NCBI GenBank assembly: GCA_963738405.1
Contig: CAVTWJ010000009.1
Span: 4,793 to 68,792, forward strand
Direction of reading: 5' to 3'
Length of the DNA: 64,000 nucleotides
Source of the DNA: a candidate division FCPU426 bacterium
Lineage (GTDB): Bacteria; Oederibacteriota; Muellerivitia; Muellerivitales; Muellerivitaceae
Part shown: piece by piece, positions 1 through 64,000 of the stretch
How positions within the stretch are numbered: position 1 is the first letter of the stretch
Layout: each line of letters begins with the position of its first letter
The notes under the pieces: model-generated
The model's input: only the letters and a program-made list of their open reading frames with translations
Told to the model about the DNA's origin: nothing
Databases searched by the model: none
Translations under genes and position numbers: made by a program

Positions 1-10
1 CGCGGCCGCG

Positions 11-1000
11 GTGGCCTCGACGCGGTTTGCGCCGCTGCCCGGGCTTGCCGCAACCGGGGAGCAGCGGCTGCGGGCGGGCCAGGTGGGTGAGCTGCATGAG
101 GTGTACGGGGGATTGGGGTCGGGGCGGCTGGTGATCGCGGGCGGCCCCGGATCGGGGAAGAGCAGCGCGGCTGTACTGCTGATCCTGGCCGCCCTGCGCT
201 ACCGGCGGAGCGTCGCGGAGAAGGTCCGGCCCGAGGTGCCGGTGCCGGTGATGTTCACCTTGCAGGGGTGGGACCCCGGCACTCAGCGGGTTCGGGACTG
301 GCTGGCTGAGCGCCTGTGGCGGACCTACCCGCTGTTCGCGGGCAAGCAAGGGGCAGGGGCGGCACGTGACATGCTCGATGAGGGCCGGATCGCGGTGATC
401 CTGGACGGGCTGGATGAGATCCCTGAGGATCTGCGGCCAGCCGTGCTGCGGGCGCTTAGCCAGCAGGCAACCTTCCGGCTGGTCCTTTTGACCCGCAGCG
501 CCGAGATGGCTGATGCCGCGGCCCGGGCCATGCTGCAGGGCGCGGCGGCCATCGAGTTGCAAGACATCGACCCGGGTACCGCCGCCGGTTACCTCACCCG
601 CACCCAGCTCGACCCCCCGCCGCAAGGCTGGCATGAGCTGACCAGCCGCCTGCGGTTGGAACCGGGCAGCCCGCTGGCGCCGGCCTTGAACAACCCGCTG
701 ATGCTCACCCTGGTCCGCGACACCTACCACGCCGGAGACGACGCAGGTGAGCTCCTCGGCTTGCGCGGCGCGGCCGGGCAGCCCGCCTCGAGCGGGGACA
801 TCACCGGCTATCTCCTGGACCGGGTACTGCCCGCCGCCTATACCCAGCAGCCGGGCGAACCACCGCCCCGCTATGACCTGCTGACCGCGGAACGCGCGCT
901 GCGGTGCATCGCCGCGCGGATGAACACAGACGGCACCCGGGACCTGCGATGGTGGCACGTTCCTGCCTGGGCCCATGCCGCCCCTCGCGTCATCGCGACC
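11..1000 (+). CDS. NACHT/STAND-type P-loop NTPase, N-terminal NTPase portion; downstream frame degenerates into repeats/frameshifts (fragments continue in ORFs 975-1451 and 1509-1943)
   Basis: Walker A GGPGSGKSS and Walker B VILDGLDEI in the translated ORF. GC about 70% with strong GC3 bias. From about nt 1000 the protein becomes low-complexity, and other frames carry GLVxGLVx hydrophobic segments and a YQFRHARLQDRL-type motif. Confidence 0.5.
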
Positions 1001-1429
1001 TGGCTCGGCGCCGTATTCGCGGCCGGGATCGCGGCCACGATCGCAGGGGGATCGCGCTCGCCTCCGTGGCCGGGCGCGGGCGGGGATAGCGGACGGGATC
1101 GCGGTCGGGCTCGTGGCCGGGATAGCGGCCGGGATAGCGTTCGGGCGGGGAAACAAGATCCCCAAACGGATGGCGCCCGTGCGGTGGCGACAACTTTTTC
1201 GACGCAGGCCGGTTGTGGTGGGCGTCCTGGCCGGGCTCGTGGCCTGGCTCGCTGTTCGGGTTCGCGGGCGGGCAGGCCGCGGGCTGCGCGGGCGGGCTCG
1301 AGCCCGGGGTCGTGGTCGGGACTTGTGGCCTGGCTTGGGGCCGGGGTTGTCACCGGGATGTCCCGGCCAGGAACTGACAACATCAGTCCCCTTAGTCCAC
1401 TCTCCTCATGGCGCAGTGATCGAGCGTTC

Positions 1430-1612
1430 GGGCTCGTGGTCGGGTTCGTAGTCGGGCTCGTGGTCGGGCTCGGCGTTCGGGTTCGTCGGCTCGGGCTCGG
1501 GTTCGATCGTGGGCGAGTCCCTGTTCGGGCTCACGAGCGGGCTCGTGGCCGGGCTCGTGGGCGGGCTCGTGGTCGGGCTCGTGGCCGGGCTCGCGGTCGG
1601 GCTCGTGTATCC
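1430..1612 (+). repeat. 12-nt tandem repeat (GGGCTCGTGGYC)n, about 15 units, encoding (G-L-V-x)n hydrophobic repeats; related degenerate copies at 1096-1320
   Basis: Direct reading of the sequence gggctcgtggtcgggctcgtggccgggctcgcggtc... In the 1509-1943 frame it translates to GLVAGLVGGLVVGLVAGLAVGLV. Confidence 0.7.
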
Positions 1613-1935
1613 CCAGTCGTGGTCATCCTCCCTCGCGTTTGCACAGCTCGCTGCATCTGACCGGACTCCGGTTCGCCTCATGCGGTTCCTCGAAGACGCC
1701 CGCAGCCGCAACGTCTTGCGCACGGTCGGGCCGGTCTACCAGTTCCGCCACGCCCGCCTGCAAGACCGCCTGGCCGCCCAGGAATCGGCAACTGGAAAGG
1801 GGCCCGGCAAGCCCGGCCTAGCGGCAGGAGGCGCCATGTTCACCATGATCACTCTACGCTGCCCCGGGGGAAGCGGAGACATGTCGAGCGGTCCGCCAAT
1901 GCTATCGAATATCGAGAATCCGACATTCCCATACT

Positions 1936-3883
1936 TCAACTGAAGCGTGGTAAGATTAAATGTGGTTTGCCCCAAATTATAAAGCGTGTCGTATGCGACG
2001 TTTGAGAGCCCCACTGATCCAGCACGCCAAGATTATTAAGCGGCGGCTTGATGCTATCGATCTGCGGCTTATAGATACTGGTGACGACCGTGAGGTTTCC
2101 TGCTACGTCATAGATATCCATTATCAGCTCTGCGGGTTTTGTCGGATCGGTGGGATACATCCAATAATCGCTGGTATCGATTCCGGCGCCTTCGATAAAG
2201 TTTGGATCGATGATATAGGACATATTATAGGAGGTATCTGCCTGGATCGCAGAAAGTAAGGACTGCTGGTTAACTCCATCCGGCAGGAGACCGGAATCGC
2301 TCACATGTACATAGGCATTCAAACACTCACCAACGGTATCGACTTTCGGCGCCACGGTATCCGGCGAGTGAAATGTACCGGTTGCGAACGGTCCAGACCA
2401 GTGCGTAGGACTCGTCATATCCATAACCATAGACATATACCCCACGCCATCCGTATCGCCATTGATAATATGCGCGCCCGGAGCGATCTGCGGAATGTTA
2501 AAGATCTCGAAGGTATCGTCAATGCACTGGCTCGTCTTGCCTAAAATGCTTTGGCCATCGAACTTCGTATTCTTCTCATCGTTCACATTGATAATGATAT
2601 TCGCATAGTTCACGTAAGGAACGATATTACCGACGCTTTGCGGCGTTTGGAAGAGCACGGTCTTGGTAAATTGCTCTTTCGGATTGATAACGCACTCGGC
2701 AGGATCGCCGAGGCCGTTGTTATGATCCGGATAGGTTGAGCTATTGATGTACCATACACAGAGGAACGGTTCTTTGCTCCAGAATTTTTGACCGAGTTCA
2801 AGCTCATCCCAATAGATACCGTATTGATTATCGATAATGCACTCGGTATGCTGGCCGGTTTGGCAATCCTGACGATAGATCGTCTGTCCTGGCACGGAAG
2901 AAATGAAGAGATACCGCGCAAAATCATGGCCCGGCATTCCCGGCGGCTGGATGGGGTTCGTGGCGTAATAGGTTTCTGCCCAGGTACGAATCGGGGGGAG
3001 CATATCCTCGACGTGATCGCAATAAGGGAAGTCGGCAGGGATATTCGGACAGCCCGATCCGCCGGAAACACCGACGGGCTGGTTCGAATGGACGATCGTG
3101 CCGGTCATATCGAAATTATCGCCATCGGATGCGCGAACCGGCATCATCTGAACATCTTGTCCGCGGTTAAGCGTGAAGATGCCGGTTGCCCTTGTGGATA
3201 CACTACGATGCCTGAATTGGCATCGCCACTGACGTTTCCAGACGTGCATTGACGGCAATCGCACGAAGGGGTGATGGTGACCTGCGTATTATCCTGATCT
3301 GCGGTGATCGACCATCGTCGATGGAAGATCGTAGACATACGTGCCGAATCCCTCGAAGAGCGAACCATAGGCTCCGCAAACGTAATCGGTACCCCAGCCG
3401 ATCGTGGGAATGATATAGGAACCGTCCGACGTGTACGGATTGTGGGACATATCATAGACTGTGATGTCCGCCGTTGGCGAATACACATGAATCGCTTTGT
3501 TTTCTACTTCACCGCTCGACTCCAGCTCCCAGAATTCCGGGATCTTGAAGCTGCCGATCTTATACGCCTGGATCGGAACGGGTAGTTCTGCTGCCGTTCG
3601 ACTCGACGAAGGCCGTGCAGTTTTCGGCGGACGTGATATAAATACGCATGTATTTACCGCCCAAGTCCTCGCCCCAGTAATTGGACATCATGGAGAACCA
3701 GAAATCGCGGCCGGAATGCGGCGGATGCTGCGGGTTCTTGACGATCGTGTGATGGATCAGCGCATTCTGTGCCGATACCGTGCCGCTTGGAAGCAGCACC
3801 ACCGAGCAAAGGACGACAAGCGCCGCCCAGAATGCCGCACGGATCTTCAAAGACGAAGAAACGAAAGAGTTAGAATGTGTCAT
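1936..3883 (-). pseudogene. secreted protein gene disrupted by at least two frameshifts (pieces 3560-3883, 3289-3486/3144-3488, 1936-3264); function unknown
   Basis: The N-terminal piece has a signal peptide (MTHSNSFVSSSLKIRAAFWAALVVLCSVVLLPSGTVSA). Three consecutive minus-strand ORFs in different frames tile the region without gaps. GC about 47%. Confidence 0.45.
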
Positions 3884-4268
3884 GGTCTTATTTGAAAAAG
3901 AAAACAACGAATAAATAAGCAGAAGTTGTAAGTAAAACCTAATTCCGATGCCAGAAGTAGCTGCGATTAAGTGCAACCGCCAAAAGCATGTTTTGATTCA
4001 TGGGGTCCGGAAAACCGATTGCGTAATCTTAGTTTGAAAGCTATTTTGCTCCCAAATGAAAGATCGCATTCTATAAGACCCAATAATCTCTGTTGAAATT
4101 ACCAGATCTCGGCTCTTGCCGAATCCCTCCTAATGTTTAAAACGCGCTGGGTCGCTCGGGTTACAAAAAAAAATTATGAATAATTTTACAGTGGCATCGT
4201 ATTTTTCATGAAAGCCTTAAAGAAAAGTACATTTTGCCACTTTTTCGCCATTATTGATACATTTGCAA

Positions 4269-6179
4269 TTATGGGTTCGAATCGAGAGGGGTTTCTACAA
4301 GAACCTGAACCGTCCTGTTATAGTACCTTCCTTCAGGAAGCTCGTTCGGATAGAGCGGCTGTGTTTTCCCATAGCCATGCGCAACCAGCGACTTAACTTT
4401 GCCCTTGATGTGCCCCGCAATATCCATCTTAACAGCATTTGCGCGGTTCGTCGAGAGCTTGGTATTGTAATCCTCGGTGCCTAAGATATCCGTGTAGCCA
4501 TTGACGGAAACATCCGAATTCGGCTGGATGCGATTATAAACGTAAGAATCCAAGATCTTGTGATTCCACTTGCCCATATCGGACTTGTTATAGGTGAAAA
4601 GGATAAGATTGTAAGTCTCACGGGTCTTATCGGCCAAATGCTCCGCAACAACGTTGCTAACGGAGAACTGCTTGACACTGATCTTATCGACATTGGAAGA
4701 AACCGTGCGGCCGGTCTTATCCGTGACATTGAGCTGAACGGACATCATATCCTCACCAGATGGAAGTTTGCCATCGGAGGAGCGCCAGTTATAACCATTG
4801 TAATCCATCTTCGATAGCGATCCAAGATCGGTGATCTCCGCCCATTTCTTGCCTTGATAACCAATCTCCAGTGCACGGCTTTGGATCGTCTCGTCTCGGA
4901 GTCCGTTCTCCCATTTGAATCCCCCTGTCGGCGCATCGGGGCGCTTCACATTGCTGTTGTGCAACACAGGATGAATGATCTCCCATGAATCGCTCGTAAG
5001 CTCTACGCGGCGATTCTCAGCAATGCCTTCGGGAGTAGTTGGAAGTGTTGGGCTTTCCGGAAGTTTGCGTGCTTCAACGGAAATGCGTTCTGGATTAATA
5101 CCCCAGATCTCGACCAGATATTTCTTGACCGATTCTGCGCGCTGGCGGGAAAGATCGATCGACATCTCATTATCGACATCCTGCGAGTTCGTACCCGTCA
5201 GGCCGATCTTCGTATCCGGATTGTTCCGCATCCGAAGTCCAACGATATTAAGATAATTATAGTAAGCATTTAACGTACCGCTGATCGTATCTTCCGTGAA
5301 ACCCTTCGTCTGATCCGGGCTGGTAAACATCACATATCGCGATGGGAGCGTGCCAGTTCCAGCATCGTAGAACACCATCGGCAGCAGTGCATACAAATCG
5401 ATCGTCTTTTGCTCGCGAATGATAACGCCTTTGAAATTCGGGAAAAGCGAGGGTTTTTCCTTGACGAGCTGAGGATCCTGAGTCACCCAATGCACGACCG
5501 GTGGATTCTCGTTATTCATCGGAATATCGTGTGTGATGCTGCGGGAGGAATCGTTGCGCAACGGGATCACTTCCGAGGTCGGGCCATAATTAAAGTGGTT
5601 CGATTCTGTCGCGCTAATGATATAGGTACCCCCAAGGTTGCCATCGGCATCGCTCGGAAGAATAGCAAGATACTCTCCAGTGGAGCTGTTCGTAGTCTTA
5701 TTATAGATCGTGTCCTTCGTGCGCGAATCGATAATTACGACGTGCGCGGTCAGGTTCTCCTTTGTATTGATATCATACGCACGACCATGCAGCACAAGGG
5801 TTGGCTTGGGCGCCGGAGGATTTGTTGCAACATATACATCGAGCTTGCCACTTCCGCCAGGGCGGCTGCTGCTGAAAAAGAGTACGTTACCGGAGGCCGG
5901 AACAGAAAGAAAGAAATCGTCAGAAGGAGAATTGATCGGAGCAGGAAGCCGAACGGGGGTGGTCCAATCTGTATCGCTGGGTCCTTTCCATTCCGATTGA
6001 TAAATATCCAGCCCGCCAAGTCCAGGATGATTAGGATCGCGGCTGGGGGCATCAGATGCAAAATAGAGCGTCGTACCATCGGCTGCCATAAATGGGGATC
6101 CTTCATAGCCACCGGTATTTATCTTCGTACCAAGATTAACGGGGTCACTCCAGCGACCATCGGGAACACTTAGACGACA
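4269..6179 (-). CDS. OmpA-family protein with PD40/TolB-like beta-propeller repeats, 5'-truncated (frame stays open up to the composition junction at about 6180)
   Basis: C-terminal OmpA-like domain (NGYTDILGTEDYNTKLSTNRANAVK...RTVQVLVE). N-terminal PD40-like repeats (DGTTLYFASD, LDIYQSEW, GKLDVYVA). No signal peptide or start context; the in-frame ORF runs to about 6179, just before a stop. Confidence 0.6.
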   Translation of the reverse strand, partial: CRLSVPDGRWSDPVNLGTKINTGGYEGSPFMAADGTTLYFASDAPSRDPNHPGLGGLDIYQSEWKGPSDTDWTTPVRLPAPINSPSDDFFLSVPASGNVLFFSSSRPGGSGKLDVYVATNPPAPKPTLVLHGRAYDINTKENLTAHVVIIDSRTKDTIYNKTTNSSTGEYLAILPSDADGNLGGTYIISATESNHFNYGPTSEVIPLRNDSSRSITHDIPMNNENPPVVHWVTQDPQLVKEKPSLFPNFKGVIIREQKTIDLYALLPMVFYDAGTGTLPSRYVMFTSPDQTKGFTEDTISGTLNAYYNYLNIVGLRMRNNPDTKIGLTGTNSQDVDNEMSIDLSRQRAESVKKYLVEIWGINPERISVEARKLPESPTLPTTPEGIAENRRVELTSDSWEIIHPVLHNSNVKRPDAPTGGFKWENGLRDETIQSRALEIGYQGKKWAEITDLGSLSKMDYNGYNWRSSDGKLPSGEDMMSVQLNVTDKTGRTVSSNVDKISVKQFSVSNVVAEHLADKTRETYNLILFTYNKSDMGKWNHKILDSYVYNRIQPNSDVSVNGYTDILGTEDYNTKLSTNRANAVKMDIAGHIKGKVKSLVAHGYGKTQPLYPNELPEGRYYNRTVQVLVETPLDSNP

Positions 6180-6211
6180 TCAACCTGACCTACGCTCCCC
6201 AGCTGGTTAAT

Positions 6212-7285
6212 TTTTTCGGAGGCAACAGTTCCGCCTTCTTAAATTCTTACTATCAAATCAGCCCTGTGGTCTCCCTGTCAGTCCCCCTCTTCAAGGATTT
6301 CGGAGGCGCCCAAACCAATGCCGGGGTGAAGGCCGTCCAGTACGGCTTGGAATCGGCGCAAAAACTTTCGGCCTTCCAGCGCGAAGGCGTCCTCTATAAC
6401 GCCAAGGTCGCCTATTGGAACCTGGCCCTCACCCGGGAAGAAGTGGATATCCGCCAAGACACCCTGGACCGCAGCCAAAAGATATGGGACTGGACCAAAC
6501 GCCGGGTCGCGCGCAACCTGGCCGACCCCCCGGATGCCCTGCAGGCCGAGGCCTCGGTGCGGGAAGCAGAGCTTGATTTACAAACCGCCGAAAACCGCGA
6601 GCGCTCTGCCCGGCTGGCCTTTAACCGTTTCCGCAACGGCGCCACCGAGGATGTGCCCGAACAGCTGGAGGCCCTGGAAGATTCGCTGACCCTGGTGAAG
6701 GTGGATTTTCCCGCCGACTTACCCCAGCGCATCGACCTTCAGGCTGTGGAGGCCCAAACCCGCCAGGCTAAGGCCACCTACGACGAAACCTACCAGAACA
6801 TTTACCCCGACATCACGGCCATCGCCTCCTGGCGGGGCAACGGCTTGGATCCCAATTTTTCCAACGCCAACACCACCGCTTTCGGCACCGACCATCCCAC
6901 CTGGATGCTGGGGGCGCAGTTCAACCTGTCGCTGGATGTCTTCACGGCGCAGCGCACCGCCGAAGGCTACCAGAAGGAATACGAAAGCTCTCTCCTCACC
7001 CTCAAGGACAAAAAACTGGAAGTGGACCAGGACTGGCGGGATATCCAGGCCAGGCTGGTCGATGTGGATAAGCGCCTGGCCATGTCCACCGATATCGAGG
7101 CCCTTCAAAAGCAAAACGCGGACGAGGAAAAACAACAGCTCGACCTGGGACGAACCACCCAGTTCCAGCTTCTCTCCATCGAGAACCAATATTCGCTGGC
7201 GCGGCTTAGCCGGCTCTCATTGGTTGCTGAAAAGCTGGGGCTCCTGGCCCAGGCCCAATGGTGGCTTACCAAGGAAAAGGAATAG
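6212..7285 (+). pseudogene. TolC-family outer-membrane efflux protein, 5'-truncated (about the C-terminal 355 codons only)
   Basis: Coiled-coil/beta-barrel repeat typical of outer-membrane factor proteins (LQAEASVREAELDLQTAENRERSARL, LLSIENQYSLARL). No signal peptide or N-terminal repeat. The frame is open from the stop at about 6209-6211. Confidence 0.6.
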
Positions 7286-7303
7286 AAAAAAGAGGAAGTT
7301 GAC

Positions 7304-7732
7304 GTCATTGCGAGGAGCCATGCCGATAGGCATGGTTGGCGACGTGGCAATCTCAGGTTTTAGGGCTTGGGCCGGGATTAAACATGGATAAAAACGGATA
7401 CGTTTATATTCTTGCCAACAAAAACAACACGACCCTTTATACAGGGGTCACTAACGATCTAAAACGCAGAGTTTATGAACACAAAGAGAAGCTGTTTGAA
7501 GGTTTTTCGAAAAAGTTTAACTTAACGAAGTTGGTTTATTACGAAGTTTTGGACGGCATGTTGGAAGCCATTGAAAGAGAAAAACAGATTAAAAAATATT
7601 CCAGGATAAGGAAGATTGAGCTGATTCGGATTAAGAATGAAACGTGGAAGGATTTGTATGAAGGGTTATAGAAGCACAACTAAGATTGCAACGTCGCTAA
7701 ACGCACCTATCGGTGCAGCTCCTCGCAATGAC
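7304..7732. mobile_element. small palindromic element with about 50-bp terminal inverted repeats carrying a GIY-YIG nuclease gene (MITE-like family, copy A)
   Basis: Left arm GTCATTGCGAGGAGCCATGCCGATAGGCATGGTTGGCGACGTGGCAATCTCAGG (7304-7357). Right arm AGATTGCAACGTCGCTAAACGCACCTATCGGTGCAGCTCCTCGCAATGAC (7683-7732) is its reverse complement with few mismatches. Confidence 0.75.
7384..7671 (+). CDS. GIY-YIG nuclease superfamily protein (YhbQ/UPF0213-like)
   Basis: MDKNGYVYILANKNNTTLYTGVTNDLKRRVYEHK matches the GIY-YIG core (YVYIL...LYTG.T.DL.RR..EH). The ORF-track start at 7336 lies inside the left inverted repeat, so the ATG at 7384 is preferred. Confidence 0.75.
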   Translation: MDKNGYVYILANKNNTTLYTGVTNDLKRRVYEHKEKLFEGFSKKFNLTKLVYYEVLDGMLEAIEREKQIKKYSRIRKIELIRIKNETWKDLYEGL

Positions 7733-7749
7733 AAAATGAGGCAAGGAAA

Positions 7750-10700
7750 ATGAACCTTCCCAAACTCGCCATCGAGCGCCCGGTTTTCATGAGCTGTGTG
7801 GTCATCCTCATCATGGTGCTGGGGATCATGGGCTACCGCTCACTCGGCGTGGATCTCTTCCCTGACGTGTCATTCCCCTTCGTCTTCGTGACGGTTCCTT
7901 ATCAAGGCGCCAGCCCCGAAGAAATCGAAAGCCAAATTTCCAAGCCGCTTGAAGACGAGCTTAGCTCCATTCAGGGAGTCAAAAAGGTCATGTCCACCAA
8001 CCAGGAAGGCTTCGGGGTTGTGACGGTTCAGTTCACGCTGGAAACCGACGCCAAGGACGCCGAACAACAGGTGCGCGACCGGGTGGCCTTCGTGAGGCCC
8101 AAACTGCCCAAGGGCGTGGATGAACCCATCATCCGCCGCTTTGACCCTACTGACCAGGCGGTGGCCATCCTGAGCCTCCAGGCCCCGGGCCTAACGGATG
8201 CTGAAATTTACGACCTGGCGGACCAGTACATCAAACCGAGACTCGCCGAGGTTCCCGGCGTGGGGGTCGTTAATATCATCGGGGGGCACAAGAGGGAAAT
8301 TCAGGTTCAGCTGGACCGCGCCCAGCTCAACCGCTACCGCTTAAGCTCCGGCCAGGTGGCCGACAAAATCGGCTTGAACGGCATGAACGTGCCGGTGGGC
8401 AAGGTAGACCTGGGGGTGAGCGAGCTTCTGTTTCGCTCCGTGGGCGAATACAACGACCTGGATCGCATCAAACGCACGCCCGTCAACTTTTTCGGCTCCG
8501 ATGTTTCCGTGACCGTGGACAAACTGGGCCAGGTGGTCGACACGGTGGTCGACCCGGACAGCTTCAGCTTCGTCAACGGCAAGCCCACCCTGGTGCTGGA
8601 AGTTTATAAGCAGTCCAAAGCCAATACGGTGGCCGTGGTCGACGGCGCCTTGAAACAAATGAACACGATCAACGAGTACCTCAAAACGAAAACCGGCTCG
8701 CCTGAACTTTCCCTCATCCAGGAACTGGCCCGCCCGGTGCGCATGAACCTGAAGGATGTGCAGTTCACCATCATGCAGGGCATCATCCTGACCATCCTGG
8801 TGGTGCTCCTCTTCTTAGGCAGCTTCCGTTCCACCCTCATCACCATCACGTCCCTTCCGGTTTCCCTTCTCGGCGCCTTTTTTCTGATGAACACCCAGGG
8901 CTATACCCTGAACGTCATGACGCTTTTGGCCCTTTCCCTGGCGGTGGGGCTCTTGATCGACGATGCCATCGTGGTGCGGGAAAACATCTGGCGGCATATC
9001 GAGGAGGGCGTAGACCCTAAAAAAGCCGCCGTGGACGGCGCGATGGAAGTGGCACTCGCCGTCGTGGCCACCTCCTCGGTGATCATCGCGGTCTTTTTGC
9101 CCATCGCTTTCCTTAAAGGAATCGTGGGCCAGTTTTTTCGCGAGTTCGGTATGACGGTTTGTTTCGCCATGGCCATCTCCCTTTTCGAAGCCATGGTCAT
9201 GGGGCCTTTGCTTTCGGCCTATTGGGCCAAAAAAAGTGTTCCCGGAAAAGACGAGGTTCCCTTCATAAGCCCGATCCTCAAGAGCTTCGACCGATTCCAA
9301 ACCTTTTTAGAAGCGAAGTACGCGGTTCTCATCAATTGGTGTCTCGGGAACCGCAAGAAGGTGATCGGCTCGGCGGTTTTCCTTTTTATCTTCTCCATGG
9401 TGGGGCTGGGGCCCCACATCAAATTCACCTTCCTTCCCACGGCGGACGTGGGGGAATTCGTGGTGCTTTTGAAGGCGGCGCCCGGCACCTCGCTGGATGA
9501 AATGAAAACTATGACGGAAACCGCGGCGCAGGTGATTCAAAAACACCCCGAAGTGGTGGTGCTTTCCGGTTCCATCGGGGGAACCGACGCCTCGGGCGCC
9601 ACCTCGGGCGTCAACAAGGCGAGGCTCTATATCCGCCTCAAGCCCTATCAGGAGCGCAGCATCACGACCAGCCAGCTCATGGCCACCGTGCGAAAAGAAC
9701 TGGACCCCTACCGGGATTCCCTCCAGCCCCAGGTGGCGGAAGCGGGCGCCTTCGGGGACGCGGCGCCGTTTAATTTGAATTTGGTCGGGGAGGATTACGC
9801 CACCCTGATTCCCTTCGCAAGCCAAGTCGCGGATAAGATCCGGGAGGTGAAAGACCTGGCCGATGTGCAATCCACCTACGACGGGGGCAAGCCCGAGTTT
9901 CAGGCGGTGCTGGACCCGGAGCGCATGAAGGTGCTGGGGGTTTCCGGCGTGGACGCCGGGGAGGAACTGCGAACCCAAGTGGAAGGATTGGTGGCGGCCA
10001 AACTGCGCCAGCACGGGGAAGACTACGACATCCGGGTGCGTCTACAGGAAAACCAGCGCAACCTGGAACAGCAATACCCGGTCATCCTGGTGCCCAACCA
10101 AAACCATAACATGGTGCGCTTGTCTGAAATTTCCCACCCCGTCACCACCGAGGGCCCTTCCCGCATCGACCGGCAGGACCGCGCCCGCTACATCATGATC
10201 TCGGGCCAGTTGGCGCCCGGCGGCGCCTTGGGCGGGGCCATCGATAAGGCCAAGGACATCATGAAGAACATCCAGATGCCCCCCGGCGTCACCTACTCGT
10301 TCGTGGGCCAGGCCCAGGACCTGCAAGATTTGATGGTGAGCATGATGGAGGCGGTAGGTTTGGCCATTCTCTTTACCTACATGATCCTGGCCAGCCTCTA
10401 CGAATCGCCCATCATCCCCTTCACCATCATGCTGGCCATTCCGCTGGCGGTGGTGGGGGCCTTCTTCGCGCTCTTCATCGGGCAGATCTTTGTTCCAACC
10501 CTCTCGCTCAATATCTTCAGCATGATCGCCTTGATCATGCTTTTGGGGCTGGTGACGAAAAATTCAATCCTTCTCGTGGACTACACCCTTCAGATGATGC
10601 GAAAAGGCCACCCGAGGGATGAGGCCCTGAAGATGGCGGGCAAGGTGCGTCTGCGCCCCATCCTCATGACCACCTTCGCCCTCATTGCCGGGATGCTTCC

Positions 10701-10920
10701 GGTAGCGCTGGCCCTGACCGAAGTGGGCAAGTTTCGGCAGTCTATGGGCGTGGCTATCGAGGGGGGCCTCATCAGCTCGCTCCTCTTGACCCTGGTCATC
10801 GTGCCCTCGGTGTTCGGCTATGTGGATGATTTCAGGCTTTGGCTGAGGAAACTATTCGGTACCAAAGCGGACGAGCTGTCCCCTGTTAAGGTGCCCGTAA
10901 AGGTACGCCGAAAGAAGTAA
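7750..10920 (+). CDS. RND-family efflux transporter permease (AcrB/HAE1-like, 12 TMS, 1056 aa)
   Basis: N-terminus MNLPKLAIERPVFMSCVVILIMVLGIMGYRSLGVDLFPDVSFPFVFVTVPYQGASPEEIE plus the full length are typical of RND permeases. Confidence 0.9.
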   Translation: MNLPKLAIERPVFMSCVVILIMVLGIMGYRSLGVDLFPDVSFPFVFVTVPYQGASPEEIESQISKPLEDELSSIQGVKKVMSTNQEGFGVVTVQFTLETDAKDAEQQVRDRVAFVRPKLPKGVDEPIIRRFDPTDQAVAILSLQAPGLTDAEIYDLADQYIKPRLAEVPGVGVVNIIGGHKREIQVQLDRAQLNRYRLSSGQVADKIGLNGMNVPVGKVDLGVSELLFRSVGEYNDLDRIKRTPVNFFGSDVSVTVDKLGQVVDTVVDPDSFSFVNGKPTLVLEVYKQSKANTVAVVDGALKQMNTINEYLKTKTGSPELSLIQELARPVRMNLKDVQFTIMQGIILTILVVLLFLGSFRSTLITITSLPVSLLGAFFLMNTQGYTLNVMTLLALSLAVGLLIDDAIVVRENIWRHIEEGVDPKKAAVDGAMEVALAVVATSSVIIAVFLPIAFLKGIVGQFFREFGMTVCFAMAISLFEAMVMGPLLSAYWAKKSVPGKDEVPFISPILKSFDRFQTFLEAKYAVLINWCLGNRKKVIGSAVFLFIFSMVGLGPHIKFTFLPTADVGEFVVLLKAAPGTSLDEMKTMTETAAQVIQKHPEVVVLSGSIGGTDASGATSGVNKARLYIRLKPYQERSITTSQLMATVRKELDPYRDSLQPQVAEAGAFGDAAPFNLNLVGEDYATLIPFASQVADKIREVKDLADVQSTYDGGKPEFQAVLDPERMKVLGVSGVDAGEELRTQVEGLVAAKLRQHGEDYDIRVRLQENQRNLEQQYPVILVPNQNHNMVRLSEISHPVTTEGPSRIDRQDRARYIMISGQLAPGGALGGAIDKAKDIMKNIQMPPGVTYSFVGQAQDLQDLMVSMMEAVGLAILFTYMILASLYESPIIPFTIMLAIPLAVVGAFFALFIGQIFVPTLSLNIFSMIALIMLLGLVTKNSILLVDYTLQMMRKGHPRDEALKMAGKVRLRPILMTTFALIAGMLPVALALTEVGKFRQSMGVAIEGGLISSLLLTLVIVPSVFGYVDDFRLWLRKLFGTKADELSPVKVPVKVRRKK

Positions 10921-11055
10921 ACGAGCGTCAAAGTTCCCGCCCCGCAAATTTTCCTTTTGCCGTTTAAAAAGGATATTTGCACATGGCCGGTTCTCCTTTT
11001 AAGGTTCAAAGGTTAACCGGCCGCCCTGAGGGGCGCGGAACCGCGGAAGGAGAGA

Positions 11056-11089
11056 GGGAGCCGGTTATCCGGCTCCCTTTTCTGTTTTC
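11056..11089 (+). terminator. rho-independent terminator after the RND gene
   Basis: GGGAGCCGG-ttat-CCGGCTCCC followed by TTTTCTGTTTT. Confidence 0.7.
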
Positions 11090-11184
11090 AGCCGTATTAA
11101 GCCTTTTCCCTTTTTTGCCTGGATGTTTCTTTACACCCCATCGGAAGCATCGAATAATGGCGCCTACAACAAAGGGGGAGTTTT

Positions 11185-12189
11185 ATGCGATATTTTTTGT
11201 TATTCGTTTTTCTGGCCGGGGGATGTTTTCTTTTCCAATCGGGGTGCAGCAACAGCAATAGCGCCAGCGGTCCCACGACTATCTACCAAAACAATTCGCC
11301 TGCCTATGGAAGCCTTTGGAACAGGGCTACGGGCAGCGCCGGGTTCTCCCAACGAGATGGAATGGCTTCGGTGGTTTTTAACAATCAAATGTGGAGTCTG
11401 GGCGGATACGACACGACCCAAGAAGGGGATGCCTGGTCCTCCTCCGATGGGGTTTCCTGGAGCCAGCAGGGGGCGGCGGGAGCCACCTTCACGGCGCGGG
11501 CCTTTGCCTCGGCCGTCACCTTCAACAACAAAATATGGGTCATGGCGGGGTTGGGCGGTTCCGGCGGTTTGGCGGATACCTGGTCCTCCTCGGACGGCGC
11601 CCATTGGACCCAATCCGCCAGCGGGGCCTCGACCTTTACCAGCCGTTTCGGCCAAGCCAGTCTGGTCTTCAACAACAAGATATGGGTCATTGGAGGCTAC
11701 GGGGCTAGCGGGGTCTTAAATGACGTCTGGTCCTCCTCCGACGGAGTCAGTTGGGCTTCCGTCACAACAGCCCCCTTTGCCGGCAGGGAATTCATGGGAG
11801 CTGCGGTTTACAACAACGCCATGTGGGTCGTCGCGGGGGAAAACGCCGATACCTACGCCCTTTACAACGATGTTTGGAATTCCACCGACGGATCCACTTG
11901 GACCCGGGTCGCGGCCCATACCGGCTTCGCTCCACGGGGCGGGCCTGGCCTGGTGGTTTACAACAACGCTCTTTGGCTGATCGCGGGGACCCACATCGGA
12001 TCGAGCCTTATTCTCTACAATGACGTCTGGACCTCGACCGATGGGATCGCCTGGACCCAGGTGGTAGACCAGGCCAGTTTCCCCGGCCGGGACAGTTTTG
12101 GTTTGCTCGCCTTAAACAACCGGCTCTATCTCTTCGGAGGGGACGGCTCGACCACCGGATTGTTTAACGACGTCTGGAATACCCCCTAA
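11185..12189 (+). CDS. Kelch-like beta-propeller lipoprotein (six internal repeats of about 47 aa)
   Basis: Lipobox LAGGC after a signal peptide. Repeats of the form NDVWSSSDGVSW...F..R....VVFNNKIWVIGG. RBS AAGGGGGAG upstream. Confidence 0.7.
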   Translation: MRYFLLFVFLAGGCFLFQSGCSNSNSASGPTTIYQNNSPAYGSLWNRATGSAGFSQRDGMASVVFNNQMWSLGGYDTTQEGDAWSSSDGVSWSQQGAAGATFTARAFASAVTFNNKIWVMAGLGGSGGLADTWSSSDGAHWTQSASGASTFTSRFGQASLVFNNKIWVIGGYGASGVLNDVWSSSDGVSWASVTTAPFAGREFMGAAVYNNAMWVVAGENADTYALYNDVWNSTDGSTWTRVAAHTGFAPRGGPGLVVYNNALWLIAGTHIGSSLILYNDVWTSTDGIAWTQVVDQASFPGRDSFGLLALNNRLYLFGGDGSTTGLFNDVWNTP

Positions 12190-12372
12190 TAGGTTTTAAA
12201 GATGATGCTTAAAAATGGGCGGGTCTCTTTTGGGGATTCAAAAACCAAACCGGCCTATTCATATTGAATATCCCCGGTCTTTCTTACAAAACCCGTAACC
12301 TCTATCAATTTCCAAAACTACTTTATAATGTGCCGCCTACAGGAAGCTTGACCTCACCCCTCAGGAGAAACC

Positions 12373-13086
12373 ATGGTTCATCCGCGCCTCTATTGGATTC
12401 CCTTTCTTATCTTGGCCCCAATGGGTTTCACCCCTCCATCCGTCCTTCGGGCCGGAACCATCGAGGGAACCGTCACGGTCACCGCGCCCCCGCGCAAAGA
12501 AATCCAAAACCATGACGATGGTGCGGAGAAGCCCGTGGACAGTTATTACGGGCGAGCCAAGCCCGAAGTCATGCCCGCCACCACGCCCCTGCCAGAAGAA
12601 ATCGTCGTTTACTTAAGCAAGGTCCCGGGGCATTTCCACCCGCCCTCTCAACACGCCCAGCTGGATCAAAAGTTCGACCAATTCACCCACCGGGTACTTC
12701 CGATTTTGGCGGGCACGACGGTGGATTTCACCAACCACGACCCCATCTACCACAATATTTTTTCCAACTCTTTTGAAAACGAGAAGTTCGATCTCGGTCG
12801 GCGCAAAAGCGGCGAGACGGCCTCCGTTACCTTCGACCAGCCGGAAGTCCCTGTGAAGCTCTATTGCGAAATTCACCCCAAGATGCAAAGCAATATCCTG
12901 GTGTTGCAGAATCCCTTCTTCGCGGTGGTCCAGCCGGAAGGAACCTTTAAGTTTGACAAGGTCCCGGCGGGAACCTATACGCTCCGGGCATGGCACGATT
13001 ACTGGTCGCCTGTATCCAAGAAGATCAAGGTCAAGAAAAAGGGAACCACCCGGGCGGATCTGACTCTTTCCTCCGTTAAGGATTAA
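12373..13086 (+). CDS. periplasmic cupredoxin-like (type-1 copper site-like) domain protein
   Basis: Signal peptide. TNHDPIYHN and CEIHPKM provide a His...Cys-x2-His-x2-Met ligand pattern. The C-terminal GTYTLRAWHD beta-sandwich is carboxypeptidase-regulatory-like. Confidence 0.5.
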   Translation: MVHPRLYWIPFLILAPMGFTPPSVLRAGTIEGTVTVTAPPRKEIQNHDDGAEKPVDSYYGRAKPEVMPATTPLPEEIVVYLSKVPGHFHPPSQHAQLDQKFDQFTHRVLPILAGTTVDFTNHDPIYHNIFSNSFENEKFDLGRRKSGETASVTFDQPEVPVKLYCEIHPKMQSNILVLQNPFFAVVQPEGTFKFDKVPAGTYTLRAWHDYWSPVSKKIKVKKKGTTRADLTLSSVKD

Positions 13087-13088
13087 AA

Positions 13089-13823
13089 ATGGTTTCCCCG
13101 AGATTCCAAACTTTTTTCCTGACGGGAATCGTTTTTTTTGCGTTGGGCGGGTTTGGCTCAGGCCTTTGGGGGCAGGAGAACCCCTCCAACGGCACCGGCA
13201 CCATCGAGGGGACCCTTCAAGTGACGGCCCCGGCCAGGGCCGAGGAAACTGACTCCACGGGAAATGATTACAACCCCTTCGGCTCTTCCGCCTACAGCTG
13301 GGCCTCCTCCCATAAGGTCCACGCGGCGCTTCCGGAAGAGATCGTGGTTTACCTGGAGGCGGTGAAGGGCTACTGGAAACCGCCCCAAGAACACGCCAAG
13401 CTGGACCAGAAATACACCCAGTTCACCCATCGGGTGCTTCCCATCCTCGCGGGAACGATTGTCGATTTCACGAACCACGATCCCATCTACCACAATGTTT
13501 TTTCCAATTCCAAAAAGAACGCCTTCGACCTGGGAAAACGCAAGAAGGGCGAGACAGCCTCAGCGAACCTGAACCATCCGGAAATTCCGGTCAAGGTCTT
13601 TTGCGAGATCCACGACAAGATGCGGAGCAACATTTTGGTTTTGCAAAACCCATTTTTCACCGTCGTCACCCCTGGCGGAACCTTTAAATTGGAATCGGTG
13701 CCCTGCGGTACCTATACCCTGGTAGCCTGGCACGACTTTTGGCAGCCGGTGAGAAAATTAATTACGGTCACGAAAAACGGCACGGTGGAAGCGGATATCG
13801 TTTTGGATAAGGTTCAAGACTAA
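13089..13823 (+). CDS. periplasmic cupredoxin-like domain protein (tandem paralog of the previous gene)
   Basis: Same motifs: TNHDPIYHNVFS, FCEIHDKMRSNILVLQNPFF, GTYTLVAWHD. Starts 3 nt after the previous stop. Confidence 0.5.
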   Translation: MVSPRFQTFFLTGIVFFALGGFGSGLWGQENPSNGTGTIEGTLQVTAPARAEETDSTGNDYNPFGSSAYSWASSHKVHAALPEEIVVYLEAVKGYWKPPQEHAKLDQKYTQFTHRVLPILAGTIVDFTNHDPIYHNVFSNSKKNAFDLGKRKKGETASANLNHPEIPVKVFCEIHDKMRSNILVLQNPFFTVVTPGGTFKLESVPCGTYTLVAWHDFWQPVRKLITVTKNGTVEADIVLDKVQD

Positions 13824-13839
13824 ACCCAAAGGCGGAGTT

Positions 13840-14943
13840 ATGAAAAAAACGATCGGGGTACAAAGTCTTCTCTTGCCGATCCTGCTGACGCTGCTGCCGG
13901 TTGGGGCCTCGGCGGATGCCGGAAGGCAGGATTTCACCTTGGGGTTCGACGGCCTCTTTTTAGGCCAGGCTGCTTCCGATTCCCCCCAGCCTTCACAGTT
14001 TGCTTTTCAACAAGCCGACCTGACCCTTTCCGGCACCGTGGACCCTACTTGGAACCTCTTTGGGGACCTGAGGATCAATTCCGGAGGGTTGAGCCCTGAG
14101 GAAGTTTTCGCCGTCGCCAACCCCTTGCCTTGGCTACGCCTCCGGGCGGGGGAGATGTATGTGCCTGTCGGTAAGCAAGCCCTTCTTCGCCCATACGCCT
14201 ATCCCTTCGTCCGTGAGCCCCTGGCCGTGGAAAACACCCTGGGAGATGACGGGCTGAATGAAGCCGGTGTGGAGGCCACCGTGACCGCGCCTTTCCCCTG
14301 GGATTGCGAGTTGGTACTGGGCGGCTACCAGGAAGCCGGGGCAAAAGGCGACAGCCCCTTGGATTTGGGGGGCACTTCATATGACAACTTCCCTTACCTT
14401 CTTCATTTGAAAAACCAGTTCGACCTGGGCGACGACACCACCCTGGAGGCTGGCGGGTCTTCCCTGACGGGCATGGGATCGAACGGCATCCACAACGCCG
14501 TTTACGGGGCGGATCTGACCTTTCAGTTTCTGTCCACGGGGGATGACGCGGCCGGGGGAGTGATCGTGCAAACTGAATACCTGAACCGCCTTTCTTATGA
14601 TTCAACCGGGACTTACGCTCCGGGTTCGGACGGCTGGTACGCTTCCCTGCAATACCGCTGGACCCCCATTTGGTGGTCGGGCGTGAGGGCGGAAGAAGAA
14701 TTCCACGGGTCCACCAATGATCTGGAAGAAGACAGCAATGCCGGAAGCCAGCCCGGCCACCTGCAAAGACTTTGCGTGAACCTGGCCTGGGTTCCTTCCG
14801 ATTCTTCCTTTATACGGGTGGAATACGACCTGACCCGGGAAGACCCAGATGGGGGCGGAGCGACACTTTGGGATCACCGGATCCTGATCCAGCTCAATAC
14901 CAGCATCGGATTGCATTTTTCCAACCCCGCCTCGAAGGGTTGA
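13840..14943 (+). CDS. secreted protein, putative outer-membrane beta-barrel/porin-like (hypothetical)
   Basis: Signal peptide MKKTIGVQSLLLPILLTLLPVGASA. Alternating hydrophobic beta-strand-like segments. No recognisable catalytic motifs. Confidence 0.4.
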   Translation: MKKTIGVQSLLLPILLTLLPVGASADAGRQDFTLGFDGLFLGQAASDSPQPSQFAFQQADLTLSGTVDPTWNLFGDLRINSGGLSPEEVFAVANPLPWLRLRAGEMYVPVGKQALLRPYAYPFVREPLAVENTLGDDGLNEAGVEATVTAPFPWDCELVLGGYQEAGAKGDSPLDLGGTSYDNFPYLLHLKNQFDLGDDTTLEAGGSSLTGMGSNGIHNAVYGADLTFQFLSTGDDAAGGVIVQTEYLNRLSYDSTGTYAPGSDGWYASLQYRWTPIWWSGVRAEEEFHGSTNDLEEDSNAGSQPGHLQRLCVNLAWVPSDSSFIRVEYDLTREDPDGGGATLWDHRILIQLNTSIGLHFSNPASKG

Positions 14944-14962
14944 AGTTGTGTTAGGGTTTGAT

Positions 14963-15096
14963 GTCATTCCGAGGAGCAGAGCCGATAGGCTCGACTTGCG
15001 ACGTGGGAATCACAGGTTTTGCGGTAGTTTTTAAGTCATCACACTGAGATTGCCACGGTTCAAAACGCCCCGATTGGGGCTGAACCTCGCAATGAC
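14963..15096. repeat. empty copy (B) of the palindromic element family seen around the GIY-YIG gene
   Basis: GTCATTCCGAGGAGCAGAGCCGATAGGCTCGACTTGCGACGTGGGAATCACAGG ... ACTGAGATTGCCACGGTTCAAAACGCCCCGATTGGGGCTGAACCTCGCAATGAC. Confidence 0.75.
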
Positions 15097-15219
15097 GGCT
15101 TTTGAAAATTTATTTTAAAACTTTAAAACACAGGATTGATTTACCCTTGAAAAGCGGGCTCTATACCGGCTAAGGTTCTAGCGTTTCCCGTGCCGTTTTT
15201 TAAAACCCAAAGGTTGTCC

Positions 15220-17055
15220 ATGGCGAACGTCACGATTTTCAAACTCCGCGACAAGCTCCTGGCCGTCATCACCCTCTTGGTGGTGGTGCTGGTGGGGGGC
15301 GTCCTCTTTACCCTCAACGCGCGCTTAGGGCCGGTGGGCATCGAGGCCCTGAACGCGGACCTGGACCGTACCCGCACCGTCTTTAACAGCTTCATCGAGG
15401 AACGCGCCGCCAACCTGAAAGACAAAGCGGTTTTGATCGCAGGTCTCCCCCGCCTCACCGCGGCCCTGGACGTGAAACACCCCCAGTTCGACACCATCGC
15501 CGCCACCGTCACCGAGCTCTGCCTGGACTTAAACGACACGGTAAGGGTCCCCCTTTTTATCGTGACCGATAAAGAAGGCCGGGCGCTTTTTAACGACTTC
15601 CACATCCCTGAAGTGAACCTGGCCCTCATGGAAGGCCGGGAGCCGGACCCGGCCCGCATGAAATCTTCTCCTCCCGAATCCTTCGCCGACCGCCCGGCGG
15701 TCAAAAAAGCCTTGAACGGCGAAGCCAGCCGGGGCGGGTTTATCTATCACCTCAAGCCCGACGATCCCAAAGTGCCGGAAGCTGACCTGGCCTTCCAGGC
15801 GGTGGCGGTGCCTATCGGTAGCCACGGGCGCATCTTGGGTGTACTCCTTCTAGGCTTCGCCCTCGACGACAAGCTGGCCATCCAGATGAACAAGATGACC
15901 GACAGCGAAATCGCTTTCGACCTGGACGGCAAGATCTACGGCTCCACCCAGAACCTTAGCCACATGGCCAGCCTGGCCCAGGATCTTTCGCCCATCCAGG
16001 CCTCGGCCTCCGAATGGATGAAGTCGAACGAATCCCCCAAATCTTTTTCCGTAGTGTTGGGCGGAAAAAACTACCTGTCTCTCTTTTCCCCCTTCCAAGA
16101 CATGAACCAAACCAAGCTGGGGGATTACGTGCTGTTACGCCCGCAGGAAAAGGCCCTGGCCGTCCAGGAAACCATCCAGGCTTCGATTCTCTCTTTCGGC
16201 ATCGTGGGCGTGCTCTTGGCTTTTATCCTTTCCCTGGTCATCGCCCAGCGCATCACAGCCCCCCTGAATACTCTGCTCAAAGGCGTGCAGGAAGTCGGCA
16301 AGGGAAACCTGGGCGTCCGGGTAGATGTGAAAAGCCGGGACGAGCTGGGTGTTCTGGCCAGGGCGTTTAACGAGATGATCATCGGCTTAAGCGAGAAGGA
16401 AAGGGTCACGAAGATTTTGGGCAAGTACGTGGCGCCCCAGGTGGCCAAGAAGCTTTTGGCTTCCGACGAGCAAATGACCCTGAAGGGCGAACGCCGGGAA
16501 TGCGCCATCATGTTCACAGACATCCGGGGCTTCACGGCCCTGAGCGAAAACATGGCGCCGGAAAAATTGGTCACCGAACTCAACGAATATTTCACCCAGA
16601 TGGTCGACGTGGTCTTCAAGTACGAGGGAACGCTGGATAAGTTTATCGGCGACGCCATCATGGCGGTCTGGGGCGCGCCCGTGCCCTTTGAGGACAAGGA
16701 ATTCCGATCCGTCAAATGCGCGCTGGAAATGATGGCGGCCCTGAACCATTTGAACATGGAGCGGTTGAAGAAAAACCAGGTGCCCCTCACCATGGGCATC
16801 GGCCTCAATACCGGCGTGGTGGTTTCGGGAAACCTGGGCAGCGACAAGCACTCGGACTACACCGTCATCGGGGAAGAGGTCAACTTGGCTTCTCGGTTAT
16901 GTTCGAAGGCCGCGCCGGGGCAGATTTTGATTTCCGAATCCATGTACCGCAAGCTCAAGGGCCTGGTAGAAGTAAAGGCCCTGGAACCTATTCTTCTCAA
17001 GGGATTCACCGACCCTGCCAAGGTTTACGAAGTCACGGGCTTAACTTCCGTTTAA
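15220..17055 (+). CDS. membrane sensor adenylate/guanylate cyclase (periplasmic sensor, HAMP, class III cyclase domain)
   Basis: Two TM segments flank a periplasmic domain of about 280 aa. HAMP-like linker (LNTLLKGVQEVGKGNLGVRVD...LARAFNEMI). Cyclase motifs FTDIRGFTALSE, FIGDAIMAVWGAP, GLNTGVVVSGNLGS. Confidence 0.8.
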   Translation: MANVTIFKLRDKLLAVITLLVVVLVGGVLFTLNARLGPVGIEALNADLDRTRTVFNSFIEERAANLKDKAVLIAGLPRLTAALDVKHPQFDTIAATVTELCLDLNDTVRVPLFIVTDKEGRALFNDFHIPEVNLALMEGREPDPARMKSSPPESFADRPAVKKALNGEASRGGFIYHLKPDDPKVPEADLAFQAVAVPIGSHGRILGVLLLGFALDDKLAIQMNKMTDSEIAFDLDGKIYGSTQNLSHMASLAQDLSPIQASASEWMKSNESPKSFSVVLGGKNYLSLFSPFQDMNQTKLGDYVLLRPQEKALAVQETIQASILSFGIVGVLLAFILSLVIAQRITAPLNTLLKGVQEVGKGNLGVRVDVKSRDELGVLARAFNEMIIGLSEKERVTKILGKYVAPQVAKKLLASDEQMTLKGERRECAIMFTDIRGFTALSENMAPEKLVTELNEYFTQMVDVVFKYEGTLDKFIGDAIMAVWGAPVPFEDKEFRSVKCALEMMAALNHLNMERLKKNQVPLTMGIGLNTGVVVSGNLGSDKHSDYTVIGEEVNLASRLCSKAAPGQILISESMYRKLKGLVEVKALEPILLKGFTDPAKVYEVTGLTSV

Positions 17056-17075
17056 TCCTCCCTAAAGAGAAACCC

Positions 17076-17987
17076 ATGCCCGCCCAAACCCTGATCCAAT
17101 CAAAAAACCTTGTCAAAAAATACGGCGATTTTACCGCCGTCAACGGCGTGGATTTTGAGGTCAAAAGCGGGGAATGTTTCGGCTTTTTGGGCCCTAACGG
17201 CGCGGGCAAATCGACCCTGATGAAAATGATCTACTGCTTTTCCCCCCGCACCAGCGGGGAATTATCCGTCTTTGGCCTGGACCCGAAAGATAAAGCCGCC
17301 GCAATCAAGAACCGTTTAGGGGTGGTGGCCCAAAGCGACAACCTGGACGACGAAGTTACTCCCGCCCAAAACCTTGAAATCTACGGACGGTTTTTCGGGC
17401 TAGGCGGAAAAATCCTAAAAGAAAAGATAAAGACGCTTCTTCAGTTTATGGCCCTGGAAACCCGCGCCGACGCCAACGTGCGGGCCCTCTCGGGCGGCAT
17501 GAAACGCCGCCTGGTCATTGCCCGGTCCCTCCTGAACGACCCCGATCTCTTGATTCTCGACGAACCCACTACGGGGCTGGACCCACAGGTGCGCCACCTG
17601 ATCTGGGCGAAGCTAAGGGAATTGAAAGCTCAGGGCGTTACGCTTCTCCTCACCACCCACTATATGGAAGAGGCCCAACAGCTTTGCGACCGGCTTCTCG
17701 TGATCGACCACGGCAAGGTCTTGGCCCAGGGCAAGCCCGCCGAATTGATCAAGAAACACCTAGAACCCTTTGTGATGGATGTTCCTAAACAGTGCAAGCT
17801 TCCCAAAGCTTCCCTCAAGCAAGTGCGGTCCGAAACCCACGGCGACCGGGTTTTCCTCTATGCCCGCTCGGCGTCTTCCCTTGAAAAAATCGCCGCTTCC
17901 TCAAAGGTGGATTTCCAAATCCGCCCCACAGGGCTTGAGGACCTGTTTCTAAAACTCACGGGGAGGGACCTGCGTGAATCCGACTGA
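17076..17987 (+). CDS. ABC transporter ATP-binding protein (ABC-2/NodI-like)
   Basis: Walker A GPNGAGKST, signature LSGGMKRRL, Walker B LLILDEPT. True start MPAQTLIQ at 17076, not the ORF-track start 16716. Confidence 0.85.
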   Translation: MPAQTLIQSKNLVKKYGDFTAVNGVDFEVKSGECFGFLGPNGAGKSTLMKMIYCFSPRTSGELSVFGLDPKDKAAAIKNRLGVVAQSDNLDDEVTPAQNLEIYGRFFGLGGKILKEKIKTLLQFMALETRADANVRALSGGMKRRLVIARSLLNDPDLLILDEPTTGLDPQVRHLIWAKLRELKAQGVTLLLTTHYMEEAQQLCDRLLVIDHGKVLAQGKPAELIKKHLEPFVMDVPKQCKLPKASLKQVRSETHGDRVFLYARSASSLEKIAASSKVDFQIRPTGLEDLFLKLTGRDLRESD

Positions 17988-18789
17988 GCCTTCGGCTCTT
18001 TCCATTAAACCGGGGGTTAGGGTGGTTCCCACCCTGGTTCAACGACTTTGGGCGGTTTTCATGCGCCACTACCGGGTCTACACCAACGACTTCTGGACCA
18101 ACACCTTTCCCACGGTCTTCGAGCCCCTCATTTTCATCCTAGCGGTGGGATGGGGCTTGTCGGCGGCCATCGGTTCCATCAACGGGGTGGATTACCTCAG
18201 CTTCATCACCCCGGCCCAGATCATGATGTCGGCGGTTTTCGCCTCCGCCTTCGACGCTTCCTACGGCACCTATTTAAGAATGGAGATGGACCACAACTAC
18301 GACGCCATGATTTCCACTCCCGTGAGCGTGGACGAGGTTTTCTGGGGGGAACTGATCTTCATCTCGGTGAAGGGCATCTTCTACACTGCCGTCATGCTGG
18401 GGGTGCTTTCCCTTTTCCATACCGTCCATTCGCCGCTGGCCTTTTTGCTTCCCCTGGTGGGGTTCCTGACTGCCATGACCTTCGGCAGTTTGGGTTATTT
18501 CGCCAACGCGGTGGTGAAGAGCATCAACCAGTTCAACTTTTTCGTTTCCGGCATCATTTCGCCCCTCATGCTTTTTTCGGGCACCCTTTTCCCCATCGAA
18601 AAACTGCCCCCGGTCATCCAGCAGATCGCCTATGTGCTGCCCCTTTACCATTTCGTCCATCTATCACGCATGTTCACCACTGGCATCATCGCCCCCGATT
18701 GGGGCTTTAGTTTGGCTTATGTGCTCATCGTGCCCTTCGTGATGGGCTTTTTCGCGGTAAGATCCATGAGGCCTAAGTTGATACAGTAG
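17974..18789 (+). CDS. ABC-2 family transporter permease
   Basis: GTG start overlapping the ATPase stop. Six TM segments. ABC-2 permease-like profile. Confidence 0.75.
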   Translation: MNPTEPSALSIKPGVRVVPTLVQRLWAVFMRHYRVYTNDFWTNTFPTVFEPLIFILAVGWGLSAAIGSINGVDYLSFITPAQIMMSAVFASAFDASYGTYLRMEMDHNYDAMISTPVSVDEVFWGELIFISVKGIFYTAVMLGVLSLFHTVHSPLAFLLPLVGFLTAMTFGSLGYFANAVVKSINQFNFFVSGIISPLMLFSGTLFPIEKLPPVIQQIAYVLPLYHFVHLSRMFTTGIIAPDWGFSLAYVLIVPFVMGFFAVRSMRPKLIQ

Positions 18790-18877
18790 TTTTCACCTTC
18801 TCCCCTGGAGGGAGAAGGTTGGGATGAGGGGGAAATTACCAATCTCGTATGGGTCGATTATAATTATACGTATCATG

Positions 18878-19063
18878 AAACCAACCAAAGTGAAGATCAT
18901 GCGGAAACCTAAGCGACGACAAGAAGCGAAAATCACTCCTCTCATCCGGGAATTATCCGGCGTCGCCCCGATGAAAAAAGGGACGGATGAAAAAAAGCTC
19001 TACGCCAGCTACCTCGTGGGAAAGTATTCAACTAAGAGATCATCAAGGCCGTTGAAAAGCTGA
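18878..19063 (+). CDS. small basic hypothetical protein
   Basis: ORF only (MKPTKVKIMRKPKRRQEAK...). No recognisable domain. Confidence 0.2.
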   Translation, partial: KPTKVKIMRKPKRRQEAKITPLIRELSGVAPMKKGTDEKKLYASYLVGKYSTKRSSRPLKS

Positions 19064-19135
19064 GTTCAGTCGCCCTGTCACATTCGCGTCCGTAGTTCCT
19101 TTTTCGTTCTAACGTCGGAAAGTGGGGAGGCGGGG

Positions 19136-19789
19136 ATGGATGCAAGCAGGCTCGACGAGCGCCACGCCATGGTCAAAGATCAGCTTCAGGCCCGGGGTGT
19201 CCGCAACCCCTGGGTGCTCCAAGCGATGCTTGATATTCCCCGGCACCTTTTCGTATCTGAGGACCAAAGCCCCAAGGCCTACCAGGACGGCCCCCTTCCC
19301 ATCGGCTGTAACCAAACCATCAGCCAGCCCTATATCGTGGCTTCCATGATCGAACTGCTGGACCCCCAAAAGACCCACCGGGTGCTGGAAGTGGGCTTAG
19401 GGAGCGGCTATTTGGCCGCGGTTTTATCCGGTCTGGTGGGGGAAGTGTACGCGGTGGAGAGGGAATCCCAGTTGCTGGATCAGGCCAAGGCCCGGCTTGC
19501 CGCACTTGGCCTTCTAAACATCCAAACCCAAGAGGGGGATGGCAGTTTGGGTTGGAAGGAACAAGCTCCCTTTGATTCCATCCTGGTCTCGGCGGGCAGC
19601 CCTAAACTTTCCCAAAGCCTCCTGGCCCAGCTGAAGATTGGTGGGACTTTGCTGGCTCCCATTGGAAGCAGGGAGGAACAAAAGCTGGTGAGGGTTGTGA
19701 AAAGGTCCGAAACCCATTTCCAGGAGAAGGAACTGTACAAGGTGAAGTTTGTGCCCCTTATCGGCAAAGAGGGCTGGCCGCAAAGGTAA
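19136..19789 (+). CDS. pcm: protein-L-isoaspartate O-methyltransferase
   Basis: ISQPYIVASMIELL, VLEVGLGSGYLAAVL, IGGTLLAPIG motifs. RBS GGGAGG upstream. Confidence 0.9.
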   Translation: MDASRLDERHAMVKDQLQARGVRNPWVLQAMLDIPRHLFVSEDQSPKAYQDGPLPIGCNQTISQPYIVASMIELLDPQKTHRVLEVGLGSGYLAAVLSGLVGEVYAVERESQLLDQAKARLAALGLLNIQTQEGDGSLGWKEQAPFDSILVSAGSPKLSQSLLAQLKIGGTLLAPIGSREEQKLVRVVKRSETHFQEKELYKVKFVPLIGKEGWPQR

Positions 19790-19967
19790 TTACCCCGTCC
19801 GGGGTTGAAAGTGTTGAAAATTTGTCCGATTTTGCCCCCCTTTTTACCTCCCGCCGTAAAAAATCGGTAAAAGTTCACAAACGTATATTGCCCGGTTCTC
19901 AATTTTGAAAATAATATTTCTTGTTGGGGCCGTCTGGGCCAAACCCGTCCTTCGGTACCCTCAACCC

Positions 19968-20146
19968 GGTAAACAAAATCCACAAGTGGGTAAACAGTTC
20001 GGATAACCGGGTAAACAACAATCTCAACTAGGTAAACAAGGTCCGTAACCCGGTAAACAACCCACGCCAACCGGGTAAACAGGGACCCATAACTGGGTAA
20101 ACAGCCACTCTCAACCGGGTAAACAAGATTTCCCCGGGTAAACAAA
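19968..20146 (+). repeat. array of 9 direct repeats CGGGTAAACA at 21-22-bp spacing (iteron-like), preceded by an AT-rich segment (19895-19925)
   Basis: GGTAAACA occurrences start at 19968, 19989, 20010, 20031, 20052, 20074, 20096, 20118, 20137. Confidence 0.85.
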
Positions 20147-20156
20147 GGATTTTGCC

Positions 20157-22322
20157 GTGCCCCAACCTACGCCCGAATCAAAGGCCTGGATGGAAAGTTT
20201 GTCCGACCTGGCCGCCGACATTGAAAAACATCAAAAAGTTAAACATGCCGATCGGGCGGACGCCCTCGACCTTCACCCTACCAAGTTATCCTTCCTTTTG
20301 GCACTCCACCGGTGTTTGGACCCTGCGGCCCTTGCGAAAATCCGTCAGGCCGCCCAGGGGGATCACCCCTTTACCCTATCCTTTAAAAGCGCCAAGGCCT
20401 TGGCAGAGCTAGAGGGCCGGGTTCCTGATCTGTCAAAGGCGGTCCATGAGGCCTTAGACCAGATTCTGCCCCACCACCTAGCCACCCTGCAGATCAAAGC
20501 CCTGGTGGACCATATGGCCAGCGGCAAACCCGCCCAGGAATTTGACCCGACCCAGGTTAAAAAGACCCCCAAGGGTGGCCTTTCCCTCCAATCCCCAAGC
20601 CCTGACCCACCCCAAGAAGCCGAAGAGGATTCGGAGGATGAAGAACCGGAAGAAGAACCAACCAACCCAAAGGCCAAAAAGAAGACCTCTGCCCTGAGGT
20701 TTCAAACCGAGGGGCAAGGTTTGAGTGTACCCATTCCCAAAAAAGGAATGGGTAAGGCCAAAGGTCCCAACCTAAAACCCGCCAAGAAGGCCCTCAAAGG
20801 CGGGTTTAAAGACCTCCTCAAATACATTCACGAATATGTCAAAGCGGGCAGTAAGGCTGTGGCCGATTATTTCATTCCCTTGCACTCCCGTTCTAGCGGT
20901 AAGCGGGGAGGGGCCCAGTCCCTGCCCAACCTCTTCCGCTTTGCGGGCCATTGGGGGCTCTACTGGTTTTGCGTCCTGTTTATGTATGGCGGTAGCATCA
21001 GCTTCGTGGGGCACTTTATCCCCGGGGTGGGCCCCTGGATCGACGGCCTTCGGCTGGCTTTTTTCCACTTCATCCTTCACCTGCCTCTATGGCTCCTGGC
21101 ACAGGCGCTGGCCAAGCCCTGGGTGGTTCTAGTGCTAGGCGTTGCTCTGGTCTGGTGGATTCACAAGGAATTCCACGCCGGGTTGATGGCCACCCTCATC
21201 GTCGCGGCGGTTTTGGGCGCGGGATGGTATTTCCGGGGCTGGGTAATGGAACATCTACCAAATTTGACAAACCCATTTTCACCACCAAGTCTCCAAGACA
21301 CCAAGAACGACCAAGCCTTGGATAACAGCAAAACCCAAAGCCCCATAACCTCACCACCCAAGGCGGCCGGTTCCCCTATGGAACCGGCACAGCCAAGTCA
21401 TGGGCCTCGACCTGTCGTCTCGGCCCAGGCGCCCTCTGCCCGGAGGTCTCAAACCGACGGGCGTGACTTGAGTGCACCAATTCCGGAAAAAGGAATTGGT
21501 GTACAGGCCATGCCCAAAGAAGACCGGGCCTCTTTAGAAGCAGAAATCGCCGCCCTGCCCCGGCCCTGCCGGGTCAAAGATTTTCCCATCGAACCCGACC
21601 CCAATATAGGCGCCGAAATGGCAGGCCGCCGCCTCTCGGATATCCAGGACCCGGAAAAATATTCGCTTCGCGTGGGGCCCGATGAAAAAAAGATTACATC
21701 GGCGGTGGTGAATGGCTCCGGTTTCAACATGGAAATCCAAGGCGGCTTTTCGCTGGGGGACATCAACAGCGTCTTGGGCGATTCATCAAAAAAGGGAATG
21801 GCGTTTTATTGGGAAGACGTGCGGGCCATCCATTGTTGCGAGGTGGATGTGCTGGGGGATCACCCCCGTACCCTTTACCAATGCGGTTTGCTGATTGCGG
21901 GTTTGAAAAAGCCCATCACCGTGCAATGCGCAAGTGTTGAGGACTTGGGGCACCTGGTTTCGGGGCTGGAATTTTGGGTGCGAAACGCGCAGGGGGGCAA
22001 GAACGCGCCGATTGGCGGTTTGCCCTATCTGTACCAGGGCCTTCTGTTGGGCAGTGAAGGGGAAGTGATAGGTACTTGGGATAACAGCCCCATCGCGAAA
22101 ACGGGTTTTATGCCGGGCGATCATATATGGTCTGTGGATTCGAACCCCGGCATGCGCATGGGCAACGAGGAATTGCTTTCGAGTCTGCAAGACCTGTCGC
22201 CGGGCCCGCACGCGCTGTTTGTGGTGGACCCGGGTGAATGGGTGAAGGGAATGACGGGCCCAAGAAACAGAACCTGGGTTTTCAACCCGAAAAGAGTGAA
22301 GCTTCAATTGCTGGTTCAGTAA
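20157..22322 (+). CDS. large hypothetical protein, function unknown (acidic/Pro-rich linker, central 4-5 TM helices, internal SxPIPxKGxG repeat, possible C-terminal PDZ-like segment)
   Basis: 721-aa ORF with a GTG start directly after the repeat array (an alternative ATG lies at about 20186). Low-complexity EEDSEDEEPEEEP. Hydrophobic core LYWFCVLFMYGGSISFVGHF...VVLVLGVALVWWI. Confidence 0.5.
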   Translation: MPQPTPESKAWMESLSDLAADIEKHQKVKHADRADALDLHPTKLSFLLALHRCLDPAALAKIRQAAQGDHPFTLSFKSAKALAELEGRVPDLSKAVHEALDQILPHHLATLQIKALVDHMASGKPAQEFDPTQVKKTPKGGLSLQSPSPDPPQEAEEDSEDEEPEEEPTNPKAKKKTSALRFQTEGQGLSVPIPKKGMGKAKGPNLKPAKKALKGGFKDLLKYIHEYVKAGSKAVADYFIPLHSRSSGKRGGAQSLPNLFRFAGHWGLYWFCVLFMYGGSISFVGHFIPGVGPWIDGLRLAFFHFILHLPLWLLAQALAKPWVVLVLGVALVWWIHKEFHAGLMATLIVAAVLGAGWYFRGWVMEHLPNLTNPFSPPSLQDTKNDQALDNSKTQSPITSPPKAAGSPMEPAQPSHGPRPVVSAQAPSARRSQTDGRDLSAPIPEKGIGVQAMPKEDRASLEAEIAALPRPCRVKDFPIEPDPNIGAEMAGRRLSDIQDPEKYSLRVGPDEKKITSAVVNGSGFNMEIQGGFSLGDINSVLGDSSKKGMAFYWEDVRAIHCCEVDVLGDHPRTLYQCGLLIAGLKKPITVQCASVEDLGHLVSGLEFWVRNAQGGKNAPIGGLPYLYQGLLLGSEGEVIGTWDNSPIAKTGFMPGDHIWSVDSNPGMRMGNEELLSSLQDLSPGPHALFVVDPGEWVKGMTGPRNRTWVFNPKRVKLQLLVQ
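22158..22322 (+). repeat. direct repeat copy 1 (the 3' end of the 721-aa gene); copy 2 at 23100-23264
   Basis: About 165 bp with about 95% identity: atgggcaacgaggaattgctttcgag...caacccgaaaag. Confidence 0.85.
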
Positions 22323-22449
22323 TTGGAGTCCTCAAACCGTGGCATTCGTCTTGTGAACGAATGCCAGAGATGAAATTAACTGTGACGACCAAGTCGTCTT
22401 CTTGAGTTGATTTAAAATAGATGGTATAACAGTTATACCTGGAGCATGG

Positions 22450-22728
22450 ATGCGGTTTAAATTCGACAGGAACAAGAGCCATAAACTCCGCCGAAACCCC
22501 GCGCGCGGCATTGGTTTCGAGGAAGCCCAAAGAATATGGGAAAGCCCTTACTACCTCGACCAACGTTCCGACTTTCCGGAACAATGGAGGGCCATTGGCT
22601 GGGTGGGAGATAGGCTTTATTCCGTGATCTATGAAGAAAGAAGGGACCGGGAAGGGGATTACATCCACTTGGTCACTCTTTGGAAATCCACCAAGGAAGA
22701 AAGGAAATTATATGAAACCCATTCTTAA
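22450..22728 (+). CDS. brnT: BrnT-family toxin (DUF497) of a type II toxin-antitoxin pair
   Basis: MRFKFDRNKSHKLRRNPARGIGFEEAQRIW...YSVIYEERRDREGDYIHLVTLWKSTKEERKLY fits the BrnT pattern. Confidence 0.7.
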   Translation: MRFKFDRNKSHKLRRNPARGIGFEEAQRIWESPYYLDQRSDFPEQWRAIGWVGDRLYSVIYEERRDREGDYIHLVTLWKSTKEERKLYETHS

Positions 22729-22996
22729 GACAAAAAAAGTTCTGACGGCGGAACAAATAGCCCAAATGGCCGACAAGGGTAAGGATGTTTCCAAGCATTT
22801 CACGAACCATGGAAAAATGATGCCCGCCATCCGCCGGGTCAATGTGGATTTCGCCGAAAACATGCTGCGGGAATTGGACGGTTTGGTCCGCGAGATGAAC
22901 GTAAGCCGTCAGGCGGTCATCAAAGCTTTCCTGCGCCAGGGATTGGATCAGCACTACTTAGCCAAGAAAAAACGCCCGCATCCAACCGCTCATTAA
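22712..22996 (+). CDS. brnA: BrnA-like antitoxin (ribbon-helix-helix)
   Basis: Overlaps brnT by 17 nt. C-terminal RHH-like NVSRQAVIKAFLRQGLDQH. Confidence 0.6.
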   Translation: MKPILKTKKVLTAEQIAQMADKGKDVSKHFTNHGKMMPAIRRVNVDFAENMLRELDGLVREMNVSRQAVIKAFLRQGLDQHYLAKKKRPHPTAH

Positions 22997-23099
22997 CTCT
23001 TTAGTCCGATCCGGAAAACACAGGATGTAGTGGTGCCTTAAAAGGGGTGTATTAGAGTGGATCTGAAATTTTCTTTTTTCAGGCCTGACCCCTTTTACA

Positions 23100-23264
23100 C
23101 ATGGGCAACGAGGAATTGCTTTCGAGGCTGCAAGACCTGTCGCCGGGCCCGCACGCGCTGTTTGTGGTGGACCCGGGCGAATGGGTGAAGGGAATGACGG
23201 GCCCAAGAAACAGAACCTGGGTCTTCAACCCGAAAAGGACGAAGCTTGAATTGGATGTGCCGTA
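23100..23264 (+). repeat. direct repeat copy 2 (duplicated 3' end of the 721-aa gene; remnant ORF MGNEELLSRLQDLSPGPHALFVVDPGEWVKGMTGPRNRTWVFNPKRTKLELDVP)
   Basis: Aligned by eye to 22158-22322. Confidence 0.85.
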
Positions 23265-23284
23265 AAAGAGGTATATAAAGGGAA

Positions 23285-24283
23285 ATGAATTTGGATTACG
23301 TAGTCTGTAATTTTCTTTTTTCAGATCTGCCCCCTTTTACGATAATTAACGAATCGTTTGAACTTAAGGATATAAATTCGATGTTTTTAAAACCGAAAAC
23401 TTTAAAAATAAAACTTTACGAAGTGCCAACAACCAGCGAAAAAAATGTTATTGCAAAACTCCGAAAGGAGCTATTCCCAAAAGCTAATAAAGAAATGTTT
23501 TGGGGCATTGTCGCTGAATGGTATTCCTGGCTCAAACCAAACTGCAATCAAATTTCTATTTCAGACGCAGGCTATAAAACCAAATACGGGAAGGTTAATG
23601 TCAAAGAAATCGCTATTGCTCTTAACCGCCATCCAATAATTCTTCATGACAGTCAGTATCTCGAAACAACTTTTGTTCTATTACCTTGCTACCGATTTCT
23701 TTTTGACAACACCCTTGAGCCGTTGAGAATTTCGAAAGAACTTTTCGAAGCATTGAAAGAAATTAAAGAAAGAGATGCAAAAGAACATACTTCTATTTCA
23801 TATAAGGCTGACGAGCTGACCAAACGACTTGGTATGAAAGTAGATGAACCTTTCGAGGAAAAAATCCGTATGTTGTGCGATATAGGATTATTACACTGCT
23901 CTTCTTGGTCTTCAGGTTCCTCATTATTTGAAAATGCAACACTCAACATCAGCATTAAACCAACGGAAGAATATGAAGAGTGGTATAGAAATTTAATTTC
24001 TAATTTTGAGCGAGACGTAAATGACAACAAGAGAGAATTCTGGAAAAAAAACAAATTTTTACGTTGGCTCTCAGGGAAGGAATCCCTGACTGATAATGTT
24101 CTTGTTCCTGGTGAAATTTCCATTCAGGCTCAAAAACCAAGAATTTTACAAATTTCTATCCTTATACTTTTTATCCCACTCCTGGGCACAACCATCTATT
24201 TTGCTTCTCAAGCTAATTGGCCAGCCTGTGGAATATTTTTAACAGCAATATTAGCTTTATTGAATCTCGCCAAAGGGATGTAG
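23285..24283 (+). CDS. hypothetical protein with C-terminal double TM anchor (low-GC cassette, gene A)
   Basis: GC about 34%. C-terminal ILQISILILFIPLLGTTIYFASQANWPACGIFLTAILALLNL. Confidence 0.5.
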   Translation: MNLDYVVCNFLFSDLPPFTIINESFELKDINSMFLKPKTLKIKLYEVPTTSEKNVIAKLRKELFPKANKEMFWGIVAEWYSWLKPNCNQISISDAGYKTKYGKVNVKEIAIALNRHPIILHDSQYLETTFVLLPCYRFLFDNTLEPLRISKELFEALKEIKERDAKEHTSISYKADELTKRLGMKVDEPFEEKIRMLCDIGLLHCSSWSSGSSLFENATLNISIKPTEEYEEWYRNLISNFERDVNDNKREFWKKNKFLRWLSGKESLTDNVLVPGEISIQAQKPRILQISILILFIPLLGTTIYFASQANWPACGIFLTAILALLNLAKGM

Positions 24284-24285
24284 AA

Positions 24286-25500
24286 ATGTCGAATTCCGAA
24301 ATTCCAATCTCCAAAAATTATTTCTCGGCCAAAGGCAAAAATGCAGAAAGTTTTTTATACGAGCTTTCTAAGAAATCTTTTTTTGTAGATTGGTGTTATT
24401 TAAACCCTCTGTTACCAGACGGAAAAGAATTATGTGATCTGTTAATTGTGTTTGACGAAATTGCAATTATTTGGCAAATAAAGGATTTGAAGCCCAATAA
24501 AGACGGAGGAATTAAAGAGTCCGATTTTGAAAAAAACATAAAACAACTGTCCGGCGCACGCCGTACCCTTTTCGACCTTAAAACTCCAATTAAGTTGAAT
24601 AATCCAAGACGAGGGGAAGAAATATTCAACCCTGAAAAAATCAAAGAAATATATTTAATTGCAGTTTTCATCGGTGATTTTCAATCAAGCATTCCTTTAA
24701 TTGATTCAATCAAAAAATATTTGGTCCATATTTTCATAATGCCTTTTTTAGAAATAGTTTTGAACGAGCTAGATACCATTACTGATTTTATAGAATACTT
24801 AAGGTGCAAAGAAAAATTCATTACTTCTTTTAATCAACGGATAATTACTCTTTCCGGCGAAGAAGATTTTCTCGGTCTTTATCTTTTAAATGATAGAAAT
24901 TTAGACAAATTCAATAATGCTATTTTATTAACCGTTGCGGATGATATTTGGAAAGGATTTTCCACTTCTGAAAATTACAACCGCCGAGAAAAGGCTGATA
25001 AGAAAAGTTATTTTTGGGACAATCTGATTAATAGAGCCCATGAAGCAGAAACGGGAGAATACGAAATAATAGCTCGTGAATTGGCTCGTTTAAATCGCTT
25101 TGAAAGAAGATTGGCAAGTAACAGTTTTATTGAAGCCCATTTGTCGCTAAAGAATGATCCGAATAAATTATTCAAACGAACAATAGCAATTAAAGGCGTT
25201 TCTTATTGTTTTTTATTCGCTGGTGAAGCTGAAAAAGATATCGAGGAACGAAAAAATCTCTTGTTTCATACTTGTATGATTGTACGGATGCTTAAGCCTG
25301 AAAACAAAACCGTAATCGGCATTTCTACAAGTGCTGCGTATGGCCCAACATTTGGATATGAGTTTTTTTATATAAATATTCCAGAACTTTCTCAAAGTGA
25401 TATTGATGAAATCAAACAATACCAAAATAAGTTAGGGATCTACACCAAACCAGAAGAACACTTCAAGCAAGAATGGGAATATCCAAAAGATAAATCTTAA
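24286..25500 (+). CDS. NERD (nuclease-related, PD-(D/E)xK-like) domain protein (gene B)
   Basis: GKNAESFLYELSKKSFFVDWCYLNPLLPDGKELCDLLIVFDEIAIIWQIKDLK resembles the NERD core (G..E..v..L.kl...v..n.......EiDhlvi...gifvIEvKn). Start MSNSEIP at 24286 preferred over 24217. Confidence 0.45.
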   Translation: MSNSEIPISKNYFSAKGKNAESFLYELSKKSFFVDWCYLNPLLPDGKELCDLLIVFDEIAIIWQIKDLKPNKDGGIKESDFEKNIKQLSGARRTLFDLKTPIKLNNPRRGEEIFNPEKIKEIYLIAVFIGDFQSSIPLIDSIKKYLVHIFIMPFLEIVLNELDTITDFIEYLRCKEKFITSFNQRIITLSGEEDFLGLYLLNDRNLDKFNNAILLTVADDIWKGFSTSENYNRREKADKKSYFWDNLINRAHEAETGEYEIIARELARLNRFERRLASNSFIEAHLSLKNDPNKLFKRTIAIKGVSYCFLFAGEAEKDIEERKNLLFHTCMIVRMLKPENKTVIGISTSAAYGPTFGYEFFYINIPELSQSDIDEIKQYQNKLGIYTKPEEHFKQEWEYPKDKS

Positions 25501-25514
25501 GCTCTAAAAACACC

Positions 25515-26297
25515 ATGGAGGCTATTAAAATGCCATCCGAAATCCACACAGAAAATTCCGTAAAAGATAAATATAAAATCATGTATAAAAATTCTTACGC
25601 CTCAACTTTGCGAGACATTGCTGATTACGATTACATTTCGGCTCGACTTCTTCTTAGAAACCATTGCAAAGACCAATTTTTATATCTTGCCTACCAATCT
25701 CTAGAAAAGTACATGAAGTCCATTTTACTTTTTCATCTCCGAAAAAACAAAATCGGACATGATATTACAAAACTATTTGGTGAAATTTGTAAAATCACTG
25801 AGTTTGAGATCGGAAATAATCCAAGAATAAAGACCTTTATTGAAAGGTTTGATAATACTTTCGGGGACCCAAGATATTTATCGCTAGGATTTGCCGGTGA
25901 TTATAAGTATCTATTCGAACTAGATTATGCAGTTTGGAAACTTAGGATTTATTGTCAGCCTGAGAGAAACAGAATCTCTTTATTGGAAAAGGCGGACGAA
26001 AAAATATTGAAAAAATCATTCTTGAAAGGGACATTCTTACTTTGGTCGGGAGTATTAGAAGATGTTCATAAGGAAAAGAAAAAGGGCTTATATCAGAGTT
26101 TGGTTTGGTTTAATTCTTACTTTGGTCGTTTCAAAGGGAATGAAATGTCTCTCATGGGATATTGGTTTAAAAATTCTCCGTTGTTTTCAGGCAATGAAGA
26201 AAGACGCCTCTTAACTTACGAATCCATAAAGGACTATGTTCACATACCCCCGAAAATAAAAAACTACTTTGAAGATTTGAAAAAAAGGAACTCCTGA
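25515..26297 (+). CDS. HEPN-like protein (Rx5H motif) (gene C)
   Basis: DYDYISARLLLRN...FLYLAYQSLEKYMKSILLFHLRKNKIGHDITKLF. The R-x5-H and helical pattern resemble HEPN. Confidence 0.4.
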   Translation: MEAIKMPSEIHTENSVKDKYKIMYKNSYASTLRDIADYDYISARLLLRNHCKDQFLYLAYQSLEKYMKSILLFHLRKNKIGHDITKLFGEICKITEFEIGNNPRIKTFIERFDNTFGDPRYLSLGFAGDYKYLFELDYAVWKLRIYCQPERNRISLLEKADEKILKKSFLKGTFLLWSGVLEDVHKEKKKGLYQSLVWFNSYFGRFKGNEMSLMGYWFKNSPLFSGNEERRLLTYESIKDYVHIPPKIKNYFEDLKKRNS

Positions 26298-26465
26298 ACT
26301 GGTATGGAAGAAACGGACGGGGTCAGGCATGAAAAAAGAAAATTAAAGTTAATCGCACAACAATTACTAACATCACTTATATCCACGTCCTGAATCAGTT
26401 CGAACAAGACCTTAAGTTGTGTCTCCGTTAGTGGTAAAAGTCGCTTTTAATTAAATGGATAAATA

Positions 26466-27869
26466 ATGGAACCAAATCCTATCGAACAGCCATCATCCGA
26501 ACGGCAGGTTTACTATCCTGAAACGCTAAAGGGTTCAAAAGCCCTTTGGCCCTTAATTTTATTTGCTTCATTTGTTCCTTTGGGGTTCCTTTTTATATTT
26601 CTAAGCATTTATTTCCATACGGGAAGGCTTTATTTCCCCTGGTGGTCACCACGAATCCGTTCTTTGTATGTATTTTGGGTTTTTAATTTACTGGTTGTCT
26701 TTTTGAGGTTGAAAAGTCAAAAAGCTCATGCCGAAACATCACCGGAGGGTCTTGCGCAAGTGAATGCTTTTGGGAAACAGGTCGATATTCCCTGGGATGA
26801 AATCGGCCAGGTTTTGGTGGATGAGGGCGGTATTGTTCGGGTTAAGGACAAAACCGGTAAAAAAACCATCAACCTTTCGAAGTTTTATAAAAATTTTGAC
26901 CAACTGAAGAAAAGGGTTTTAGAAGAATACGAAACAAAAAGAATTCCCCAGGCGAAAGAAGCCGCCCTTTATGGCATGGCCTCGAAAGTCGGCATTATTT
27001 ATTTTTGGGGTGGGTTATTTATTCTGATTCTTGGTCTGACATCGGTAGTAGGCGGTGTTATGACCCTCATGGGTTATGGTGACACGAAAGTTAATCCATT
27101 GGTCAATGAGATCATCTTTTTAGTCTTCGGCCCAGCCTTCATTGCCCTTGCGGTTTACTGTCTTTGGTGGGGTGTGAGAGTTAAATACAGCAAAATCGAA
27201 ATTACTCAATCGGGAATCGCCAGGCTAGAGAAAGCTGGAAACCGGGTTTTTATTAAATGGGAGGATGTAGCCCGGTTGACCAAAAGGGAACGGATGAAAG
27301 ACATAGTGGTTACCAGCTTGGACCCATCTAAAAAAATCATGGTGGATTATCAATTTGAAGGGTTCGAGCAGATTCGAGACAGAGTTTTTATGGAATTCGA
27401 GAAAAGGCTGTCCTTGCCAGTGGTGGCCACGACCTACGGCCCAAAATGGATTCATCCCAACTTTGTCTTGATGGGATTTATGGGAGCTTTTATTGGACTA
27501 TTGTGTTTCGCCCGATTCAGCCAAAAAACCACAGGCGATACGAGCGGGTTTAACTTCTTAATTATCCTTTTAGTGGGTTTTTATTTGTTCATTCTTTTCG
27601 CGGAAACAAAAGCGGTGAAGGCCCTGACCTTAAACGGAAATGAAATTATCCTTCGCAAACTTTTTGGAAAGAAAATTCTACAAGGACGTGAAGTGGCGGA
27701 CATTTCCATGGATAGTATCGCGGGCCAACACGGGACTTTTTATTACCGAATTCAACTGACTGCCGAAGATGGGAAGAAATACATCTTCGCCAATGATCTT
27801 GGAACAGAAGTGGGTGTTTATCCGGTCCTCAAGAAATGGCTGGAGAAACAAAAAGGCGGACGAGGCTAG
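26466..27869 (+). CDS. YdbT-like membrane protein with three tandem [2 TM + bacterial PH (bPH_2)-like] modules (gene D)
   Basis: Three repeats of a hydrophobic hairpin followed by a soluble segment of about 90 aa (e.g. VDIPWDEIGQVLVDEGGIVRVKDKTGKK; VFIKWEDVARLTKRERMKDIVVT; LTLNGNEIILRKLFGKKILQGREVADISMD). Confidence 0.5.
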   Translation: MEPNPIEQPSSERQVYYPETLKGSKALWPLILFASFVPLGFLFIFLSIYFHTGRLYFPWWSPRIRSLYVFWVFNLLVVFLRLKSQKAHAETSPEGLAQVNAFGKQVDIPWDEIGQVLVDEGGIVRVKDKTGKKTINLSKFYKNFDQLKKRVLEEYETKRIPQAKEAALYGMASKVGIIYFWGGLFILILGLTSVVGGVMTLMGYGDTKVNPLVNEIIFLVFGPAFIALAVYCLWWGVRVKYSKIEITQSGIARLEKAGNRVFIKWEDVARLTKRERMKDIVVTSLDPSKKIMVDYQFEGFEQIRDRVFMEFEKRLSLPVVATTYGPKWIHPNFVLMGFMGAFIGLLCFARFSQKTTGDTSGFNFLIILLVGFYLFILFAETKAVKALTLNGNEIILRKLFGKKILQGREVADISMDSIAGQHGTFYYRIQLTAEDGKKYIFANDLGTEVGVYPVLKKWLEKQKGGRG

Positions 27870-28019
27870 GCCTGAAAAAATCTGTTTTACGACGTCCATT
27901 CAACTAAATCCCTTTTGAGTTAAGCCCTAATAAAAATAATGACTATGTCAATTTGGCAGGCTTTTTCCTACACTTCCCTTCGTTAGCAGGTGTTTTGAGG
28001 CGAAGAAAAACAGGGGAGA

Positions 28020-28976
28020 GTGAACATGAAGCATTTGAGCCAATTGGCAGGGATTGTTTTGTTACTTACCAGTTTTGTGGCGGTTTCCAATGCGGATACG
28101 CTTTTTGAACCCGTGAATTCCAACCAATCTTCCGCTTACCAACGGGACCCATCCAACTTATTGCAGTTCGCCAAGGCCGTTAAACCCACAAAGCACACCG
28201 AAGACGCCGCCGACGAAACCATCAACTTGTTCGATGGTTCGGGAACCTTCGTACAGCTTTACACTGGCTACGACTATTCCATCATGGGCGACATCAGCAA
28301 CGGTTTTAATAACCTCAAGCCGGCCTTCCTCAACGGCAGCCCAAGCCTATCGGCCGCGGGTGGGAGTTTTCAAAACAGCGGTATCCGCACGGGGGTGCTT
28401 TACGGCATCCACTTGGATTCCTCCAGCAGTTTTGCCTTGGATATCAGCAACGTCACGACCGTGCCTAGCAGTTTGACGTTTTCTACCGGGACGACGCAGG
28501 TGGCCAGCTTCAACCTGTTGCCTTCACTTTTTAGCGCCTCCATCGACTATTCCCTCAACCTCATCCAGGGACCGGGAAGCCGGACCTACGTGGCCCTGGG
28601 GGCCGGCTATTACCATGGAGCCGTGGCTTATTACGGCAGTGGGGGCGGGTACGGCAGTGGAACCTTCACGGGCGACAATATCGGTGGGACCTTGGGGATT
28701 GGGGAAGAGATCGCCCTAGGTTCGAATTTTGGGTTCAATTTTTCCTTGAACGGCCGTTACGCTTACTTCAGCCGGGCCAGTTCTAGCAATGCTGCCGGCT
28801 ACGCTGGCGGATCGGGCACCATTTCCCTGGCGCTCATCCAGCAAGGCCCGACCGGCCGGTTCCTGGTGCCGATTGCGAACAACCTGATCGATGCGAATCC
28901 CAACATCGTTTCCTACGCCGGGATGGACTTTTCGGGCATCGACGCCAACGCGGCGGTGGAATACCACTTTTTCTAA
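28020..28976 (+). CDS. outer-membrane beta-barrel protein (Gly/Ser/Asn-rich; C-terminal aromatic residue)
   Basis: Signal peptide MNMKHLSQLAGIVLLLTSFVAVSNA. Terminal ...NAAVEYHFF. Confidence 0.55.
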   Translation: MNMKHLSQLAGIVLLLTSFVAVSNADTLFEPVNSNQSSAYQRDPSNLLQFAKAVKPTKHTEDAADETINLFDGSGTFVQLYTGYDYSIMGDISNGFNNLKPAFLNGSPSLSAAGGSFQNSGIRTGVLYGIHLDSSSSFALDISNVTTVPSSLTFSTGTTQVASFNLLPSLFSASIDYSLNLIQGPGSRTYVALGAGYYHGAVAYYGSGGGYGSGTFTGDNIGGTLGIGEEIALGSNFGFNFSLNGRYAYFSRASSSNAAGYAGGSGTISLALIQQGPTGRFLVPIANNLIDANPNIVSYAGMDFSGIDANAAVEYHFF

Positions 28977-29020
28977 AAGCTTTTCGAAGGTCAGAATTTA
29001 TTTAGTTCGTTTTTCTAAAC

Positions 29021-29095
29021 GCGGTCCCCGGCACCACTTCCCAATGGGTGGAGCCGGGGTGCATCCAGATCAAAGGTAGGGCCATCCAATCCCCT
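29021..29095. repeat. about 75-bp repeat, copy 1, derived from the 3' coding region of the PA14-fusion gene; copy 2 at 30591-30662
   Basis: Identical 37-bp core ACTTCCCAATGGGTGGAGCCGGGGTGCATCCAGATCA at 29036-29072 and 30603-30639, with similar flanks. Confidence 0.8.
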
Positions 29096-29204
29096 TTAGC
29101 GCTCAAAACCTATCAGATAATATTGGGTTATTGTTGGTTAATGTTTGGTTGATAACTGGAAAATACCGGATAGAATGCGTAAACTTACTTAGAGGGAGGC
29201 GACC

Positions 29205-29573
29205 ATGTCCACGCCGCTTTTAGATCTGCCAAAAGACCATCTTTCGTTATTTAAAAAAAACAAACCCGACTATGAGAACATCGTGGATTTCCTACATCTC
29301 AAAAGGGTGGATGTGGCAAAGGCAACGGGGCTGGCGACCTCTTCAGTCCGTTTTGATGGGAAAATACCTCAGGAATTATCCGAGATACTTCTTCAATGGG
29401 CGGTTTTGTTCAATAAAGTAGCGGAATTTTTTAAGGGCGATGTTTATAAAACGAATCTTTGGTTCAATGTTCCGAATCCTTTGTTGGGAAATATAACTCC
29501 AAAAGATATGATCCGGCTGGGCCGCTATAAAAAACTTTATAGTTTTGTTTCACAGGCTATCGAAGACAATTAA
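29205..29573 (+). CDS. Xre/MbcA/ParS-like antitoxin (DUF2384 toxin-binding domain)
   Basis: C-terminal NLWFNVPNPLLGNITPKDMIRLGRYKKL matches the DUF2384 pattern (A..W...PN..LGG.TPL....T). Confidence 0.6.
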   Translation: MSTPLLDLPKDHLSLFKKNKPDYENIVDFLHLKRVDVAKATGLATSSVRFDGKIPQELSEILLQWAVLFNKVAEFFKGDVYKTNLWFNVPNPLLGNITPKDMIRLGRYKKLYSFVSQAIEDN

Positions 29574-29587
29574 AACAGGTATTTAAG

Positions 29588-30505
29588 ATGGATAAGAGCC
29601 GGCGAAAAAAGAAACTTGATTCCCGCGCCTTATCCTTTCTCCTCCCGACCTATTTACCTCTGGATCAATTCAATGTTCTTGACGTGCAGCGTTGGCAATC
29701 CGGCCAACAAAAGCTCAAGGATTTTTATGGGCAATGGTATTTCGAATTAGCCAGGCAACGTTCCCGGGCGAAAGAATCAATCAATCGCTCACTTCAGAAG
29801 GCAAGCACACCCTATTCTTTCTCCCCTTGTTATAGGGTATTTCGCTTTAAATGGGCCTTGGGCCCGCTTTCTTCCAAAGGAAGCCTTAAGGTTCCGGGTG
29901 GACGTTTCAATATCGGTGACATCGACGAGAGCTTATTTCAGAAATTTCCCGCCCTTTATTTGGCTGAAGACGCAGATACGGCTCTCTGTGAAATGATAGG
30001 ACCGAGACGAAATCCTTTGGAAACATTCAACCAATTTGATTTGGCTTCGATTAATGAGAAATCATTATCAATTGTGGCAACTTATGGGGAACTTGAATCG
30101 GTGGTGGATTTGACCAATCGGGAATGCCTGAAAGAATTTATTGATGTAGTTAAAACTTTTACCGTTTCCAAAAGTCTTGAAAAATTGGCCCAGGAAGTGC
30201 GGATCAATCTAAATGGCGGCACGGTTAATAGCGTGGATCTTCTTATGGAAACCCTCATGAATCCTAATTGGAGACAATTTCCAATGCATGTCGATGTACC
30301 CGCAAATTCTCAAATATTTGGACAGCTTGTTTGGGACGCAGGAATCGAAGGGGTTGTCTATTCCTCGAAATACACTAATAAAAAGTGTTTTGCGATTTTC
30401 CCGAATAACCTCAAGGGCGGCGATTCATTTGTGGAAATTATGGATGATGTTCCCAAAGGCGCAATTAAGCGTTTAGACTCCAAAACGTGGGAAAAACTTA
30501 TTTAA
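29588..30505 (+). CDS. RES-domain toxin (NAD-targeting toxin family) with N-terminal extension
   Basis: CYRVFRFKW, GGRFNIGD, FPALYLAEDADTALCEM, VVYSSKYTN supply RES-domain R/E/S positions. The gene is 15 nt downstream of the antitoxin. Confidence 0.6.
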   Translation: MDKSRRKKKLDSRALSFLLPTYLPLDQFNVLDVQRWQSGQQKLKDFYGQWYFELARQRSRAKESINRSLQKASTPYSFSPCYRVFRFKWALGPLSSKGSLKVPGGRFNIGDIDESLFQKFPALYLAEDADTALCEMIGPRRNPLETFNQFDLASINEKSLSIVATYGELESVVDLTNRECLKEFIDVVKTFTVSKSLEKLAQEVRINLNGGTVNSVDLLMETLMNPNWRQFPMHVDVPANSQIFGQLVWDAGIEGVVYSSKYTNKKCFAIFPNNLKGGDSFVEIMDDVPKGAIKRLDSKTWEKLI

Positions 30506-30556
30506 ACAATAGTGGAAATAAAGTTATAAGACCCGAAAAATTTTTAAGTCCAAGAC

Positions 30557-32701
30557 TCAAAGCTTACGTTGGTTGATCTTCCCGAAAGTAGAGGCTGGCA
30601 CAACTTCCCAATGGGTGGAGCCGGGGTGCATCCAGATCAGATTCACGGCCATCGAATCCCCGCCCGTCTTAATAAATTCCACTTTGATCGAATGTTCTCC
30701 CTTATGAAGGTTCAGTTTTTTATCTGAAGGCATTCCCGCTCCATAAATCTTTTTCCCATCCAAGAAAATAGTCCCTTGGTCCTGGGTCAGGCATTCAAAT
30801 TGATATTCGCCTGAAGCTGGAATTTCCAAATGGCCCTTCCAGCGGATGCTGAAGGGGGGCGGGTTGGTGAAGGGAAAGTCCTGCTTGCTGGTGAAATTCA
30901 AAAGAGGGTCGCTCTTTACCGTCACGGGAGTCCCCAAAAAGAAGCTGGTGTTCCAATAGGTTCCCGTCAGGCCCTTATCCCAACCCTTGAAAGAATTGAC
31001 CGTTAGATTGGATATGGCGTAGCAGGAGACAAGGGTTCGTCCATCCGGGCTTTGCAAAGCATCCTCTGTGCCTCCAGGAAAAATAGTTTTGAGAAGGTCC
31101 AAAACCCCGGCCTTGCCCTCCTCCGTGAAAAAAACCGCGTCCTTGTCCTTAGCTAAATTTCCGGCGGCCAGATCGTTGAGATTGAAACGAACGATGGCCG
31201 CCCCCGAGGCATCGGCGAGGAACCGGGTGGTATGGTTTTCGTAGTAAAGGGGCGGGAGATAAAAGCGGTAGCGGCCCGGATATAGTTTTTCCAGGTTTTC
31301 AACGCCCCGGCCGATGTAAGTCTGCTCTAACCCAAATGAGGTCTGGCAGGCGGGGTCTTGGTCCATCTTCTCGAAATAGATCAGGTAGTTTTGAACCGCG
31401 ATGGGGGCAATCAGGGCAAAACCCAAAAAAGGAATAAGCCATTTCGTTTTATTGGAAAGGGCTAAGCGCCGCCAGAATTCTTCCATCGTGGTTCCGGCGA
31501 AATAGGCGGCAAAGACCGAGAGAATCCAAAGCCGGTTGGAATTGGCGGGGTCATTCGCCAGCGTCCCTACGGCGAGGAAGATCAGAAAACCCGCCAGGGG
31601 ATAAAACCCGCCCCTTTCTTTGCGCCGCAACCAAGCCAGGCCCAGCCCCAAAACAAAACAGACCCCGGTGATGTCATCCAGCATCCGGGTTCCCGGCAGA
31701 TTATGGCGGGGGTTGGGGTCGCCTTGGCGGTTGAACATCAAAATATTCGAAACCGCCTGGTCCCAGAGGGGTTTCAAACTGTGCTGGGCTTTGATGTTGT
31801 TGCCGATGAAGATGTCGCTCTCCCGGTTTCCCGCCGTGTGGTTCAAGACCAAATAGGCCAAGAGGGGCAGGGCCAAAAGCAAAAAGAGCCCCGCCCAAAG
31901 AGCCAGAGCCCTGGCCTTCTTTGATCCCCTGCGAAACTCGTAAAACCCGAAGAGCAAAAAGAGAAGGGGAACCACTTTGAAGATTTGGTAGGTATAGAGC
32001 CCCAGTCCCAAAAAGAGCGCCGAAGGGTAAAAAGAAGATTTCTGGTTCTTCATGACCCAATGGAGCCAAAAGGCCAGCCCGGCGAAAAGAAAAAAGCCGG
32101 TTTGGCAGGAAGGATACCCGGTGCGGGGCTCAATCCAGTTCCACCGCATGAGCCCCAATAATAGAAACGAAAGGAGGGCGGTTCGGGGGCCCGCTAACTG
32201 CCGAATGGCCCAATAGATGAAAGGGAAAGAAGCCATGGCGAGGGTTACGAAGAACAGGTGGAAGGACAGGTAGGAAGAACCGAAAAGCCAAAACCAACCC
32301 GCCAGGAAATAGGGAATCAGCAGTTCGGGAACCGGGTAGCTGTAAATGTCGTAAAAGGGCCGCCAGCCCTTCAAAACCCAAAGGCCGTATTCCCCTTCCA
32401 GCCCCTGGTCGGTGTGCATCCCATCGGGCATGGAATCCAGTTGATAGACCCGAAGGAAGAGGGCGATCAGGAAAATAAAAACAAAGGCAACCGTTTCGAC
32501 ATCAAGAGAAAGGGGCTCGAAAGCCGGGGAGCCGATCTGGGGGTCCCGAAACAACAGCCAAAGGGCCAGGCCGTAAAAAAATAATCCGGGAGCCAAGGTC
32601 CAGGGTGCGCCGGACTGGGCCATCCAGAACTGCCCCAAGGCCGCCGATAGAAGCGGCGCCCAACATTTCATCCAGGAAGGGCGTGTGGTTGAAGGGGGCA
32701 A
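30557..32701 (-). CDS. polytopic membrane glycosyltransferase-like protein (GT39/ArnT/PMT-like, about 12 TM) fused to a C-terminal PA14 domain
   Basis: N-terminal two-thirds is multi-TM. C-terminus GTYWNTSFFLGTPV...SIRWKGHLEIPASGEYQFECLTQDQGTIFLDGKKIY is PA14-like. Confidence 0.55.
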   Translation of the reverse strand: MPPSTTRPSWMKCWAPLLSAALGQFWMAQSGAPWTLAPGLFFYGLALWLLFRDPQIGSPAFEPLSLDVETVAFVFIFLIALFLRVYQLDSMPDGMHTDQGLEGEYGLWVLKGWRPFYDIYSYPVPELLIPYFLAGWFWLFGSSYLSFHLFFVTLAMASFPFIYWAIRQLAGPRTALLSFLLLGLMRWNWIEPRTGYPSCQTGFFLFAGLAFWLHWVMKNQKSSFYPSALFLGLGLYTYQIFKVVPLLFLLFGFYEFRRGSKKARALALWAGLFLLLALPLLAYLVLNHTAGNRESDIFIGNNIKAQHSLKPLWDQAVSNILMFNRQGDPNPRHNLPGTRMLDDITGVCFVLGLGLAWLRRKERGGFYPLAGFLIFLAVGTLANDPANSNRLWILSVFAAYFAGTTMEEFWRRLALSNKTKWLIPFLGFALIAPIAVQNYLIYFEKMDQDPACQTSFGLEQTYIGRGVENLEKLYPGRYRFYLPPLYYENHTTRFLADASGAAIVRFNLNDLAAGNLAKDKDAVFFTEEGKAGVLDLLKTIFPGGTEDALQSPDGRTLVSCYAISNLTVNSFKGWDKGLTGTYWNTSFFLGTPVTVKSDPLLNFTSKQDFPFTNPPPFSIRWKGHLEIPASGEYQFECLTQDQGTIFLDGKKIYGAGMPSDKKLNLHKGEHSIKVEFIKTGGDSMAVNLIWMHPGSTHWEVVPASTFGKINQRKL

Positions 32702-32836
32702 GAGCGATCCTTGAGTTGAAATCAGCCACTATCATAACCCATCCGAGGGCTTGGCCGCCGTTGACGGTCCTTCAGCCCGGCCCTAGGATAGGTCTTGCTG
32801 AAAAGTACCGGCAGTGGCTCAGTTTGAATTAACGCC

Positions 32837-32960
32837 GTCATTGCGAGGCCCAGCCCCAATCGGGGTGGTTTGAGCCGTGGCAATCTCAGTTAAAAGCCGA
32901 AAAAAACCTGGGATTCCCACGTCGCAAACCAAGCCTATCGGCTTTGCTCCTCGGAATGAC
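32837..32960. repeat. empty copy (C) of the palindromic element family
   Basis: GTCATTGCGAGGCCCAGCCCCAATCGGGGTGGTTTGAGCCGTGGCAATCTCAG ... GGGATTCCCACGTCGCAAACCAAGCCTATCGGCTTTGCTCCTCGGAATGAC. Confidence 0.75.
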
Positions 32961-33016
32961 AAACAGACCTAAAATCTGTTTTATCTTTTTTAAAATTAGT
33001 TTCCCCCGGAGGGAAC

Positions 33017-33520
33017 TTGAAAGCCGCCTCTTGGATCTTGACTGGACTTTTCGCGCTTCTCCTCGTCTGGTCCCTTTCCCAAATGCCCTCACCCGGCGAT
33101 CCTACCGCCCCCCTCTCCGTCCATATCAGTTCCCGATACGCCTCCCAATCGGCCTCCGAAACGGGTTTTAACAACCCCTTGTCCGCGGTGCTGGGCGACT
33201 ACCGGTCTTTCGACCTTGTCCTCTTATCCCTTCTTTCCCTGGGGGCCTGCCTGGTGGGTTGGGGAAGCGCCCGGGAACAGGAATCCCAACTGCCCCCCCT
33301 GCGCCGTCTCTTTTTCGTTCTTTGCGTCCTGGGAAGCCTGGCCCTCATCGGCCTGGGTTTCTACACCCTCTTCAAGGGATGCCGTTTCCTCGACTATGAA
33401 TGCTGGGTGCAATTCGCGCCGCCCGCGGCGGCCAGGGTATTAGGCGCCGAATGGTCACTGGGACTGGCCCTACTGGTATTTTTTCTTTCTTTCTTTGTCC
33501 GTTCCAAAGGGAAACCATGA
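33017..33520 (+). CDS. MnhB/MrpB-like cation:proton antiporter subunit
   Basis: Small 4-TM protein in front of NuoK-like and NuoN-like genes, overlapping the next start. Confidence 0.45.
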   Translation: MKAASWILTGLFALLLVWSLSQMPSPGDPTAPLSVHISSRYASQSASETGFNNPLSAVLGDYRSFDLVLLSLLSLGACLVGWGSAREQESQLPPLRRLFFVLCVLGSLALIGLGFYTLFKGCRFLDYECWVQFAPPAAARVLGAEWSLGLALLVFFLSFFVRSKGKP

Positions 33521-33852
33521 CCCCCCACATTCCCCTTATCTTTCAGTACATTCTGCCGTTCGGTTTGGCGGTTTTAGGTTTTTGGGGCCTGACTTCCTTC
33601 ACCCGCCTGGACCAAAAAGCGGGAGCTTGGTTGATGCTCCAATTGGCCGTTGGGGTTTTCCTCCTTCAACTCGCTTTTGAAAACCCTGCCGCAGGCTCCA
33701 CAGGCGCCAATCCCTTTGTTCTTTCTTTAGGTGTGATGGTCGCCTTAACCGGTCTTTTGGTTTTCTCGCTTCTTTTGGGGCTGGCCATTTTTTTAAAGAG
33801 GCAGAACGGCAGTTGGGACGGGGATGAAATCAACCGGAGGCTGAAACCTTGA
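33517..33852 (+). CDS. MrpC/NuoK-like membrane subunit
   Basis: About 111 aa with 3 TM. Start overlaps the previous stop. Confidence 0.5.
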   Translation: MTPHIPLIFQYILPFGLAVLGFWGLTSFTRLDQKAGAWLMLQLAVGVFLLQLAFENPAAGSTGANPFVLSLGVMVALTGLLVFSLLLGLAIFLKRQNGSWDGDEINRRLKP

Positions 33853-35360
33853 ATCCTAACGGGCCGATCCTACTCCTTCTTCTGCCCTGGGTGGGCGCCT
33901 TGCTGACCCTGGGGGCGGCTTTTCTTTCCCGCCGATTATGTTCCCTGATTTATCTCGCGGCCTTGGGGCTGGACGGCTGGATTCTTTTTCAAACCTTTAC
34001 TCCGGTTCTTACGAACGGATTTTTGAATTACCAGTTAGGAGGATGGGCCCCGCCCTGGGGGATTGAGCTGGTGGAAACCCCCTTCAACGCCTTGCTTTGC
34101 GGTTTTGTCCTGCTGGTAGCTTTCTCAGCCTGGTTTTACGCCCGAAGGCTCCGCCTGCCGGGGCCCACGGGGGCAAGACGCGAACGATGGCTCCTTTCCC
34201 TCTTTTTGTTTCTTACCGGGACCGCCTTGGGGCTTTTGCTTTTACGGGACGCCTTTTCCCTTTACCTGCTGTTGGAAGCCCTGGTGATTTTTGGAGCGGG
34301 GACGATCCTCCTCCTCAACCCTAAGGGCGCGCTGGACGCCTACCGGCTTTTGCTTTGGGGCAGCGCCGCCGCCACGCTTTATCTTTTGGGAGTGGTTTTT
34401 CTCGCAGCCTCGGCGGGAACCGTCCAACTGGATGACATTCTTGCCCAGCTCTTTACCTCCAAGACCCCGGGCGTGGCCCTGGCCGCAGGGTTTTTAACGG
34501 TCTTTGCCTGGGCCTTCCCGGCCCTATTCCCCGCGCCGGCCCTCTATAGCCGCCTCTTAAACCACACCCCCTCTTTCGTCACCGGCTTTCTGGTTTCCTT
34601 GGGGGCTAGGGCTACGGGCTACCTTTTATTCGTGTTGTGTTTCTTCACCCTGAATGTGCCGGGGCTTCTTTTACCCCTCGGGGCCGAGGCGCTTCTTTAC
34701 GGCCTCGTTCTCTTTTTCTTTTCCGGATTTGTCTTGGCCCCGCGCCAGAAAGATTTTCAACAGGCCATGGCCTACTTGGCCGTGGCGCAGGGCGGATACC
34801 TTTTGGCGGGTTTTATTTTGGGCAACAAGAGCGGCCTGGCGGGAAGCCTGCTGGAATTGTTAAGCCAAACCCTGGCCGTGGCCGGGTTGTTCTTCGTGTC
34901 GGAGAGCCTGCGCCAGGGCGCGGGGCCCCACCCCCTTTCCCGGATGATCGGCCTGGCCCGGCACCGCTTCTGGACCTGGACGGCGCTGATGGTTTTTCTG
35001 GCCTCGGCGGTGGGCGTCCCGCCCACGGGCGGGTTCTTCGCGAAGTTCTATTTATTCCAAGGCGCCCTGGAAAAACACGACTGGGTCCTGCTGGCGATTC
35101 TTTCCGCGGCGGCCATCTTTAATCTTTATTACCTGGGCAAATTTACCTTTTACCTTTGCGAGCACCGGCCTTCGGTGCCCGACCTGCCGCCCCCCTCTTT
35201 TTCATCCCTGTTCCCCATCATGGTTTTGGCGGCGGGGGTTTTGTTGCTGGGGGTTCTGCACCAGGAAGTGCTTCAAACTTTTGTGGAGCCGGCCCTGCCC
35301 AGGGCCTTCCAAAACCTGCCGGTGCCCAATGTGCCCTTCCTGGGCAAGGCTGTTGAATAA
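33849..35360 (+). CDS. MrpD/NuoN/NuoL-family proton-translocating antiporter-like subunit
   Basis: 503 aa with about 14 TM and a NuoN-like N-terminus; overlapping start. Confidence 0.65.
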   Translation: MNPNGPILLLLLPWVGALLTLGAAFLSRRLCSLIYLAALGLDGWILFQTFTPVLTNGFLNYQLGGWAPPWGIELVETPFNALLCGFVLLVAFSAWFYARRLRLPGPTGARRERWLLSLFLFLTGTALGLLLLRDAFSLYLLLEALVIFGAGTILLLNPKGALDAYRLLLWGSAAATLYLLGVVFLAASAGTVQLDDILAQLFTSKTPGVALAAGFLTVFAWAFPALFPAPALYSRLLNHTPSFVTGFLVSLGARATGYLLFVLCFFTLNVPGLLLPLGAEALLYGLVLFFFSGFVLAPRQKDFQQAMAYLAVAQGGYLLAGFILGNKSGLAGSLLELLSQTLAVAGLFFVSESLRQGAGPHPLSRMIGLARHRFWTWTALMVFLASAVGVPPTGGFFAKFYLFQGALEKHDWVLLAILSAAAIFNLYYLGKFTFYLCEHRPSVPDLPPPSFSSLFPIMVLAAGVLLLGVLHQEVLQTFVEPALPRAFQNLPVPNVPFLGKAVE

Positions 35361-35409
35361 TCCTCCAACCGCGCCTCAAATCTCCCCTAAAAGCTCAATA
35401 ACCGCTCCC

Positions 35410-35441
35410 TTGACTCTAGACTATACTCTAGAGTCTATACT
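35410..35441 (+). promoter_or_regulatory. MerR-type promoter: TTGACT -35, 20-bp spacer containing the dyad CTCTAGA-N6-TCTAGAG, TATACT -10
   Basis: ttgactctagactatactctagagtctatact, 19 bp upstream of the MerR-family gene start. Confidence 0.7.
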
Positions 35442-35459
35442 TTCTTCAGGGAGAGCCCC

Positions 35460-35849
35460 ATGGAACAAATCCAAGTCAGCCTGCAGATCGGCGAGGTCGC
35501 CAAGGCCAGCGGACTTTCTATCCATACCATCCGCTATTACGAAAAGGAGGGGCTGCTCAAAGAGCCTTTTCGAAGCGGGGGCGGTTTCCGGCTTTACCCT
35601 GGTGAAACCGTAGATCAACTGCTTTTCATCCAGAAGGCCCAGGGTTTCGGGCTGACCCTGAATGAGATCAAGCAAATCATGTGCTGCGGGGACCAGGGGC
35701 TGGGCCCCTGCTGCGATCTGACGGTGGACCTGTTCGCGAAAAAAATTGACGAGTTCGAGGCCAAGATCAAGGAACTGCAGGGCATGAAGAAGAAATTGAA
35801 GACCGTGTTGGGAAGCTGGGTGGGAAAGAAAAAAAGTAAGGGAGGCTGA
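35460..35849 (+). CDS. MerR-family transcriptional regulator with vicinal cysteine pairs (C75 C76 ... C84 C85)
   Basis: HTH IGEVAKASGLSIHTIRYYEKEGLL. MCCGDQGLGPCC precedes the coiled-coil. No C-terminal metal loop. Confidence 0.8.
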   Translation: MEQIQVSLQIGEVAKASGLSIHTIRYYEKEGLLKEPFRSGGGFRLYPGETVDQLLFIQKAQGFGLTLNEIKQIMCCGDQGLGPCCDLTVDLFAKKIDEFEAKIKELQGMKKKLKTVLGSWVGKKKSKGG

Positions 35850-35850
35850 T

Positions 35851-36291
35851 ATGGCGCAAAAGGTCTTGATTCTCTGCACAAAAAACTCCTGCCGGTCCCA
35901 AATGGCGGAAGGGGTTTTAAAACATTACGGCGGCGATAAGTTCATCGTCGAGAGCGCGGGCTTGGAGCCCACCCACGTCAACAAGAACGCCATCAAGGTG
36001 ATGGCGGAAATCGGCATCGACATTTCGGGGCAACATTCAAAAGACGTAGTCGATTTTCTCGGGGATTACTTCGGCTACATCATCACCGTCTGCTCCGACG
36101 CGGATCAAAGATGCCCTATCTTCCCTGGGGTATCCAGGAGGCTCTATTGGCCCTTTAACGACCCGCCCCAGACGGAAGTGGAAACGCCGGAGATTCTGGA
36201 TGAGTTCCGGAAGGTGAGGGACGAGATCGTCGTAAAGTTCAAGGAAGTCGCTGAGAAGGGCTTCCCGCTTATCGCCGAGTCGAAGGGTTAA
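35851..36291 (+). CDS. arsC: arsenate reductase, LMW-PTP/thioredoxin-coupled type
   Basis: CTKNSCRSQMAEG P-loop; ITVCSDADQRCP. Confidence 0.8.
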   Translation: MAQKVLILCTKNSCRSQMAEGVLKHYGGDKFIVESAGLEPTHVNKNAIKVMAEIGIDISGQHSKDVVDFLGDYFGYIITVCSDADQRCPIFPGVSRRLYWPFNDPPQTEVETPEILDEFRKVRDEIVVKFKEVAEKGFPLIAESKG

Positions 36292-36312
36292 AAATTCGAG
36301 GAGGAGTCTGGA

Positions 36313-37161
36313 ATGGAAAATCATCCCGCCGAGTCTGAAAAGATCAAATCCGCCGTGAGGGAAAGATACGGCAAGATCGCCGAATCAGCCCAGCCGACCT
36401 CCTGCTGCGGGATGGAAGAATCCCAAACGCCTTCTTCCTGCTGCGGGGGAGGGGAAGAGAAGGGCGGGTTCTCCTACAGCTTCATCGGGGAAGATTACCA
36501 GAAGCTTCCGGGCTACCAGCCCGAGGCGGACCTGGGGCTGGGCTGCGGCCTTCCCACCGAATTGGCGGTTATCCAGGAGGGGGACCATGTCCTTGACCTG
36601 GGGAGCGGGGCCGGCAACGACGCCTTCGTGGCCCGCCGGATCGTGGGGGAAAAGGGCCGGGTGACCGGCGTGGATATGACGCCCCAAATGATCGAAAAGG
36701 CGAAAGCCAACAGCCAAAAGCTGGGTTATGCCAATGTGGATTTTCTTCTAGGTGAAATCGAAAAACTTCCCTTAGCTGACGGCACGGTGGATGTGGTGAT
36801 CAGCAATTGCGTCCTGAACCTGGTGCCTGACAAGGCGCAAGCCTTTAAGGAAATCTTCCGGGTGCTCAAACCCGGGGGCCATTTCAATGTTTCGGATATC
36901 GTGCTGGACCGGGAATTGCCCGAAAAACTCCGCAGGGAAGCCGAACTTTACGTGGGTTGCGTTTCGGGAGCCAGCCGGCGGAGTGAATATTTGGAATTGA
37001 TTCAAAGCGCGGGTTTTAAAGATGTCCGGGTTCAAAAAGACCGCCGGGTGGATGTTCCGCAGGAAATCCTGAAGAAGTACCTGAGCCAAGCTGAATTGCG
37101 GGAAATGGAAGCGTGGGGCTTAGGCATCGCCAGCATCACGGTTTGGGGCGTGAAGCCTTGA
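36313..37161 (+). CDS. arsM: arsenite S-adenosylmethionine methyltransferase
   Basis: N-terminal cysteine pairs SCCGMEESQTPSSCCGGG. SAM motif VLDLGSGAGNDAF. VISNCVLNLVPDK. Confidence 0.8.
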   Translation: MENHPAESEKIKSAVRERYGKIAESAQPTSCCGMEESQTPSSCCGGGEEKGGFSYSFIGEDYQKLPGYQPEADLGLGCGLPTELAVIQEGDHVLDLGSGAGNDAFVARRIVGEKGRVTGVDMTPQMIEKAKANSQKLGYANVDFLLGEIEKLPLADGTVDVVISNCVLNLVPDKAQAFKEIFRVLKPGGHFNVSDIVLDRELPEKLRREAELYVGCVSGASRRSEYLELIQSAGFKDVRVQKDRRVDVPQEILKKYLSQAELREMEAWGLGIASITVWGVKP

Positions 37162-37217
37162 AACCGGCGGCCCCAATAGCCGGCAAGGGGAAGAACGCCA
37201 CGGGCCTAGCCGCCAAG

Positions 37218-38255
37218 ATGAACATTTTCGAGCGGTACCTATCCCTATGGGTCGCTCTTTGCATGGGTTTAGGCATCCTCATCGGAAAATTTTTTCCCCA
37301 GGTCGTTACCTCCCTTCAAGGCATGGAATTCGGCACTGGAAGCCATATCAACATTCCCATCGCCATTCTCATCTGGCTGATGATCTACCCCATGATGTTG
37401 AAGATTGATTTTGCGTCCCTCAAAGGCGTGGGGAAGAAGCCGAAGGGTTTGCTGGTGACCCTTTTCGTCAATTGGCTGGTCAAACCCTTTTCCATGGCCC
37501 TCTTCGGATGGTTGTTCCTCAAAGTTCTCTTCGTCCCCTGGCTGGGGCCCGAGATGGCCAACCAATATCTGGCGGGGGTCATTATCCTGGCCGCCGCTCC
37601 CTGCACGGCCATGGTTTTTGTCTGGTCCTATTTGGCGGGCGGGGACGCGGCCTATACCCTGGTTCAGGTTTCCGTGAACGACCTCATCATGTTGGTGGCT
37701 TTCGCCCCGATCGTGCGGTTCCTTGTGTCGGGCGCCTCGGGGTTGGAAGTGCCTTTCCAGGTTCTTTTATATTCGGTGGTCATCTTTGTGGTGATCCCCT
37801 TAAGTCTAGGGGCTTTGAGCCGTTGGACCCTTATTCGGGCCAAGGGCGCCAGATGGTTTAATGAAAAATTCATGACCTTCTTTCATCCCCTCACCATCCT
37901 GGCCCTGTTGGCCACACTGGTTTTAATTTTCGCCTTTCAGGCCGGGAACATCACGAACCGCTGGGTCGATGTGTTCCTCATCGCCATCCCGATCCTGATC
38001 CAGGTCTATTTCAACGCGGGTTTGGCCTACGGTTTGATGAAACTTTTTAAAGTGCCCTATCCGGTGGCGGCGCCGGGCGCGTTGATTGGCGCCTCGAATT
38101 TCTTTGAGTTGGCGGTGGCGACCGCCATCGCGCTTTACGGGCCCGGAAGCGGGGCCGCTTTGGCGACGGTGGTGGGGGTCCTAGTGGAGGTTCCGGTCAT
38201 GCTATCGGTTTGTTCCATTTGCGTTTCGAGTAAAAAATGGTTTGAAAAGGGCTGA
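37218..38255 (+). CDS. acr3: ACR3-family arsenite efflux transporter
   Basis: MNIFERYLSLWVALCMGLGILIGKFFP is a typical ACR3 N-terminus; 10 TM. Confidence 0.8.
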   Translation: MNIFERYLSLWVALCMGLGILIGKFFPQVVTSLQGMEFGTGSHINIPIAILIWLMIYPMMLKIDFASLKGVGKKPKGLLVTLFVNWLVKPFSMALFGWLFLKVLFVPWLGPEMANQYLAGVIILAAAPCTAMVFVWSYLAGGDAAYTLVQVSVNDLIMLVAFAPIVRFLVSGASGLEVPFQVLLYSVVIFVVIPLSLGALSRWTLIRAKGARWFNEKFMTFFHPLTILALLATLVLIFAFQAGNITNRWVDVFLIAIPILIQVYFNAGLAYGLMKLFKVPYPVAAPGALIGASNFFELAVATAIALYGPGSGAALATVVGVLVEVPVMLSVCSICVSSKKWFEKG

Positions 38256-38275
38256 CCCCGAAAGTGTTTTTTGTT

Positions 38276-38313
38276 CCAAGACCCTGCGGGTCTTTGGTTT
38301 TGACTTTCTCTTT
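38276..38313 (+). terminator. rho-independent terminator after acr3
   Basis: CCAAGACCC-tgc-GGGTCTTTGG followed by TTTTGACTTTCTCTTT. Confidence 0.5.
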
Positions 38314-38442
38314 CCGCCGGTCAGGTTTGCGGGGCCCACTGGAACGGGCAGCTCCACCCGTAAGTCCTGGCCGGGGAAGGAGTTTTCAACCGCTTGATTT
38401 ACGATGGCGCTCGTCTCAAATTAAATCATGAAGGAATAACCC

Positions 38443-38844
38443 ATGAAAAAAATCCTTTTTCTCTGCGTGGCCAATTCGGCCCGGAGCCAAATGGCCGAAG
38501 GGTTAGCCAAGGCTTACTTTGGGGATCAGGCCCTCGTTCAAAGCGCCGGATCCAAACCCTCGAAGGTGAATCCCTACGCCGTCATGGCGATGGCTGAAAT
38601 CAACATCGACATTTCCAAAAACCGGTCCAAGTCGGTGGAAGAGATCGACCCTTCCACCGTGGACACGGTCATCACCCTTTGCGCCGAGGAGGAATGCCCG
38701 GTCTTTTTAGGAAAGGCCGAAAGGTTCCATTGGGGCCTTCCAGACCCGGGCGTGGGAAAAAACACCGATGAAGAAAAGCTTCAAAGCTTCCGGGAAGTCC
38801 GCGATGAAATAAAAAAAAGAATTGAAGCGCGATTTCCCAAATAA
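38443..38844 (+). CDS. arsC: second LMW-PTP-type arsenate reductase
   Basis: [13 protein letters not shown]; [10 protein letters not shown]. Confidence 0.75.
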
Positions 38845-38851
38845 AAAGGGA

Positions 38852-39094
38852 TTACAGAGTCTTGTGGGTGCCGTCGCAGTAGGGCTTGTTCTTGGAATGC
38901 TTGCACTGGCACAAGAAGGCGGTCTTGGTTTCCTCGGCCTTGAATACGATAGGCGCAAAACCCTCGTGTTCCTTATGGCTTCCGTCGCAAAAGGGCTGGC
39001 TCTTGGAATAACCGCAGGCGCACCAGGCGTAGGTTTTTCCGGATTCCAACTCGACCTTGGCGGGGAATTTGGCGGCGATATTCGGCTCGGACAT
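38852..39094 (-). CDS. CDGSH iron-sulfur domain protein (two CDGSH motifs)
   Basis: CDGSHKEHEG and CDGTHK. Confidence 0.8.
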   Translation of the reverse strand: MSEPNIAAKFPAKVELESGKTYAWCACGYSKSQPFCDGSHKEHEGFAPIVFKAEETKTAFLCQCKHSKNKPYCDGTHKTL

Positions 39095-39331
39095 AGGGGC
39101 TCTCCTAAAATTTTTTCGACAAACTCAACAGTCCCTTCATGCTAGGGAGCCTGCCTGTTAAATACAACCTCCCGGCTTTTATTGCGGTTACGAAAGGGTA
39201 ACAATCTTTCATCTTTCTTTTGAAACCTGAAAAAACCTATTGGTGTGGGTAAAACCCATTGTTAGAGTTAAAGTAGTGTTTAGCCCTGCGTTCATACATT
39301 CCCAGGGCGGCAACAACGCCAAGGATCACTT

Positions 39332-41248
39332 ATGACCGACGCCACAAACCGGGAACTGGAATGGCTGGAAACGGACGGCCTAGGGGGCTTTGCTTCCGGG
39401 ACGGCCCTGGGGCTCCGCACCCGCAGGTACCATTCCCTCCTTCTAACCGCTACCACACCCCCGACAGGGCGCATGGCCCTGATCAAGGGCGTGGATGCCT
39501 GGGTGGAAACGGGCGACGATTTTAATTTCTTGAATCCCCAGGCCTATTATCCCGATGTGTTGGTTCCCGAAAAAACCGATGCCCTGGTTTCCTTTGAGGC
39601 CAAGCCCTGGCCCCGCTGGGTTTACAAGCTCAGCAACGGGCTTTTGTTGGAATACGAATTTTTCGTGCCCCATGGAAAACCCATGGCCGTGCTTTCTTTC
39701 AAATTGCTTTCCGAATCGGGCTCGGTTCGGCTTTCCTTAAGGCCCCTTTTGGCGGGCTGCGATTACCATTCCCTTCACCACGAAAACCCCGATTTCCGGT
39801 TTGAGGCCGATGTGTTCGATAAGTTGGTCCAGTGGAGGCCCTATCCGGGATTGCCGGTGATCTCCGCATTGCACAACGGCCATTACCATCACAAACCCGA
39901 CTGGTACCGCCAATTCCTTTATGAAAAGGAAAGGGAAAGGGGCCTGGACCATCTGGAAGACCTGGCCTCCCCGGGGCTCTTTCAATGGACCATCACCAAG
40001 ACCCGCGCGGTCATCCTTTTTTCAGCCAACGGCATCCGCCCCGCCGGGGAACAGGACCTGCCCCAGGTTGAGGAGATGTACGACTCGCTCCGGAGTGCCG
40101 AGGAAGAAAGGCGAAAATGCTTCGCCTCCCCGCTTCAAAAAAGCTCCGAATCCTATTTCGTGAAAAGAGGAAAGGGAAAATCCATCGTGGCGGGCTATCC
40201 CTGGTTTACCGATTGGGGAAGGGACACCTTTATCGCGCTGAGGGGTCTGGGCATTGCCCAAGGTCGGATGGAGGAAAGCCGGGATATATTGCTCGAATGG
40301 TCCCGCACTCTCGACCCCCAAGGCATGCTGCCCAACCGTTTCCCCGACAAGGGGGAAGACCCCGATTACAATTCCGCCGATTCGGCCCTTTGGTTCATCC
40401 AGGCGGTGAGGGAATATTTCCTCGCGGGGGGGAAGGGCGGGGAAAAGGAACTGGCCGAGGCGGTGTGGAAGATTTTGGAAGGTTATAAGGCTGGGATCCG
40501 TGTGGGAATCGGGGTGGATCATGACGGCCTCCTGTGGGTCGGGGAAGGCGACAGCTCCCTGACTTGGATGGACGCGAGGGTCAACGGCGGCGCGGTCACG
40601 CCCCGGGTGGGGAAACCCGTCGAAGTGGAGGCCCTTTGGCTCAACGCGATCTTCTTCGCCCTCACGCTGACGAAGACTCCCCATCCCGAATGGAAAGAGC
40701 TTTTCGACCGGGGGATGAAATCTTTCCAGGAAAAATTCTGGTATGAGCGGGGCGGCTACCTTTATGACGTGGTGGACCGGGACCGGTTTCCCAATTCGGT
40801 CGACACTCGCTTTCGACCCAATCAAATATTCGCGGCCGGCGGCCTTCCCTTGACGCTGGTGCCGCCGGATCAGGCCCGCCGGGTCGTGGAGCAAGTTGAA
40901 AAGAGGCTTTGGACTCCCGGCGGTTTGAGAACCTTGGCGCCCGGGGAACCGGGCTACCAGCCCCATTACCGGGGAAGCGTCATCGAGAGGGACAGCGCCT
41001 ACCACCAAGGCCCGGCTTGGCCCTGGCTTCTGGGACCCTTCGTGGAGGCTTGGTTGAAAGTTGAGGGGGCGGATAAAACCGAAGCGAAGAAAAAATTCCT
41101 GGATCCCTTGATGGAGCGCCTGAAGGAAACGGAAACGAACCACCTGCCTGAACTTTTTGACGGGGAAGAACCGTTCCAAGCCGGAGGTTGTCCCTTCCAG
41201 GCATGGTCCCTGGGAGAACTATTACGGTTGGAAAAAATCCTTTCCTAA
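39332..41248 (+). CDS. amylo-alpha-1,6-glucosidase / glycogen debranching enzyme family protein (GDE_N + GDE_C type)
   Basis: N-terminal LEWLETDGLGGFASGT...RRYHSLL plus length and composition. Confidence 0.65.
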   Translation: MTDATNRELEWLETDGLGGFASGTALGLRTRRYHSLLLTATTPPTGRMALIKGVDAWVETGDDFNFLNPQAYYPDVLVPEKTDALVSFEAKPWPRWVYKLSNGLLLEYEFFVPHGKPMAVLSFKLLSESGSVRLSLRPLLAGCDYHSLHHENPDFRFEADVFDKLVQWRPYPGLPVISALHNGHYHHKPDWYRQFLYEKERERGLDHLEDLASPGLFQWTITKTRAVILFSANGIRPAGEQDLPQVEEMYDSLRSAEEERRKCFASPLQKSSESYFVKRGKGKSIVAGYPWFTDWGRDTFIALRGLGIAQGRMEESRDILLEWSRTLDPQGMLPNRFPDKGEDPDYNSADSALWFIQAVREYFLAGGKGGEKELAEAVWKILEGYKAGIRVGIGVDHDGLLWVGEGDSSLTWMDARVNGGAVTPRVGKPVEVEALWLNAIFFALTLTKTPHPEWKELFDRGMKSFQEKFWYERGGYLYDVVDRDRFPNSVDTRFRPNQIFAAGGLPLTLVPPDQARRVVEQVEKRLWTPGGLRTLAPGEPGYQPHYRGSVIERDSAYHQGPAWPWLLGPFVEAWLKVEGADKTEAKKKFLDPLMERLKETETNHLPELFDGEEPFQAGGCPFQAWSLGELLRLEKILS

Positions 41249-41288
41249 AGACTCTTGTTCCCTTTTATATTTCCTATAATACGCCCTC

Positions 41289-41948
41289 ATGAAAAACCTC
41301 CTAACCCTCCTCCTCTTTTCCGGAGCTCTTCTTTCCTTTTTTTCCACCCCGGCTTGGTCGGATGACGCCGACCCGAGGCTTCGGGTGCTTGATTGCGTGG
41401 GGAATGTGACCGTATTACGAGACCAAACGGAAGAAACCACCCGATTGCGCGCAGATCTGCACGTGGATGACGGTGACAGGATCGTCACCGGCCCCAAGTC
41501 CGAGGCGGTTTTGAGGCTGAAGAACCGGGTTTACCTCCACCTGGCTGAAAACACCCGCCTTTCCATCAGCCGCCTCCGCTATTTCGAGGGACGGGGACTG
41601 ACCTTTCGAGTGACACTCCTGTCGGGAAAATTAGTGGCCCAGATGGACCAAAAACCCGACTACCCCTTTGAAATTTACGCCGGAGATGTCGTCTGCCAGG
41701 CCCACGGCACCTTGGTGGAGGTGGTGAAGCAGGGCGACCAGGTGAAGGTCTATTCCCACCAGGGGGCCTTCGTGACCAGCAGTAAGGGAAGGACCGAAAT
41801 CGCCAAAAAGGGCCAGGTGGTGGTTTATACGGGTGGAATATTTAAGGATAAGTACTCTATTTCCACCGAGGACGAAGCGGATTTAACCGAGTGGCGGGAG
41901 CATTTGCACGACATTCGCACCGGCCATTCCCACGGCGGGCCCCATTAA
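41289..41948 (+). CDS. secreted FecR-like domain protein
   Basis: Signal peptide. GNVTVLRDQTEETTRLRADLHVDDGDRIVTGPKSEAVLRL pattern. Confidence 0.4.
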   Translation: MKNLLTLLLFSGALLSFFSTPAWSDDADPRLRVLDCVGNVTVLRDQTEETTRLRADLHVDDGDRIVTGPKSEAVLRLKNRVYLHLAENTRLSISRLRYFEGRGLTFRVTLLSGKLVAQMDQKPDYPFEIYAGDVVCQAHGTLVEVVKQGDQVKVYSHQGAFVTSSKGRTEIAKKGQVVVYTGGIFKDKYSISTEDEADLTEWREHLHDIRTGHSHGGPH

Positions 41949-42080
41949 TTTACCCCGACGTTGAGGGGCATTGATGCTTGACTCCCCACGCGAAACCCCC
42001 GACAATTACGCCTCCCCAGGGGGCCTTCCGGACCATACCCGGCAAGGATTTCCCACCAAGAAAGGCATAGAGACCCACAG

Positions 42081-43748
42081 ATGATTTCAGCGAAAGAAGT
42101 AACCCTCCGCTTCGGCAAGAAAACCCTATTCGACAAGGTCACGGTCAAGTTCAACCCGGGCTATTGCTATGGCCTGATCGGCGCCAACGGCGCGGGTAAA
42201 TCCACCTTCATGAAAATCCTGGCCGGCCAGCTCAAGCCCGACGAGGGAGAAATCGCGGTGGACCGGGGCGTCAAGGTGGCTATGCTCAAGCAGGACCAGT
42301 ACGCCTTCGATGAGTACACGGTTCTCGATACGGTCTTGATGGGGCAAGAAGAGCTCTGGAAAATCCAGCAGGAAAAGGACGCTCTCTACGCCAAACCCGA
42401 GATGACCCACGACGAGGGCCTGAGGGCCGCCGAATTGGAAGCCCAGTTCGGGGACATGGACGGCTACGCCTACGCCGCCGCCGCGGGCGAGCTGTTGGAA
42501 GGCTTGGGGATTGAGACTGCCCGGCACGAAACCAAGATGAAACTTTTGACCGGCGGTTGGAAGGTGCGGGTGCTGTTAGCCCAGGTGCTTTACGCCAAGC
42601 CGGGGGTGCTGCTCCTCGACGAACCCACCAACAATCTGGATATCCGAACTATCGACTGGCTTGAGGATTACCTGAATTCTTATGAAGGAACCATCATCGT
42701 CATTTCCCATGACCGCCATTTTCTAAACCACATCTGTACCCATATCGCCGACGTGGACCGGGAAAAGGTGACCGTCTATACCGGCAACTACGATTTCTTC
42801 GTGCACGCCTCCCAGCAGAACCTGGACGCCAAGATGACCGAGAACGCCCGCAAGGAAAAACAAATCTCCGAACTGAAAGCCTTTGTGGCCCGGTTTTCGG
42901 CCAACGCCTCCAAGAGCGCCCAAGCCACCAGCCGTGCCCGGCTCCTGGAAAAAATCGAACTGGAACAAATCATCCCCTCGACCCGGCAATATCCCCGCTT
43001 GTTCTTCAAGGAAAAGCAGGGTGCGGGCAAGGACATCCTCAACGTCAAAAGCATCAGCAAGGGATTTGGCGATTTGAAAGTGCTGAGAAAAGTCAGCTTC
43101 ATCGTGGGCAACGGCGACAAGGTGGCCATCATCGGCCCCAACGGCGTGGGCAAGACCACCCTGATCAAGTGTCTGGTCGGGGCCTTTCAAAACGAGGGGT
43201 CCAACCTGGCCCAGTGGGGCTTGAAGATCGACGAGGGGCAGATCGCCTGGGGCTCCACGGTGAAACTTTCCAGCATGCCCCAGGACGTGAAGGAAGAATT
43301 GACCACCGACATGACGGCCCTGGAATGGCTGCGACAGTTCGCGCCATTGGAAGAGGGCCAGGTAATCCGCGGTATGCTCGGGCGAATGCTTTTTACCGGC
43401 GAAGAGCAGGACAAGAGCGTGAAGGTGCTATCGGGCGGTGAGTGCCAACGCATGGTGCTATCCCGCCTGATGATCGAAGGCGGAAACGTTCTGATTTTGG
43501 ACGAACCCACCAACCACATGGACCTGGAATCCATCGAGTCCATGAGCAAGTCGCTGGAAGAGTACACGGGCACGGTGATTTTCTCATCCCATGACCAGGA
43601 TTTGATCGGCAAGGTGGCCAACCGGATTTTCGAACTGAGACCCGACGGTACCTACTCGGACTTCAAGGGAAGTTACGCCGAATATGAGGATTGGTCGGCC
43701 CGGGAAGTCAAAAAGGCCAAAGAAGCGGCGAAAAGCGCCAAAAAATAA
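42081..43748 (+). CDS. ABC-F family ATPase (tandem ABC domains; YbiT/EttA-like)
   Basis: Two Walker A motifs (GANGAGKST; GPNGVGKTT), two LSGG signatures, about 555 aa, no TM. Confidence 0.85.
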   Translation: MISAKEVTLRFGKKTLFDKVTVKFNPGYCYGLIGANGAGKSTFMKILAGQLKPDEGEIAVDRGVKVAMLKQDQYAFDEYTVLDTVLMGQEELWKIQQEKDALYAKPEMTHDEGLRAAELEAQFGDMDGYAYAAAAGELLEGLGIETARHETKMKLLTGGWKVRVLLAQVLYAKPGVLLLDEPTNNLDIRTIDWLEDYLNSYEGTIIVISHDRHFLNHICTHIADVDREKVTVYTGNYDFFVHASQQNLDAKMTENARKEKQISELKAFVARFSANASKSAQATSRARLLEKIELEQIIPSTRQYPRLFFKEKQGAGKDILNVKSISKGFGDLKVLRKVSFIVGNGDKVAIIGPNGVGKTTLIKCLVGAFQNEGSNLAQWGLKIDEGQIAWGSTVKLSSMPQDVKEELTTDMTALEWLRQFAPLEEGQVIRGMLGRMLFTGEEQDKSVKVLSGGECQRMVLSRLMIEGGNVLILDEPTNHMDLESIESMSKSLEEYTGTVIFSSHDQDLIGKVANRIFELRPDGTYSDFKGSYAEYEDWSAREVKKAKEAAKSAKK

Positions 43749-43818
43749 ACCGCGGACCTGCCTTCTTTAGGGGCGGCCGTTATAATCATCCAAAAGTTGT
43801 TTAAAGGCGGAGGAATCA

Positions 43819-44127
43819 ATGGCGGAACAAACCTGGCAGGAAAGAATCAAGACGGGGCGCAACGAAGATTGTCCCTGCGGATCGAAAAAGAAATACAAGA
43901 AGTGCCATTTGCAGGCCGACGAAAAGGCCGAAAGCGAGGCCCTGGCGAATGTGAACGCCGCCGCGGCCGCCGAGGCGAAGAAGCACGAGGACGAGCATGA
44001 CCACGAGCACCATGACCATGAGCATCCCCACGCTCACAAGCATGAGAAGGGCGGTCCGGCCAGGCCCCATACTTCCACGAATACCTCCAAACAGACGAGC
44101 GCTCCCCGCAAGGTAGGATCGTCTTAA
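43819..44127 (+). CDS. SEC-C motif metal-binding protein with His-rich tail
   Basis: CPCGSKKKYKKCH; HEDEHDHEHHDHEHPHAHKHE. Confidence 0.6.
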   Translation: MAEQTWQERIKTGRNEDCPCGSKKKYKKCHLQADEKAESEALANVNAAAAAEAKKHEDEHDHEHHDHEHPHAHKHEKGGPARPHTSTNTSKQTSAPRKVGSS

Positions 44128-44265
44128 GGCTTTCAAAACATAATTTTCACCACCAAGGCACAAAGACACCAAGGACAACGAAGTTTTCTTGATTTTAAGC
44201 TTTTTTAACCTGTCTTTCTTGGTGACTTGGCGTCTTGGTGGTAAAGATGGTTTAAAGGAGTTGTT

Positions 44266-44652
44266 ATGCCGAGGGAAAACATCAGCACGGGCTCGAAGTG
44301 GGAGCCGATTTTAGGCTATTCTCGCGCGGTCAAGGTAGGTTCCCATTTGTTCGTATCCGGCACCACCGGCACGGGACCGGACGGCAAAATTGTGGGCGTC
44401 GGCGACGCCTACGCCCAAACGGTGCAGGCCCTGAAGAATCTGAAGGCCGGGCTGGAGAAGGCGGGTTTTTCAGCGTCCGACGTGGTGCGCACCCGGCTTT
44501 TCGTGACCGAAGCCGCCGAATGGGAAAAATACGGCAAGGCTCACGGCGAGGTTTTTGGCGAGATCCGCCCCGCCATGACGCTGGTGGAAGTTTCCCGGCT
44601 GATCGATCCGGACATGATGGTCGAGATCGAAGCGGATGCTTATAAAGCCTGA
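44266..44652 (+). CDS. RidA/YjgF-family protein
   Basis: Family-typical sequence of about 128 aa (VRTRLFVT...[15 protein letters not shown]). Confidence 0.75.
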
Positions 44653-44735
44653 CGCCTTGCCTGAGAACCGGTTTTAAAACCAAGCCTCTTTCCCATACGG
44701 GCAAGGGGCTTTTTGTTTTTTGAAAGGAAATAAGA

Positions 44736-45212
44736 ATGGAACATTTATGGATGCCCGACATTCCGCTGGCCGAAAAAATATTGCGTTCGGTAGTGGTTTA
44801 TCTTTTTCTTCTTTTGGCTTTCCGCTTCACGGGCAAGCGCCAAGTGGGATCCATGACGCCCTTCGACCTGGTAGTGCTATTGATCATCTCCAATGTGGTG
44901 CAAAACGCCGTGATCGGAAACGACAATTCCCTGGGCGGGGGGCTGATCGGGGCGGTGACCATCCTTCTCTTGAACTGGGGCGTGGTGGAACTGGCCTACC
45001 GCTTCAAGGGCGCCCGCCGGACTTTGGAAGGAGAGCCCACCCTTTTGGTGCATAACGGGAAAATACTTCAACATCGTTTAGAAAGAGAGCGCATTACCCA
45101 CGATGATCTGGAGGGGGCCTTGCGCAAAAGCGGGGTGGTGAATGTTTCTGAAGTGCGCTTTGCGGTGCTGGAAGAAAACGGGCAGATTTCGGTGATACCC
45201 AAAGGAAAGTGA
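44736..45212 (+). CDS. DUF421 (YetF-like) membrane protein
   Basis: N-terminal TM helices followed by LLVHNGKILQHRL...ISV. Confidence 0.6.
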   Translation: MEHLWMPDIPLAEKILRSVVVYLFLLLAFRFTGKRQVGSMTPFDLVVLLIISNVVQNAVIGNDNSLGGGLIGAVTILLLNWGVVELAYRFKGARRTLEGEPTLLVHNGKILQHRLERERITHDDLEGALRKSGVVNVSEVRFAVLEENGQISVIPKGK

Positions 45213-45222
45213 ATCCGAGAAG

Positions 45223-47460
45223 TTAGGTTCCCTTCAATTGTTTCAAAATTAACCGCGAGGGCGTAAGGTCCAGCGGAGCCTGGCGGGCTTTTTCATAAGA
45301 TTTTATGGCTTCCGCGTTCATTCCCTTGGTCTGGTATAAATTCCCCAGTTCAAAACAAATCGCCGCGGTGGGGTAACCCTCACTTACTGCATTTTGAAGC
45401 GCCGCCAGGTGGGCCGGGTAGTCCAGCTTGCCGTATTCGAAGGCCGCCACCTTGTCCCAATAGACCGATTCCAAAAAAGGATCGCCCTTCGCCAGTTCTT
45501 CTCCCTTTGAGAGTTCTTGTAAAAGCACGTCCCAATCCTCATGCGGTTGCCAGAGCCTGTCGCCATCCACTTCCCGCAGGAGTGCGTTTAGATCTCTCCA
45601 CCGGTACCAAAATTCATCTTTTTCATCCTCAATGGGAATCACCGCCAAAACCAAGCCTCCATCAGGTTTTTTCAAATCCTGTCCCACCCAAAACCATTGG
45701 GTCTCCGGGAATCTTTTTTCCAAAAAAGGCTGATAGTGGACGTTCACATAGAGGGCTGCCCAGCCGATTTTCCCGGGAAGCTTGAGGCTATCCCACTCGC
45801 CGGAGAGAGGCCTCGAAAAGAGGGAAAGGGTGGCGTCATTCTGGGCTTCGGTATCGAAATCAGCCAGGATCAAGCCTGGGCCCTTTTCTTTCCAGGTTTG
45901 TTCTAAGACCCGGTAGGCGCGAAGTTTTTCCACCGATTTGACGGGGCGGTCGAAGTTTTCTGGTTGTGCTTCGCAATCGGCCCAGGGTTCCACCAGGCGG
46001 GAAAAATCGAAAACCAGGGAAATCAAAAGCAATAAACCCAGGTAGGGCCAGCGCCGTGGCGGATTCAACCCTTCCAAAAGATAATGAAGGCCTAGGGCGG
46101 AAACGAATAGAAGCGGGGGAAGCACTTGAACGACCCGAAAAGCTTCCAGGTTCATAGATAGGAGCCCGGGAAGTAAAAGAATTGGAAAAGATAGAAGAAC
46201 CCATCCCGCCCATGATTCTTTGCGACGTTGGATAACTTGAACCAACCCCAGGAAAAAACACGCTCCAAGGAGGGGGTTAAGGAAACCGCCCTCAACAGGG
46301 CTATAGGCTGCTTCCCGGTCGAAAGCTCCCCAAAATAAAACGGTCAGGTAATGCCAATCCACTTCCACCTGGTGCGCCCAGGGAAACCATCCGCTCCAGG
46401 GGGTCAAGGAAGCCAAATGATTCCCAAAACCCTCGGTGAGAACCGCCCAAAGGAATGGAAAAGCCCCCAAACCAAGCCCCAAAGCAAACCAAAGCCATAA
46501 TTTGCGGGGTTCCAAATTTTTCCAATAATTCCAGGCTGCGAAGAGAACGCACAAAAGCGCTGCTGAAACCCAAGAAGTGAAAGAAAGAAATCCCAAACCC
46601 GCCGTAAAACCAAAAATAAAAATCTTTAAAAAAGCACCTGCTGTGTTTGGAAGATGGAGAACCCAGGCTAGGGCAATAAGAATTAAGAATTCGAAAAGAG
46701 GTAGTGTCATGCCTTCATGGCAGTGTCGTCCCATATAGAGGGGCCAGAAGGAGAATGCCAGGAGGGCGAAAAAAACCAAGGCCAGGGAGGATGAAAAGAG
46801 CCGCCGGGCGGATATATACCCTATTCCCAAAGTCAAAACTGAAACGATGGCCGGGGGAAGCCAAAGGCTAAGAAAAGGATTAAACCCCAATCGAACGGCC
46901 CAAGCGGTCAGGAAGAAGGTCAGAGGCGGGGTTTGGGCAAAGGAATAAAAGAAACGGTGCGGCCATTGCTGGCTAATTCTTAAGGCTAGGGTACCGATAC
47001 CGCCCTCGTCCGAGTTAGGCCAAGCGGGAAGGGATTGGATGGCGGTTAAGCGGAAGGCTAGGGCAAGAACGATGAATAACAGCCAAGCCCAAGGGGAAAG
47101 GGGTGAGAGGATTTCAATTTTCCAAGGGAGCGGAGAGGGAGCTAGTGGTTTCCGCCAAGCGTTATAAATCGGTATTCCGAATCCGCCCAGTACAAGCGCC
47201 AACTGAACAAACCCGTTCATGGGGAGAAAGGTCAGCGCCGAACCCAAAATCAAAAACCACCCGAACCAGAGGAACCTGCCATCGAGAGGACTGGTTGAAT
47301 TGGATTCGGTCAAGGAAACCTCGTGTTTTTCGGATGAACGCCCCTTCATCATAAAGGCGAAAAGCTTCTTTACGAAGCCTTCAAATGAGTGGGACTGGGA
47401 ATACAGGGAAAGGATCGGGACAGCTTCGCGGAAGGGATTCGGGCAATAAAAAAGCCGCAC
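45223..47460 (-). CDS. polytopic membrane protein, putative GT39-like glycosyltransferase with C-terminal TPR region
   Basis: About 12 TM in the N-terminal 450 aa. C-terminal ELGNLYQTKGMNAEAIKSYEKARQ is TPR-like. Confidence 0.45.
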   Translation of the reverse strand: MRLFYCPNPFREAVPILSLYSQSHSFEGFVKKLFAFMMKGRSSEKHEVSLTESNSTSPLDGRFLWFGWFLILGSALTFLPMNGFVQLALVLGGFGIPIYNAWRKPLAPSPLPWKIEILSPLSPWAWLLFIVLALAFRLTAIQSLPAWPNSDEGGIGTLALRISQQWPHRFFYSFAQTPPLTFFLTAWAVRLGFNPFLSLWLPPAIVSVLTLGIGYISARRLFSSSLALVFFALLAFSFWPLYMGRHCHEGMTLPLFEFLILIALAWVLHLPNTAGAFLKIFIFGFTAGLGFLSFTSWVSAALLCVLFAAWNYWKNLEPRKLWLWFALGLGLGAFPFLWAVLTEGFGNHLASLTPWSGWFPWAHQVEVDWHYLTVLFWGAFDREAAYSPVEGGFLNPLLGACFFLGLVQVIQRRKESWAGWVLLSFPILLLPGLLSMNLEAFRVVQVLPPLLFVSALGLHYLLEGLNPPRRWPYLGLLLLISLVFDFSRLVEPWADCEAQPENFDRPVKSVEKLRAYRVLEQTWKEKGPGLILADFDTEAQNDATLSLFSRPLSGEWDSLKLPGKIGWAALYVNVHYQPFLEKRFPETQWFWVGQDLKKPDGGLVLAVIPIEDEKDEFWYRWRDLNALLREVDGDRLWQPHEDWDVLLQELSKGEELAKGDPFLESVYWDKVAAFEYGKLDYPAHLAALQNAVSEGYPTAAICFELGNLYQTKGMNAEAIKSYEKARQAPLDLTPSRLILKQLKGT

Positions 47461-47737
47461 GCTCCGGAAGCCCGGAGATCAGGGGCTCACCCTGTAATTA
47501 AAGTGGGAGTGGCCCATACTCTGATTGGCAGCGCGGCGTGGGACTATCCTTCACTCCGAGCCTAGACGATTCAAGACTTCGTTCGTTCCAGAAAAAATTT
47601 AACGGCGCATAAAATAAGCCAAGTTCATCGGTTGTTTTATCCACGGAATTCGATTTCCGTTTTGAATCAAAAGGGATAAACGAAGAACCTTAATTGAAAT
47701 TTAATCTTTAAAATTTTGGAATGTAAACGGACTTTAT

Positions 47738-49447
47738 CTAAACGTAACTGACCCGGCTTTTGGGGGGCTCGGGTTCTTTCTTTACCTTTTTGGGCTTGCG
47801 GCGGGAGGGTTTGGAGTCCGACTTTTGCTTGTAGTGAAGGATCAACAAGACGCCCCCCACCAGAAAATAAACCAGGCCGAATTGCGGGGCGGCGAAAAGG
47901 CCGAACTTATTTTGCAATCCCGTGTCGGTCAGCCGATAGGCATGGATGAGGCCCGTCATGGCAAGGGCCGCACCGGCGAAGGACCAATAGGCGGCCCGCT
48001 CGAATTTGCGGTCGATGATGTAAACCATCATGGAGGCGAACACCATGGAGGTCAGAAGAAAACCCTGGCTGAGAAAAACCACTCCCCGGATATAGAGAAG
48101 GCTTCCGAATTTATCCCAAGCCGTGAAGAGTGTCGCGCCCGATACCTGTAGGGTAGGGAGAATCACCATTTGAAGCACGAAGGCGGCGAAGGCGGGGATC
48201 AGGCCAAAGGCAACCGCCAAACCGTGTTCCTTCGGGATTTCCGTAAAGGCCTGGGCCGTGATGATGATGGCGATCCAAAGCAGGATTCCCAAAATGCATT
48301 CCTGGGGAATCACCTGCAGGAAAAGGGTCACGCCCCCGAAGAGGCACAAAAGGGCGATGATCACTCCGTTCAAGATGGAATAACCGTGGCGGGCGCCCAG
48401 GGCTTTCCAGCCCGGATGTCCGATGTAAATGGTGGTCGGGAATGCGCTTCCGAAAAATCCCGCGGCAATGGTGGCTATGCCGTTGGTCAGAAGAGAGGGT
48501 TTGGTGGGGTAACGGTCGCCCCCCGCTTCGGCGCTTTCAAGATTTTGCAGGGAGCCGATGACGTTGAAGAGGCCCATGGGGAATATGACCGCTAGGTATT
48601 TCCAACCGGAGGAACTAAACATCAAGGCCACGAGGTCTTTCGGAACAGCGTGGGGCGGGTAAAAGCCCCATTGGATGGGGTCGGTCGAAACGTTTAAGGT
48701 GATGACGTGGAGGCTATAGAGGGCCCAGGCGATCAGGCTTCCCAAGAGCACCGCCAAAAAGCCGCCCGGCAGGGAATAGGGCCATTTGATTTTGGAACCG
48801 TAGGAAATCAGGATCAACATCATGGGGAAAAGCCCCACTAGAGGATTGGCGAAGATTTGAAAGATGAATCCCATGGCGATAAAGGTAATGGCCACTCCGG
48901 CCAGGGCGCAAAGCATGGCGGCCCGGGGAGTGTTTTGCCTCAACCAGTCGCCCGCGTAAGCCCCGCCGATTTCCATCAATCCATTTAAAAAACAAGCGAA
49001 GAGCCCGACCTGCCAAGCAAGGTGGTAATCATGGGTGTCCTGATAGACCGGTGCGATCACCAGAAAGATAAAGGCGATCAGGCTAGGAGTATTGATGCCG
49101 AAGGGAAGGGCCGTCACGTCAGTGCGGCCGGTTTGAAGGGCCAGCCTGCGGGCCTGCCAAGCGTAAAAAAGATTCCCGATGAGGATAGACAAGGCGGCGC
49201 CGGGCAGGATCTGGCCGGTGATAAATTCCGTCGGGAAACCGCAAAAGACCTTGCAGAGCCCGCCTACCAGCATCAGTTGAAGAAGATTGTCGATAAAGAG
49301 CCCAAAGAAACCGTCCAGGTCGCCCCGGGTGAACCAGGGCAAATCCCCGCCGGGAATATAATCTTTGGAATGCACGAGAAAGCGCAAAAAGGCAGGATTT
49401 TTTTGGAACGAGAGGGGCTTTTTAAGGAAATCCATGAGCTTGGACAT
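47738..49447 (-). CDS. permease, possibly NCS2/AzgA-like purine permease family
   Basis: About 12-14 TM with a basic C-terminal tail. The family call is uncertain. Confidence 0.4.
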   Translation of the reverse strand: MSKLMDFLKKPLSFQKNPAFLRFLVHSKDYIPGGDLPWFTRGDLDGFFGLFIDNLLQLMLVGGLCKVFCGFPTEFITGQILPGAALSILIGNLFYAWQARRLALQTGRTDVTALPFGINTPSLIAFIFLVIAPVYQDTHDYHLAWQVGLFACFLNGLMEIGGAYAGDWLRQNTPRAAMLCALAGVAITFIAMGFIFQIFANPLVGLFPMMLILISYGSKIKWPYSLPGGFLAVLLGSLIAWALYSLHVITLNVSTDPIQWGFYPPHAVPKDLVALMFSSSGWKYLAVIFPMGLFNVIGSLQNLESAEAGGDRYPTKPSLLTNGIATIAAGFFGSAFPTTIYIGHPGWKALGARHGYSILNGVIIALLCLFGGVTLFLQVIPQECILGILLWIAIIITAQAFTEIPKEHGLAVAFGLIPAFAAFVLQMVILPTLQVSGATLFTAWDKFGSLLYIRGVVFLSQGFLLTSMVFASMMVYIIDRKFERAAYWSFAGAALAMTGLIHAYRLTDTGLQNKFGLFAAPQFGLVYFLVGGVLLILHYKQKSDSKPSRRKPKKVKKEPEPPKSRVSYV

Positions 49448-49632
49448 GGGGAAAGCCTAAACGCCGTTTCAAAACCGGTCAAGGCAATTTAGGAAGCTAA
49501 AAGACCGCGGAAAAAGATTTTAGGCCCTGGGTAACGAAAATCGATAGCCTTTGGGCGTCGGGCCGGGATTCCACCCTTGGAAGCAATCGTCCGATCCCAT
49601 TTAACAAGAGGGTAAAAATTTGATTCGGGGGA

Positions 49633-49665
49633 TTGACACTCTTTCGGATAATCAGTATTACTGAT
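49633..49665 (+). promoter_or_regulatory. TTGACA -35 plus perfect 15-bp palindrome ATCAGTATTACTGAT overlapping the -10 (putative MarR operator)
   Basis: gattgacactctttcggataatcagtattactgat, 34 bp upstream of the MarR gene start. Confidence 0.55.
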
Positions 49666-49698
49666 GATCACAACCATGACGATAAGGAAAAACAATTA

Positions 49699-50196
49699 AT
49701 GGTCACCAAAACCCATTTTGAAAAATCCAATCTCCCGGATGGGATACCCGAAGCTCTTTTGGGCCGAATGGGTTTTTTGCTCAATAAGGGAGCCCAAAAG
49801 ATCCGGGACGCCTACCAAGAGGCGCTGGAACCCCTGGGGATCGACGGAAAACAATACGGTGTCCTTCTGGTCTTGAGCTCCAAAGGGCCGGTGAGCCAGC
49901 ATGAGATCGGTCTTTGCACCCGAATCGATCGAACCACCATGGTGGCCATCATCGACGATTTGGAGCAAAAGGGACTTGTGGAGCGGCAGGAACATCCCAC
50001 CGACCGGCGGACCCACGCGCTAGTAATAACGGCCAAGGGAAAAGAAGTTATCCCGAAGGCCCATAAGCTGGGCGAGGCAGCCGATAAAAAGTTTTTAGCG
50101 GGGCTGTCGGCCCGCGAGCAAAAAGAAGTTTTACAACTTTTGAAAAAGCTGGTTTTGTCCCATCTTGCCGTTGACGCGAATCGAGGAACGCCATGA
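49699..50196 (+). CDS. MarR-family transcriptional regulator
   Basis: wHTH SQHEIGLCTRIDRTTMVAIIDDLEQKGLVERQEHPTDRR. Confidence 0.8.
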   Translation: MVTKTHFEKSNLPDGIPEALLGRMGFLLNKGAQKIRDAYQEALEPLGIDGKQYGVLLVLSSKGPVSQHEIGLCTRIDRTTMVAIIDDLEQKGLVERQEHPTDRRTHALVITAKGKEVIPKAHKLGEAADKKFLAGLSAREQKEVLQLLKKLVLSHLAVDANRGTP

Positions 50197-51599
50197 GACG
50201 ACTGACTTTATTGTGGACCCTGTTGTTAATGGGAAGTTTGGCCCGGCTGGCCCATAGCCAAGGAATGGAAAAAACGGCTACCGCCACTCCGCTACCCGCC
50301 ACTTCACCAGCCGTGACAACGGCACCTTCGGCCCAGCTGGATCTTTCTACGGCGGAACAGGAAGCCCTTCAGCATTCTCCCGAATATCAAAAAGCCGTGA
50401 ATTTCGAAAGGGAGACCTCCTGGGGCCAAGTGGAAGCCATCTCGAATGGTTTTATTCCCCATCTTTCCATCGGGGGTAAATATTTCTTCGACAATCAATA
50501 CGCCCAGGAGCAGGTGTCCTTCGCGGGTCCCCTCGAACCCTTCCTGCAAAATTTTCCCATCGCTTCCCTATCCTTGGACGCAAGTTTCGACCTTTTCGAC
50601 GGATTTAAGAACATCCATAAGCTCGATTCGGCCAACAACATTCACGATTCGGCCAAACTGCTTTCGGACTGGGAATCCTTTCAACTGCAGGAACAAGTCC
50701 GGCTTGCCTTTTACAAAGCCCAAGCCGCTAAGGAACTTTCCGATATGGCGGATCAAAACGTGAAGACCCTGGAAGACCACCAGCGCATCGTTAAGGACCA
50801 GCTGGACAACGGACAAGCCACCCAATACGACCTCTTGCGGGTGGAGGTCCAGCTTTCGGAAGCCAAGTCGGACCAAATCTCTGCCAACGACGACGTCGTC
50901 TTGGCCCGGGAGGCTTTGGCCCAGGCTATGGGGCTTCCAAGCGACGATAGGAACCTCACGGGAGACCTTCCGGTTTTAAACGCGGATGGCATACTCGCGG
51001 CCATGGCCCCCGCCGACTTTGAAAACAGGCCGGATTTAAAGGCCAAGGAACTTCAAACGAAAGCCGCGGAAGACGACAATGCCGCCAAGGCTGCTTTTTG
51101 GTTCCCCCGGGTTTCGCTCATCGGTGAATACGAATGGTACGACGCCCAGAATTATTTCTTGGGAGCCCCCAGCCCGGTTGAGAATACGGGCAATTTCAAC
51201 AGCAGCTATTTCCTAGGCGCCGCCGCCACCTGGGACCTCTTGGATGGCGGGGAATCCTTCGCGAAAGCCAACGAGGCTGGCGAAAAGGCCCTTGAAGCCC
51301 GAAATGATTTCGACAGCGCCAGGCTGCAGGCGCCCTACGACTTCGACCTATGGAAGCGCCGCCTGGTTTCCAAGGTCTCCCTGTACCAGGCGAAACTCAC
51401 CGACATCGACAAGGCGAAGGAAAGCGCGCGGCTGGCCACCCTGGGGTTCAAGGCTGGCACCCGCACTACCACCGACGTTTTGGACGCCGAATTAGAGGAA
51501 TTTCGCGCGGAGGCTGGCTTGGTCCAAGCCCAAGTCGACGCGCTGGAAGCCCTCATCCACCTTGAAACCGCCGTGGGAAAAAGGATCAGCCATGAGTAA
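50193..51599 (+). CDS. TolC-family outer-membrane efflux protein
   Basis: Signal peptide; two OEP repeats; 468 aa. Confidence 0.8.
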   Translation: MRRLTLLWTLLLMGSLARLAHSQGMEKTATATPLPATSPAVTTAPSAQLDLSTAEQEALQHSPEYQKAVNFERETSWGQVEAISNGFIPHLSIGGKYFFDNQYAQEQVSFAGPLEPFLQNFPIASLSLDASFDLFDGFKNIHKLDSANNIHDSAKLLSDWESFQLQEQVRLAFYKAQAAKELSDMADQNVKTLEDHQRIVKDQLDNGQATQYDLLRVEVQLSEAKSDQISANDDVVLAREALAQAMGLPSDDRNLTGDLPVLNADGILAAMAPADFENRPDLKAKELQTKAAEDDNAAKAAFWFPRVSLIGEYEWYDAQNYFLGAPSPVENTGNFNSSYFLGAAATWDLLDGGESFAKANEAGEKALEARNDFDSARLQAPYDFDLWKRRLVSKVSLYQAKLTDIDKAKESARLATLGFKAGTRTTTDVLDAELEEFRAEAGLVQAQVDALEALIHLETAVGKRISHE

Positions 51600-52446
51600 C
51601 GAAAAAAAGTCGCTCTTAATCAAAATTGTCCTAGCTGTGGCAGTAGGATCGGTGCTTTATTTCGGCATCCACGCTTACTTCTACGAATCCACCGACGACG
51701 CTTATGTGCAGGCCCATGCCTTGATGCTTTCTTCCCGCATCGGGGGAACGGTGCAAAAGGTGCTGGTGAACGAGAACGACCAGGTCAAGGCCGGTCAACT
51801 CTTGGCCCAGATTGACGACCAGGATTATTCGGCGGCCTATAACCAGGCCGTCGCCGACCAGTCTTCCGTGCAGGCGGATTTGGTCCAAGCGGCCCAAAAC
51901 TACGACCGCATCAGCCAGCTGTACCAGGAACAGGCCGTTTCCAAGGCCGATTTTGACAAGGCGGTGGCTCTCTACCGCAACTTGCAGGCCCGGCTGAAGG
52001 CGGACCAATTCAAGGCCGATCAGGCCAAGCTGAACCTAAGCTACACCCAGATCACCGCCCCCGAGGATGGGGCCATCGCCAAGAAGTCGGTGGAGCCCGG
52101 CATGGTGATCCCCCCCGGTCAGGCCCTTTTTGGTTTTGTTTCCTCCCGGGAGAGGTGGGTGACCGCCAACTTCAAAGAAACCCAGCTCGCGGTCATCAAA
52201 CCCGGCGAAAAGGTGGAAGTGGATGTGGACGCGGTGAAGGGAAAGAAATTCGAGGGAACGGTGGATTCGATCGGTTCGGCCACCGGTTCCATTTTCACTC
52301 TTTTGCCGCCTGATAATTCCACGGGCAATTTCACCAAAGTGGTCCAAAGGGTGCCGGTGAAGATCTACCTATTAAACCTAACCGCCGAGGATATTGAACG
52401 CCTAGCGGCGGGGCTGTCTGCGGTGGTGGATGTGAGAGTCCACTAA
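51592..52446 (+). CDS. emrA: HlyD/EmrA-family membrane fusion protein
   Basis: N-terminal TM, YVQAHALMLSSRIGGTVQKVLVNENDQVKAGQLL biotinyl-lipoyl-like, coiled coil. Confidence 0.8.
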   Translation: MSNEKKSLLIKIVLAVAVGSVLYFGIHAYFYESTDDAYVQAHALMLSSRIGGTVQKVLVNENDQVKAGQLLAQIDDQDYSAAYNQAVADQSSVQADLVQAAQNYDRISQLYQEQAVSKADFDKAVALYRNLQARLKADQFKADQAKLNLSYTQITAPEDGAIAKKSVEPGMVIPPGQALFGFVSSRERWVTANFKETQLAVIKPGEKVEVDVDAVKGKKFEGTVDSIGSATGSIFTLLPPDNSTGNFTKVVQRVPVKIYLLNLTAEDIERLAAGLSAVVDVRVH

Positions 52447-52530
52447 GGACTCCGTTCCTAACTTTTAATTTCTTAACATTTAAACCTCACGGCCCCTCAA
52501 AAGGGGCCCCCAAGAGTTCGAGGAATCCAG

Positions 52531-54177
52531 ATGGCGAAGTTTTCTTCCAAAACCCCCAGCACTCCCGTCCGCCCGCAGGGCCAAGCAGCACAAGCCGCGC
52601 CTGAAAAAGGTATTTCGCGGGAGGCCCTGATGATCGTCATCACGGCGGGTCTGGCTTCGATGCTCGAAATCGTCGATACCTCCATCGTAAACGTGGCCAT
52701 CCCCACCATGATGGGCAACCTGGGCGCCACCTTAGATGAGATCGGCTGGGTGGTGACAGGCTACATCATTTCCAACGCCATCGTGCTGCCCATCTCGGGC
52801 TGGCTGGGGGTGCGCTTCGGCCGCCGCCGCTATTACCTCACCTGCATCATGCTGTTTGTGGCCTCCTCCGTGGCCTGCGGCCTGGCGCCCAACCTGTCCA
52901 CCCTCGTTGTTTTCCGGGTCATCCAGGGCATGGCGGGGGGGGCCCTGCTTCCCACTTCCCAAGCGCTGATACAGGAGGCCTTTCCGGGAAGATCGGGCCT
53001 AGGGTCGGCCCTTTACGGCATGGTGGTCATCATCGGGCCCACTTTGGGCCCGCCCTTGGGCGGCTACCTAACCGATCACTTCGGCTGGCGGATGATCTTC
53101 AACATCAATATTCCCCTGGGGATCTTGGCGGCCTTTCTCGCCTCCATTTACATTAAGGACCACAAGGTGGAAAGCCACCACGCGGAACACCATGAGCGGA
53201 TGAAGAGCGCTCCCGTGGACGCCGTAGGGTTGGGCCTGCTCGTGGCCGCAGTGGGATGCCTGCAGTTCGTATTGGAACGGGGTGAGGCGGACGACTGGTT
53301 TTCCTCCGGCACTATCTTGATCATGACCCTACTCGCGGGCATTTGCGCCCCGGCCTTCATCTGGTGGGAACTGAAGACCGAGCATCCGATCGTGGACCTG
53401 AGGCTGTTCAAGAATATGGCCCTCGCTAACGGGACCTTTCTGATGGCTTCCGTCGGGGGAATGCTCTATTCCCTCATCTTCTTCGTCCCCATCTACTGCC
53501 AAAATATCCTGAATATGAACGCTTCCCAGACGGGGAACATATTTATGCCGGGGGCGATCCTTTCGGGTCTCATGATGCCGGTCATCGGCATGCAGCTGCA
53601 GAAAAGGGACCCGCGGCTTTTTATTGTCTACGGGCTCTCCTGCATCGAAATCTGTCTCTTTATGATCGCCCACTTCTCCCCCCAATCGACCTATTGGAAC
53701 CTCTATTGGCCGCTATTGATCCGCGGGGCCGGGATGGCGGCCCTCTTCGTGCCTATCAACGCGGTGGTGCTGGGACAATTTACCGGGCCCAACCTGGGCC
53801 AGGCGGCGGGCATCATGAACCTGTCCCGCCAAATCGGCGGCAGTGTGGGCATCGCGGTGCTTTCCACCATGTTCAAACAATCCCAGGACCGGGTGTACCA
53901 CAACATGGTTAAATACATCAGCCCCTTAAATTTGGGCTTTAACCAGTGGGCCCAATCCGCCAAGGCCCTGGGGTATCGGTTCTCCAACGAGGTGGGCATG
54001 ATGAATCCCAATATCCTTTTGGCCAAGGAAGCCTATTTCAGGGTCCAGAAACAGTCCTTCGTGGTCAGTTTTGATTTCATGATGTGGGTGATGGTGTTGG
54101 TTTTTGGGTTGACCCTGATTCCCACCTTTCTTCTCAAGCGTCCGCCCAAGATGGGCGGGCCGATGGACGCCCATTAA
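52531..54177 (+). CDS. emrB: MFS DHA2 (EmrB/QacA-type, 14 TM) efflux transporter
   Basis: GWVVTGY and LPISGWLGVRFGRRR motifs; 548 aa. Confidence 0.85.
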   Translation: MAKFSSKTPSTPVRPQGQAAQAAPEKGISREALMIVITAGLASMLEIVDTSIVNVAIPTMMGNLGATLDEIGWVVTGYIISNAIVLPISGWLGVRFGRRRYYLTCIMLFVASSVACGLAPNLSTLVVFRVIQGMAGGALLPTSQALIQEAFPGRSGLGSALYGMVVIIGPTLGPPLGGYLTDHFGWRMIFNINIPLGILAAFLASIYIKDHKVESHHAEHHERMKSAPVDAVGLGLLVAAVGCLQFVLERGEADDWFSSGTILIMTLLAGICAPAFIWWELKTEHPIVDLRLFKNMALANGTFLMASVGGMLYSLIFFVPIYCQNILNMNASQTGNIFMPGAILSGLMMPVIGMQLQKRDPRLFIVYGLSCIEICLFMIAHFSPQSTYWNLYWPLLIRGAGMAALFVPINAVVLGQFTGPNLGQAAGIMNLSRQIGGSVGIAVLSTMFKQSQDRVYHNMVKYISPLNLGFNQWAQSAKALGYRFSNEVGMMNPNILLAKEAYFRVQKQSFVVSFDFMMWVMVLVFGLTLIPTFLLKRPPKMGGPMDAH

Positions 54178-54543
54178 ATGGCTGAGTTCATCCATCAAGC
54201 CTCGATCGTGGAGGCGGCGGGAAATAAACCCAAACGCATTGAGGAATTTTTTGGCCTTGTCAATTCGAAGGAGGGGGCTGTCAGCATTGCCCGTATGAAA
54301 AGCCCCGAGGGCTGGGTGGAGCCGGGGCAAACGCCAGAATTTGAGGAATATACGGTGGTGTTGTCGGGCTTGTTGAGAGTGGAAACGAAAACGGGAGTAT
54401 TGGAAATTAAACCAGGGCAAGGAGTTCATCTTTTGAAAGGGGAATGGGTCAAATACAGTACCCCTCATGGCGGGGGCGCCGAATATATCTCGGTCTGTCT
54501 TCCGGCCTTTTCCCCCGCGACGGTCCATCGGGATCCTTCCTAG
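54178..54543 (+). CDS. cupin-domain protein
   Basis: Small beta-barrel with a GQGVHLLKGEWVKY pattern. Confidence 0.5.
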   Translation: MAEFIHQASIVEAAGNKPKRIEEFFGLVNSKEGAVSIARMKSPEGWVEPGQTPEFEEYTVVLSGLLRVETKTGVLEIKPGQGVHLLKGEWVKYSTPHGGGAEYISVCLPAFSPATVHRDPS

Positions 54544-54591
54544 GAGAGAGGAAGGGGTCTCTGGGGGGCGGTACCCTGAACCGCCCTCGAA

Positions 54592-54630
54592 TAAAAAAAG
54601 GCTGAGCCCAAAGGCTCAGCCTTTTTGTTT
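54592..54630. terminator. bidirectional rho-independent terminator between the cupin (+) and MarR (-) genes
   Basis: AAAAAAAG-GCTGAGCC-caaa-GGCTCAGCC-TTTTTGTTTT. Confidence 0.75.
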
Positions 54631-55083
54631 TAAAAGGGCCGATTGAATTTTATTTTTGGTTCCCATTTTGACCGGCGTGATCGATTCCGCCACCTTGTCG
54701 AGGAGGGACAAGAGGGTATTTCGTTCCTCGGTGTTCAAGGGAGCGACAAGGACTTCGGCCACCCGGCCATAAATCTGGTCGATTTCCGCGGCCATTTTAC
54801 GGCCCTTCTCGGTCAGCAAAACCTGCCAGCAGCGGTGGTCGGTTTCATGTTCCTGCCGATGGATCAGCCCGCGGGAAATCATGGAGGCGACCGCCCGGTT
54901 CACCGCGGCGGGGTCCGTGGCCGTGGCGCGCGATAAATCCGCCAGGGAGCATTTGCCGGTGGAGTCGATAAACCGCAGCATGACCGCCTGCTTGGGGCCT
55001 ATTTCCAGGTGTTTCAAATTTTGGGTAAAGATAAGGTTGAGTTGGCGTCGGACCGTCCTGAATTTTTCATAGGCAATCACCAT
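54616..55083 (-). CDS. MarR-family transcriptional regulator
   Basis: CSLADLSRATATDPAAVNRAVASMISRGLIHRQEHETDHR. Confidence 0.75.
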   Translation of the reverse strand: MVIAYEKFRTVRRQLNLIFTQNLKHLEIGPKQAVMLRFIDSTGKCSLADLSRATATDPAAVNRAVASMISRGLIHRQEHETDHRCWQVLLTEKGRKMAAEIDQIYGRVAEVLVAPLNTEERNTLLSLLDKVAESITPVKMGTKNKIQSALLKQKG

Positions 55084-55197
55084 TCTTCAAACCCTCCCCT
55101 TAATTCTTTGAGGCCGTTCATGACGGCTTCGGACCTGATCGACTCAGGAATCATTTGAGAAGTTCCAAAGATTGATAAGTCCTGTAATATGGACGAC

Positions 55198-55218
55198 AGT
55201 AACTAGTTAAAAGTTACT
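55198..55218. promoter_or_regulatory. palindrome AGTAACTAGTTAAAAGTTACT in the divergent MarR/cytochrome c intergenic region (putative operator)
   Basis: AGTAACT...AGTTACT inverted repeat with a nested TAACTAGTTA palindrome. Confidence 0.4.
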
Positions 55219-55277
55219 TTTTCAACGGAAGAAACGTCAAAAGCTAGGCAAACGAAGCATCTTGAAGGGAAAAATTC

Positions 55278-55808
55278 ATGATAAAGGCATACATTTGGGG
55301 ATGCGTCACGGTTCTTTTGGTGTTATTGGGCGGGGGATACTGGTTTATCTCAACGGGCATGATGCCCGCCAATGCCGACAGCAAACCTCCCGCCCTGGAG
55401 CAATGGGCGGCTCACGCTTCTTTGCGGGCGTCCATACAAAGGGAAGCGCCCCAGGGGCCCAATCCCATGGCTTTGACCAACCCCAATTTAATCGAGGGTA
55501 TTCATCTTTACGCGCAAAACTGCGCGGTTTGCCACGGCGCTTCCGACGCGAAACCTTCCAACATCGCGGTGGGGCTGTACCAGCACGCGCCCCAATTAGC
55601 GGATGACGGGGTAGAGGATGACCCGGAGGGAAAGATATTTTGGAAAATCAAACACGGCATCCGGCTCACCGGCATGCCGGGGTTCAGCGGCACACTCAGC
55701 GACGATAAAATTTGGAAAATCACCCTTTTCTTAAAGCACATGGATAACCTGACGCCGGGCGCGAAGCTTGAATGGCAAAAGGTTCCCAGCCAAGGGCCGC
55801 TTACTTAA
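55278..55808 (+). CDS. membrane-anchored c-type cytochrome (single CxxCH)
   Basis: CAVCHG. N-terminal TM. GMPGF and KIWKITLFL are class I-like. Confidence 0.7.
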   Translation: MIKAYIWGCVTVLLVLLGGGYWFISTGMMPANADSKPPALEQWAAHASLRASIQREAPQGPNPMALTNPNLIEGIHLYAQNCAVCHGASDAKPSNIAVGLYQHAPQLADDGVEDDPEGKIFWKIKHGIRLTGMPGFSGTLSDDKIWKITLFLKHMDNLTPGAKLEWQKVPSQGPLT

Positions 55809-55812
55809 AGCG

Positions 55813-56661
55813 TCAGCCGAACTCCACGCAGCGCATGGAAAGGGTTCCATAGTCAAAACCCTCATAAGGGTAGCGAATCTTTGGCGTTCCCTGGGCTTCG
55901 GCGGCTGCGGCCGCGGCGACCAAAGGGATATAGTGGTCATCCGTGGGATGGGAAAGGGCGCCTCCCGGCGCCTCCCGGTATCGGGTTAGCTGTTCCAAAT
56001 CAAACTGATTCAAAGCTTTTACCGCCCAAGCGTCAAAATCCGCCGCCCAGGCCTCGGGCTTCGCTTCCCGGTCGGCGAAGTTGACTTGGCGGAGGTTGTG
56101 GGTCACGTTTCCGCTTCCGAGGATGAAAATGCCCTCGTCCCTCAAGGGCGCCAGCGCCCGCCCTAAGGCCAGATGTTCCGATAGGGGAACCCGAGTAGGC
56201 AGGGAAACCTGGAAGGCCGGGATATCCGCATTCGGAAACATTTTCATCAAAGGCACCCAAGCGCCGTGGTCCAATCCTCTTTGAGGGGCGGGCGAGGGCC
56301 TGAACCCCGCAGAACGTAAAAGCTCCAACGCCTTATTTATTTCCTCGACGGCCGCCGGGGGAGCGTATTGGACGCGATAGAGCTCATCGGGGAATCCGTA
56401 GAAGTCATAGAGAAGAGGTTGTGGGGTTAAGGGACCTACTTGGGGTTGAGGGGACAACCAGTGGGCCGAGAGCACCAGAATGGCCTTGGGTTTCGGGAAA
56501 GTTTGGGCCCAACGATGCCAAGCCTGGGTGATGGCATTGTTTTCCAAACCCAGGGTCGGGGCCCCGTGGCCCACGAATCCTACCGGCATTCGGCGATTTT
56601 TTGAGGTTGTTTCAGCTGGTACAGCCATGGTTTGTCCCTTCTCAACTTGAAAACCATTCAA
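55813..56661 (-). CDS. extradiol ring-cleavage dioxygenase class III subunit B / 4,5-DOPA dioxygenase (YgiD-like); start uncertain (56661, 56628 or 56589)
   Basis: VGFVGHGAP, LSAHW, GSGNVTHNL motifs. Confidence 0.7.
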   Translation of the reverse strand: MNGFQVEKGQTMAVPAETTSKNRRMPVGFVGHGAPTLGLENNAITQAWHRWAQTFPKPKAILVLSAHWLSPQPQVGPLTPQPLLYDFYGFPDELYRVQYAPPAAVEEINKALELLRSAGFRPSPAPQRGLDHGAWVPLMKMFPNADIPAFQVSLPTRVPLSEHLALGRALAPLRDEGIFILGSGNVTHNLRQVNFADREAKPEAWAADFDAWAVKALNQFDLEQLTRYREAPGGALSHPTDDHYIPLVAAAAAAEAQGTPKIRYPYEGFDYGTLSMRCVEFG

Positions 56662-56734
56662 GCTTTAAGATAGGACAAAGCCGGGAAAAACAAAGACCTT
56701 TGCAGTAAAGAAAAGACTTTGTCGCGAAGGGGCG

Positions 56735-57247
56735 TTATCTCAGGGTGAGGGGTTTGCGAAACAACTGAATTTCAACAAAAGTCACATCCACCAGAACCTT
56801 GCAGACGGCGTCCGGTTCCTGATTTTGAAATTCTTTGGGTATTCCAGGCTGGATTTCGGGAGCTTCAATCAAGGCCGTTCCCAGGCAAAGGCGGGCCATC
56901 CTTTGGGTGAATTCCACGGCCAGCCGGTCAAAGAGGGCTCCGCCGACACGGGATAGGGGGCTGGCATTTTCCTGGAGAAAGTTTTCAAGCCTGGGTGAGG
57001 TCCGAACCACGCAGACCAGGCCCTTTTCGCCGCCTACCCGCAGGGTGCGGGCCAGGTTCATGTCGGACGATTGAATGCGGAAGGTATTGAGCCAATGGAT
57101 GGGAATCTCGCCGATGTTTTTGAGGGACTGAGCAAACTGGATGAAACATTCCTCCGGCTTGGGGGTCCAGGGAAAGGGCAGCGGCGGAGGGCTTTTCTTG
57201 GATTTGGTACGAACGTCGTGGCGCGTTTTCGGCAGAGTCGAATTCAT
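56735..57247 (-). CDS. hypothetical protein
   Basis: ORF only. Confidence 0.3.
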   Translation of the reverse strand: MNSTLPKTRHDVRTKSKKSPPPLPFPWTPKPEECFIQFAQSLKNIGEIPIHWLNTFRIQSSDMNLARTLRVGGEKGLVCVVRTSPRLENFLQENASPLSRVGGALFDRLAVEFTQRMARLCLGTALIEAPEIQPGIPKEFQNQEPDAVCKVLVDVTFVEIQLFRKPLTLR

Positions 57248-57608
57248 TGGGGTCCCCGTTTCTCAATTTAAAATGTCCCTTCATGACAAAGCAAAGGACA
57301 TGCCAAGAGTTCTTTTTGGGAAAAGGACTAAAAAGGCCGGTTTGCGGCCTAAGGGTCATGATGAGAAAGGTTTGAGATGGGTAAAAGAAATCCAGGCCCT
57401 CTCACAATGGGTAATGACGGTTGTTCTGGATTTTGGGGAAAGCGAACCTAGAATGCTGAGAATGCTCAAGCGAACTTTAAAATATCTGATGGTTTTGGCG
57501 GGCCTCTGCGCCGGATGGGGAGTTCCCTTCCTTTGGGCCGAAGATGGGCTTACCCCTATCGCGACCAATGTCTGGTCCGCTCCCTCCAGACGGCTCACCA
57601 CAAACGGC

Positions 57609-58616
57609 TTAAGTCCGCTCCGCAAAAGCTGGAAGAAAAATCCGCCCATCCCCGTGAAGACGCCCGGCTTTATTCCACTTCATCCGCCGGGAAACGGAAA
57701 TGGGCAAGTGAACGCTCCCACTCGGGGGAATTTCTCGGCCCCCCGAAACCTCCCCAACGGCGCTTCCGGCCGTCCGGTTGTCGGAAGCCAGTTGATCCGC
57801 GGAGTTCCCTCCACCGTCCTGGGGCCCGGAAGCCCCCCTTTGAACAGCCTCTACCGGGATCCGATCCCTTAAGGCCTCCCATCCGGCGAAGAAAAGCTCC
57901 ATGGCTTTGGAGGTTTCATCGGCGAATTTTTGAAGCGCCTCAGGCGGGATGGCGATGTTCTCCTCGTAAATCATTACCCAGTCGCCCCTGCCTTGAAGGC
58001 GCCAATTGGGGTGTTCGAGCAGGTACTCCTGGAATTCCTTCGAGAAAACATTTTCATATTTCTGGGCGTTGTGGGTTTCTCCCCACAGATGATGCCGGGG
58101 TCTTTTAAAATCCCCCAATCCCTTCATTTCGATCCGGCCCATCGCCGGTCCGGCCACGATATCCCGGATGTCCAATTCCAAGAGCCGGTGAAATTTATCA
58201 AAGAGCCTCAAGGGCACCAGCTCGAAATAAGGAAGGCCCGCCCCGCGTTTTTGGAAGAGGGCCAGGGTTTCCATGGAGCCGTCCCTTTCCTGGGAAGGGG
58301 TTTCCAGGTAAAAAAGGATCCAGCCGTTTTTTTCTCCCCGCAGGATGTTTTGGGTGGCCGGCTCCAAACCCAGCCGGCCGCGGGTCAATCCCGCCTGCCG
58401 GGGCCTTAAGGGATAGGGGAGGTCGTAACCGGCGTTAGCGAGGTCGGAGGAAAAAACAAAATATCCGAATCCCATTTGATGGGCTTGGAAACGGAAAGCC
58501 TCCCTTTTGCGGAGAACCTTGCGGATATAACGGAAGGCGCTGAGGCCGAAGTAGAGGACAAAGCCGATGACGAACCAAACAAGGATGGAAGGATTCAAGA
58601 AAGGCGAATCACTCAT
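57609..58616 (-). CDS. hypothetical N-terminally membrane-anchored protein
   Basis: N-terminal TM ILVWFVIGFVLYFGLSAF; no known motifs. Confidence 0.4.
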   Translation of the reverse strand: MSDSPFLNPSILVWFVIGFVLYFGLSAFRYIRKVLRKREAFRFQAHQMGFGYFVFSSDLANAGYDLPYPLRPRQAGLTRGRLGLEPATQNILRGEKNGWILFYLETPSQERDGSMETLALFQKRGAGLPYFELVPLRLFDKFHRLLELDIRDIVAGPAMGRIEMKGLGDFKRPRHHLWGETHNAQKYENVFSKEFQEYLLEHPNWRLQGRGDWVMIYEENIAIPPEALQKFADETSKAMELFFAGWEALRDRIPVEAVQRGASGPQDGGGNSADQLASDNRTAGSAVGEVSGGREIPPSGSVHLPISVSRRMKWNKAGRLHGDGRIFLPAFAERT

Positions 58617-58736
58617 GGAACTAGTATGGTCCCATTTTGGAAAAAAATTTAATTTTCATGCGGATAGAAGAGGAAATTAACTCCGCCGTAACAGCTGCAG
58701 TTAGGAAAAAGATTTTCTTGGATCGTTTTTTTGTTT

Positions 58737-59267
58737 TTATTGCCCGTTTATTGTCGGCGGTTGGAGGGGGCGGCGCCATTCGGCCAAATCCTCAGGGAGG
58801 GGTGGGGAAGCCTGTTGAAAACCCACGACGGAAAAAAGCTCCTCCGTTGAGACCTTTCCCTTCGGTCCCAAAAACAAACCCTGAACATAGGCCCGCGCGC
58901 AGAGCTTTCCTTCCGACTCGAATTCCTGGCGCAGGTAAAGCCACTTCTCATCCCAGGCGATGAGCTGGGTTTTAAGCAGGTAGGACCGGAAGGGCCGTAG
59001 TGGGCGGAAATAGCTGATCCGGGCCGCGCCCAGCACGGGAAACCAATGGTTTTTCAGGATGGAGCGGAGAAACCCCGCCCGCACCACCAGGTCAAAACGG
59101 CCCAGGTCCATCAGGGTCAGGTACCGGCCATTATTCATGTGCAGGTTATTGTCCAGGTCCGTCGGCCAGACCCGGCCGGCCAGGAGGGAAGTTTCGTTCA
59201 ACCTCAATTTTCCGGGTTTTAAGAGAAGAATTAAAATGAGTTTTAAAAGTCTGAAATAGAGGTTCAT
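58737..59267 (-). CDS. thioesterase-superfamily (hotdog fold) protein
   Basis: WPTDLDNNLHMNNGRYLTLMDLGRFDL pattern. Confidence 0.5.
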   Translation of the reverse strand: MNLYFRLLKLILILLLKPGKLRLNETSLLAGRVWPTDLDNNLHMNNGRYLTLMDLGRFDLVVRAGFLRSILKNHWFPVLGAARISYFRPLRPFRSYLLKTQLIAWDEKWLYLRQEFESEGKLCARAYVQGLFLGPKGKVSTEELFSVVGFQQASPPLPEDLAEWRRPLQPPTINGQ

Positions 59268-60028
59268 GGATTCGACTTAACCGTGGTCGGTATGGGGAAA
59301 TCGACCGGCTGGGAAGAGGGCTTGAATTGACCGGCCCTTTTTTGCGCCTCGTGAATTTGATCGCCCGTCATGCGTTTTTCCAGCCACTCCAAATCATCAT
59401 GCAGATCGTTGGTTTTTTCCTCATCCAGGTCCGCCTGTTTCAGTGCGATTGAGAACCATTTGTAGGATTCTACAAAATCCTTAGGGTTTCCCTCGCCCAT
59501 GGAATACATCTGCCCCAGATTAACCTGGGCATCCTCATCCCCCTGGTTGGCGGCTTTTTGAAACCAGGAAAGGGCAAGGGTTAGATCCTTGGCTCTGCCC
59601 TCCCCGCGCGCGGCCATCAAAGCGAGGTTCATTTGGGCCGAAGCCAAACCCTGCGTCGCCGACTTGTTGAACCAATAGAGGGCTTTGGCGTCATCCCTTT
59701 TCACGCCCAGGCCCGAATGGTAGAGAAAACCCAGGTTGTTCTGCCCGCCCGGATCACCTTTGCGGGCGGACCGCTCAAACCAAATTTTCGCTTGGGTGTA
59801 ATCCTTCAGAATCCCGTAGCCGTTTTCATACATCAGCCCCAAGGCGCATTGGCCCGCCGGGTCGTCCTTTTGGGCGCTTCGGCGGAAATAACTCAGGGCG
59901 GCGGTGAAATCCCTGGCCCGTAAGGCCTCTTGGCCTAACCGGAGGGAATCCTCAGCCCAAAGGGGATTGCGAACCGCCGTGAAAAACAAAATCGCGGGCA
60001 ATATTAGAAGAATTGTTGTTCTGTTCAT
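59264..60028 (-). CDS. Sel1-repeat secreted protein
   Basis: Signal peptide. Repeated A.QG...AQ..LG.MY..G.GV..D...A..W motifs. Confidence 0.75.
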   Translation of the reverse strand: MNRTTILLILPAILFFTAVRNPLWAEDSLRLGQEALRARDFTAALSYFRRSAQKDDPAGQCALGLMYENGYGILKDYTQAKIWFERSARKGDPGGQNNLGFLYHSGLGVKRDDAKALYWFNKSATQGLASAQMNLALMAARGEGRAKDLTLALSWFQKAANQGDEDAQVNLGQMYSMGEGNPKDFVESYKWFSIALKQADLDEEKTNDLHDDLEWLEKRMTGDQIHEAQKRAGQFKPSSQPVDFPIPTTVKSNP

Positions 60029-60097
60029 TTAGAGGGGAAGCATAAGGAGAGCAAGGGCGAAGGGCAAGGGAAACCGGGAACGGGGAGGCGGAAGCGG

Positions 60098-60460
60098 TCA
60101 GACCTTAGAAGTAAATTCCCCGGTGATGGCTTCCTTACGGTCGGGGAAGGTTTCCAGGTTTTGACTCAATTCCATAAACTCAAAGCCATCCTGGACTTCA
60201 GGCTTGAGGCCGAACAATACCATTTTCCCTCCCGCGTTTTTCAACCGGTGCTGAAATTCCAAGATCTGGCTCCAAGCCCCGGTGCTCACATACTGCACCT
60301 CCGTCAAATCGAGCATCAGCCTGACCATGGAAGAAGGGGCGGATTGAAATGCATCAGCTAACTTTGTGAGGGTTCCAGCGTAAAGGAAACCTTTCAGTTC
60401 AAGGCAGAAAGTGTTCGTGAGTCGGGGAACGGCTTTTATTTCATACGTGAGCGAATCCAA
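60098..60460 (-). CDS. STAS-domain protein (anti-sigma-factor antagonist-like)
   Basis: LDLTEVQYVSTGAWSQILEF...GGKMVLFGLKPEVQ. Confidence 0.6.
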   Translation of the reverse strand: MDSLTYEIKAVPRLTNTFCLELKGFLYAGTLTKLADAFQSAPSSMVRLMLDLTEVQYVSTGAWSQILEFQHRLKNAGGKMVLFGLKPEVQDGFEFMELSQNLETFPDRKEAITGEFTSKV

Positions 60461-60637
60461 ATGAAAACTCCAACTCTTTAATACTTATTGGAGTTCACTA
60501 TAGAAACACTTTTGGCGATCTCTCTAGTGGAAAAGGACTTTAAAAGGGAAATCGATTGAGCGGTTCCCGGGCTCGAAACGGTCTCCGAGGCGGATTAACA
60601 CTTTCCGGGATCGGATGAAGAAAAAAGATCGAAGGTC

Positions 60638-61111
60638 TTATAACACCAAACGCATCAAAACCATGCAAAGCAGGATGACCAACAAAGCCACCAAGGGAAC
60701 AAGACTCATGGCATTCACCGTTTTTTCGGCGTTAGGGGCGAATTTGTTTCCGTCCCAGACTTTTTTGAGCAGGGTCGGGCCAATCCGGGGAGCGAAGATC
60801 AATAGGATCAAGGTGGCCGTCATGGCGATGGAGAAGGCGATCCCGTAGGGGGTGCCCATATCCTTGGCAGTGTGGATGGGCCCGAAGAGGGTTCCCCGGA
60901 GGATGCCCAGAAGAAAAGTCATTCCGCCTGAGGAAGCCATGAGGATACTGGTTTTCTTCAAAATACCCTCGTAGAAGGCCTTGGCCTCGGCTGAGGGCCT
61001 AGACAAGATGCCGGGCCAAAGCACGAAATGCATATAGACCGCGCTTCCGATCAAAATCGAACCGAACATCACGTGCAGGTATTGAACGACGATCAAGCCG
61101 ATATTGGACAT
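60638..61111 (-). CDS. hypothetical 4-TM membrane protein
   Basis: Four hydrophobic helices; no motifs. Confidence 0.4.
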   Translation of the reverse strand: MSNIGLIVVQYLHVMFGSILIGSAVYMHFVLWPGILSRPSAEAKAFYEGILKKTSILMASSGGMTFLLGILRGTLFGPIHTAKDMGTPYGIAFSIAMTATLILLIFAPRIGPTLLKKVWDGNKFAPNAEKTVNAMSLVPLVALLVILLCMVLMRLVL

Positions 61112-61190
61112 GGGACTCCCCTTTAATGTTTCGTGGCGGCGTTATTTTATGGGGTCCCCGGAGAATATCAACAGTGAATGGCGAAATGCC

Positions 61191-61784
61191 TTAGTGCTTC
61201 CCCTTGCCCCAAACCGAGTCCAGGTACTCGTCCCGGCCTGAGTTGGAGTGGTAAAGGTTGTAATGGAGCGGGTTCTTTTTGTAGAAGTCTTGGTGGTAGT
61301 CTTCGGCCGGATAAAAGTTTATGAACTTTTTGACCGGCACCACGATGGGCTGGGGGTACCGGCCCGATTTGTCCAGGTCCGCCTTTGATTTTTCCGCCAG
61401 CTTTTTCTGCTCCTCGCTGAGGTAAAAAACCGCGGCGCGGTACTGGGGGCCCCGGTCCACGAACTGGCCGTTCGGGTCGGTTGGGTTGATCTGTTTCCAG
61501 AAAACATCCACCAGCTGGGCGTAGGTGATCTTGGAGGGGTCGTAAGTGATGGAAACACCCTCGGTGAAACCCTTCTCAGCGTAGTCGTCGTAGGTGGGGT
61601 TTTCGCCGGTCCCGTCGGCATAACCCGCGGTCACCTTCAAGACGCCCTTGAGCTGTTCAAAGGGCGGGGTCATACACCAGAAACAGCCCCCGGCGAAGAC
61701 GGCGGATTGGGTTTGCGGCTGGGCGAAGGCAAGGGCGGCCGCTAGCATTCCCCCAGACAGGAATAAAAGAATCGATTTTTTCAT
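61191..61784 (-). CDS. msrA: peptide-methionine (S)-S-oxide reductase with signal peptide
   Basis: GGCFWC active-site motif. Start MKKSILLF preferred over the ORF-track start 62114. Confidence 0.85.
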   Translation of the reverse strand: MKKSILLFLSGGMLAAALAFAQPQTQSAVFAGGCFWCMTPPFEQLKGVLKVTAGYADGTGENPTYDDYAEKGFTEGVSITYDPSKITYAQLVDVFWKQINPTDPNGQFVDRGPQYRAAVFYLSEEQKKLAEKSKADLDKSGRYPQPIVVPVKKFINFYPAEDYHQDFYKKNPLHYNLYHSNSGRDEYLDSVWGKGKH

Positions 61785-61852
61785 GGTCTGCCTTTCGAGA
61801 GTTCTTGCTAAGAAATACGGCCCAAGGGGAAGGAAGTTACAAGAGGTGAAAC

Positions 61853-61890
61853 AAAAAAGGCCGCTCCCTATAAGGGAACGGCCTTTTCGA
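61853..61890 (-). terminator. rho-independent terminator after the minus-strand TPR/beta-barrel gene
   Basis: On the minus strand: GGCCGTTCCC-ttatag-GGAGCGGCC followed by TTTTTTG. Confidence 0.6.
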
Positions 61891-61899
61891 CACTTTATT

Positions 61900-63165
61900 T
61901 TAGAAGCTGTACCAATTGATGGAAGCGCCGATATCAAAACCAGTAAAATCAACCGTGGCGTAGGTTTCACCGTTCGTTCCGATATTGGCGGGGTTGTCGA
62001 TATCCACGGTACCGTCCGAAAACTTGGCCAGGACCCAGGAGTTGCCGTCGGAGAGAGAACCCCGGAAATTAGAAATCTTGGCGTACCGCCCCCTGGCGAA
62101 TAGTGAAACGCCAAAGTTTGGCCCTACCGCGAAATCCCGCCCGATGCCGAACTGGAAACCCACGGTACCGGCAGTCAAATCCCCGCTGGGGTTATTGAAG
62201 TCGTTGAAGTAATTGGGATCGCCGTTGGAGAATTCATAATTCACCACACTGTAGTTTTCCGCCACACTGACCGTACCCGCATAATAGCCGACCCCGGCTG
62301 TAAGGAAAAAACGGCCTCCCGAGTCGGGAAGGAACAAGTAATAATCGAGAGTAATGGGTACCACATAGGGGGTCAGGGTGGTGGACCAGGAATCTTGGTT
62401 AAGATTTCCATTGTTGTCATATTCGGTTGCGGGCGCGGAATCAGAAGCATTGAAGGTGTAATCATTGGCCTGGATATAGCGCACGCCGATGGCGATTCCG
62501 TTGTTGGGATTCAACAGGAATCCCAATTCCCCGCCGACGTTGAAACCTCCCGACTGCATGGAGGCGTTGCCATTGGTCATGCCAAAGAAATTCCCGGCGG
62601 CTACCTGGGCATTTTGGCTGTTGACGCTATTGGTCAAATCGCCCTGCTGGGAATAGGTATATCCAAAGTCAAAACGTGACCACATCTTGGCGTGATCCAT
62701 GGGGGCCAAGCCATCGTTGTAATTAACCGGCGTGGGTTCAACGATGACCGGGCGTCTGCGCTTGATAACAATGGTTTCCTGCGCGGGTTGTTCTTGGTTA
62801 TAAGAAGGCTGTTCGGGCTGGGTCTGCGCGGGGGCCGTATTGACGTTAGTGGAGCTCAGGTTGTCCACCATCACCTTCAGGGTTGGATTGTTGGGGTTAA
62901 GCTGAAGGCTCTTCTGGTAAGCCGCCACCGCGTCGGTTTGGTCGTTTTGCTTCATGTAGGCGTTGCCTAGGTCTTCAAAAGCCTGGGCATTGGCGGGGTC
63001 CGCTTGGGTGGCCTGCCGGAAATAACCCACGGCCTTATCGTAGAGGCCCTTTTGAAATACGGCCTGTCCCAAGGAATCGTATTCTTGGGATGTCATTTGT
63101 GCCCCGGCCAAGTAGGGGGTCAAAAAAAGAGAACAAAAGCTGAACAGCGTCAGGGTTTTCTTCAT
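61900..63165 (-). CDS. outer-membrane protein with N-terminal TPR and C-terminal beta-barrel-like domain
   Basis: Signal peptide; TPR (AQAFEDLGNAYMKQND); Asn/Gly-rich barrel ending ...INWYSF. Confidence 0.55.
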   Translation of the reverse strand: MKKTLTLFSFCSLFLTPYLAGAQMTSQEYDSLGQAVFQKGLYDKAVGYFRQATQADPANAQAFEDLGNAYMKQNDQTDAVAAYQKSLQLNPNNPTLKVMVDNLSSTNVNTAPAQTQPEQPSYNQEQPAQETIVIKRRRPVIVEPTPVNYNDGLAPMDHAKMWSRFDFGYTYSQQGDLTNSVNSQNAQVAAGNFFGMTNGNASMQSGGFNVGGELGFLLNPNNGIAIGVRYIQANDYTFNASDSAPATEYDNNGNLNQDSWSTTLTPYVVPITLDYYLFLPDSGGRFFLTAGVGYYAGTVSVAENYSVVNYEFSNGDPNYFNDFNNPSGDLTAGTVGFQFGIGRDFAVGPNFGVSLFARGRYAKISNFRGSLSDGNSWVLAKFSDGTVDIDNPANIGTNGETYATVDFTGFDIGASINWYSF

Positions 63166-63283
63166 GCGAGTCTCCTTAATGAATCTCTTAATTTGGACGT
63201 ATGGACAGCTTCAAACGTTACGAGCGTGGATAGTATTTAAAAAAGGCACGGGAAAAGATGAGATATCCAGCATATCAAGGTTT

Positions 63284-63955
63284 CTAAAGAGCCGCCATGA
63301 GGCTCATAACCCCGGGGCAGGAGGGGTTCAAGGCCAGAACCGATTGGTAGCAAAGCCGCGCCTTTGCCTTCTGGCCCAGTTTGGCGTAGGCCGAGGCCAG
63401 GTTGTAATAGATCTCGTAATAGCGCCCGCCGGACAAAACCAGTGCGCGGAAGAAAAAGTCCTTGGCCGTTTGGTAATCCCCCATCTCATAGGCCAAGCTT
63501 CCCAGCCTCATGCAGGGCATGGGGTAGCGCTGGGGAAAAAGAAAACCATCCAGCCAGTCGGCCAAGGCGTTGCGGGGCATGGTTTTGATTTCATTTAAGG
63601 TTTTATCTTCGTCCAGGGATGTTATGCCCCAATCCTTCTCCAAATCCCTGGGGGTGACCGTGGGAAGGTTCGACGCTCCGCCGGGAGTCGCCCAAACGGC
63701 GGCTAGGTCATCCAGATAAACCATCCGCCATCCCGGCATCGCTAAAAGTTGTTTCGTCCAGGGGATATCGGCCATGTGGTCGTAAACCACCGCTTGAAAG
63801 TTATAGCTTTGGGCAAGGGCCGAAAGCCCGCCTTCGGCGTAACTTTGGTAATACTGTCTGAAAAGATTCTCGCCCATGACTTCCAACCGTCCGTCGATAA
63901 AAACCGGGGCCTGGGTTTCCCATTCCAAGAATCCCCCAAAGGCCATGTTGTTCAA
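63284..63955 (-). CDS. TPR-containing protein, possibly 5'-partial (may extend beyond the window end)
   Basis: C-terminal TPR (YYNLASAYAKLGQKAKARLCYQSVLALNP). Confidence 0.5.
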   Translation of the reverse strand: MNNMAFGGFLEWETQAPVFIDGRLEVMGENLFRQYYQSYAEGGLSALAQSYNFQAVVYDHMADIPWTKQLLAMPGWRMVYLDDLAAVWATPGGASNLPTVTPRDLEKDWGITSLDEDKTLNEIKTMPRNALADWLDGFLFPQRYPMPCMRLGSLAYEMGDYQTAKDFFFRALVLSGGRYYEIYYNLASAYAKLGQKAKARLCYQSVLALNPSCPGVMSLMAAL

Positions 63956-64000
63956 TAGGGGCGCCTGGAAGCCGCTGTTTTTTAGGAATTCACCGGCCCT

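Follow-up and report, generated by a model that had tools for sequence, protein, structure and literature searches.

This locus raises the question of what ties a small nuclease gene to the two palindromic arms between which it lies, and what kind of element they make up together. The window, that is, the whole 64-kb stretch of DNA analysed here, contains a short GIY-YIG open reading frame (ORF), with an outer-membrane efflux (OEP) gene on one side and, on the other, a gene for an RND transporter, on the same strand. According to the original prediction, this ORF and the inverted arms of about 50 bp on its two sides form a small mobile or formerly mobile element of the MITE kind, of which two empty copies lie elsewhere in the window. 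When we searched the window with GTCATTSCGAGG, allowing for at most one mismatch, we obtained exactly six matches, at 7304(+), 7732(-), 14963(+), 15096(-), 32837(+) and 32960(-); the chance expectation is 0.64 matches in the window, and six were reached by none of 100 shuffled sequences. The arms around the gene and both gene-less copies were thereby recovered as predicted. The six arms can be aligned without gaps over approximately 53 nt, with 31 invariant columns, their length is about 49–53 nt with a core of 49 nt, and all of them are intergenic. A repeat search of the window independently recovered the same arm families (D9, D10 and I1–I5). A seventh arm candidate, at 47911–47945 (I8), lies inside a coding ORF and is devoid of arm termini, and was taken as a chance match.

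The internal box of the arms had been predicted to alternate between two variants. Both of them, CCGATAGG and CCCAATCGGGG, occur in the window, and they define two arm types. Type A arms, represented by those at 7304, 7732, 14963 and 32960, have the form GAGGAGC-(stem GATA stem)-GCGACGTGG, and type B arms, represented by those at 15096 and 32837, have the form GAGGYYCA-GCCCC AATC GGGGY-TGRRCC. In the gene-bearing copy, both arms are of type A and both have ATTGC outer helices. Its left arm (GTCATTGCGAGGAGC-CATGCC GATA GGCATG-GTTGGCGACGTGGCAATCTCAG) extends over 7304–7356 on the + strand and lies 27 nt 5′ of the start codon of the gene, the gene itself extends over 7384–7671(+) and has a GC content of 35% as compared with 53% for the window, and the inverted right arm (7680–7732, - strand) leaves 17 nt between its end and the RND start codon. 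Each of the two gene-less copies is a doublet of one type A and one type B unit, which are approximately 70% complementary to each other. In doublet 1, a type A unit with the outer helix ATTCC/GGAAT (14963–15015, +) is separated by a spacer (GTTTTGCGGTAGTTTTTAAGTCATCACA; 15016–15043), homologous to the doublet spacers of related genomes, from a type B unit with the outer helix ATTGC/GCAAT (15044–15096, -). The entire doublet 2 is a reverse complement of doublet 1 (83–86% identity, I1/I2), with the type B unit at 32837–32889(+) and the type A unit, again with ATTCC/GGAAT, at 32908–32960(-).

The protein encoded between the arms has 95 aa and a single domain, GIY-YIG (Pfam PF01541, E 4.5e-16, residues 4–74), with no other family above threshold; its gene is the only GIY-YIG gene within the window. 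In BLASTP, it was 51% identical over 86 aa to the SsnA homologue of Neisseria gonorrhoeae (E 2e-33, 98 bits), and tblastn to the N. gonorrhoeae copy gave an E value of 5e-23. That copy lies among CGTCATTCCCGCGCAGGCGGGAATC repeats, which are classical dRS3 (NTS) repeats and link it to the Ssn nucleases (Chenal et al., Nat Commun 2025, PMC11893778). As text in the literature, the arm sequence matched primers only. As measured on the N. gonorrhoeae copy, the similarity lies within the limit used for Ssn homologues in that paper (E < 1e-10 to Neisseria SsnA). In an alignment of 16 sequences, the Neisseria copy among them, residues Y8, Y19 and E66 of the window protein do not vary; their counterparts in N. 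meningitidis SsnA are Y6, Y17 and E64, the mutation of which abolished cleavage (PMC11893778). Judging from these residues, the Ssn active site is intact in the window protein.

The original prediction described the protein as YhbQ-like. It does share the fold and the size class of small GIY-YIG proteins of the UPF0213/YhbQ type (PDB 1zg2, 1ywl), but the label is imprecise, as the nearest solved UPF0213 protein, 1zg2, scored 28 bits (E 2.5e-5) as compared with 98 bits for the Neisseria SsnA homologue. We know of no repeats associated with UPF0213/YhbQ-type proteins. A GIY-YIG homing endonuclease of the I-TevI type, with a C-terminal DNA-binding domain and a dsDNA homing site, was also considered and rejected, since the protein is a single domain of 95 aa; the flanks of the units contained no conserved target gene, and showed only a weak bias to TTTG(N)Y, located 5′ of the units. 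The PADLOC models of anti-phage defence gave no match for the Ssn protein. The protein family is huge and spread over many phyla: at least 7,983 proteins, among 8,000 candidates examined, were recovered at E <= 1e-3. Relatives with 63–68% identity come from Cyanobacteria, Deltaproteobacteria, Thermodesulfobacteriota, Nitrospirota (Dissulfurispiraceae) and Neisseriaceae, and loci from GTDB species genomes add Planctomycetes, Chloroflexi, WOR-3, Patescibacteria, Bacteroidota and others.

Ssn proteins are single-domain GIY-YIG endonucleases that are site-specific and act on ssDNA only (PMC11893778). Their prototype, N. meningitidis SsnA (NMV_0044, 94 aa, CDD family cd10448), goes together with NTS repeats, an extended and oriented version to which nearly half of the dRS3 copies belong, and the general class to which such repeats belong was named Ssn-related motifs (SRM): hairpin-forming inverted repeats of 20–50 nt that flank ssn (PMC11893778). 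A motif is carried by 71% of the homologue regions, and by 42% on both sides (PMC11893778). Purified SsnA binds the hairpin as ssDNA only and cuts a few nucleotides upstream of it, on the forward strand only; it is inactive on dsDNA and RNA, and an RNA with the sequence of the hairpin is not bound (PMC11893778). By mutagenesis, three nucleotides 5′ of the palindrome were found to govern cleavage, and the C directly 3′ of it to govern binding; specificity differs between Ssn homologues (PMC11893778). In N. meningitidis, DNA that bears the repeats transforms less well because of the system (PMC11893778). The authors of that work pointed out that the repeat–gene–repeat layout is like that of an insertion sequence (IS) and recalls REP elements with RAYT transposases, and they put forward mobility as a hypothesis only (PMC11893778).

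The locus resembles this system in both of its parts. The protein has the length (about 94 aa), the single domain and the catalytic Tyr/Tyr/Glu residues of Ssn. On both sides, the gene is flanked by the 49-nt hairpin core in inverted orientation, within 7304–7356(+) and 7680–7732(-), and the repeat is multi-copy and intergenic, with six units in 64 kb. Moreover, G1, T2 and C3, which precede the outer helix, and C49, which follows it, are invariant in all 24 units of this arm class that we aligned. These GTC and C positions are those that govern cleavage and binding in the mutagenesis experiments, and the arms thus carry determinants of the SsnA type. The gene and its arms belong to the kind published in 2025, Ssn nucleases with hairpin repeats. 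In molecular terms, the ORF is very probably a member of the Ssn family, with the arms as its cognate repeats, that is, Ssn-related motifs. The locus also differs from the published case: the window arms have 49–53 nt and three helices with an internal G.A/A.G, whereas NTS is a simple hairpin of 28 nt, and here there are two arm types and doublets built consistently from two unlike units.

Each arm folds by itself into a three-helix hairpin, formed by the GTC-ATTSC...GSAAT-C strand. An outer helix of 5 bp (ATTSC/GSAAT) is followed by a middle helix and by an apical helix, which is capped by a loop of GATA or AATC. The alignment used to examine covariation (A6) consisted of the 24 units mentioned above, taken from the window and related genomes. 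The three-helix model left 90.2% of the cells of this alignment paired, as compared with 75.7% after shuffling, and those cells of the middle helix that stay unpaired correspond to a tandem G.A/A.G mismatch held by that helix in type A arms. The covariation score was 0.373 against 0.109 for shuffled alignments and was attained by none of 500 shuffles; eight pairs had changes on both sides. In the control in which the partners were slid by 1–3 columns, the score was only 0.02–0.06. G.U pairs numbered 112, as compared with only 90 for the equivalent on the opposite strand, a difference too small for the sequence by itself to single out strongly the strand that folds. Most of the apical loops are GNA triloops with a closing C-G pair, of the GCGAAGC kind, a DNA mini-hairpin motif of great stability. 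The empty copies had been predicted to fold into a perfect hairpin with a stem of about 60 bp. We rejected such a single long palindrome, since bases pair perfectly inside each arm, whereas the terminal stem of a doublet would be mismatched (ATTCC against ATTGC outer helices); the units that make up a doublet are unlike, each arm folds singly, and doublets folded as single strands adopt a four-way shape.

The published search sequence for SRM, HGTCWYN(0-2)YYVSBRHN(0-5)WNVSBRGN(0-2)RNCYNB (PMC11893778), found none of the six arms, had no match in the window and overlapped none of 396 units of the kind described here, while in a control the same expression recovered 9 NTS repeats from the locus of the Neisseria copy. 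It misses the arms because their stem starts with TTGC or TTCCGA instead of the pyrimidine-rich run that it requires. Judged by this search sequence, the arms are a longer and more elaborate class of repeat that lies outside the published pattern. The same three-helix class also surrounds the closest homologues of the gene, in Cyanobacteria, Chloroflexi, Planctomycetes, Deltaproteobacteria and others.

Whether the arms accompany the gene elsewhere can be seen from 83 homologous genes with enough flank in the fetched loci, 80 of which come from GTDB species genomes. A unit of the form TCATTGCGAG...GAAGCAATCTC was present both upstream (+) and downstream (-) in 46/83 genes and on one side only in 22/83, and most of the remaining homologues had more divergent hairpins of the form GTCAT-stem...stem-ATC. 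In the usual layout, a unit precedes the start codon by 10–50 nt, and an inverted one follows 1–10 nt past the stop codon. A stricter scan detected 398 units in 1.13 Mb of sequence, which consists almost wholly of loci fetched for their ssn homologues, as compared with 14 in reversed-sequence controls. Within this sequence, the density of units was 2.96 per kb within 400 nt of the gene and 0.126 per kb elsewhere, a 24-fold difference. In a Smithella locus (L019), two copies lie 1.7 kb apart and their homology extends exactly from TGTCATTGCGAG to CTCGCAATGAC (GTCATT...AATGAC); the arms of the two copies are near-identical and the genes approximately 85% identical. In all 80 GTDB species-genome loci examined, the gene between the arms was a GIY-YIG gene. 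Five homologues on viral contigs had no recognisable unit nearby. Taken together, these results support the view that the GIY-YIG gene and its arms are parts of a single unit, which reappears in phylum after phylum.

Gene-less arm pairs form a discrete population of their own, and a more numerous one. The exact 49-nt arm pattern matched at least 120 metagenome stretches, and the 80 metagenome loci listed among them contained 133 units, with 42 gene-less doublets and 5 gene-bearing copies, a ratio of approximately 8:1 among these loci. As in the window, 43/46 distinct doublets paired a unit with an ATTCC outer helix with a unit with an ATTGC outer helix, and some doublet spacers were homologous across sites and genomes. 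The gene with its arms is an IS-like module, and the gene-less arm pairs are doublets that resemble REPINs or BIMEs.

The occupancy of orthologous sites was compared in relatives found through the RND transporter, the first RND protein being 86–95% identical among these genomes. At the junction of the OEP gene and the first RND gene, where the window has the full element, L097/L098 have a left-arm remnant and a doublet, and L093, L084 and L085 have no unit of the type of the window arms; in L082, other genes intervene. At the junction of the first and second RND genes, L097/L098 contain a doublet, a full element and another doublet, L095 contains a full element, and L093 a full element and a doublet, whereas L082 and L084 have none; in the window, the second RND gene is absent. 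The left-arm remnant of L097 lies at the homologous left boundary of the OEP/RND junction, and at the right end of the L097 doublet the adjoining sequence matches that of the window (AATGAC and then AAA(A/T)TGAGGCAA). This right boundary, common to the window and L097, is the only precise one, as the intergenic spacers of the relatives are too diverged for exact insertion points. At the site of window doublet 2, L082 has no doublet. Between genomes whose ssn genes are approximately 80% identical, the arms are 90–98% identical. The presence of full, doublet-only and empty orthologous sites in close relatives shows that the family is gained and lost in this lineage and suggests recent mobility, whereas in the Ssn paper gain and loss were only hypothesised.

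How such copies might arise and spread can be explained in several ways. In a classical cut-and-paste MITE or IS, the arms would be dsDNA terminal inverted repeats bound by a GIY-YIG transposase, and insertions would duplicate the target. A nuclease gene between inverted arms, gene-less copies elsewhere that far outnumber full ones (among the matches listed), and sharp homology boundaries between copies are all in agreement with that. However, target-site duplications, which the original prediction proposed to look for at the element ends, are missing at the three window copies and at 43/46 distinct doublets, and the compensatory changes preserve pairing within arms rather than between them, in line with the unlike outer helices of nearly all doublets. 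The protein lacks a DNA-binding or strand-transfer domain, and its Neisseria homologue is inactive on dsDNA (PMC11893778), so that we regard this mechanism as highly improbable. We give equally little credence to the proposal that the arms, in roles put forward also for REP elements, act mainly as RNA structures (attenuators, terminators or stabilisers of mRNA), with the GIY-YIG gene being incidental. Stable hairpins with covariation would suit an RNA, all copies are intergenic, and copy 1, which lies between co-directional genes of an apparent efflux operon, would be transcribed if these genes are co-transcribed. Nevertheless, no Rfam family covers the arms (gathering thresholds, in the window and eight loci; E values up to 5 over the element), neither a T-tract nor a terminator-like site was found at them, and the units occur in both orientations relative to neighbouring genes. 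Across phyla, they follow the GIY-YIG gene and no class of host genes, and their GNA triloops with C-G closure, similar to GCGAAGC, are of a DNA mini-hairpin type. The lack of activity of N. meningitidis SsnA on RNA, together with its failure to bind RNA of the same sequence (PMC11893778), also speaks against the large RNA hairpins suggested by the original prediction. That prediction further placed the copies in intergenic regions next to promoters; the intergenic location was confirmed for all of them, but the only consensus promoter match in 7200–7800 lies inside the gene.

The architecture is formally identical to that of REP doublets and REP-flanked RAYT genes, a likeness also noted by others (PMC11893778). 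This agrees with the possibility that the units are REP/BIME elements spread by a RAYT (HUH tyrosine transposase) whose gene lies at another place, the GIY-YIG gene being just a frequent neighbour. Against this, the enclosed gene is GIY-YIG in every one of the species-genome loci examined, the units are strongly enriched around that very gene, and GIY-YIG homologues bind and cut such repeats (PMC11893778); we find this explanation scarcely credible. Thus, cut-and-paste transposition, a role in RNA only and RAYT-driven spread are all disfavoured. A homing-type spread, in which the doublets are primary and not deletion derivatives, and ssn invades them through nick-induced recombination with the arms as homology, is unlikely, though less so. 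It would explain why the same orthologous site, with homologous boundaries, holds arm–gene–arm in the window and a doublet in L097, and why arms are more conserved than genes, both between genomes and between the two copies in Smithella, a pattern that fits frequent gene conversion through the arms. It is harder to reconcile with the two type A ATTGC arms of the window gene copy, since doublets nearly always consist of two unlike units, and the three genomes compared at the shared site give no direction of change.

Returning to the reading that we prefer, an Ssn nuclease with its cognate hairpin repeats, the course of events at the locus can be outlined by analogy with the Neisseria enzyme. 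The GTCATT strand of an arm would become single-stranded during replication, repair, transformation or conjugation, and would fold into the hairpin. Ssn would then bind the folded arm and nick the DNA a few nucleotides 5′ of GTC, which for the gene-bearing copy predicts nicks at about 7298–7303 on the + strand and about 7733–7738 on the - strand. These rules of cut position and strand are extrapolated at 51% identity to the Neisseria enzyme, and the specificities of homologues differ. As the arms are inverted, there would be one cleavable arm per strand, at its 5′ side, and either strand of a module or doublet would be cut once. Nick-driven copying could then mean that doublets are deletion derivatives, or that the gene homes into doublets. 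The host may use the system for the restriction or modulation of incoming ssDNA, as in Neisseria, but here the host is an uncultured lineage, and the role in transformation may not apply to it.

The likeness to REP/BIME (REPIN)–RAYT systems is considerable: short hairpins with a conserved tag by the stem, inverted intergenic doublets, a cognate nuclease gene that itself lies between inverted repeats, recognition of an ssDNA hairpin and the lack of target-site duplication. The difference lies in the enzyme, which here is a GIY-YIG hydrolase and not an HUH (Y1) tyrosine transposase with a covalent intermediate, and in the tag, which is GTC...C. To our knowledge, no strand-transfer chemistry has been described for a GIY-YIG hydrolase of this kind. 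IS200/IS605 elements are similar in being compact, in having sub-terminal DNA hairpin ends that are read on ssDNA, and in leaving no target-site duplication. In those elements, the enzyme reads and cuts both ends on a single strand, making excision of a single-stranded circle possible, whereas the arms described here are inverted, with one cleavable arm per strand, and the enzyme is of another class.

Considering the above, the prediction of a mobile element stood in part. The recurring unit, the many doublets and the variable orthologous sites agree with it, whereas the element is not a classical MITE, and that the nuclease drives its spread is a hypothesis, here as in the literature. We propose only tentatively that the module is, or was until recently, an active mobile element with a new mechanism, in which an ssDNA-specific hydrolytic GIY-YIG enzyme would act without HUH or DDE chemistry, and the doublets would be its non-autonomous, REPIN-like progeny, spread or replaced through hairpin–nick recombination. 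This proposal is partly favoured by the full, doublet and empty states of orthologous sites, the excess of doublets among the matches listed, the homologous spacers, the higher conservation of arms than of the gene, and the GC content of the gene, which is foreign to the host.

In the 2025 report, the Ssn nucleases are described as the first endonucleases to be both exclusive to ssDNA and site-specific, and their discoverers expect many enzyme/repeat pairs of differing specificity, as tools for ssDNA manipulation (PMC11893778). What this locus adds to that paper is incremental: a class of repeats missed by the published pattern, doublets of two unlike units, and comparative evidence for mobility. 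By pairing an Ssn protein with a longer, three-helix hairpin, the locus is a candidate for a new specificity. As the published motif search misses the three-helix class, published censuses may undercount Ssn systems. Furthermore, since relatives differ at the same intergenic sites, this lineage could be used to ask whether ssn–repeat modules are mobile, and in what way a simple hydrolytic nuclease might spread them.

The efflux operon is rearranged around the element, an ssn gene for a GIY-YIG nuclease between two inverted hairpin arms (7304-7732). The outer membrane (OEP) gene upstream of it (6266-7285) is N-terminally short, encoding 339 aa as compared with 477-496 aa in relatives, and its product aligns with the Pfam profile only at positions 67-184. 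The order of TetR, sigma-70 and OEP genes seen in relatives is missing in the window, where an OmpA/PD40 gene on the opposite strand (4269-6089) is found instead. Moreover, the second RND gene, which comes after the first one in all relatives, is absent from the window. In one relative (L084), the orthologous OEP/RND junction is without the element and includes a small solitary hairpin, GGAATTTTCCGCGAAGCGGGAATGACC (9925-9950). The reverse complement of this hairpin, GGTCATTCCCGCTTCGCGGAAAATTCC, is similar to the short NTS-type unit of a Patescibacteria ssn locus (L042).

The window also contains repeats of other kinds. Near its left end (1-1660), a stretch of 70% GC consists of 12-nt periodic repeats such as GGGCTCGTGGCC (families D1-D3) and falls within an ORF of 549 aa that had no match in Pfam. 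Three tandem 22-nt repeats containing CCGGGTAAACA (family D14) are located at 20043-20125, shortly before an ORF that spans 20157-22322, and may represent a repeated operator or binding site. A low-GC island extends from 22000 to 28000 (core 23067-26348), with 34-45% GC as opposed to about 55% around it. Three ORFs of 332, 427 and 260 aa are enclosed by inverted repeats 26-30 nt long, of which the copies at 23067-23092 and 23305-23334 on one side pair with 26319-26348 on the other (83-96%). A 166-nt direct repeat (22157-22322 and 23100-23265, 93%) is present just upstream. Among these ORFs, only the last one had a Pfam match, to HEPN, and a PADLOC search returned no match for any of them. The island may be an acquired cassette.

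When the degenerate pattern that has been published for finding Ssn-related motifs was applied to the units around the closest ssn homologues, which come from many phyla (L002-L081), it matched 0 of 396 of them. The commonest forms of these units are 24-31 nt long, as in TCATTGCGAGCGAAGCGAAGCAATC, and have GCGNAGC, with a GNA triloop, at the apex. Five homologues encoded by IMG/VR viral contigs (L086-L090; 37-53% identity) had no GTCAT-hairpin unit that could be recognised at a distance of up to 400 nt. Either their repeats have diverged beyond the search pattern or these are copies without repeats. The homologue on plasmid p1 of Planktothrix agardhii (L092, 1180-2100) has arrays of TGTCATTCTGAG... 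units, some full and some truncated, on its flanks, and its neighbours are an MmeI-type restriction-modification gene on one side and drmA of DISARM on the other. This ssn sits inside a plasmid defence-gene neighbourhood.

Conserved sequence also occurs beside many of the doublets, in which two inverted units stand close together without a gene between them. Among the metagenome matches listed (L099-L178), an additional conserved left extension, GTGYNTCAGTTTGAY, precedes the unit whose outer helix is ATTCC in many doublets. Its counterpart in the window, GTGTTAGGGTTTGAT (14948-14962), lies ahead of the doublet unit with that outer helix. In these doublets, TTTG(N)Y tends to precede both units, each on its own strand. 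Since Ssn homologues cut in the region before the units, the extension with TTTG(N)Y could reflect a cleavage or target-site preference.

Follow-up and report, generated by a model that had tools for sequence, protein, structure and literature searches.

What is an array of nine direct repeats doing immediately ahead of a gene for a 721-aa membrane protein in a genome of candidate division FCPU426? A preliminary description of the locus, drawn from the 64-kb stretch of DNA analysed here (the window; positions are counted from its first letter), read the repeats and a neighboring AT-rich segment as iterons plus a DNA-unwinding element, and thus as a plasmid or phage origin of replication, and offered a parS-like site or a transcription-factor binding array as a secondary suggestion. 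We describe the array, the protein encoded beside it and the homologous loci of other genomes, and weigh what each says about the function of the repeats.

The array and the start of the gene

The core of the repeat, GGTAAACA, was found by a scan of the 64-kb window on the + strand at 19968, 19989, 20010, 20031, 20052, 20074, 20096, 20118, and 20137 (n = 9), and the nine repeats of the preliminary description were thus recovered, all as exact copies. That description had given the 10-mer CGGGTAAACA as the repeat; only four of the nine units carry the full 10-mer exactly, and the part that stands is the 8-mer core GGTAAACA, which is invariant in all nine when the units are aligned on it. The single copy of the core outside the array lies at 5322. 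The expected number in 64 kb is 1.23 (sd 1.13), and none of 100 shuffles gave 10. Repeat-to-repeat steps are 21, 21, 21, 21, 22, 22, 22, and 19 bp (mean, 21.1 bp), which agrees with the earlier view of helically phased sites on one face of the DNA. Tandem Repeats Finder independently recovered the array and gave its period as 22, 42, and 44.

Each site is about 15 bp long with an asymmetric consensus (Table 1), and all nine copies are in direct (head-to-tail) orientation. The spacers of about 7 bp have a pairwise identity of 28%, as in random sequence, while the cores are 100% identical, a pattern that amplification alone cannot explain. It occupies a 367-bp gap between pcm (PCMT family, 19136 to 19789) and the 721-aa open reading frame (ORF). 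Stop codons interrupt five of the six frames across it, and the sole open frame, on the minus strand, holds the repeat out of register; a minus-strand ORF at 19480 to 20145, considered as a coding repeat, was rejected because it overlaps pcm and does not maintain the repeat frame. By this frame check and by Rfam (zero matches to the array region at gathering score and at E = 1), the array lies in neither a coding region nor a known RNA gene.

The most likely start of the 721-aa ORF is the GTG at 20157, 12 bp past the last repeat, so that the array does stand immediately before the membrane protein gene, as first described. This start is supported by alignment, since homologs also carry about 10 residues ahead of a conserved Trp. 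The AT-rich segment, which had been placed about 50 bp upstream of the repeats, is aattttgaaaataatatttcttg at 19901 to 19923, 45 bp ahead of the first repeat. Promoter-like elements of the window are listed in Table 1; all promoter calls are consensus matches, and the consensus may not be that of the FCPU426 phylum. If the candidate promoter at 19815 to 19838 is used, the window array would fall in a transcribed leader.

Table 1. Features of the array, its leader, and the adjacent gene (window positions; protein features are predictions)
Feature	Position	Strand	Remarks
TGAAAATTTGTCCGATTTTGCCCC, candidate promoter and transcription start	19815..19838	+	Inferred; good -35 hexamer absent in window copy
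Promoter-like pair TTGCCC-16-AATAAT	19888-19915 (element 19888..19923)	+	9/12 consensus matches; overlaps AT-rich stretch 19901-19923
Nine-site head-to-tail array	19962..20145	+	Consensus yAACyGGGTAAACAr, GGTAAACA cores, unconserved ~7-bp spacers
Shine-Dalgarno-like AAGGA	20145..20149	+	7 nt before GTG, abuts last repeat; read from sequence
ParB/Noc/KorB-type helix-turn-helix (HTH) domain, codons 1-130	20157..20546	+	Helices 30-36, 41-53; ends in SGKPAQEFD; without ParB_N CTPase
Charged linker, residues 131-258, predicted disordered	20547..20930	+	Acidic run, then Lys-rich stretch (20 Lys)
Hydrophobic membrane region, residues ~259-358, up to 4 predicted helices	20931..21230	+	Hydropathy; low-confidence model
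Pro/Ser/Thr-rich spacer and beta-rich C-terminal region with PDZ-like segment (GDHIWSVD...)	21231..22322	+	No confident family match

A ParB-type domain on a membrane anchor

No family assignment for the 721-aa protein was found in Pfam, NCBIfam, PHROGs, or PADLOC, and literature searches found no description of this protein family. A word-indexed homology search with the 721-aa protein returned five relatives only. Common to all is a block of about 130 residues at the N terminus, closed by SGKPAxxFD and followed by a charged linker, by hydrophobic segments, and by a C-terminal part that varies. Exhaustive profile search against 1.84 billion representatives gave 124 matches, about 90 of them with the domain at the N terminus; the family, at about 90 cluster representatives, is apparently confined to candidate division FCPU426 and peat/bog metagenomes. 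The remaining matches, about 35 and weaker, carry the domain from residue 100 to 150, and Pfam ParB_N directly precedes it in most of those tested.

Direct sequence search of the N-terminal domain against the PDB gave no significant match, so the link to ParB needed a structure model and a bridging profile. The AlphaFold model of the domain is all-helical and confident (pLDDT, 84). The family profile aligns to residues 100 to 228 of the bridging profile A5, built from these ParB_N proteins (probability, 99.6%; E = 2e-23), and A5 in turn matches Noc, Spo0J, and ParB structures (E = 1e-30 to 1e-21) over both the N-domain and the HTH, with Noc as its best PDB match (E = 1e-30). Through this chain of alignments, residues 30 to 36 and 41 to 53 of the window protein correspond to the two ParB/Noc HTH helices, and no other helices of the domain vary as much within the family. 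On profile and model evidence, the N-terminal block is a ParB/Noc/KorB-type DNA-binding domain that has lost the CTPase domain. The HTH domain begins at residue 1, Pfam detected ParB_N in 0 of 48 family members, and it is only the distant sister group that retains ParB_N. Trans_reg_C, the OmpR/PhoB-type winged helix, had no match in the protein or in family members.

Membrane topology of the family was read from hydropathy alone, by which at least one hydrophobic segment follows the linker in 47 of the 48 members of at least 300 aa. Among single-segment members (n = 33), Lys/Arg residues number 2.45 on the N-terminal flank of the segment versus 1.58 on the C-terminal flank (P = 0.002), and by the positive-inside rule this excess would place the DNA-binding domain in the cytoplasm. 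The window protein may hold four membrane helices (modeled with low confidence at residues 259 to 287, 292 to 319, 321 to 339, and 343 to 358), in which case the side of its C-terminal region would be ambiguous; its full-length AF2 model (pLDDT, 44) is too poor for fold search or topology. PDZ matches in family members are weak. Short members (218 to 228 aa) consist of the DNA-binding domain, the linker, and a C-terminal anchor, with no sensor domain, and these tail-anchored forms bear the longest arrays, of 25 to 36 slots. Since the longest arrays accompany members that lack a sensor, the shared core of the family would be DNA binding and membrane anchoring, not sensing, which favors a tethering role.

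Homologous loci and their neighborhoods

Pattern scans of species-representative genomes and metagenomes yielded 31 loci, all named ones being metagenome-assembled genomes (MAGs) of candidate division FCPU426. The search pattern was built on a 6-sequence alignment, as a 37-sequence alignment was too diverse; the locus set is therefore biased to members with the GKPAxxFD motif, and because loci were found via one conserved peptide motif, both the family's breadth and the per-genome count of modules are underestimated. Every locus with enough upstream sequence (28/28) carries a head-to-tail direct-repeat array directly upstream of the gene. Conversely, a detector blind to gene position found 27 arrays over 320 kb, all 27 directly upstream of family genes and none away from them. 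Two membrane relatives with a ParB_N domain were checked, and the array is absent in both.

Array motifs differ from paralog to paralog (e.g., AAGCCGGGAACA, TCTTGTTAACcAA, TAACCCAGTTCA, TTCCTATTGGCAT, TCGGTATCAT, GGTGACAAA, and GATAACCCGCCCACA, with TTTCTGGTAAAC in L004 and CCTATTGGCAT in L008; L numbers denote homologous loci), and the period, taken array by array, is 21.33 ± 0.15 bp. When the commonest upstream 8-mer of each locus is mapped without filtering, its positions are separated by steps of 20 to 23, 41 to 44, 62 to 65, or 85 bp, and missing sites leave gaps of 42 to 43, 64, or 85 bp. The arrays of L005 and L007 have a 43-bp period and 13 to 17 copies. Site counts range from 6, where a contig end truncates the array, to 28, in the array of L001, which is interrupted by an IS3-type insertion. 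Recent amplification of 42- to 43-bp units (about 91% identity) is seen in L001, L004, L005, and L007. Conserved cores, random spacers, and a period kept across unrelated arrays nonetheless point to selection on motif and phasing, not to mere amplification.

Protein and motif vary together to a limited degree. In protein pairs that are at least 55% identical, each other's motif ranks most or second most similar; overall, protein and motif correlate weakly (Mantel rho, 0.15; reached by 216 of 5,000 permutations), and shared ancestry of the entire locus could account for this. Core and spacer diverge about equally between orthologous arrays, so this comparison adds no support.

Leaders differ in layout. 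The equivalents of TGAAAATTTGTCCGATTTTGCCCC in L002, L008, L024, and L029 have a TTGACA -35 hexamer followed by a -10-like hexamer and TTnTCCGATTTTGGGG, and an element of a -10-like hexamer plus CCGATTTTG is common to the window, L002, L008, and L029. The best promoter-like site is upstream of the array, and the array reaches the ribosome-binding site, in the window, L002, L008, L021, L025, and L029; a promoter-like site lies between array and gene in L001, L014, L026, and L028. In several loci the site upstream of the array is a strong one, which would put the array in the leader there. With the position of the promoter-like site varying among loci in this way, one regulatory logic does not fit every locus. 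Among homologous loci, the AT-richest 30-mer is upstream of the array in some, within it in others, and downstream in still others.

Contigs of 100 kb to 1.6 Mb carry these loci, which are chromosomal, and one MAG holds at least four gene-array pairs. Pfam and PHROG scans assigned the neighbors in the window to a cyclase, an ABC transporter, pcm, BrnT/BrnA, HEPN, and RES-Xre. The same scans of the neighboring genes found no Rep, primase, helicase, integrase, or ParA; beside the homologous loci, too, no Rep, primase, helicase, or integrase was found. Nor was a conserved neighbor or downstream target gene found across homologous loci. Relatives of the protein were absent from 72,556 plasmids, 50,697 phage records, and a viral contig set.

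L011 shows synteny with the window, in the order ABC-2 permease, pcm, array, family gene, and PMT_2/PA14 gene, and the flanking proteins are 66 to 81% identical. Everything from 19.8 to 30.5 kb differs between the two, and the array does mark the start of a variable region, as had been proposed, with pcm, ABC-2, and PMT_2/PA14 conserved in order around it. The family protein of L011 is 42% identical to the window protein and is a short, tail-anchored form with GGTGACAA sites. Flanks that are alike around a divergent family protein and motif suggest that gene and array are exchanged as a unit.

Function of the array and comparison with known systems

The array is probably the cognate cis-acting binding site of the adjacent membrane-anchored ParB-type HTH protein, a reading from sequence and models that draws on the existence of the array, on what the domain's fold and homology show, on the hydrophobic anchor, on an association of array and gene that is exclusive in all relatives open to a check, and on motifs that are specific to each paralog yet keep one period. 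About nine copies of the protein would bind head to tail on the 15-bp sites. Sites placed every two helical turns all lie on one DNA face, a geometry that would suit proteins able to reach DNA only from the plane of the membrane, via a flexible linker of about 130 residues, and the resulting membrane-attached nucleoprotein patch would hold the chromosomal locus at the inner membrane. Because the window array lies between a promoter-like region and the ribosome-binding site, its occupancy should throttle transcription of the gene, and would thus act as negative feedback by the protein on its own synthesis. Several observations count against a cognate site: ParB-type HTH domains usually act as dimers on palindromes, and the sites here are asymmetric direct repeats; the protein-motif correlation is weak and explicable by descent; orthologs diverge about equally in core and spacer; and in some loci a promoter-like site separates array and gene.

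Among the alternatives, a plasmid-type replication origin is not supported. Such an origin, on a plasmid, on a phage, or in an integrated element, would explain direct repeats about 22 bp apart with a 23-bp AT-rich stretch close by, and the GC-skew check that had been suggested did return a shallow local minimum of the cumulative skew at 21.5 kb. The minimum, however, is within the 721-aa gene, beside a low-GC island and not at the array, and DnaA boxes, scored with one mismatch allowed, are no more frequent than chance predicts (10 in the window versus 10.5 expected) and are missing between 15956 and 39244; an oriC reading of the minimum was rejected on these grounds. With no Rep, primase, helicase, or integrase in the variable region or the homologous loci, at least four arrays in one genome, an AT-rich segment that overlaps a promoter-like site and holds no conserved position among loci, and no plasmid or phage relatives, the iteron interpretation is the least probable of those weighed here. 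The secondary suggestion of the preliminary description came close to the evidence. Even so, it is improbable that the array is a parS- or sopC-like centromere of a replicon partition system with the ParB-like protein as its centromere-binding protein. The HTH type and the tandem phased repeats adjoining the binder gene fit such a system, and the 43-bp period and 13 to 17 copies of L005 and L007 recall sopC of the F plasmid, which has twelve 43-bp repeats; but a ParA-, ParM-, or TubZ-type motor gene was not found near any locus, the ParB_N CTPase domain is absent, the loci are chromosomal with four or more per genome, and plasmids, phages, and viral contigs yielded no relatives.

More probable than these is a transmembrane one-component regulator of the ToxR/CadC kind, in which the array would be an operator, the C-terminal (PDZ-like) region would sense a signal, and DNA tethering would be a by-product. 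ToxR and CadC, while seated in the membrane, bind direct repeats close to promoters, the arrays are always within about 200 bp of promoter-like sites, and the order of DNA-binding domain, linker, membrane segment, and large C-terminal region with weak PDZ matches is as expected. We nevertheless regard this as unlikely, given that the 218- to 228-aa members without a sensor domain carry the longest arrays, that a conserved downstream target gene is absent, that 9 to 36 phased sites far exceed what a switch requires, that the arrangement of array and promoter is not constant, and that the domain is ParB-type and not an OmpR-type winged helix. Action in RNA, as a 5' leader with nine motifs for an RNA-binding factor or as a structure, would be compatible with the six arrays that a promoter-like site upstream would cause to be transcribed (window, L002, L008, L021, L025, and L029). 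It is very improbable in view of the array region folding no better than shuffled sequence (z = -0.22), the lack of an Rfam match even at E = 1, the promoter-like site downstream of the array in L001, L014, L026, and L028, and a strict 21.3-bp period with gaps of exact multiples, which agrees with helical phasing of DNA and is hard to interpret in RNA. Only slightly less remote is a neutral minisatellite that travels with the gene, or that is bound by an unrelated protein. The recent amplification in four loci, described above, speaks for it, and against it stand identical cores between random spacers in the window, a period maintained across arrays no longer alike in sequence, and an association with the gene that holds in every locus assessed, with no array elsewhere.

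Beyond a cognate site, a more specific and distinctly tentative proposal is that these are self-contained one-protein tethering modules, several specificities to a cell, that pin loci to the inner membrane through arrays of 9 to 36 phased sites. Multiplied nucleation sites might then compensate for the lost sliding-clamp domain, the modules would be exchanged as cassettes between genomes, as they appear to be, and DNA would be attached to the membrane directly, as in the classic replicon model. Should the pairing of protein and array hold, it would define a protein family outside the annotation of Pfam, NCBIfam, PHROGs, and PADLOC, with a ParB-type domain parted from its CTPase clamp and fused to a membrane anchor, and with sites that each paralog has co-evolved for itself. 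It would provide natural sequence-specific attachment of chromosome to membrane by an integral membrane protein and about 20 orthogonal protein-site pairs on one scaffold for the study of how ParB-type HTH specificity evolves, pairs possibly usable as tools for localizing DNA at membranes. It would also offer a testable contrast between CTP-dependent spreading from one site and multiplied sites, and iteron-like arrays in FCPU426 genomes should then not be annotated as replication origins.

The likeness to iterons and their Rep proteins (P1, F, R6K, RK2, and pSC101) lies in direct repeats of similar length, spaced about 22 bp apart beside the gene of the presumed binder, and in a specificity private to each element. 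Plasmid iterons come with a Rep-type protein, a conserved unwinding element, and DnaA boxes, all absent here, and the present arrays are not on plasmids or phages and number several per chromosome. Among the closest systems are the ParB-family centromeres, above all SopB-sopC but also ParB-parS and KorB-OB, which have a homologous HTH domain of the same fold. Like sopC, the array is a tandem, helically phased cis element beside the binder gene, in some relatives with a 43-bp period and a dozen or more copies, and the private specificity of each paralog resembles that of plasmid incompatibility groups. In contrast to ParB-family centromere systems, the family lacks the ParB_N CTPase/clamp domain and a ParA partner, its protein is an integral membrane protein, its loci are chromosomal and several per genome, and its sites are asymmetric direct repeats, unlike parS-type palindromes. 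On the sequence evidence, the family would thus be a remodeled ParB-type pair of protein and site, with the protein made integral to the membrane and the phased array private to it, a combination for which we found no description in the literature.

ToxR, TcpP, and the membrane-integrated regulator CadC (PMC7888679) have a cytoplasmic DNA-binding domain at the N terminus, then a membrane segment, and an extracytoplasmic region at the C terminus. Domain order and positive-inside bias in the family fit this layout, but the window protein may have four membrane helices, and short members lack any C-terminal domain. Those proteins have an OmpR-type winged helix in place of the ParB-type HTH and use few sites, as opposed to 9 to 36, and the short members of the family have no sensor region. 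Noc of Bacillus subtilis, a ParB-family DNA-binding protein that draws specific chromosomal sites to the membrane (PMC8429893), is the best PDB match of profile A5. It is peripheral, held by a CTP-regulated N-terminal amphipathic helix, whereas the anchor of the family is a hydrophobic segment after the DNA-binding domain. The CTP-dependent clamp (ParB_N) of Noc is absent in the family, and while Noc spreads from single, scattered 16-bp palindromes, the family has its sites clustered in one array by the gene.

Large arrays and variant modules

Among the homologous loci compared (FCPU426 genomes and peat metagenomes), the largest array was found in L001, where 28 CCGGGAACA sites are arranged as 42-bp double units, with an IS3-type insertion (about 1.3 kb) dividing the array. 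Upstream of it lie four degenerate sites with another motif (CCGATAAACA, CCGTTAAATG, and CCCATTAAACG twice), possibly left over from a previous specificity. The longest arrays (25 to 36 slots of ~21.3 bp, with or without a site) belong to short tail-anchored homologs of the 721-aa protein in L005, L007, and L011, the last being syntenic with the window; mostly every second slot is occupied, giving a 43-bp period. These short members (218 to 228 aa) comprise the DNA-binding domain, a linker, and a single C-terminal membrane segment.

The family gene of L009 is apparently frameshifted and stops after about 78 codons, with a nine-site CGTTGAAC array still present; gene and array are possibly a decaying module. 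The sister-group proteins P0099 and P0110 retain the ParB_N domain and have membrane segments as well, and no repeat array was found upstream of either (n = 2 loci; L032, 2650 to 3000, and L034, 1080 to 1316).

Duplicated gene end and surrounding composition

The 721-aa gene ends in 166 nt that recur 943 bp downstream (93% identity). Between both copies lies a BrnT/BrnA-like toxin-antitoxin pair, arranged as if a cassette insertion had duplicated the gene end. A 37-nt repeat occurs twice nearby, its first copy immediately preceding the duplicated fragment. Its CTGACCCCTTT junction was also found in L004, preceded by a HicB/HicA-like pair and followed by a family-gene copy without the DNA-binding domain; junction and repeat may mark where a cassette was inserted or where C-terminal modules are exchanged.

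The window includes a low-GC island (33 to 44% versus about 55%), which the syntenic locus L011 lacks. Among the island's genes are HEPN, RES-Xre, and DUF2207-like ones; several others have no match at all. At the window start, an ORF of 68 to 72% GC, very unlike the remaining window, is packed with tandemly repeated 12-bp units such as TCGGGCTCGTGG.

Coordinates of features in the window and homologous loci
Feature	Location	Remark
Largest array	L001 4024-5915	
Short tail-anchored family genes	L005 8001-8660; L007 8001-8687; L011 4001-4657	
Frameshifted family gene	L009 8001-8420	
End of 721-aa gene	window 22157-22322 and 23100-23265	
BrnT/BrnA-like pair	window 22450-22996	
37-nt repeat, TCTGnAATTTTCTTTTTTCAGryCTGmCCCCTTTTAC	window 23062-23098 and 23304-23340	second copy 242 bp later
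CTGACCCCTTT junction	L004 11790-11806	as in 37-nt repeat
Low-GC island	window 23000-30500	
High-GC ORF	window 1-1660	
CCGATTTTG	window 19826-19834; L002 716-724; L008 6323-6331	
Secreted-protein gene	L001 8915-9625; L003 1896-2657; L004 10032-10808 and 13686-14402; L008 12963-13610	

Element near a candidate promoter, and a recurrent neighbor

In several loci, a −10-like hexamer upstream of the array is followed by the 9-mer CCGATTTTG, of which the window has 6 copies (1.9 expected). A gene for a predicted secreted protein of about 215 to 260 aa, with a signal-peptide-like N terminus, is not downstream of the 721-aa gene in the window. Four homologous loci carry it downstream of their family genes; it is the only recurrent neighbor of family genes detected among the homologous loci compared.

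Follow-up and report, generated by a model that had tools for sequence, protein, structure and literature searches.

How chromosomal toxin-antitoxin (TA) modules move without a visible mobility gene is still poorly explained, and the locus described here poses the question in a concrete form, since a small brnTA cassette lies between two copies of the 3' end of the gene next to it. We analysed the surrounding 64,000 nucleotides of a contig from a candidate division FCPU426 bacterium (CAVTWJ010000009.1; hereafter the window) together with related loci elsewhere. A sequence-only reading of this DNA had described a TA cassette with a copy of the neighbouring gene's end on either side, and this arrangement is indeed seen for brnTA. 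The features of the locus are as follows.

20157-22322, + strand: gene for a 721-aa membrane protein (open reading frame; homologues P0001-P0007).
22157-22322, + strand: copy 1, the working 3' end of this gene (last 54 codons and stop).
22340-22398, + strand: two hairpins (22340-22366 and 22384-22398) just 3' of the gene's stop (DNA fold z = -4.5).
22423-22439, + strand: palindrome GGTATAACAGTTATACC 5' of brnT, putative operator (alignment A6, fold).
22450-22728, + strand: brnT, predicted toxin gene, 92 aa (PF04365).
22712-22996, + strand: brnA, predicted antitoxin gene, 94 aa, ribbon-helix-helix (PF01402, NF047399).
23004-23061, + strand: third, decayed copy of the final ~45 nt of the gene, with stop and downstream spacer (local alignment).
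23062-23098, + strand: R1, a 37-nt repeat, part of a 'tail-stop-spacer-R' unit.
23100-23265, + strand: copy 2, an orphan 3' end of the 721-aa gene with intact frame and its own stop.
23304-23340, + strand: R2, the 37-nt repeat again, 38 nt 3' of copy 2.
26319-26348, - strand: R3, the repeat in inverted orientation, at the far end of a 34%-GC three-gene segment.

The 721-aa protein comprises a conserved N-terminal domain, a TM segment and a PDZ-like C-terminus, and an iteron array lies 5' of its gene; searches against Pfam gave no matches, and PDZ matches at the C-terminus were weak. Precise alignment of the two copies demonstrates that the repeat is real and that brnTA lies between them. The direct repeat comprises 166 nt in each copy (22157-22322 and 23100-23265) at a spacing of 943 nt, with 154/166 identical positions. 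The identity is thus 93% rather than the roughly 95% given before, while the statement that copy 2 keeps its own stop codon was correct, and its reading frame covers 54 codons (23101-23265). Copy 1, being the end of the open reading frame 20157-22322, is the true 3' end of the gene, as had been proposed. Homology has a sharp left edge at CATGGGCAAC and a right edge exactly at the TAA stop codon, and the flanks of the two copies are unrelated on either side. An apparent extension of copy 2 upstream to 22975 was rejected as tblastn over-extension through stop codons. The mismatches form a mosaic: only 2 of them fall in the first 121 nt (1.7%), against 10 in the last 45 nt (22%; 22278-22322 in copy 1; Fisher p = 4e-5), and the break point is where the decayed third copy begins. 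Copy 2 ends in KLELDVP, similar to KLELAVP in orthologue P0003, and copy 1 in LQLLVQ, similar to LPLLVQ in orthologue P0002, so that both tails lie within the variation found among orthologues.

Copy 2 had been placed directly after brnA. The two are separated by 103 nt, which consist of the decayed tail copy and spacer (23004-23061) followed by R1. The remnant directly abuts the brnA stop. Its local alignment with 23221-23283 scores 36, compared to 19.8 +/- 3.7 for shuffled sequences, of which 0/500 reach 36, and this is further supported by a three-way alignment of the gene ends. Judged from these alignments, the remnant appears to be an older displaced end of the 721-aa gene. The remnant, not the 166-nt repeat, appears to be the oldest brnTA scar.

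The cassette itself is a complete module of 0.78 kb without mobility genes. The brnT product matches PF04365 over its full length (E 2.8e-7) with 31.2 bits, just below the gathering score of 34.5 bits, and more than 1500 of its homologues carry PF04365, some of them named BrnT. The brnA gene follows immediately 3' with an overlap of 17 nt; its product exceeds the cut-off of PF01402 (23.4 versus 20.5 bits) and matches NF047399 (BrnA) with E 2e-12 and 47 bits, the cut-off being 60 bits. With a DUF497 toxin domain and an overlapping ribbon-helix-helix antitoxin, the genes can be classed as a predicted BrnT/BrnA type II TA pair. The palindrome GGTATAACAGTTATACC is kept in all aligned brnTA cassettes and is likely to be the BrnA operator. 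The hairpins are located between copy 1 and the conserved brnTA cassette, and their palindrome is unique in the window. PADLOC, PHROGs and Rfam searches of the cassette region added nothing.

The pattern had been reported to recur at an Xre-RES module, and we find the same there: a TA pair lies between two ends of a 714-aa gene.

29002-29094, - strand: orphan 3' end of the 714-aa gene, GDWMALPLIWMHPGSTHWEVVPGTAFRKTN*, with its own stop.
29205-29573, + strand: Xre-type putative antitoxin gene, 122 aa (PF09722).
29588-30505, + strand: predicted toxin gene with a RES domain, 305 aa (PF08808).
30557-30661, - strand: working 3' end of the 714-aa GT39/PA14 gene (30557-32701), the counterpart of the orphan.

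Here a 65-nt core (29030-29094 and 30597-30661, 89% identity) sits inside a homologous gene end of ~93-105 nt and contains an exact core of 37 nt. The insert comprises 1.46 kb and lacks mobility genes. The RES gene scores 47.1 bits against PF08808 (cut-off 23.2 bits); the Xre gene matches PF09722 weakly (E 9.6e-4, 19.5 bits, below the 24.5-bit cut-off), and its position 5' of the RES gene is the order fitting Xre-RES pairs of the MbcTA/ParST type. The orphan starts with GDWMAL, in agreement with the orthologue consensus GDWMALHLIW at both the protein and the DNA level, whereas the working end reads GDSMAV and departs from it; the tails are mixed, with TAF in the orphan and FGKI in the working end. 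The orphan lies 26 nt from the stop of a convergent 318-aa gene, whose product gave a BLASTP E of 0.23 against the outer-membrane-like genes that follow family members elsewhere, so homology between them is not established. Both TA segments have a lower GC content (brnTA 42-50%, Xre-RES 41%) than the flanking genes (53-57%), and by this measure the cassettes are foreign in composition.

A third instance was found in an unrelated lineage (L022-L026), where a brnTA cassette with 76% DNA identity to that of the window is bracketed by a 112-nt duplication of the end of a DUF1569 gene. Over 96 nt, the two DUF1569 ends differ at 11 positions, and every one of these differences is synonymous (P 1e-8 to 1e-5; 0.006 even when just five changes are assigned to a neutral orphan). 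The repeat here therefore brings together two alleles rather than duplicating a single one. The view taken in the sequence-only reading, that the resident terminus was copied or regenerated on insertion in the manner of a target-site duplication, is not supported. Instead, the copies are two different alleles, as in homology-facilitated illegitimate recombination (HFIR): the DUF1569 differences are exclusively synonymous, the orphan of the 714-aa gene is consensus-like at its start, and the copies at the 721-aa gene are mosaic. The suggestion of a common way of insertion for TA cassettes is plausible, as the same topology is found at brnTA, at Xre-RES and in L022-L026.

Relatives lacking a cassette carry a single gene end, in line with what had been anticipated. 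The comparison covers the 714-aa gene, with orthologous loci devoid of Xre-RES (L032, L034), and the DUF1569 type, with loci devoid of brnTA (L030, L031), at 63-85% protein identity. The PCMT and GT39/PA14 genes are 10.8 kb apart in the window, compared with ~1.0 kb in L032 and 3.6 kb in L034, and what lies between them differs in all three; on this comparison the interval qualifies as a hotspot whose right-hand flank is not common to strains. For the 721-aa family a genome scan returned only distant members (29-58% identity) in candidate division FCPU426 metagenome-assembled genomes (MAGs). Exact look-ups of the 721-aa protein, P0001-P0003 and BrnT matched no indexed contig, a metagenome scan with the 54-aa tail of the protein found nothing, and a scan of viral contigs gave no relatives of the gene family. 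Among L001-L010, tblastn detected no further significant orphan tails. A short open reading frame in L005 ending in ...PRGRLELLVP* may be such a tail. The TA module 3' of the family member in L001 has no flanking duplication and none was seen at the TA modules of L034, so the pattern is not universal. A repeat at 12640/13380 of the window proved to be two tandem paralogous genes and was rejected as a further case.

Could a known class of mobile element account for these structures? Neither the insert nor the scanned open reading frames of >=150 aa in the 64-kb window (~50, one per locus, overlapping alternative-frame frames being skipped) encode integrase, transposase or recombinase domains, and the window contains no tRNA genes or attC-like sites. 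The search for recombinase or integrase genes or att-like cores envisaged in the sequence-only reading thus found none in the window. Target-site duplications of transposons are typically <15 bp, are identical when made and accompany an element with TIRs and a transposase. The repeats described here are 166, ~93-105 and 112 nt long and diverged, and neither inverted repeats at the insert ends nor a transposase are present, which rejects this class. In diversity-generating retroelements only the adenines of one copy are affected by mismatches, and a gene for a reverse transcriptase lies nearby; this class is likewise rejected, as only 2/12 mismatches involve an A in either copy and the window has no reverse transcriptase domain.

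TA cassettes of chromosomal integrons resemble the present ones in being small, with their own promoter, and they move as units; related brnTA pairs (76-83% DNA identity) do occur in shuffled cassette arrays (L012-L021, L028, L029), where the cassettes are separated by a conserved palindromic element. This element has no match in the window at up to 3 mismatches. The window cassettes, unlike those of integrons, have no attC-like or palindromic boundary elements, and integron insertion duplicates no neighbouring gene end. With no shared imperfect-palindrome site at the borders and no integron integrase, an integron origin of the window pairs is rejected.

A close match is found among restriction-modification (RM) systems, for which insertion with long target duplication has been described (Nobusato et al. 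2000, as cited in PMC2654758; Furuta, Abe & Kobayashi 2010, PMC2853133). There, an addiction-type module of <20 kb without transposase or integrase is flanked by direct repeats of >30 bp up to ~400 bp, often 93-99% identical and single-copy in related genomes, some of which overlap the 3' end of a neighbouring gene (PMC2853133). The present loci share the small addiction module (<20 kb, complete), the long direct repeats (>30 bp) and the lack of mobility genes, and the 714-aa gene and the DUF1569 type also have the single-copy empty site. They differ in that the cargo is a type II TA pair and not an RM system, that the repeats always include the stop codon of the gene, and that the copies are distinct alleles, a point unaddressed in the published description. 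The window cases look like the TA counterpart of a scar type already known for RM genes; a non-exhaustive literature search found no paper on long target duplication around TA modules.

A second precedent suggests how such scars may arise. Sequential displacement that leaves orphaned 3' ends behind has been described at Rhs, CDI and T6SS effector-immunity loci, and HFIR has been proposed as its cause (Kirchberger et al. 2017, PMC5361080): DNA anchored in a conserved upstream gene replaces its end and shifts the old end downstream, and repeated events build orphan arrays in which alleles of the same genome are not mutually closest. Homology-anchored replacement of a gene end, with the displaced orphan downstream, is common to those loci and to ours. 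There the displaced end is a toxin domain and the passenger its immunity gene, whereas here ordinary gene ends are involved (PDZ-like, PA14, DUF1569), and the TA pair, which has a promoter and putative operator of its own, is an independent passenger. We infer, with about an even chance of being right, that one-ended recombination, anchored by homology, left these scars at the margins of a variable region and displaced the resident gene end. The donor would be a related strain, whose DNA carried the end of the same conserved gene and an adjoining TA cassette. The incoming DNA would recombine by homology within the gene, while its far end would be attached by an illegitimate join shortly before the resident stop codon. 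These two joins would leave the gene intact, now ending in the incoming allele and followed by the TA pair, with the resident end as an orphan downstream. At the 721-aa gene at least two events would have taken place, an older one that left the decayed ~45-nt remnant directly 3' of brnA and a later one that left the intact 166-nt copy 2. The TA pair probably favours persistence of the structure, because recombination between the repeats would delete the pair and release the toxin.

Recombination of this kind is supported by the sharp repeat boundaries, the right one falling at the stop codon, beyond which the two contexts differ. Also in its favour are the two-allele character of the copies, with tails inside orthologue variation, the single ends in relatives, the hotspot, the foreign composition of the cassettes, the lack of integrase, transposase or recombinase domains among the frames scanned, and the published RM and T6SS/Rhs parallels. 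Several observations count against it. It requires a donor in which the TA cassette already adjoined the orthologous gene, and the available measurements show HFIR to be rare (PMC5361080). The joint sequences can be read, and no microhomology is demonstrable in them without the donor sequence. The illegitimate joints (three, or four with the 45-nt remnant) all lie within the last 45-166 nt of a gene, which argues against random HFIR, as this predicts no such clustering. Finally, synonymous-only divergence is equally expected for integrase-driven elements that mimic a gene end, such as e14 with icd/icdC (PMC13626634).

The latter point leads to an explanation to which we give a small but real chance, namely that the cassettes are miniature or decayed integrative elements whose recombinase acts in trans or was lost, with the repeats as attL/attR and an att site that mimics the gene's 3' end; all but the addictive TA pair would have been deleted. 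The model is prophage e14, where the intact icd gene continues into the element, whose far end holds an orphan C-terminal fragment (the icdC pseudogene); the two icd ends differ mainly by synonymous changes, and excision gives a run of them (PMC13626634). The present repeats likewise contain a substitute, protein-preserving gene end, as attL/attR of such elements would. A 27-nt identical block at the gene-proximal edge of the 721-aa repeat and the 37-nt exact core at the 714-aa gene are consistent with this, as are the related brnTA cassettes in recombinase-associated arrays (L028). However, the exact core at the 714-aa gene is not at the edge: the first identical block on the gene-proximal side is 7 nt, the 37-nt core lies further in, and gene-derived homology runs on for ~25 nt from the core towards the gene. 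In L022 the mismatches are evenly spread with no clear edge core, the first identical block being 2 nt. Moreover, e14 spans 15 kb and has a site-specific recombination system of its own, whereas the inserts here are minimal (0.78-1.46 kb) and free of other element debris, no integrase or recombinase was found in the 64 kb, and three target genes would require three specificities.

The clustering of the joints hints at something more regular than accidental illegitimate recombination, and the three independent instances comprise two unrelated TA families and three unrelated target genes. Both bear on a reading that we consider unlikely, in which the TA pair and the captured host-gene end form a self-propagating unit without integrase. 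The repeats may allow the unit to excise by looping out or to be acquired as a fragment, its captured end may direct it by homology into the same gene of naive relatives, and the toxin may penalise its loss. For RM systems such a 'virus-like life cycle' has been proposed but, to our knowledge, never shown.

True long target duplication, in which widely staggered breaks at the gene end are filled in and the resident 45-166 nt copied to both sides, has the matching topology in three independent cases in its favour, and the RM literature uses these terms with no settled mechanism (PMC2853133). We nevertheless regard it as quite improbable. Copies made in situ would be identical at first, after which the orphan would drift neutrally; this is at odds with the purely synonymous L022 differences, with an orphan of the 714-aa gene that is in part more consensus-like than the working copy, and with the mosaic divergence at the 721-aa gene.

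The window probably derives from a MAG, as its relatives are all MAGs, and the copies look like two alleles such as strain mixtures contain. Concatenation of two strain haplotypes, with and without cassette, in one contig is nevertheless very improbable. The R1/copy-2 joint does not lie in the kind of shared sequence at which assemblers mis-join, and the L022-type structure is identical in five independent assemblies from different runs and assemblers. An independent Logan unitig (L011) reproduces the entire interior of the Xre-RES case and ends on both sides in shared 30-mers, as expected for a real repeat; this 1590-nt contig does not indicate a circle, being exactly the de Bruijn unitig that the two 37-nt exact repeats delimit, with overlaps of 30 nt. 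A programmed switch, in which recombination between the repeats swaps the C-terminal tail and deletes the cassette while the orphan is kept for its function (compare Rhs/CDI and pilin), would fit the intact frame and orthologue-like tail of copy 2 and the functional hybrid gene that recombination between the copies would yield, but is barely credible given that the other orphans are truncated or decayed (23004-23061), the affected genes unrelated (PDZ-like membrane protein, GT39/PA14, DUF1569), no recombinase found and the ends single in relatives.

With one-ended recombination as the preferred reading, the loci provide a checkable footprint of acquisition, a displaced and allelic gene end, so orphan ends beside TA pairs could be used to date or trace acquisitions in MAGs; the practical value is modest unless the pattern proves common. 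The synonymous-only divergence in L022 acts as a mechanistic constraint. The loci tie the spread of TA modules to the 'long target duplication' of RM systems and to the orphan-end arrays of polymorphic toxins, which suggests one general route for addiction modules into variable regions.

Duplication of gene ends around toxin-antitoxin (TA) cassettes is real and recurrent. At the brnTA locus, gapped alignment of the surroundings gives a direct repeat of 166 nt (22157-22322 and 23100-23265, spacing 943 nt) with 154/166 identical positions; the sequence-only reading had placed it correctly to within one base and had put the identity at about 95% instead of the measured 93%. Homology starts sharply at CATGGGCAAC and ends exactly with the TAA stop codon, and the flanks on both sides are unrelated in the gapped alignment.

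Features of the brnTA locus
20157-22322: 721-aa ORF, its working end being copy 1 of the repeat
22340-22366 and 22384-22398: two hairpins 3' of the 721-aa gene stop (z = -4.5)
22423-22439: palindrome GGTATAACAGTTATACC, kept in all aligned brnTA cassettes
22450-22728: brnT (PF04365), between copies 1 and 2
22712-22996: brnA (PF01402 and NCBIfam BrnA), overlapping brnT by 17 nt
23004-23061: decayed gene-tail remnant, aligning to copy 2's final ~45 nt, the stop and the downstream spacer
23062-23098: R1, a 37-nt repeat directly 3' of the remnant
23100-23265: copy 2, reading frame and stop codon retained
23304-23340: R2, the second copy of the 37-nt repeat, 38 nt past copy 2

The assignment of brnTA also rests on more than 1500 homologues, and alignment with other brnTA cassettes shows DNA homology from ~22395 to the brnA stop and none past it. 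Copy 2 indeed keeps its own stop codon, as had been read; it does not lie right after brnA, since the remnant and R1 intervene. The remnant alignment scores 36, compared with 19.8 +/- 3.7 for shuffled sequences (0 of 500 shuffles as high). Two units of the form "gene tail - stop - spacer - R" thus lie 3' of brnA: remnant plus R1, which is decayed and carries indels, and copy 2 plus R2, which is intact.

Copies 1 and 2 differ unevenly along their length: two mismatches fall in the first 121 nt and ten in the final 45 nt (Fisher p = 4e-5). Their density changes just where the decayed remnant begins, and together this points to two layers of events. The older event would have brought in brnTA along with a ~45-nt new tail, pushing the previous tail aside; the later one would have joined the brnTA-bearing arrangement via R1 to position -166 of a gene end that was presumably functional until recently. 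We place the two in this order because the remnant is frameshifted and ~35% diverged while copy 2 is intact. In a protein search both tails prove natural among orthologues of the 721-aa protein, KLELAVP of P0003 resembling KLELDVP of copy 2 and LPLLVQ of P0002 resembling LQLLVQ of copy 1.

The second case, Xre-RES, lies between the two ends of another gene.

Features of the Xre-RES locus
29002-29094, minus strand: orphan of the 714-aa gene end, reading GDWMALPLIWMHPGSTHWEVVPGTAFRKTN*
29205-29573: Xre gene, between working end and orphan
29588-30505: RES gene (PF08808)
30557-32701, minus strand: 714-aa GT39/PA14 gene, its working end beside Xre-RES and reading GDSMAVNLIWMHPGSTHWEVVPASTFGKINQRKL*

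Orphan and working end share a 37-nt exact core with diverged sequence on either side, and the orphan lies 26 nt off the stop of a convergent 318-aa gene. Five orthologues of the 714-aa gene have GDWMALHLIW...ATAFGK in common. In the first part the orphan matches this consensus (GDWMAL) and the working end differs (GDSMAV), and DNA alignment with L032 and L034, two loci holding orthologues of the 714-aa gene, has the same outcome; the tails are mixed, with TAF in the orphan and FGKI in the working end. Gene order in the window, L032 and L034 is kept on one side (ABC_tran - ABC2_membrane - PCMT) and on the other (GT39/PA14 - two small membrane proteins - Proton_antipo_M). The interval from PCMT to GT39/PA14 measures ~1.0 kb in L032 (a single 236-aa gene), 3.6 kb in L034 (a MNT/HepT pair, an acetyltransferase, another 218-aa gene, and an iteron array accompanied by a short protein of 218 aa from the 721-aa family) and 10.8 kb in the window, and is therefore a variable hotspot. 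Xre-RES and a second 714-aa gene end are absent from L032 and L034. With inter-strain homology on the gene side alone, such a hotspot is a setting in which one-ended recombination would be expected.

Other TA pairs (MNT/HepT, PIN/DUF6364, VapBC) are abundant in the relatives' syntenic neighbourhood, and a HigBA-like pair lies directly 3' of the 721-aa family gene in locus L001. Gene-end duplications were not detectable at the TA pairs L034 14885-17085 and 20602-21194, L001 8022-8815 and L004 16665-17359.

A third case comes from P0009, a BrnT homologue (84% protein identity) encoded 3' of a DUF1569 gene on contigs L022-L027. Here brnTA and a 52-aa ORF lie between 112-nt direct repeats (2391-2502 and 3380-3491, 88% identity) that span the DUF1569 gene's final 32 codons and ~25 nt past them. 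All coding differences between the copies (11/11) are synonymous, ten of them transitions. Random changes would give such an outcome with a probability of 1e-8 to 1e-5; the value is 0.006 even with just five changes in a neutrally drifting orphan. Synonymous-only differences rule out a fresh copy made in situ that then decayed, and the two copies appear to have evolved within working genes before being brought together. Both are found without change in five assemblies, each made from a different run. In two metagenome relatives of the DUF1569 gene (85% and 79% identity) brnTA is lacking and the gene end occurs once.

In quite different settings, cassettes are found whose coding DNA is 76-83% identical to that of brnTA. 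On L012-L021, L028 and L029 brnTA is one unit of arrays with a ~31-nt palindrome, TTGTCCACGACGGGGACCCGTCGTGGACAA, between the units, whose order varies among contigs; the L028 array has a serine recombinase gene at its end. The units (L012-L021, L028 1189-3687, L029 3480-4936) include brnTA, PemK pairs, VapBC, SduA_C, PCMT, flavodoxin and others. These arrays are integron-like but lack an attC consensus or IntI, and the palindrome could alternatively be a REP-type element. It is absent from the window. Neither the cassette region nor ~50 non-overlapping window ORFs (150 aa or longer) gave a Pfam match to an integrase, recombinase, transposase or reverse transcriptase; the window has no tRNA genes, Rfam gave no match, and the insert ends carry no inverted repeats.

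Any mechanism has to explain a left side that is seamless inside a conserved gene, a right joint that is abrupt and without homology, two gene-end alleles, minimal inserts, sites at hotspot edges and a process repeated at one gene end. From the orthologue tails and the consensus comparison at the Xre-RES locus, the orphans seem at least partly to be the resident ends passed down vertically, and the working ends beside the TA pairs look like newcomers. The simplest account is incoming DNA paired by homology and joined illegitimately at its far end. DNA of a related strain would pair with the gene through homology, and its non-homologous far end would be joined slightly 5' of the resident stop, so that "allelic gene end + TA" is inserted and the resident end displaced. 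Going by general knowledge of post-segregational killing, the TA pair would then stabilise the structure, as its loss via repeat recombination would kill. This account has weak points: in its donor the TA pair must already stand next to the orthologous gene, and every joint lies within 45-166 nt of the stop. The transposon-like mechanism of the sequence-only reading, a target-duplication-like scar, was wrong, while its suggestion of a common insertion mode was right.

The main rival is an integrase-dependent element carrying a gene-end mimic, like e14 and icd/icdC. It would leave an identical synonymous pattern and keeps some probability, but is disfavoured because no recombinase was found among the scanned window ORFs, because the three targets differ and because no further remains of an element are present. 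The product of one-ended joining could also arise from a small circle entering the repeat by a Campbell-type crossover, a route less likely in the DUF1569 case, where no perfect block exceeds 17 nt. Strain variants are unlikely to have been misassembled, with the 23099/23100 joint as a possible exception.

The relatives of the source genome are MAGs of candidate division FCPU426. In 9 of the 11 loci fetched for the 721-aa family, window included, a repeat array of 8-25 direct repeats (period 21-22 or 42-43 nt) lies directly 5' of the family gene; its motif is locus-specific (GGGTAAACA in the window), and a genome has up to five such loci.

Repeat arrays of family genes
Window: 19960-20146
L001: 4018-4501, 5765-5937
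L002: 811-949
L004: 9683-9975
L005: 1056-1576
L006: 9052-9777
L008: 9263-9901
L009: 6370-6502
L034: 14160-14712

The family protein, which has no Pfam family, starts with a conserved domain of ~135 aa at the N-terminus, followed by a charged linker and TM helices, and its end is PDZ-like. It looks like a DNA-binding protein that is anchored in the membrane and has a repeat array of its own. Within the window gene a 68-nt direct repeat (20686-20753 and 21433-21500, 82%) encodes SALRFQTEGQGLSVPIPKKGMG and SARRSQTDGRDLSAPIPEKGIG, both stretches being gaps in the alignment with P0002 and P0003. A 41-nt stretch at 21275-21315 (ATTTTCACCACCAAG...CACCAAG), encoding the conserved peptide FSPPSLQDTKNDQ, recurs between genes at 44143-44183, 23 kb away, with 85% identity. 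Just 3' of the L005 family gene, at 3519-3993 and 4380-4422, are a tandem ~256-bp duplication and a short ORF whose end, ...PRGRLELLVP*, resembles family C-terminal tails; this could be an orphan end in decay, although the match is not significant by tblastn.

Elsewhere in the window, a three-gene segment of 34% GC (23341-26318; window 53%) encodes a 300-aa ORF, a 427-aa ORF (phrog_18195 match) and a 260-aa HEPN protein. Inverted copies of the 37-nt repeat lie at its two borders (23304-23340, 26319-26348), and PADLOC gave no match; the segment may have been acquired separately or be invertible. Elements of 54-75 nt starting GTCATTGCGAGG... form inverted pairs with 70-86% identity at three intergenic sites (7303-7356 / 7679-7732; 14951-15102; 32831-32972) and look like miniature inverted-repeat or REP-like elements. 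Positions 1-2000 have 68-72% GC, compared with ~53% elsewhere, and 12-nt periodic repeats (GGGCTCGTGGYC) within a 549-aa ORF that has no Pfam match.

The definition of "insertion with long target duplication", drawn up for restriction-modification systems, comprises a complete module of <20 kb, no mobility genes, direct repeats >30 bp and a single-copy empty site (PMC2853133). The same features are found here, the empty site having been checked for Xre-RES and the DUF1569 case only. For T6SS effector-immunity arrays and for Rhs/CDI orphans, the same displaced-end logic has been put forward (PMC5361080). Our literature search found no description of such a scar for TA modules, which is not proof of absence. 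The gene-end duplications around these TA cassettes belong to a known class of rearrangements.

Follow-up and report, generated by a model that had tools for sequence, protein, structure and literature searches.

Low-GC genes between two toxin-antitoxin modules: a probable juxtaposition of foreign genes at an insertion hotspot

Layout of genes A to D

Within the window (the whole 64-kb stretch of DNA that we analysed), four genes, here called A to D, lie between two toxin-antitoxin (TA) modules. An earlier note on this DNA had proposed that they form one defence cassette. All four open reading frames are present on the forward strand, at the coordinates given there. No open reading frames of 332–467 codons are expected by chance in DNA of 33–43% GC, and we found large homologue families for both B and C. 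The features of the region are as follows.

22157-22322, + strand: direct repeat D1a, the 3'-terminal 166 nt of a 721-aa host gene with its stop codon
22450-22728, + strand: BrnT-like toxin (BrnT_toxin profile)
22709-22996, + strand: ribbon-helix-helix (RHH) antitoxin-like gene (RHH_1 profile)
23067-23092, + strand: extra copy (copy 1) of a 26-nt repeat, AATTTTCTTTTTTCAGGCCTGACCCC, just upstream of D1b
23100-23265, + strand: direct repeat D1b, second, displaced copy of the 721-aa gene's 3' end
23285-24283, + strand: gene A, 332 aa
23305-23334, + strand: inverted repeat, left arm (copy 2), within codons 7-17 of gene A
24286-25500, + strand: gene B, 404 aa, start ATG 24286
25515-26297, + strand: gene C, 260 aa
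26319-26348, - strand: inverted repeat, right arm (copy 3), in the C-D spacer, 22 nt past the gene C stop
26466-27869, + strand: gene D, 467 aa
29030-29094, + strand: direct repeat D3a, copy of the 3'-terminal part of the 714-aa minus-strand gene
29205-29573, + strand: Xre-like antitoxin (Xre_MbcA_ParS_C profile, below cut-off)
29588-30505, + strand: RES toxin (PF08808, above cut-off)
30557-32701, - strand: 714-aa PMT_2/PA14 host gene, whose 3' end contains D3b
30597-30661, + strand: direct repeat D3b, within the 3' end of the 714-aa gene

The distances previously given for the B-C spacer (14 nt) and the C-D spacer (168 nt) are both correct. By contrast, the 67-nt overlap described between A and B is an artefact of taking the longest open reading frame, which opens at TTG 24217, whereas the true start of B is ATG 24286. 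Because gene B homologues begin at the position matching ATG 24286, and a separate gene call on the identical public contig places the start there too, A and B are 2 nt apart. A, B and C are probably co-transcribed. Their spacing of 2 and 14 nt resembles that of operons of functionally linked genes, which counts against a mere juxtaposition. Further downstream, a 318-aa open reading frame at host GC (28020-28976) separates D from the Xre-RES module.

Composition and structure of the insertion site

The GC content of A, B and C is 0.356, 0.328 and 0.338, and that of D is 0.430, clearly above the other three. Third codon positions follow the same division (GC3 of 0.29–0.35 for A-C and 0.46 for D). 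The adjoining host genes lie at 0.54–0.56 and the window as a whole at 0.533. Thus, the contrast of about 34% against about 57% GC that had been ascribed to the entire cassette holds for A-C and fails for D. The step in GC against the flanks backs the proposed horizontal acquisition, pointing to a foreign origin of the low-GC genes.

On either side of the region stand host genes that converge on it: the 721-aa gene, which stops at 22322, and the glycosyltransferase-like 714-aa gene, which stops at 30557. Copies of a host-gene 3' end flank each TA module, which we take as the signature of an insertion hotspot. On the left, D1a and D1b bracket the BrnT/A module and match over 166 nt at 93% identity (97.8% over the first 138 nt by blastn). 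On the right, D3a and D3b bracket Xre-RES and match over 65 nt at 89% identity (43 nt at 97.7% by blastn).

The earlier note named the flanking modules as BrnTA (upstream) and Xre-RES (downstream). The downstream genes, separated by 14 nt, are a RES toxin preceded by an Xre/MbcA/ParS-type antitoxin: the RES match to PF08808 reaches 47.1 bits against a cut-off of 23.2, and the Xre_MbcA_ParS_C match (E = 1e-3, 19.5 bits) stays below its cut-off of 24.5. In the upstream pair, the toxin matches Pfam BrnT_toxin over the full profile (1-77 of 77; E = 2.8e-7) at 31.2 bits, below the 34.5 cut-off, and its partner matches RHH_1 at 23.3 bits, above the cut-off of 20.5. These two genes overlap by 20 nt and have a GC of 0.48–0.49.

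An inverted repeat of 26–30 nt encloses exactly A-C and leaves gene D outside. Its arms, at 23305-23334 and 26319-26348, are complementary at 83% over 30 nt, and copy 1 is 96% complementary to 26319-26344. Allowing up to three mismatches, we found three matches to the 26-nt repeat in the 64-kb window, with none expected; outside the arms, the copy at 23067 is the only one. The common composition of A, B and C, their 2-nt and 14-nt spacers and the bracketing inverted repeats suggest that the three genes probably arrived together from a low-GC donor. Gene D appears to be independent of A-C, judging by its composition and its position outside the inverted repeats.

Predicted proteins and their families

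Gene B had been read as a NERD-like PD-(D/E)xK nuclease, and both motifs quoted for B and C are indeed found in the sequence. The superfamily assignment stands: B has a predicted α-β-β-β-α-β restriction-endonuclease-like core, the fold of the PD-(D/E)xK superfamily, in which E21 lies on helix 1, D51 opens strand 2 and strand 3 carries Q64-x-K66. The family assignment does not, since an hmmscan of B against Pfam-A returned no match to NERD (PF08378) and no family at all at E ≤ 0.1, which places B outside the NERD family as delimited by its Pfam profile. What B and NERD have in common is the superfamily and a short D...hhhh(E/Q)xK pattern on consecutive strands. E21, E48, D51 and K66 are invariant among B homologues. 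Position 64, by contrast, holds Q among close family members and S among distant ones, so that the second acid of the motif is absent; the invariant E21 and E48 could replace the missing acidic group.

The B family is a large, uncharacterised group of solitary predicted PD-(D/E)xK-fold proteins for which there is no Pfam model. Its members, more than 1000 in number, come from bacteria, archaea and the small-genome lineages Patescibacteria and DPANN, and conservation is strong (mean column identity of 63%). The 44 B-carrying loci that we compared (34–48% identity to B) are spread over many bacterial and archaeal phyla, including Chloroflexota, Acidobacteriota, Planctomycetota, Patescibacteria and Desulfobacterota as well as Micrarchaeota, Woesearchaeota, Altiarchaeota and others. 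The GC of B falls below that of its flanks in 25 of 36 genomes. More distant relatives, at 22–29% identity, occur on IMG/VR contigs and on 114 plasmids, among them conjugative plasmids and clinical IncN plasmids. On a Klebsiella plasmid, the B relative sits between a DUF5906 replication gene and capsid genes, within an integrase/AlpA/capsid/portal/terminase cluster that looks like a phage satellite.

Single-gene PD-(D/E)xK defence nucleases (Shedu SduA) and the catalytic domains of Type IIS/IIP restriction endonucleases (FokI, R.BspD6I and HindIII) offer the closest comparison, and B differs from them in having Q or S in place of the second motif acid. B also carries a strongly conserved ELDTIxDF helix and a C-terminal α/β domain that are apparently absent from these proteins. 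Profile searches matched B neither to the Shedu domain DUF4263 nor to any other Pfam family or PADLOC model, and B loci have no methyltransferase partner. Rugutis is a lactococcal single-gene Abi-like system of about 360 aa with an N-terminal SEC-C motif (PMC11381338, PMC13064643). B resembles it in being a solitary gene and in that a subset of its family also has an N-terminal SEC-C motif; the plasmid-borne relatives are annotated as 'SEC-C metal-binding domain-containing protein'. No Lactococcus plasmid was among the matches listed in a tblastn search with B at E ≤ 10.

The HEPN-like character claimed for gene C is borne out by a match to PF05168 over residues 31-122 (38.4 bits against a cut-off of 22). 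An exhaustive search yielded a family of 515 representatives, and 36 of the 40 members compared with PF05168 match this profile. The Rx5H motif of C is R76-x5-H82. H82, a histidine at the start of helix 3, is invariant in the family together with E64, K68 and R120, and the arginine column varies (K, R or other). C is twice the usual length of HEPN domain proteins, and its extra C-terminal half is conserved (W198, N200) but matches no assigned domain. It also differs from HEPN-MNT modules in that no nucleotidyltransferase (MNT) gene was found next to C here or in 88 related loci. Neighbours of C homologues, taken from a raw list, include Type IIG restriction-modification, PDC-S06, PDC-S21 and reverse transcriptases, as well as bSEFIR, TIR, GmrSD and SieB; most defence types appear in one locus each. 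The varying HEPN arginine in the C family, like the missing second acid in the B motif, counts against enzyme roles for these proteins.

Gene A is, as previously described, a two-TM-anchored protein: a soluble N-terminal part of about 285 aa is followed by a C-terminal hairpin of two predicted TM helices (285-310 and 314-332). A single-sequence AF2 model has a pLDDT of 44.6 and is confident for residues 285-331 only. A word-index search of 5.8 billion proteins returned the protein itself as its sole hit, and no match was found in Pfam, NCBIfam, PHROG or PADLOC.

Gene D had been likened to Bacillus YdbT as a protein with three bPH modules. The modular architecture is there: six TM segments form three pairs (25-82, 170-237 and 331-385), each with a soluble domain of about 80 aa, and the modules are internal repeats (module 1 against 2, E = 8.7e-7; module 1 against 3, E = 0.025). 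D thus has in common with YdbT three tandem modules of two TM helices and a small soluble domain. YdbT, however, is a bPH_2 protein, and neither the whole D protein nor its separate modules match bPH_2 (PF03703). The matches obtained were all sub-threshold: bPH_6 (E = 8e-4, 19.8 bits against a cut-off of 22; E = 0.17 for module 1 alone), STM3941_fam (30.9 bits, below cut-off) and DUF2207_C. They hint weakly at soluble domains that may be PH-like. No D relatives were found in the plasmids, phages or viral contigs searched.

Gene neighbourhoods and interpretation

If A to D formed one system, as the earlier note proposed, its parts should be found together elsewhere. Rather, we observed no co-conservation of partners: not one of the 44 B loci or of the 88 C loci carries any of the other three genes. 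By the refuting condition that the earlier note itself had named, the claim of one four-gene system fails. By tblastn, no relatives of A, C or D lie within 8 kb of B in the 44 genomes, and all-against-all clustering of the neighbours at these loci revealed no recurrent family. The Pfam content of B neighbourhoods is mostly housekeeping, metabolic or transport, with a few restriction-modification or PDC matches in raw counts. Likewise, no relatives of A, B or D and no recurrent or fixed neighbour accompany C homologues in the 88 loci. These screens detect sequence similarity (tblastn at 1e-3 to 1e-2, blastp at 1e-4 to 1e-5) and would miss analogous, non-homologous partners. For A, of which no homologue was detected, co-conservation is uninformative in either direction. 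In line with the earlier note, which recognised no named system, PADLOC-DB v2 gives 0 families for A-D at E ≤ 0.1.

We favor the reading, at a probability of about 0.62, that the region is an insertion hotspot at which unrelated foreign modules have accumulated between two host genes, so that the cassette would be a juxtaposition and not a co-evolved system. The modules gathered there, the BrnT/A pair, the low-GC A-B-C block, gene D and Xre-RES, would have been acquired independently of one another. Apart from standing next to each other in this single genome, nothing ties A and D to B and C. For B, the most likely role is that of a stand-alone Mg2+-dependent DNA endonuclease, an activity predicted from its fold, and its family would spread horizontally as a single gene. 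The distant relatives on conjugative plasmids and in the phage-satellite-like region point to a role of B in conflicts between mobile elements and their hosts. C is a solitary HEPN protein and would most likely be an RNase-type toxin or abortive-infection effector. As single genes, B and C are plausible conflict or defence genes.

Very unlikely, in our judgment, is a lineage-specific defence or abortive-infection system of A-B-C, with or without D, recently built from solitary parts, in which sensing or execution would fall to the membrane proteins and the effector role to the nuclease and the HEPN RNase. The single strand and the 2-nt and 14-nt spacers, the shared composition of A-C, the placement between TA modules, the pairing of a nuclease fold with a HEPN domain (both typical effector domains) and the lack of a match to any known system all speak for it. 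Yet no pair of these genes co-occurs in the 44 and 88 loci, the B and C families have no fixed partner, A is without detected homologues, and D, with its different GC, sits beyond the inverted repeats. A narrower form of the idea, that A-B-C, with the inverted repeats as its limits, is a new lineage-specific abortive-infection module at its origin in which A couples the B nuclease to the C HEPN protein, is similarly improbable. A four-gene system, if true, would be a new defence architecture; the evidence does not support it.

Two other explanations bear on what the genes do. A-B-C might be cargo carried by a non-autonomous mobile element that has the inverted repeats as its boundaries, with B and C serving the element (through addiction, competitor exclusion or homing, for example) and not phage defence of the host. 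The repeats at the edges of the low-GC block, with no matches expected by chance, fit this idea, as do the travel of B relatives on plasmids and in the satellite-like region and the foreign composition of B in most genomes. We nonetheless consider it unlikely: neither the block nor the surrounding 10 kb or so holds a transposase or integrase, the arms show no adjacent target-site duplication, the left arm falls within the gene A reading frame, B lacks flanking inverted repeats at 35 other loci, and the repeat was not found in viral contigs. Quite unlikely, too, is that B, C or both stand outside conflict altogether, B as a housekeeping, repair or inactive protein and C as a non-catalytic ligand-binder or adaptor. 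In favour of this reading, the Pfam HEPN family also includes non-catalytic members, R76 varies across the C family, position 64 of B is Q or S where the motif has D or E, and most genes around B in the 44 genomes serve metabolism or transport. Against this, the patchy distribution of B at 40–50% identity across bacterial and archaeal phyla and its GC below that of the host indicate horizontal spread and not vertical housekeeping, B relatives occur on plasmids and in the satellite-like region, several defence genes lie among the neighbours of C, and the residues listed above for B and C are invariant.

On the preferred reading of a juxtaposition, the remaining value of the locus is modest and resides in the B and C families, both inexpensive to screen as single-gene candidates for defence or toxin function. 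More speculatively, the B family could be an unrecognised, widespread single-gene nuclease directed against mobile genetic elements. The C family consists of uncharacterised HEPN proteins of about 250 aa that are solitary amid varied defence genes. The locus also illustrates how TA modules insert beside gene 3' ends and duplicate those ends.

Layout of the locus

The four plus-strand genes A to D lie in a block between two convergent host genes, a 721-aa gene that ends at 22322 and a minus-strand PMT_2/PA14 gene that ends at 30557. A toxin-antitoxin (TA) pair sits on either side of them: a BrnT-like toxin with an RHH antitoxin-like partner upstream of A, and an Xre-RES pair downstream of D.

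Features of the locus, with GC and third-position GC (GC3) of the genes
23285-24283, +, gene A, 332 aa; GC 0.356, GC3 0.327
24217/24286-25500, +, gene B, ORF from an upstream TTG or from ATG 24286; GC 0.328, GC3 0.286
25515-26297, +, gene C, 260 aa; GC 0.338, GC3 0.352
26466-27869, +, gene D, 467 aa; GC 0.430, GC3 0.455
Neighbouring host genes; GC 0.54-0.56, GC3 0.64-0.70
22157-22322 and 23100-23265, direct repeat of the 3' end of the 721-aa gene, 166 nt, 93% identity
29030-29094 and 30597-30661, direct repeat of the 3' end of the minus-strand 714-aa PMT_2/PA14 gene, 65 nt, 89% identity
23067-23092 (+), 23305-23334 (+) and 26319-26348 (-), three copies of the 26-30-nt repeat AATTTTCTTTTTTCAGGCCTGACCCC

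A public contig of 4779 bp (run ERR11718638) matches window positions 23193-27971 at 100% and carries the same four genes. On it, B is called from the ATG at window position 24286, which is also where the B homologues start in the alignment. The homologues and this gene call thus identify the overlap of about 67 nt between A and B, claimed earlier, as an artefact of the upstream TTG: B starts at ATG 24286, the real gap is 2 nt, and translational coupling through an overlap is ruled out. The gaps claimed between B and C (14 nt) and between C and D (168 nt) were both correct. The low GC ascribed to the whole cassette holds for A, B and C, but not for D, whose intermediate value resembles that of the Xre-RES pair (0.40-0.43).

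Both TA modules are bracketed by duplicated gene ends. The copies of the 166-nt repeat enclose the BrnT/BrnA-like pair exactly, with a 54-codon remnant ORF retained in the second copy, and the copies of the 65-nt repeat enclose the Xre-RES pair. This like pattern suggests that TA modules share one way of inserting beside gene ends; a circular intermediate that carried the gene end and integrated by a single crossover could have generated such duplications. The repeat AATTTTCTTTTTTCAGGCCTGACCCC is confined to this locus within the 64 kb, where its 26-nt form occurs three times, at 23067 (+), 23309 (+) and 26319 (-), against zero occurrences expected by chance in the window. Of these copies, the two direct ones stand on either side of the duplicated gene end of the 721-aa gene and the inverted one lies just after C. 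The low-GC A-C block is thereby bounded by a 30-nt inverted repeat, 23305-23334 and 26319-26348, which leaves D outside. Beyond the stop codon of D comes a weak partial copy (about 27866-27885; 13-nt exact core, E = 0.27). Viral contigs gave no match to the 26-nt repeat, and inverted repeats flank B at none of 35 other loci. We rejected the repeat as an intrinsic terminator, since it offers just a 10-nt palindrome without a loop. The flanks hold no integrase, transposase or other recombinase gene and the window no tRNA gene as an integration site; no target-site duplication was seen, and scans for Rfam families, promoters and terminators yielded nothing informative here. We read the arrangement as the outcome of independent insertions, one after another, at a hotspot.

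The duplicated target is the end of the C-terminal domain of the 721-aa ORF (20157-22322), which also has a low-complexity acidic and lysine-rich stretch and hydrophobic segments in its middle; it has no Pfam match and is the sole member of its cluster in the protein collection. Immediately 5' of its start, at 19963-20145, about eight units containing GGGTAAACA recur with a period of about 22 nt. This array could be an operator or iteron-like array, and the 221-aa minus-strand ORF that spans it (19480-20145) is probably spurious. Between D and Xre-RES lies a 318-aa ORF (28020-28976) of host GC (0.55), whose N-terminus resembles a signal peptide and whose C-terminus is ...YHFF. Pfam gave no match to it, its exact sequence is absent from a collection of 15 billion proteins, and its product may be an outer-membrane beta-barrel protein.

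Predicted products of the four genes

None of the four genes scored above cut-off in NCBIfam and PADLOC scans. Gene B belongs to a family of more than 1050 cluster representatives at E <= 1e-3, the best 120 of which match it over full length at 44-50% identity. The mean column identity in an alignment of 28 sequences is 63%, and a subset of the family carries an N-terminal SEC-C zinc motif. The membership of the NERD family proposed for B was not borne out, as neither NERD nor any other Pfam family matched; nor did NCBIfam or PADLOC, and the only PHROGs match for any of the four genes was that of B to phrog_18195, of unknown function. PDB searches with the single sequence and with a profile returned nothing useful.

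Rather, it is the predicted fold that supports the PD-(D/E)xK nuclease-like core claimed for B. The AF2 model built from the 28-sequence alignment is confident (pLDDT 84.9, pTM 0.85), and its fold comparison lists FokI (9.6), Hna (8.7), Can2 and HindIII (8.3) and Shedu SduA (8.1), followed by NucS, McrC, Cas4-like proteins and CdiA-CT toxins. Foldseek gave weak matches, none at E <= 0.001, among them the PD-(D/E)xK members Cas4 SSO0001, the R2 endonuclease domain and McrC, and also low-probability matches to the DHH family. In the model, the secondary-structure elements follow the order of the canonical core: helix 18-30 carries E21, D51 immediately precedes strand 52-56, and Q64-I-K66 falls within strand 59-67. 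When relatives from viral contigs (23-29% identity) are added to the alignment, E21, E48, C50, D51, K66 and H148 stay invariant, as does the block E161-L-D-T-I-x-D-F168, and position 64 is occupied by Q or S and in no case by an acidic residue. Enzymes of the Cfr10I/NgoMIV type are known to have an SxK variant whose acidic residue comes from another part of the protein.

The HEPN-like character noted for C was upheld. The protein matches Pfam HEPN (PF05168) over residues 31-122, and its 38.4 bits exceed the gathering score of 22. A word-index search with C returned only itself, and the family became visible only by exhaustive phmmer search, which found 515 representatives. Most are full-length and 230-270 aa long, with 27-42% identity, and PF05168 is matched by 36 of the 40 members aligned. 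Invariant in the alignment are D37, Y40, R44, E64, Y66, K68, H82 and R120, together with Y121, D137, R144, G179, L196, W198 and N200. A PDB profile search aligned the EKY...GH segment to the HEPN protein 1wol, a marginal match (E = 0.04), and the PDB searches with single sequence and profile were otherwise of no use. Given the PF05168 score, the matches across the family and the 1wol segment, we consider the HEPN assignment sound. The Rx5H motif is present in C as R76-x5-H82, although its arginine column varies among relatives (K, R or other); a competent RNase is plausible. Small ORFs beside C homologues were considered as a conserved antitoxin and rejected, for they form no common cluster and many of them run into the HEPN gene. 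Tight same-strand linkage was seen for only 29 of 78 upstream and 19 of 68 downstream neighbours.

Gene A has no homologue among 5.8 billion proteins in a word-index search and no family match in Pfam, NCBIfam, PADLOC or PHROGs. Its single-sequence AF2 model is poor (pLDDT 44.6), the confident part being a C-terminal helical hairpin (285-331) that agrees with two predicted transmembrane segments and with the two-segment anchor attributed to the protein. D has six hydrophobic segments, arranged in pairs with a soluble stretch of about 80 residues after each pair, and the three modules are detectably related (1 versus 2, E = 8.7e-7; 1 versus 3, E = 0.025). The triple-module plan of the proposed YdbT-like protein therefore stands, whereas its bPH identity does not: there is no bPH_2/YdbT match, and all PH-like hints are sub-threshold (bPH_6, E = 8e-4; STM3941_fam, 30.9 bits for a cut-off of 40; DUF2207_C). 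D has no match in phage and viral collections, and neither A nor D matches the plasmid collection.

Genomic neighbourhoods of B and C homologues

The neighbourhoods of homologues bear directly on whether A to D form a system. A scan of one genome per species yielded 44 loci with B homologues, in bacteria (Chloroflexota, Dehalococcoidia, Acidobacteriota, Planctomycetota, Desulfobacterota, Thermodesulfovibrionia, Patescibacteria, Zixibacteria, Actinomycetes and Gammaproteobacteria) and in archaea (Micrarchaeota, Woesearchaeota, Altiarchaeota and Methanomicrobiales). Relatives of A, C or D were found by tblastn at 0 of these 44 loci within up to 8 kb on each side, and clustering of all neighbouring ORFs gave no recurrent family besides B. 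By Pfam, the neighbours are mainly ABC transporters, asparagine/NAD synthases, glycosyltransferases and similar proteins, with a few restriction-modification (R-M) or PDC matches. For C, 80 metagenome and 8 viral-contig loci likewise contained no relatives of A, B or D (0/88) and no recurrent neighbour. The surroundings of C are heterogeneous and include many defence and mobile-element genes, mostly at one locus each: DUF4917, Eco57I/MmeI-type R-M, GmrSD, AAA_13, SieB, SEFIR, TIR, a reverse transcriptase, an inactive REase domain and a phage capsid gene, to which PADLOC adds Type IIG R-M, PDC-S06, PDC-S21, defence-type reverse transcriptases and bSEFIR.

Co-conservation, which the earlier note had itself named as the test of its four-gene system, thus failed at the B and the C loci alike, and one undescribed four-gene defence system is not supported by these comparisons. 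With no recurrent partner among the 44 B loci or among the 88 C loci, B and C are each members of solitary-gene families. We favour, with a probability of about 0.6, a defence-island-like accretion, in which B is most likely a solitary predicted DNA endonuclease, C a solitary HEPN protein, and A and D unexplained membrane proteins. The main uncertainty is that the operon-like A-B-C arrangement could be unique to this lineage and yet functional, beyond the reach of comparative data since A has no detected relatives. The original observation was nonetheless largely correct, and its domain intuitions for B and C were good.

Mobile settings of the B family

The main value of the locus lies in the B family, a large, uncharacterised and easily testable candidate. 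In 25 of 36 genomes the B homologue has a lower GC than its flanks (mean difference -0.07). A phage GenBank set gave no match to B, and 114 plasmids, mostly conjugative and from Klebsiella, Citrobacter and Escherichia, carry relatives at 22-28% identity, annotated as 'SEC-C metal-binding domain-containing protein'. One of these, a distant 490-aa relative with this annotation on Klebsiella pKpnB3_1 (NZ_CP030728.1, 5962-7434), has a DUF5906 replication gene on one side and capsid/portal/terminase genes on the other. The cluster opens with integrase and AlpA genes and looks like a capsid-forming phage satellite carried on the plasmid. In satellites of this kind, that slot is a known hotspot of defence genes. 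A relative on a Xanthomonas plasmid follows an integrase, and on IncN plasmids repA and a recombinase gene enclose the relative. In the IncN plasmid pKPC_FCF/3SP (NC_021660.2, 4962-6436) the distant B-like gene is split into two CDS in the record; IncN resistance plasmids carrying it are widespread, and as far as we searched we found no characterisation of it. Rugutis, a validated lactococcal single-gene Abi system, has an N-terminal SEC-C motif (PMC11381338, PMC13064643); no Lactococcus plasmid is among the matches listed in the plasmid search with B. The low GC and the plasmid and satellite settings support, and do not show, a role of B in conflicts that involve mobile elements.

In two Acidobacteriaceae metagenome-derived genomes (8001-9186 and 5849-7005) the match to the B homologue falls into two segments that lie in different frames, which could reflect a frameshift, a pseudogene or an assembly error.
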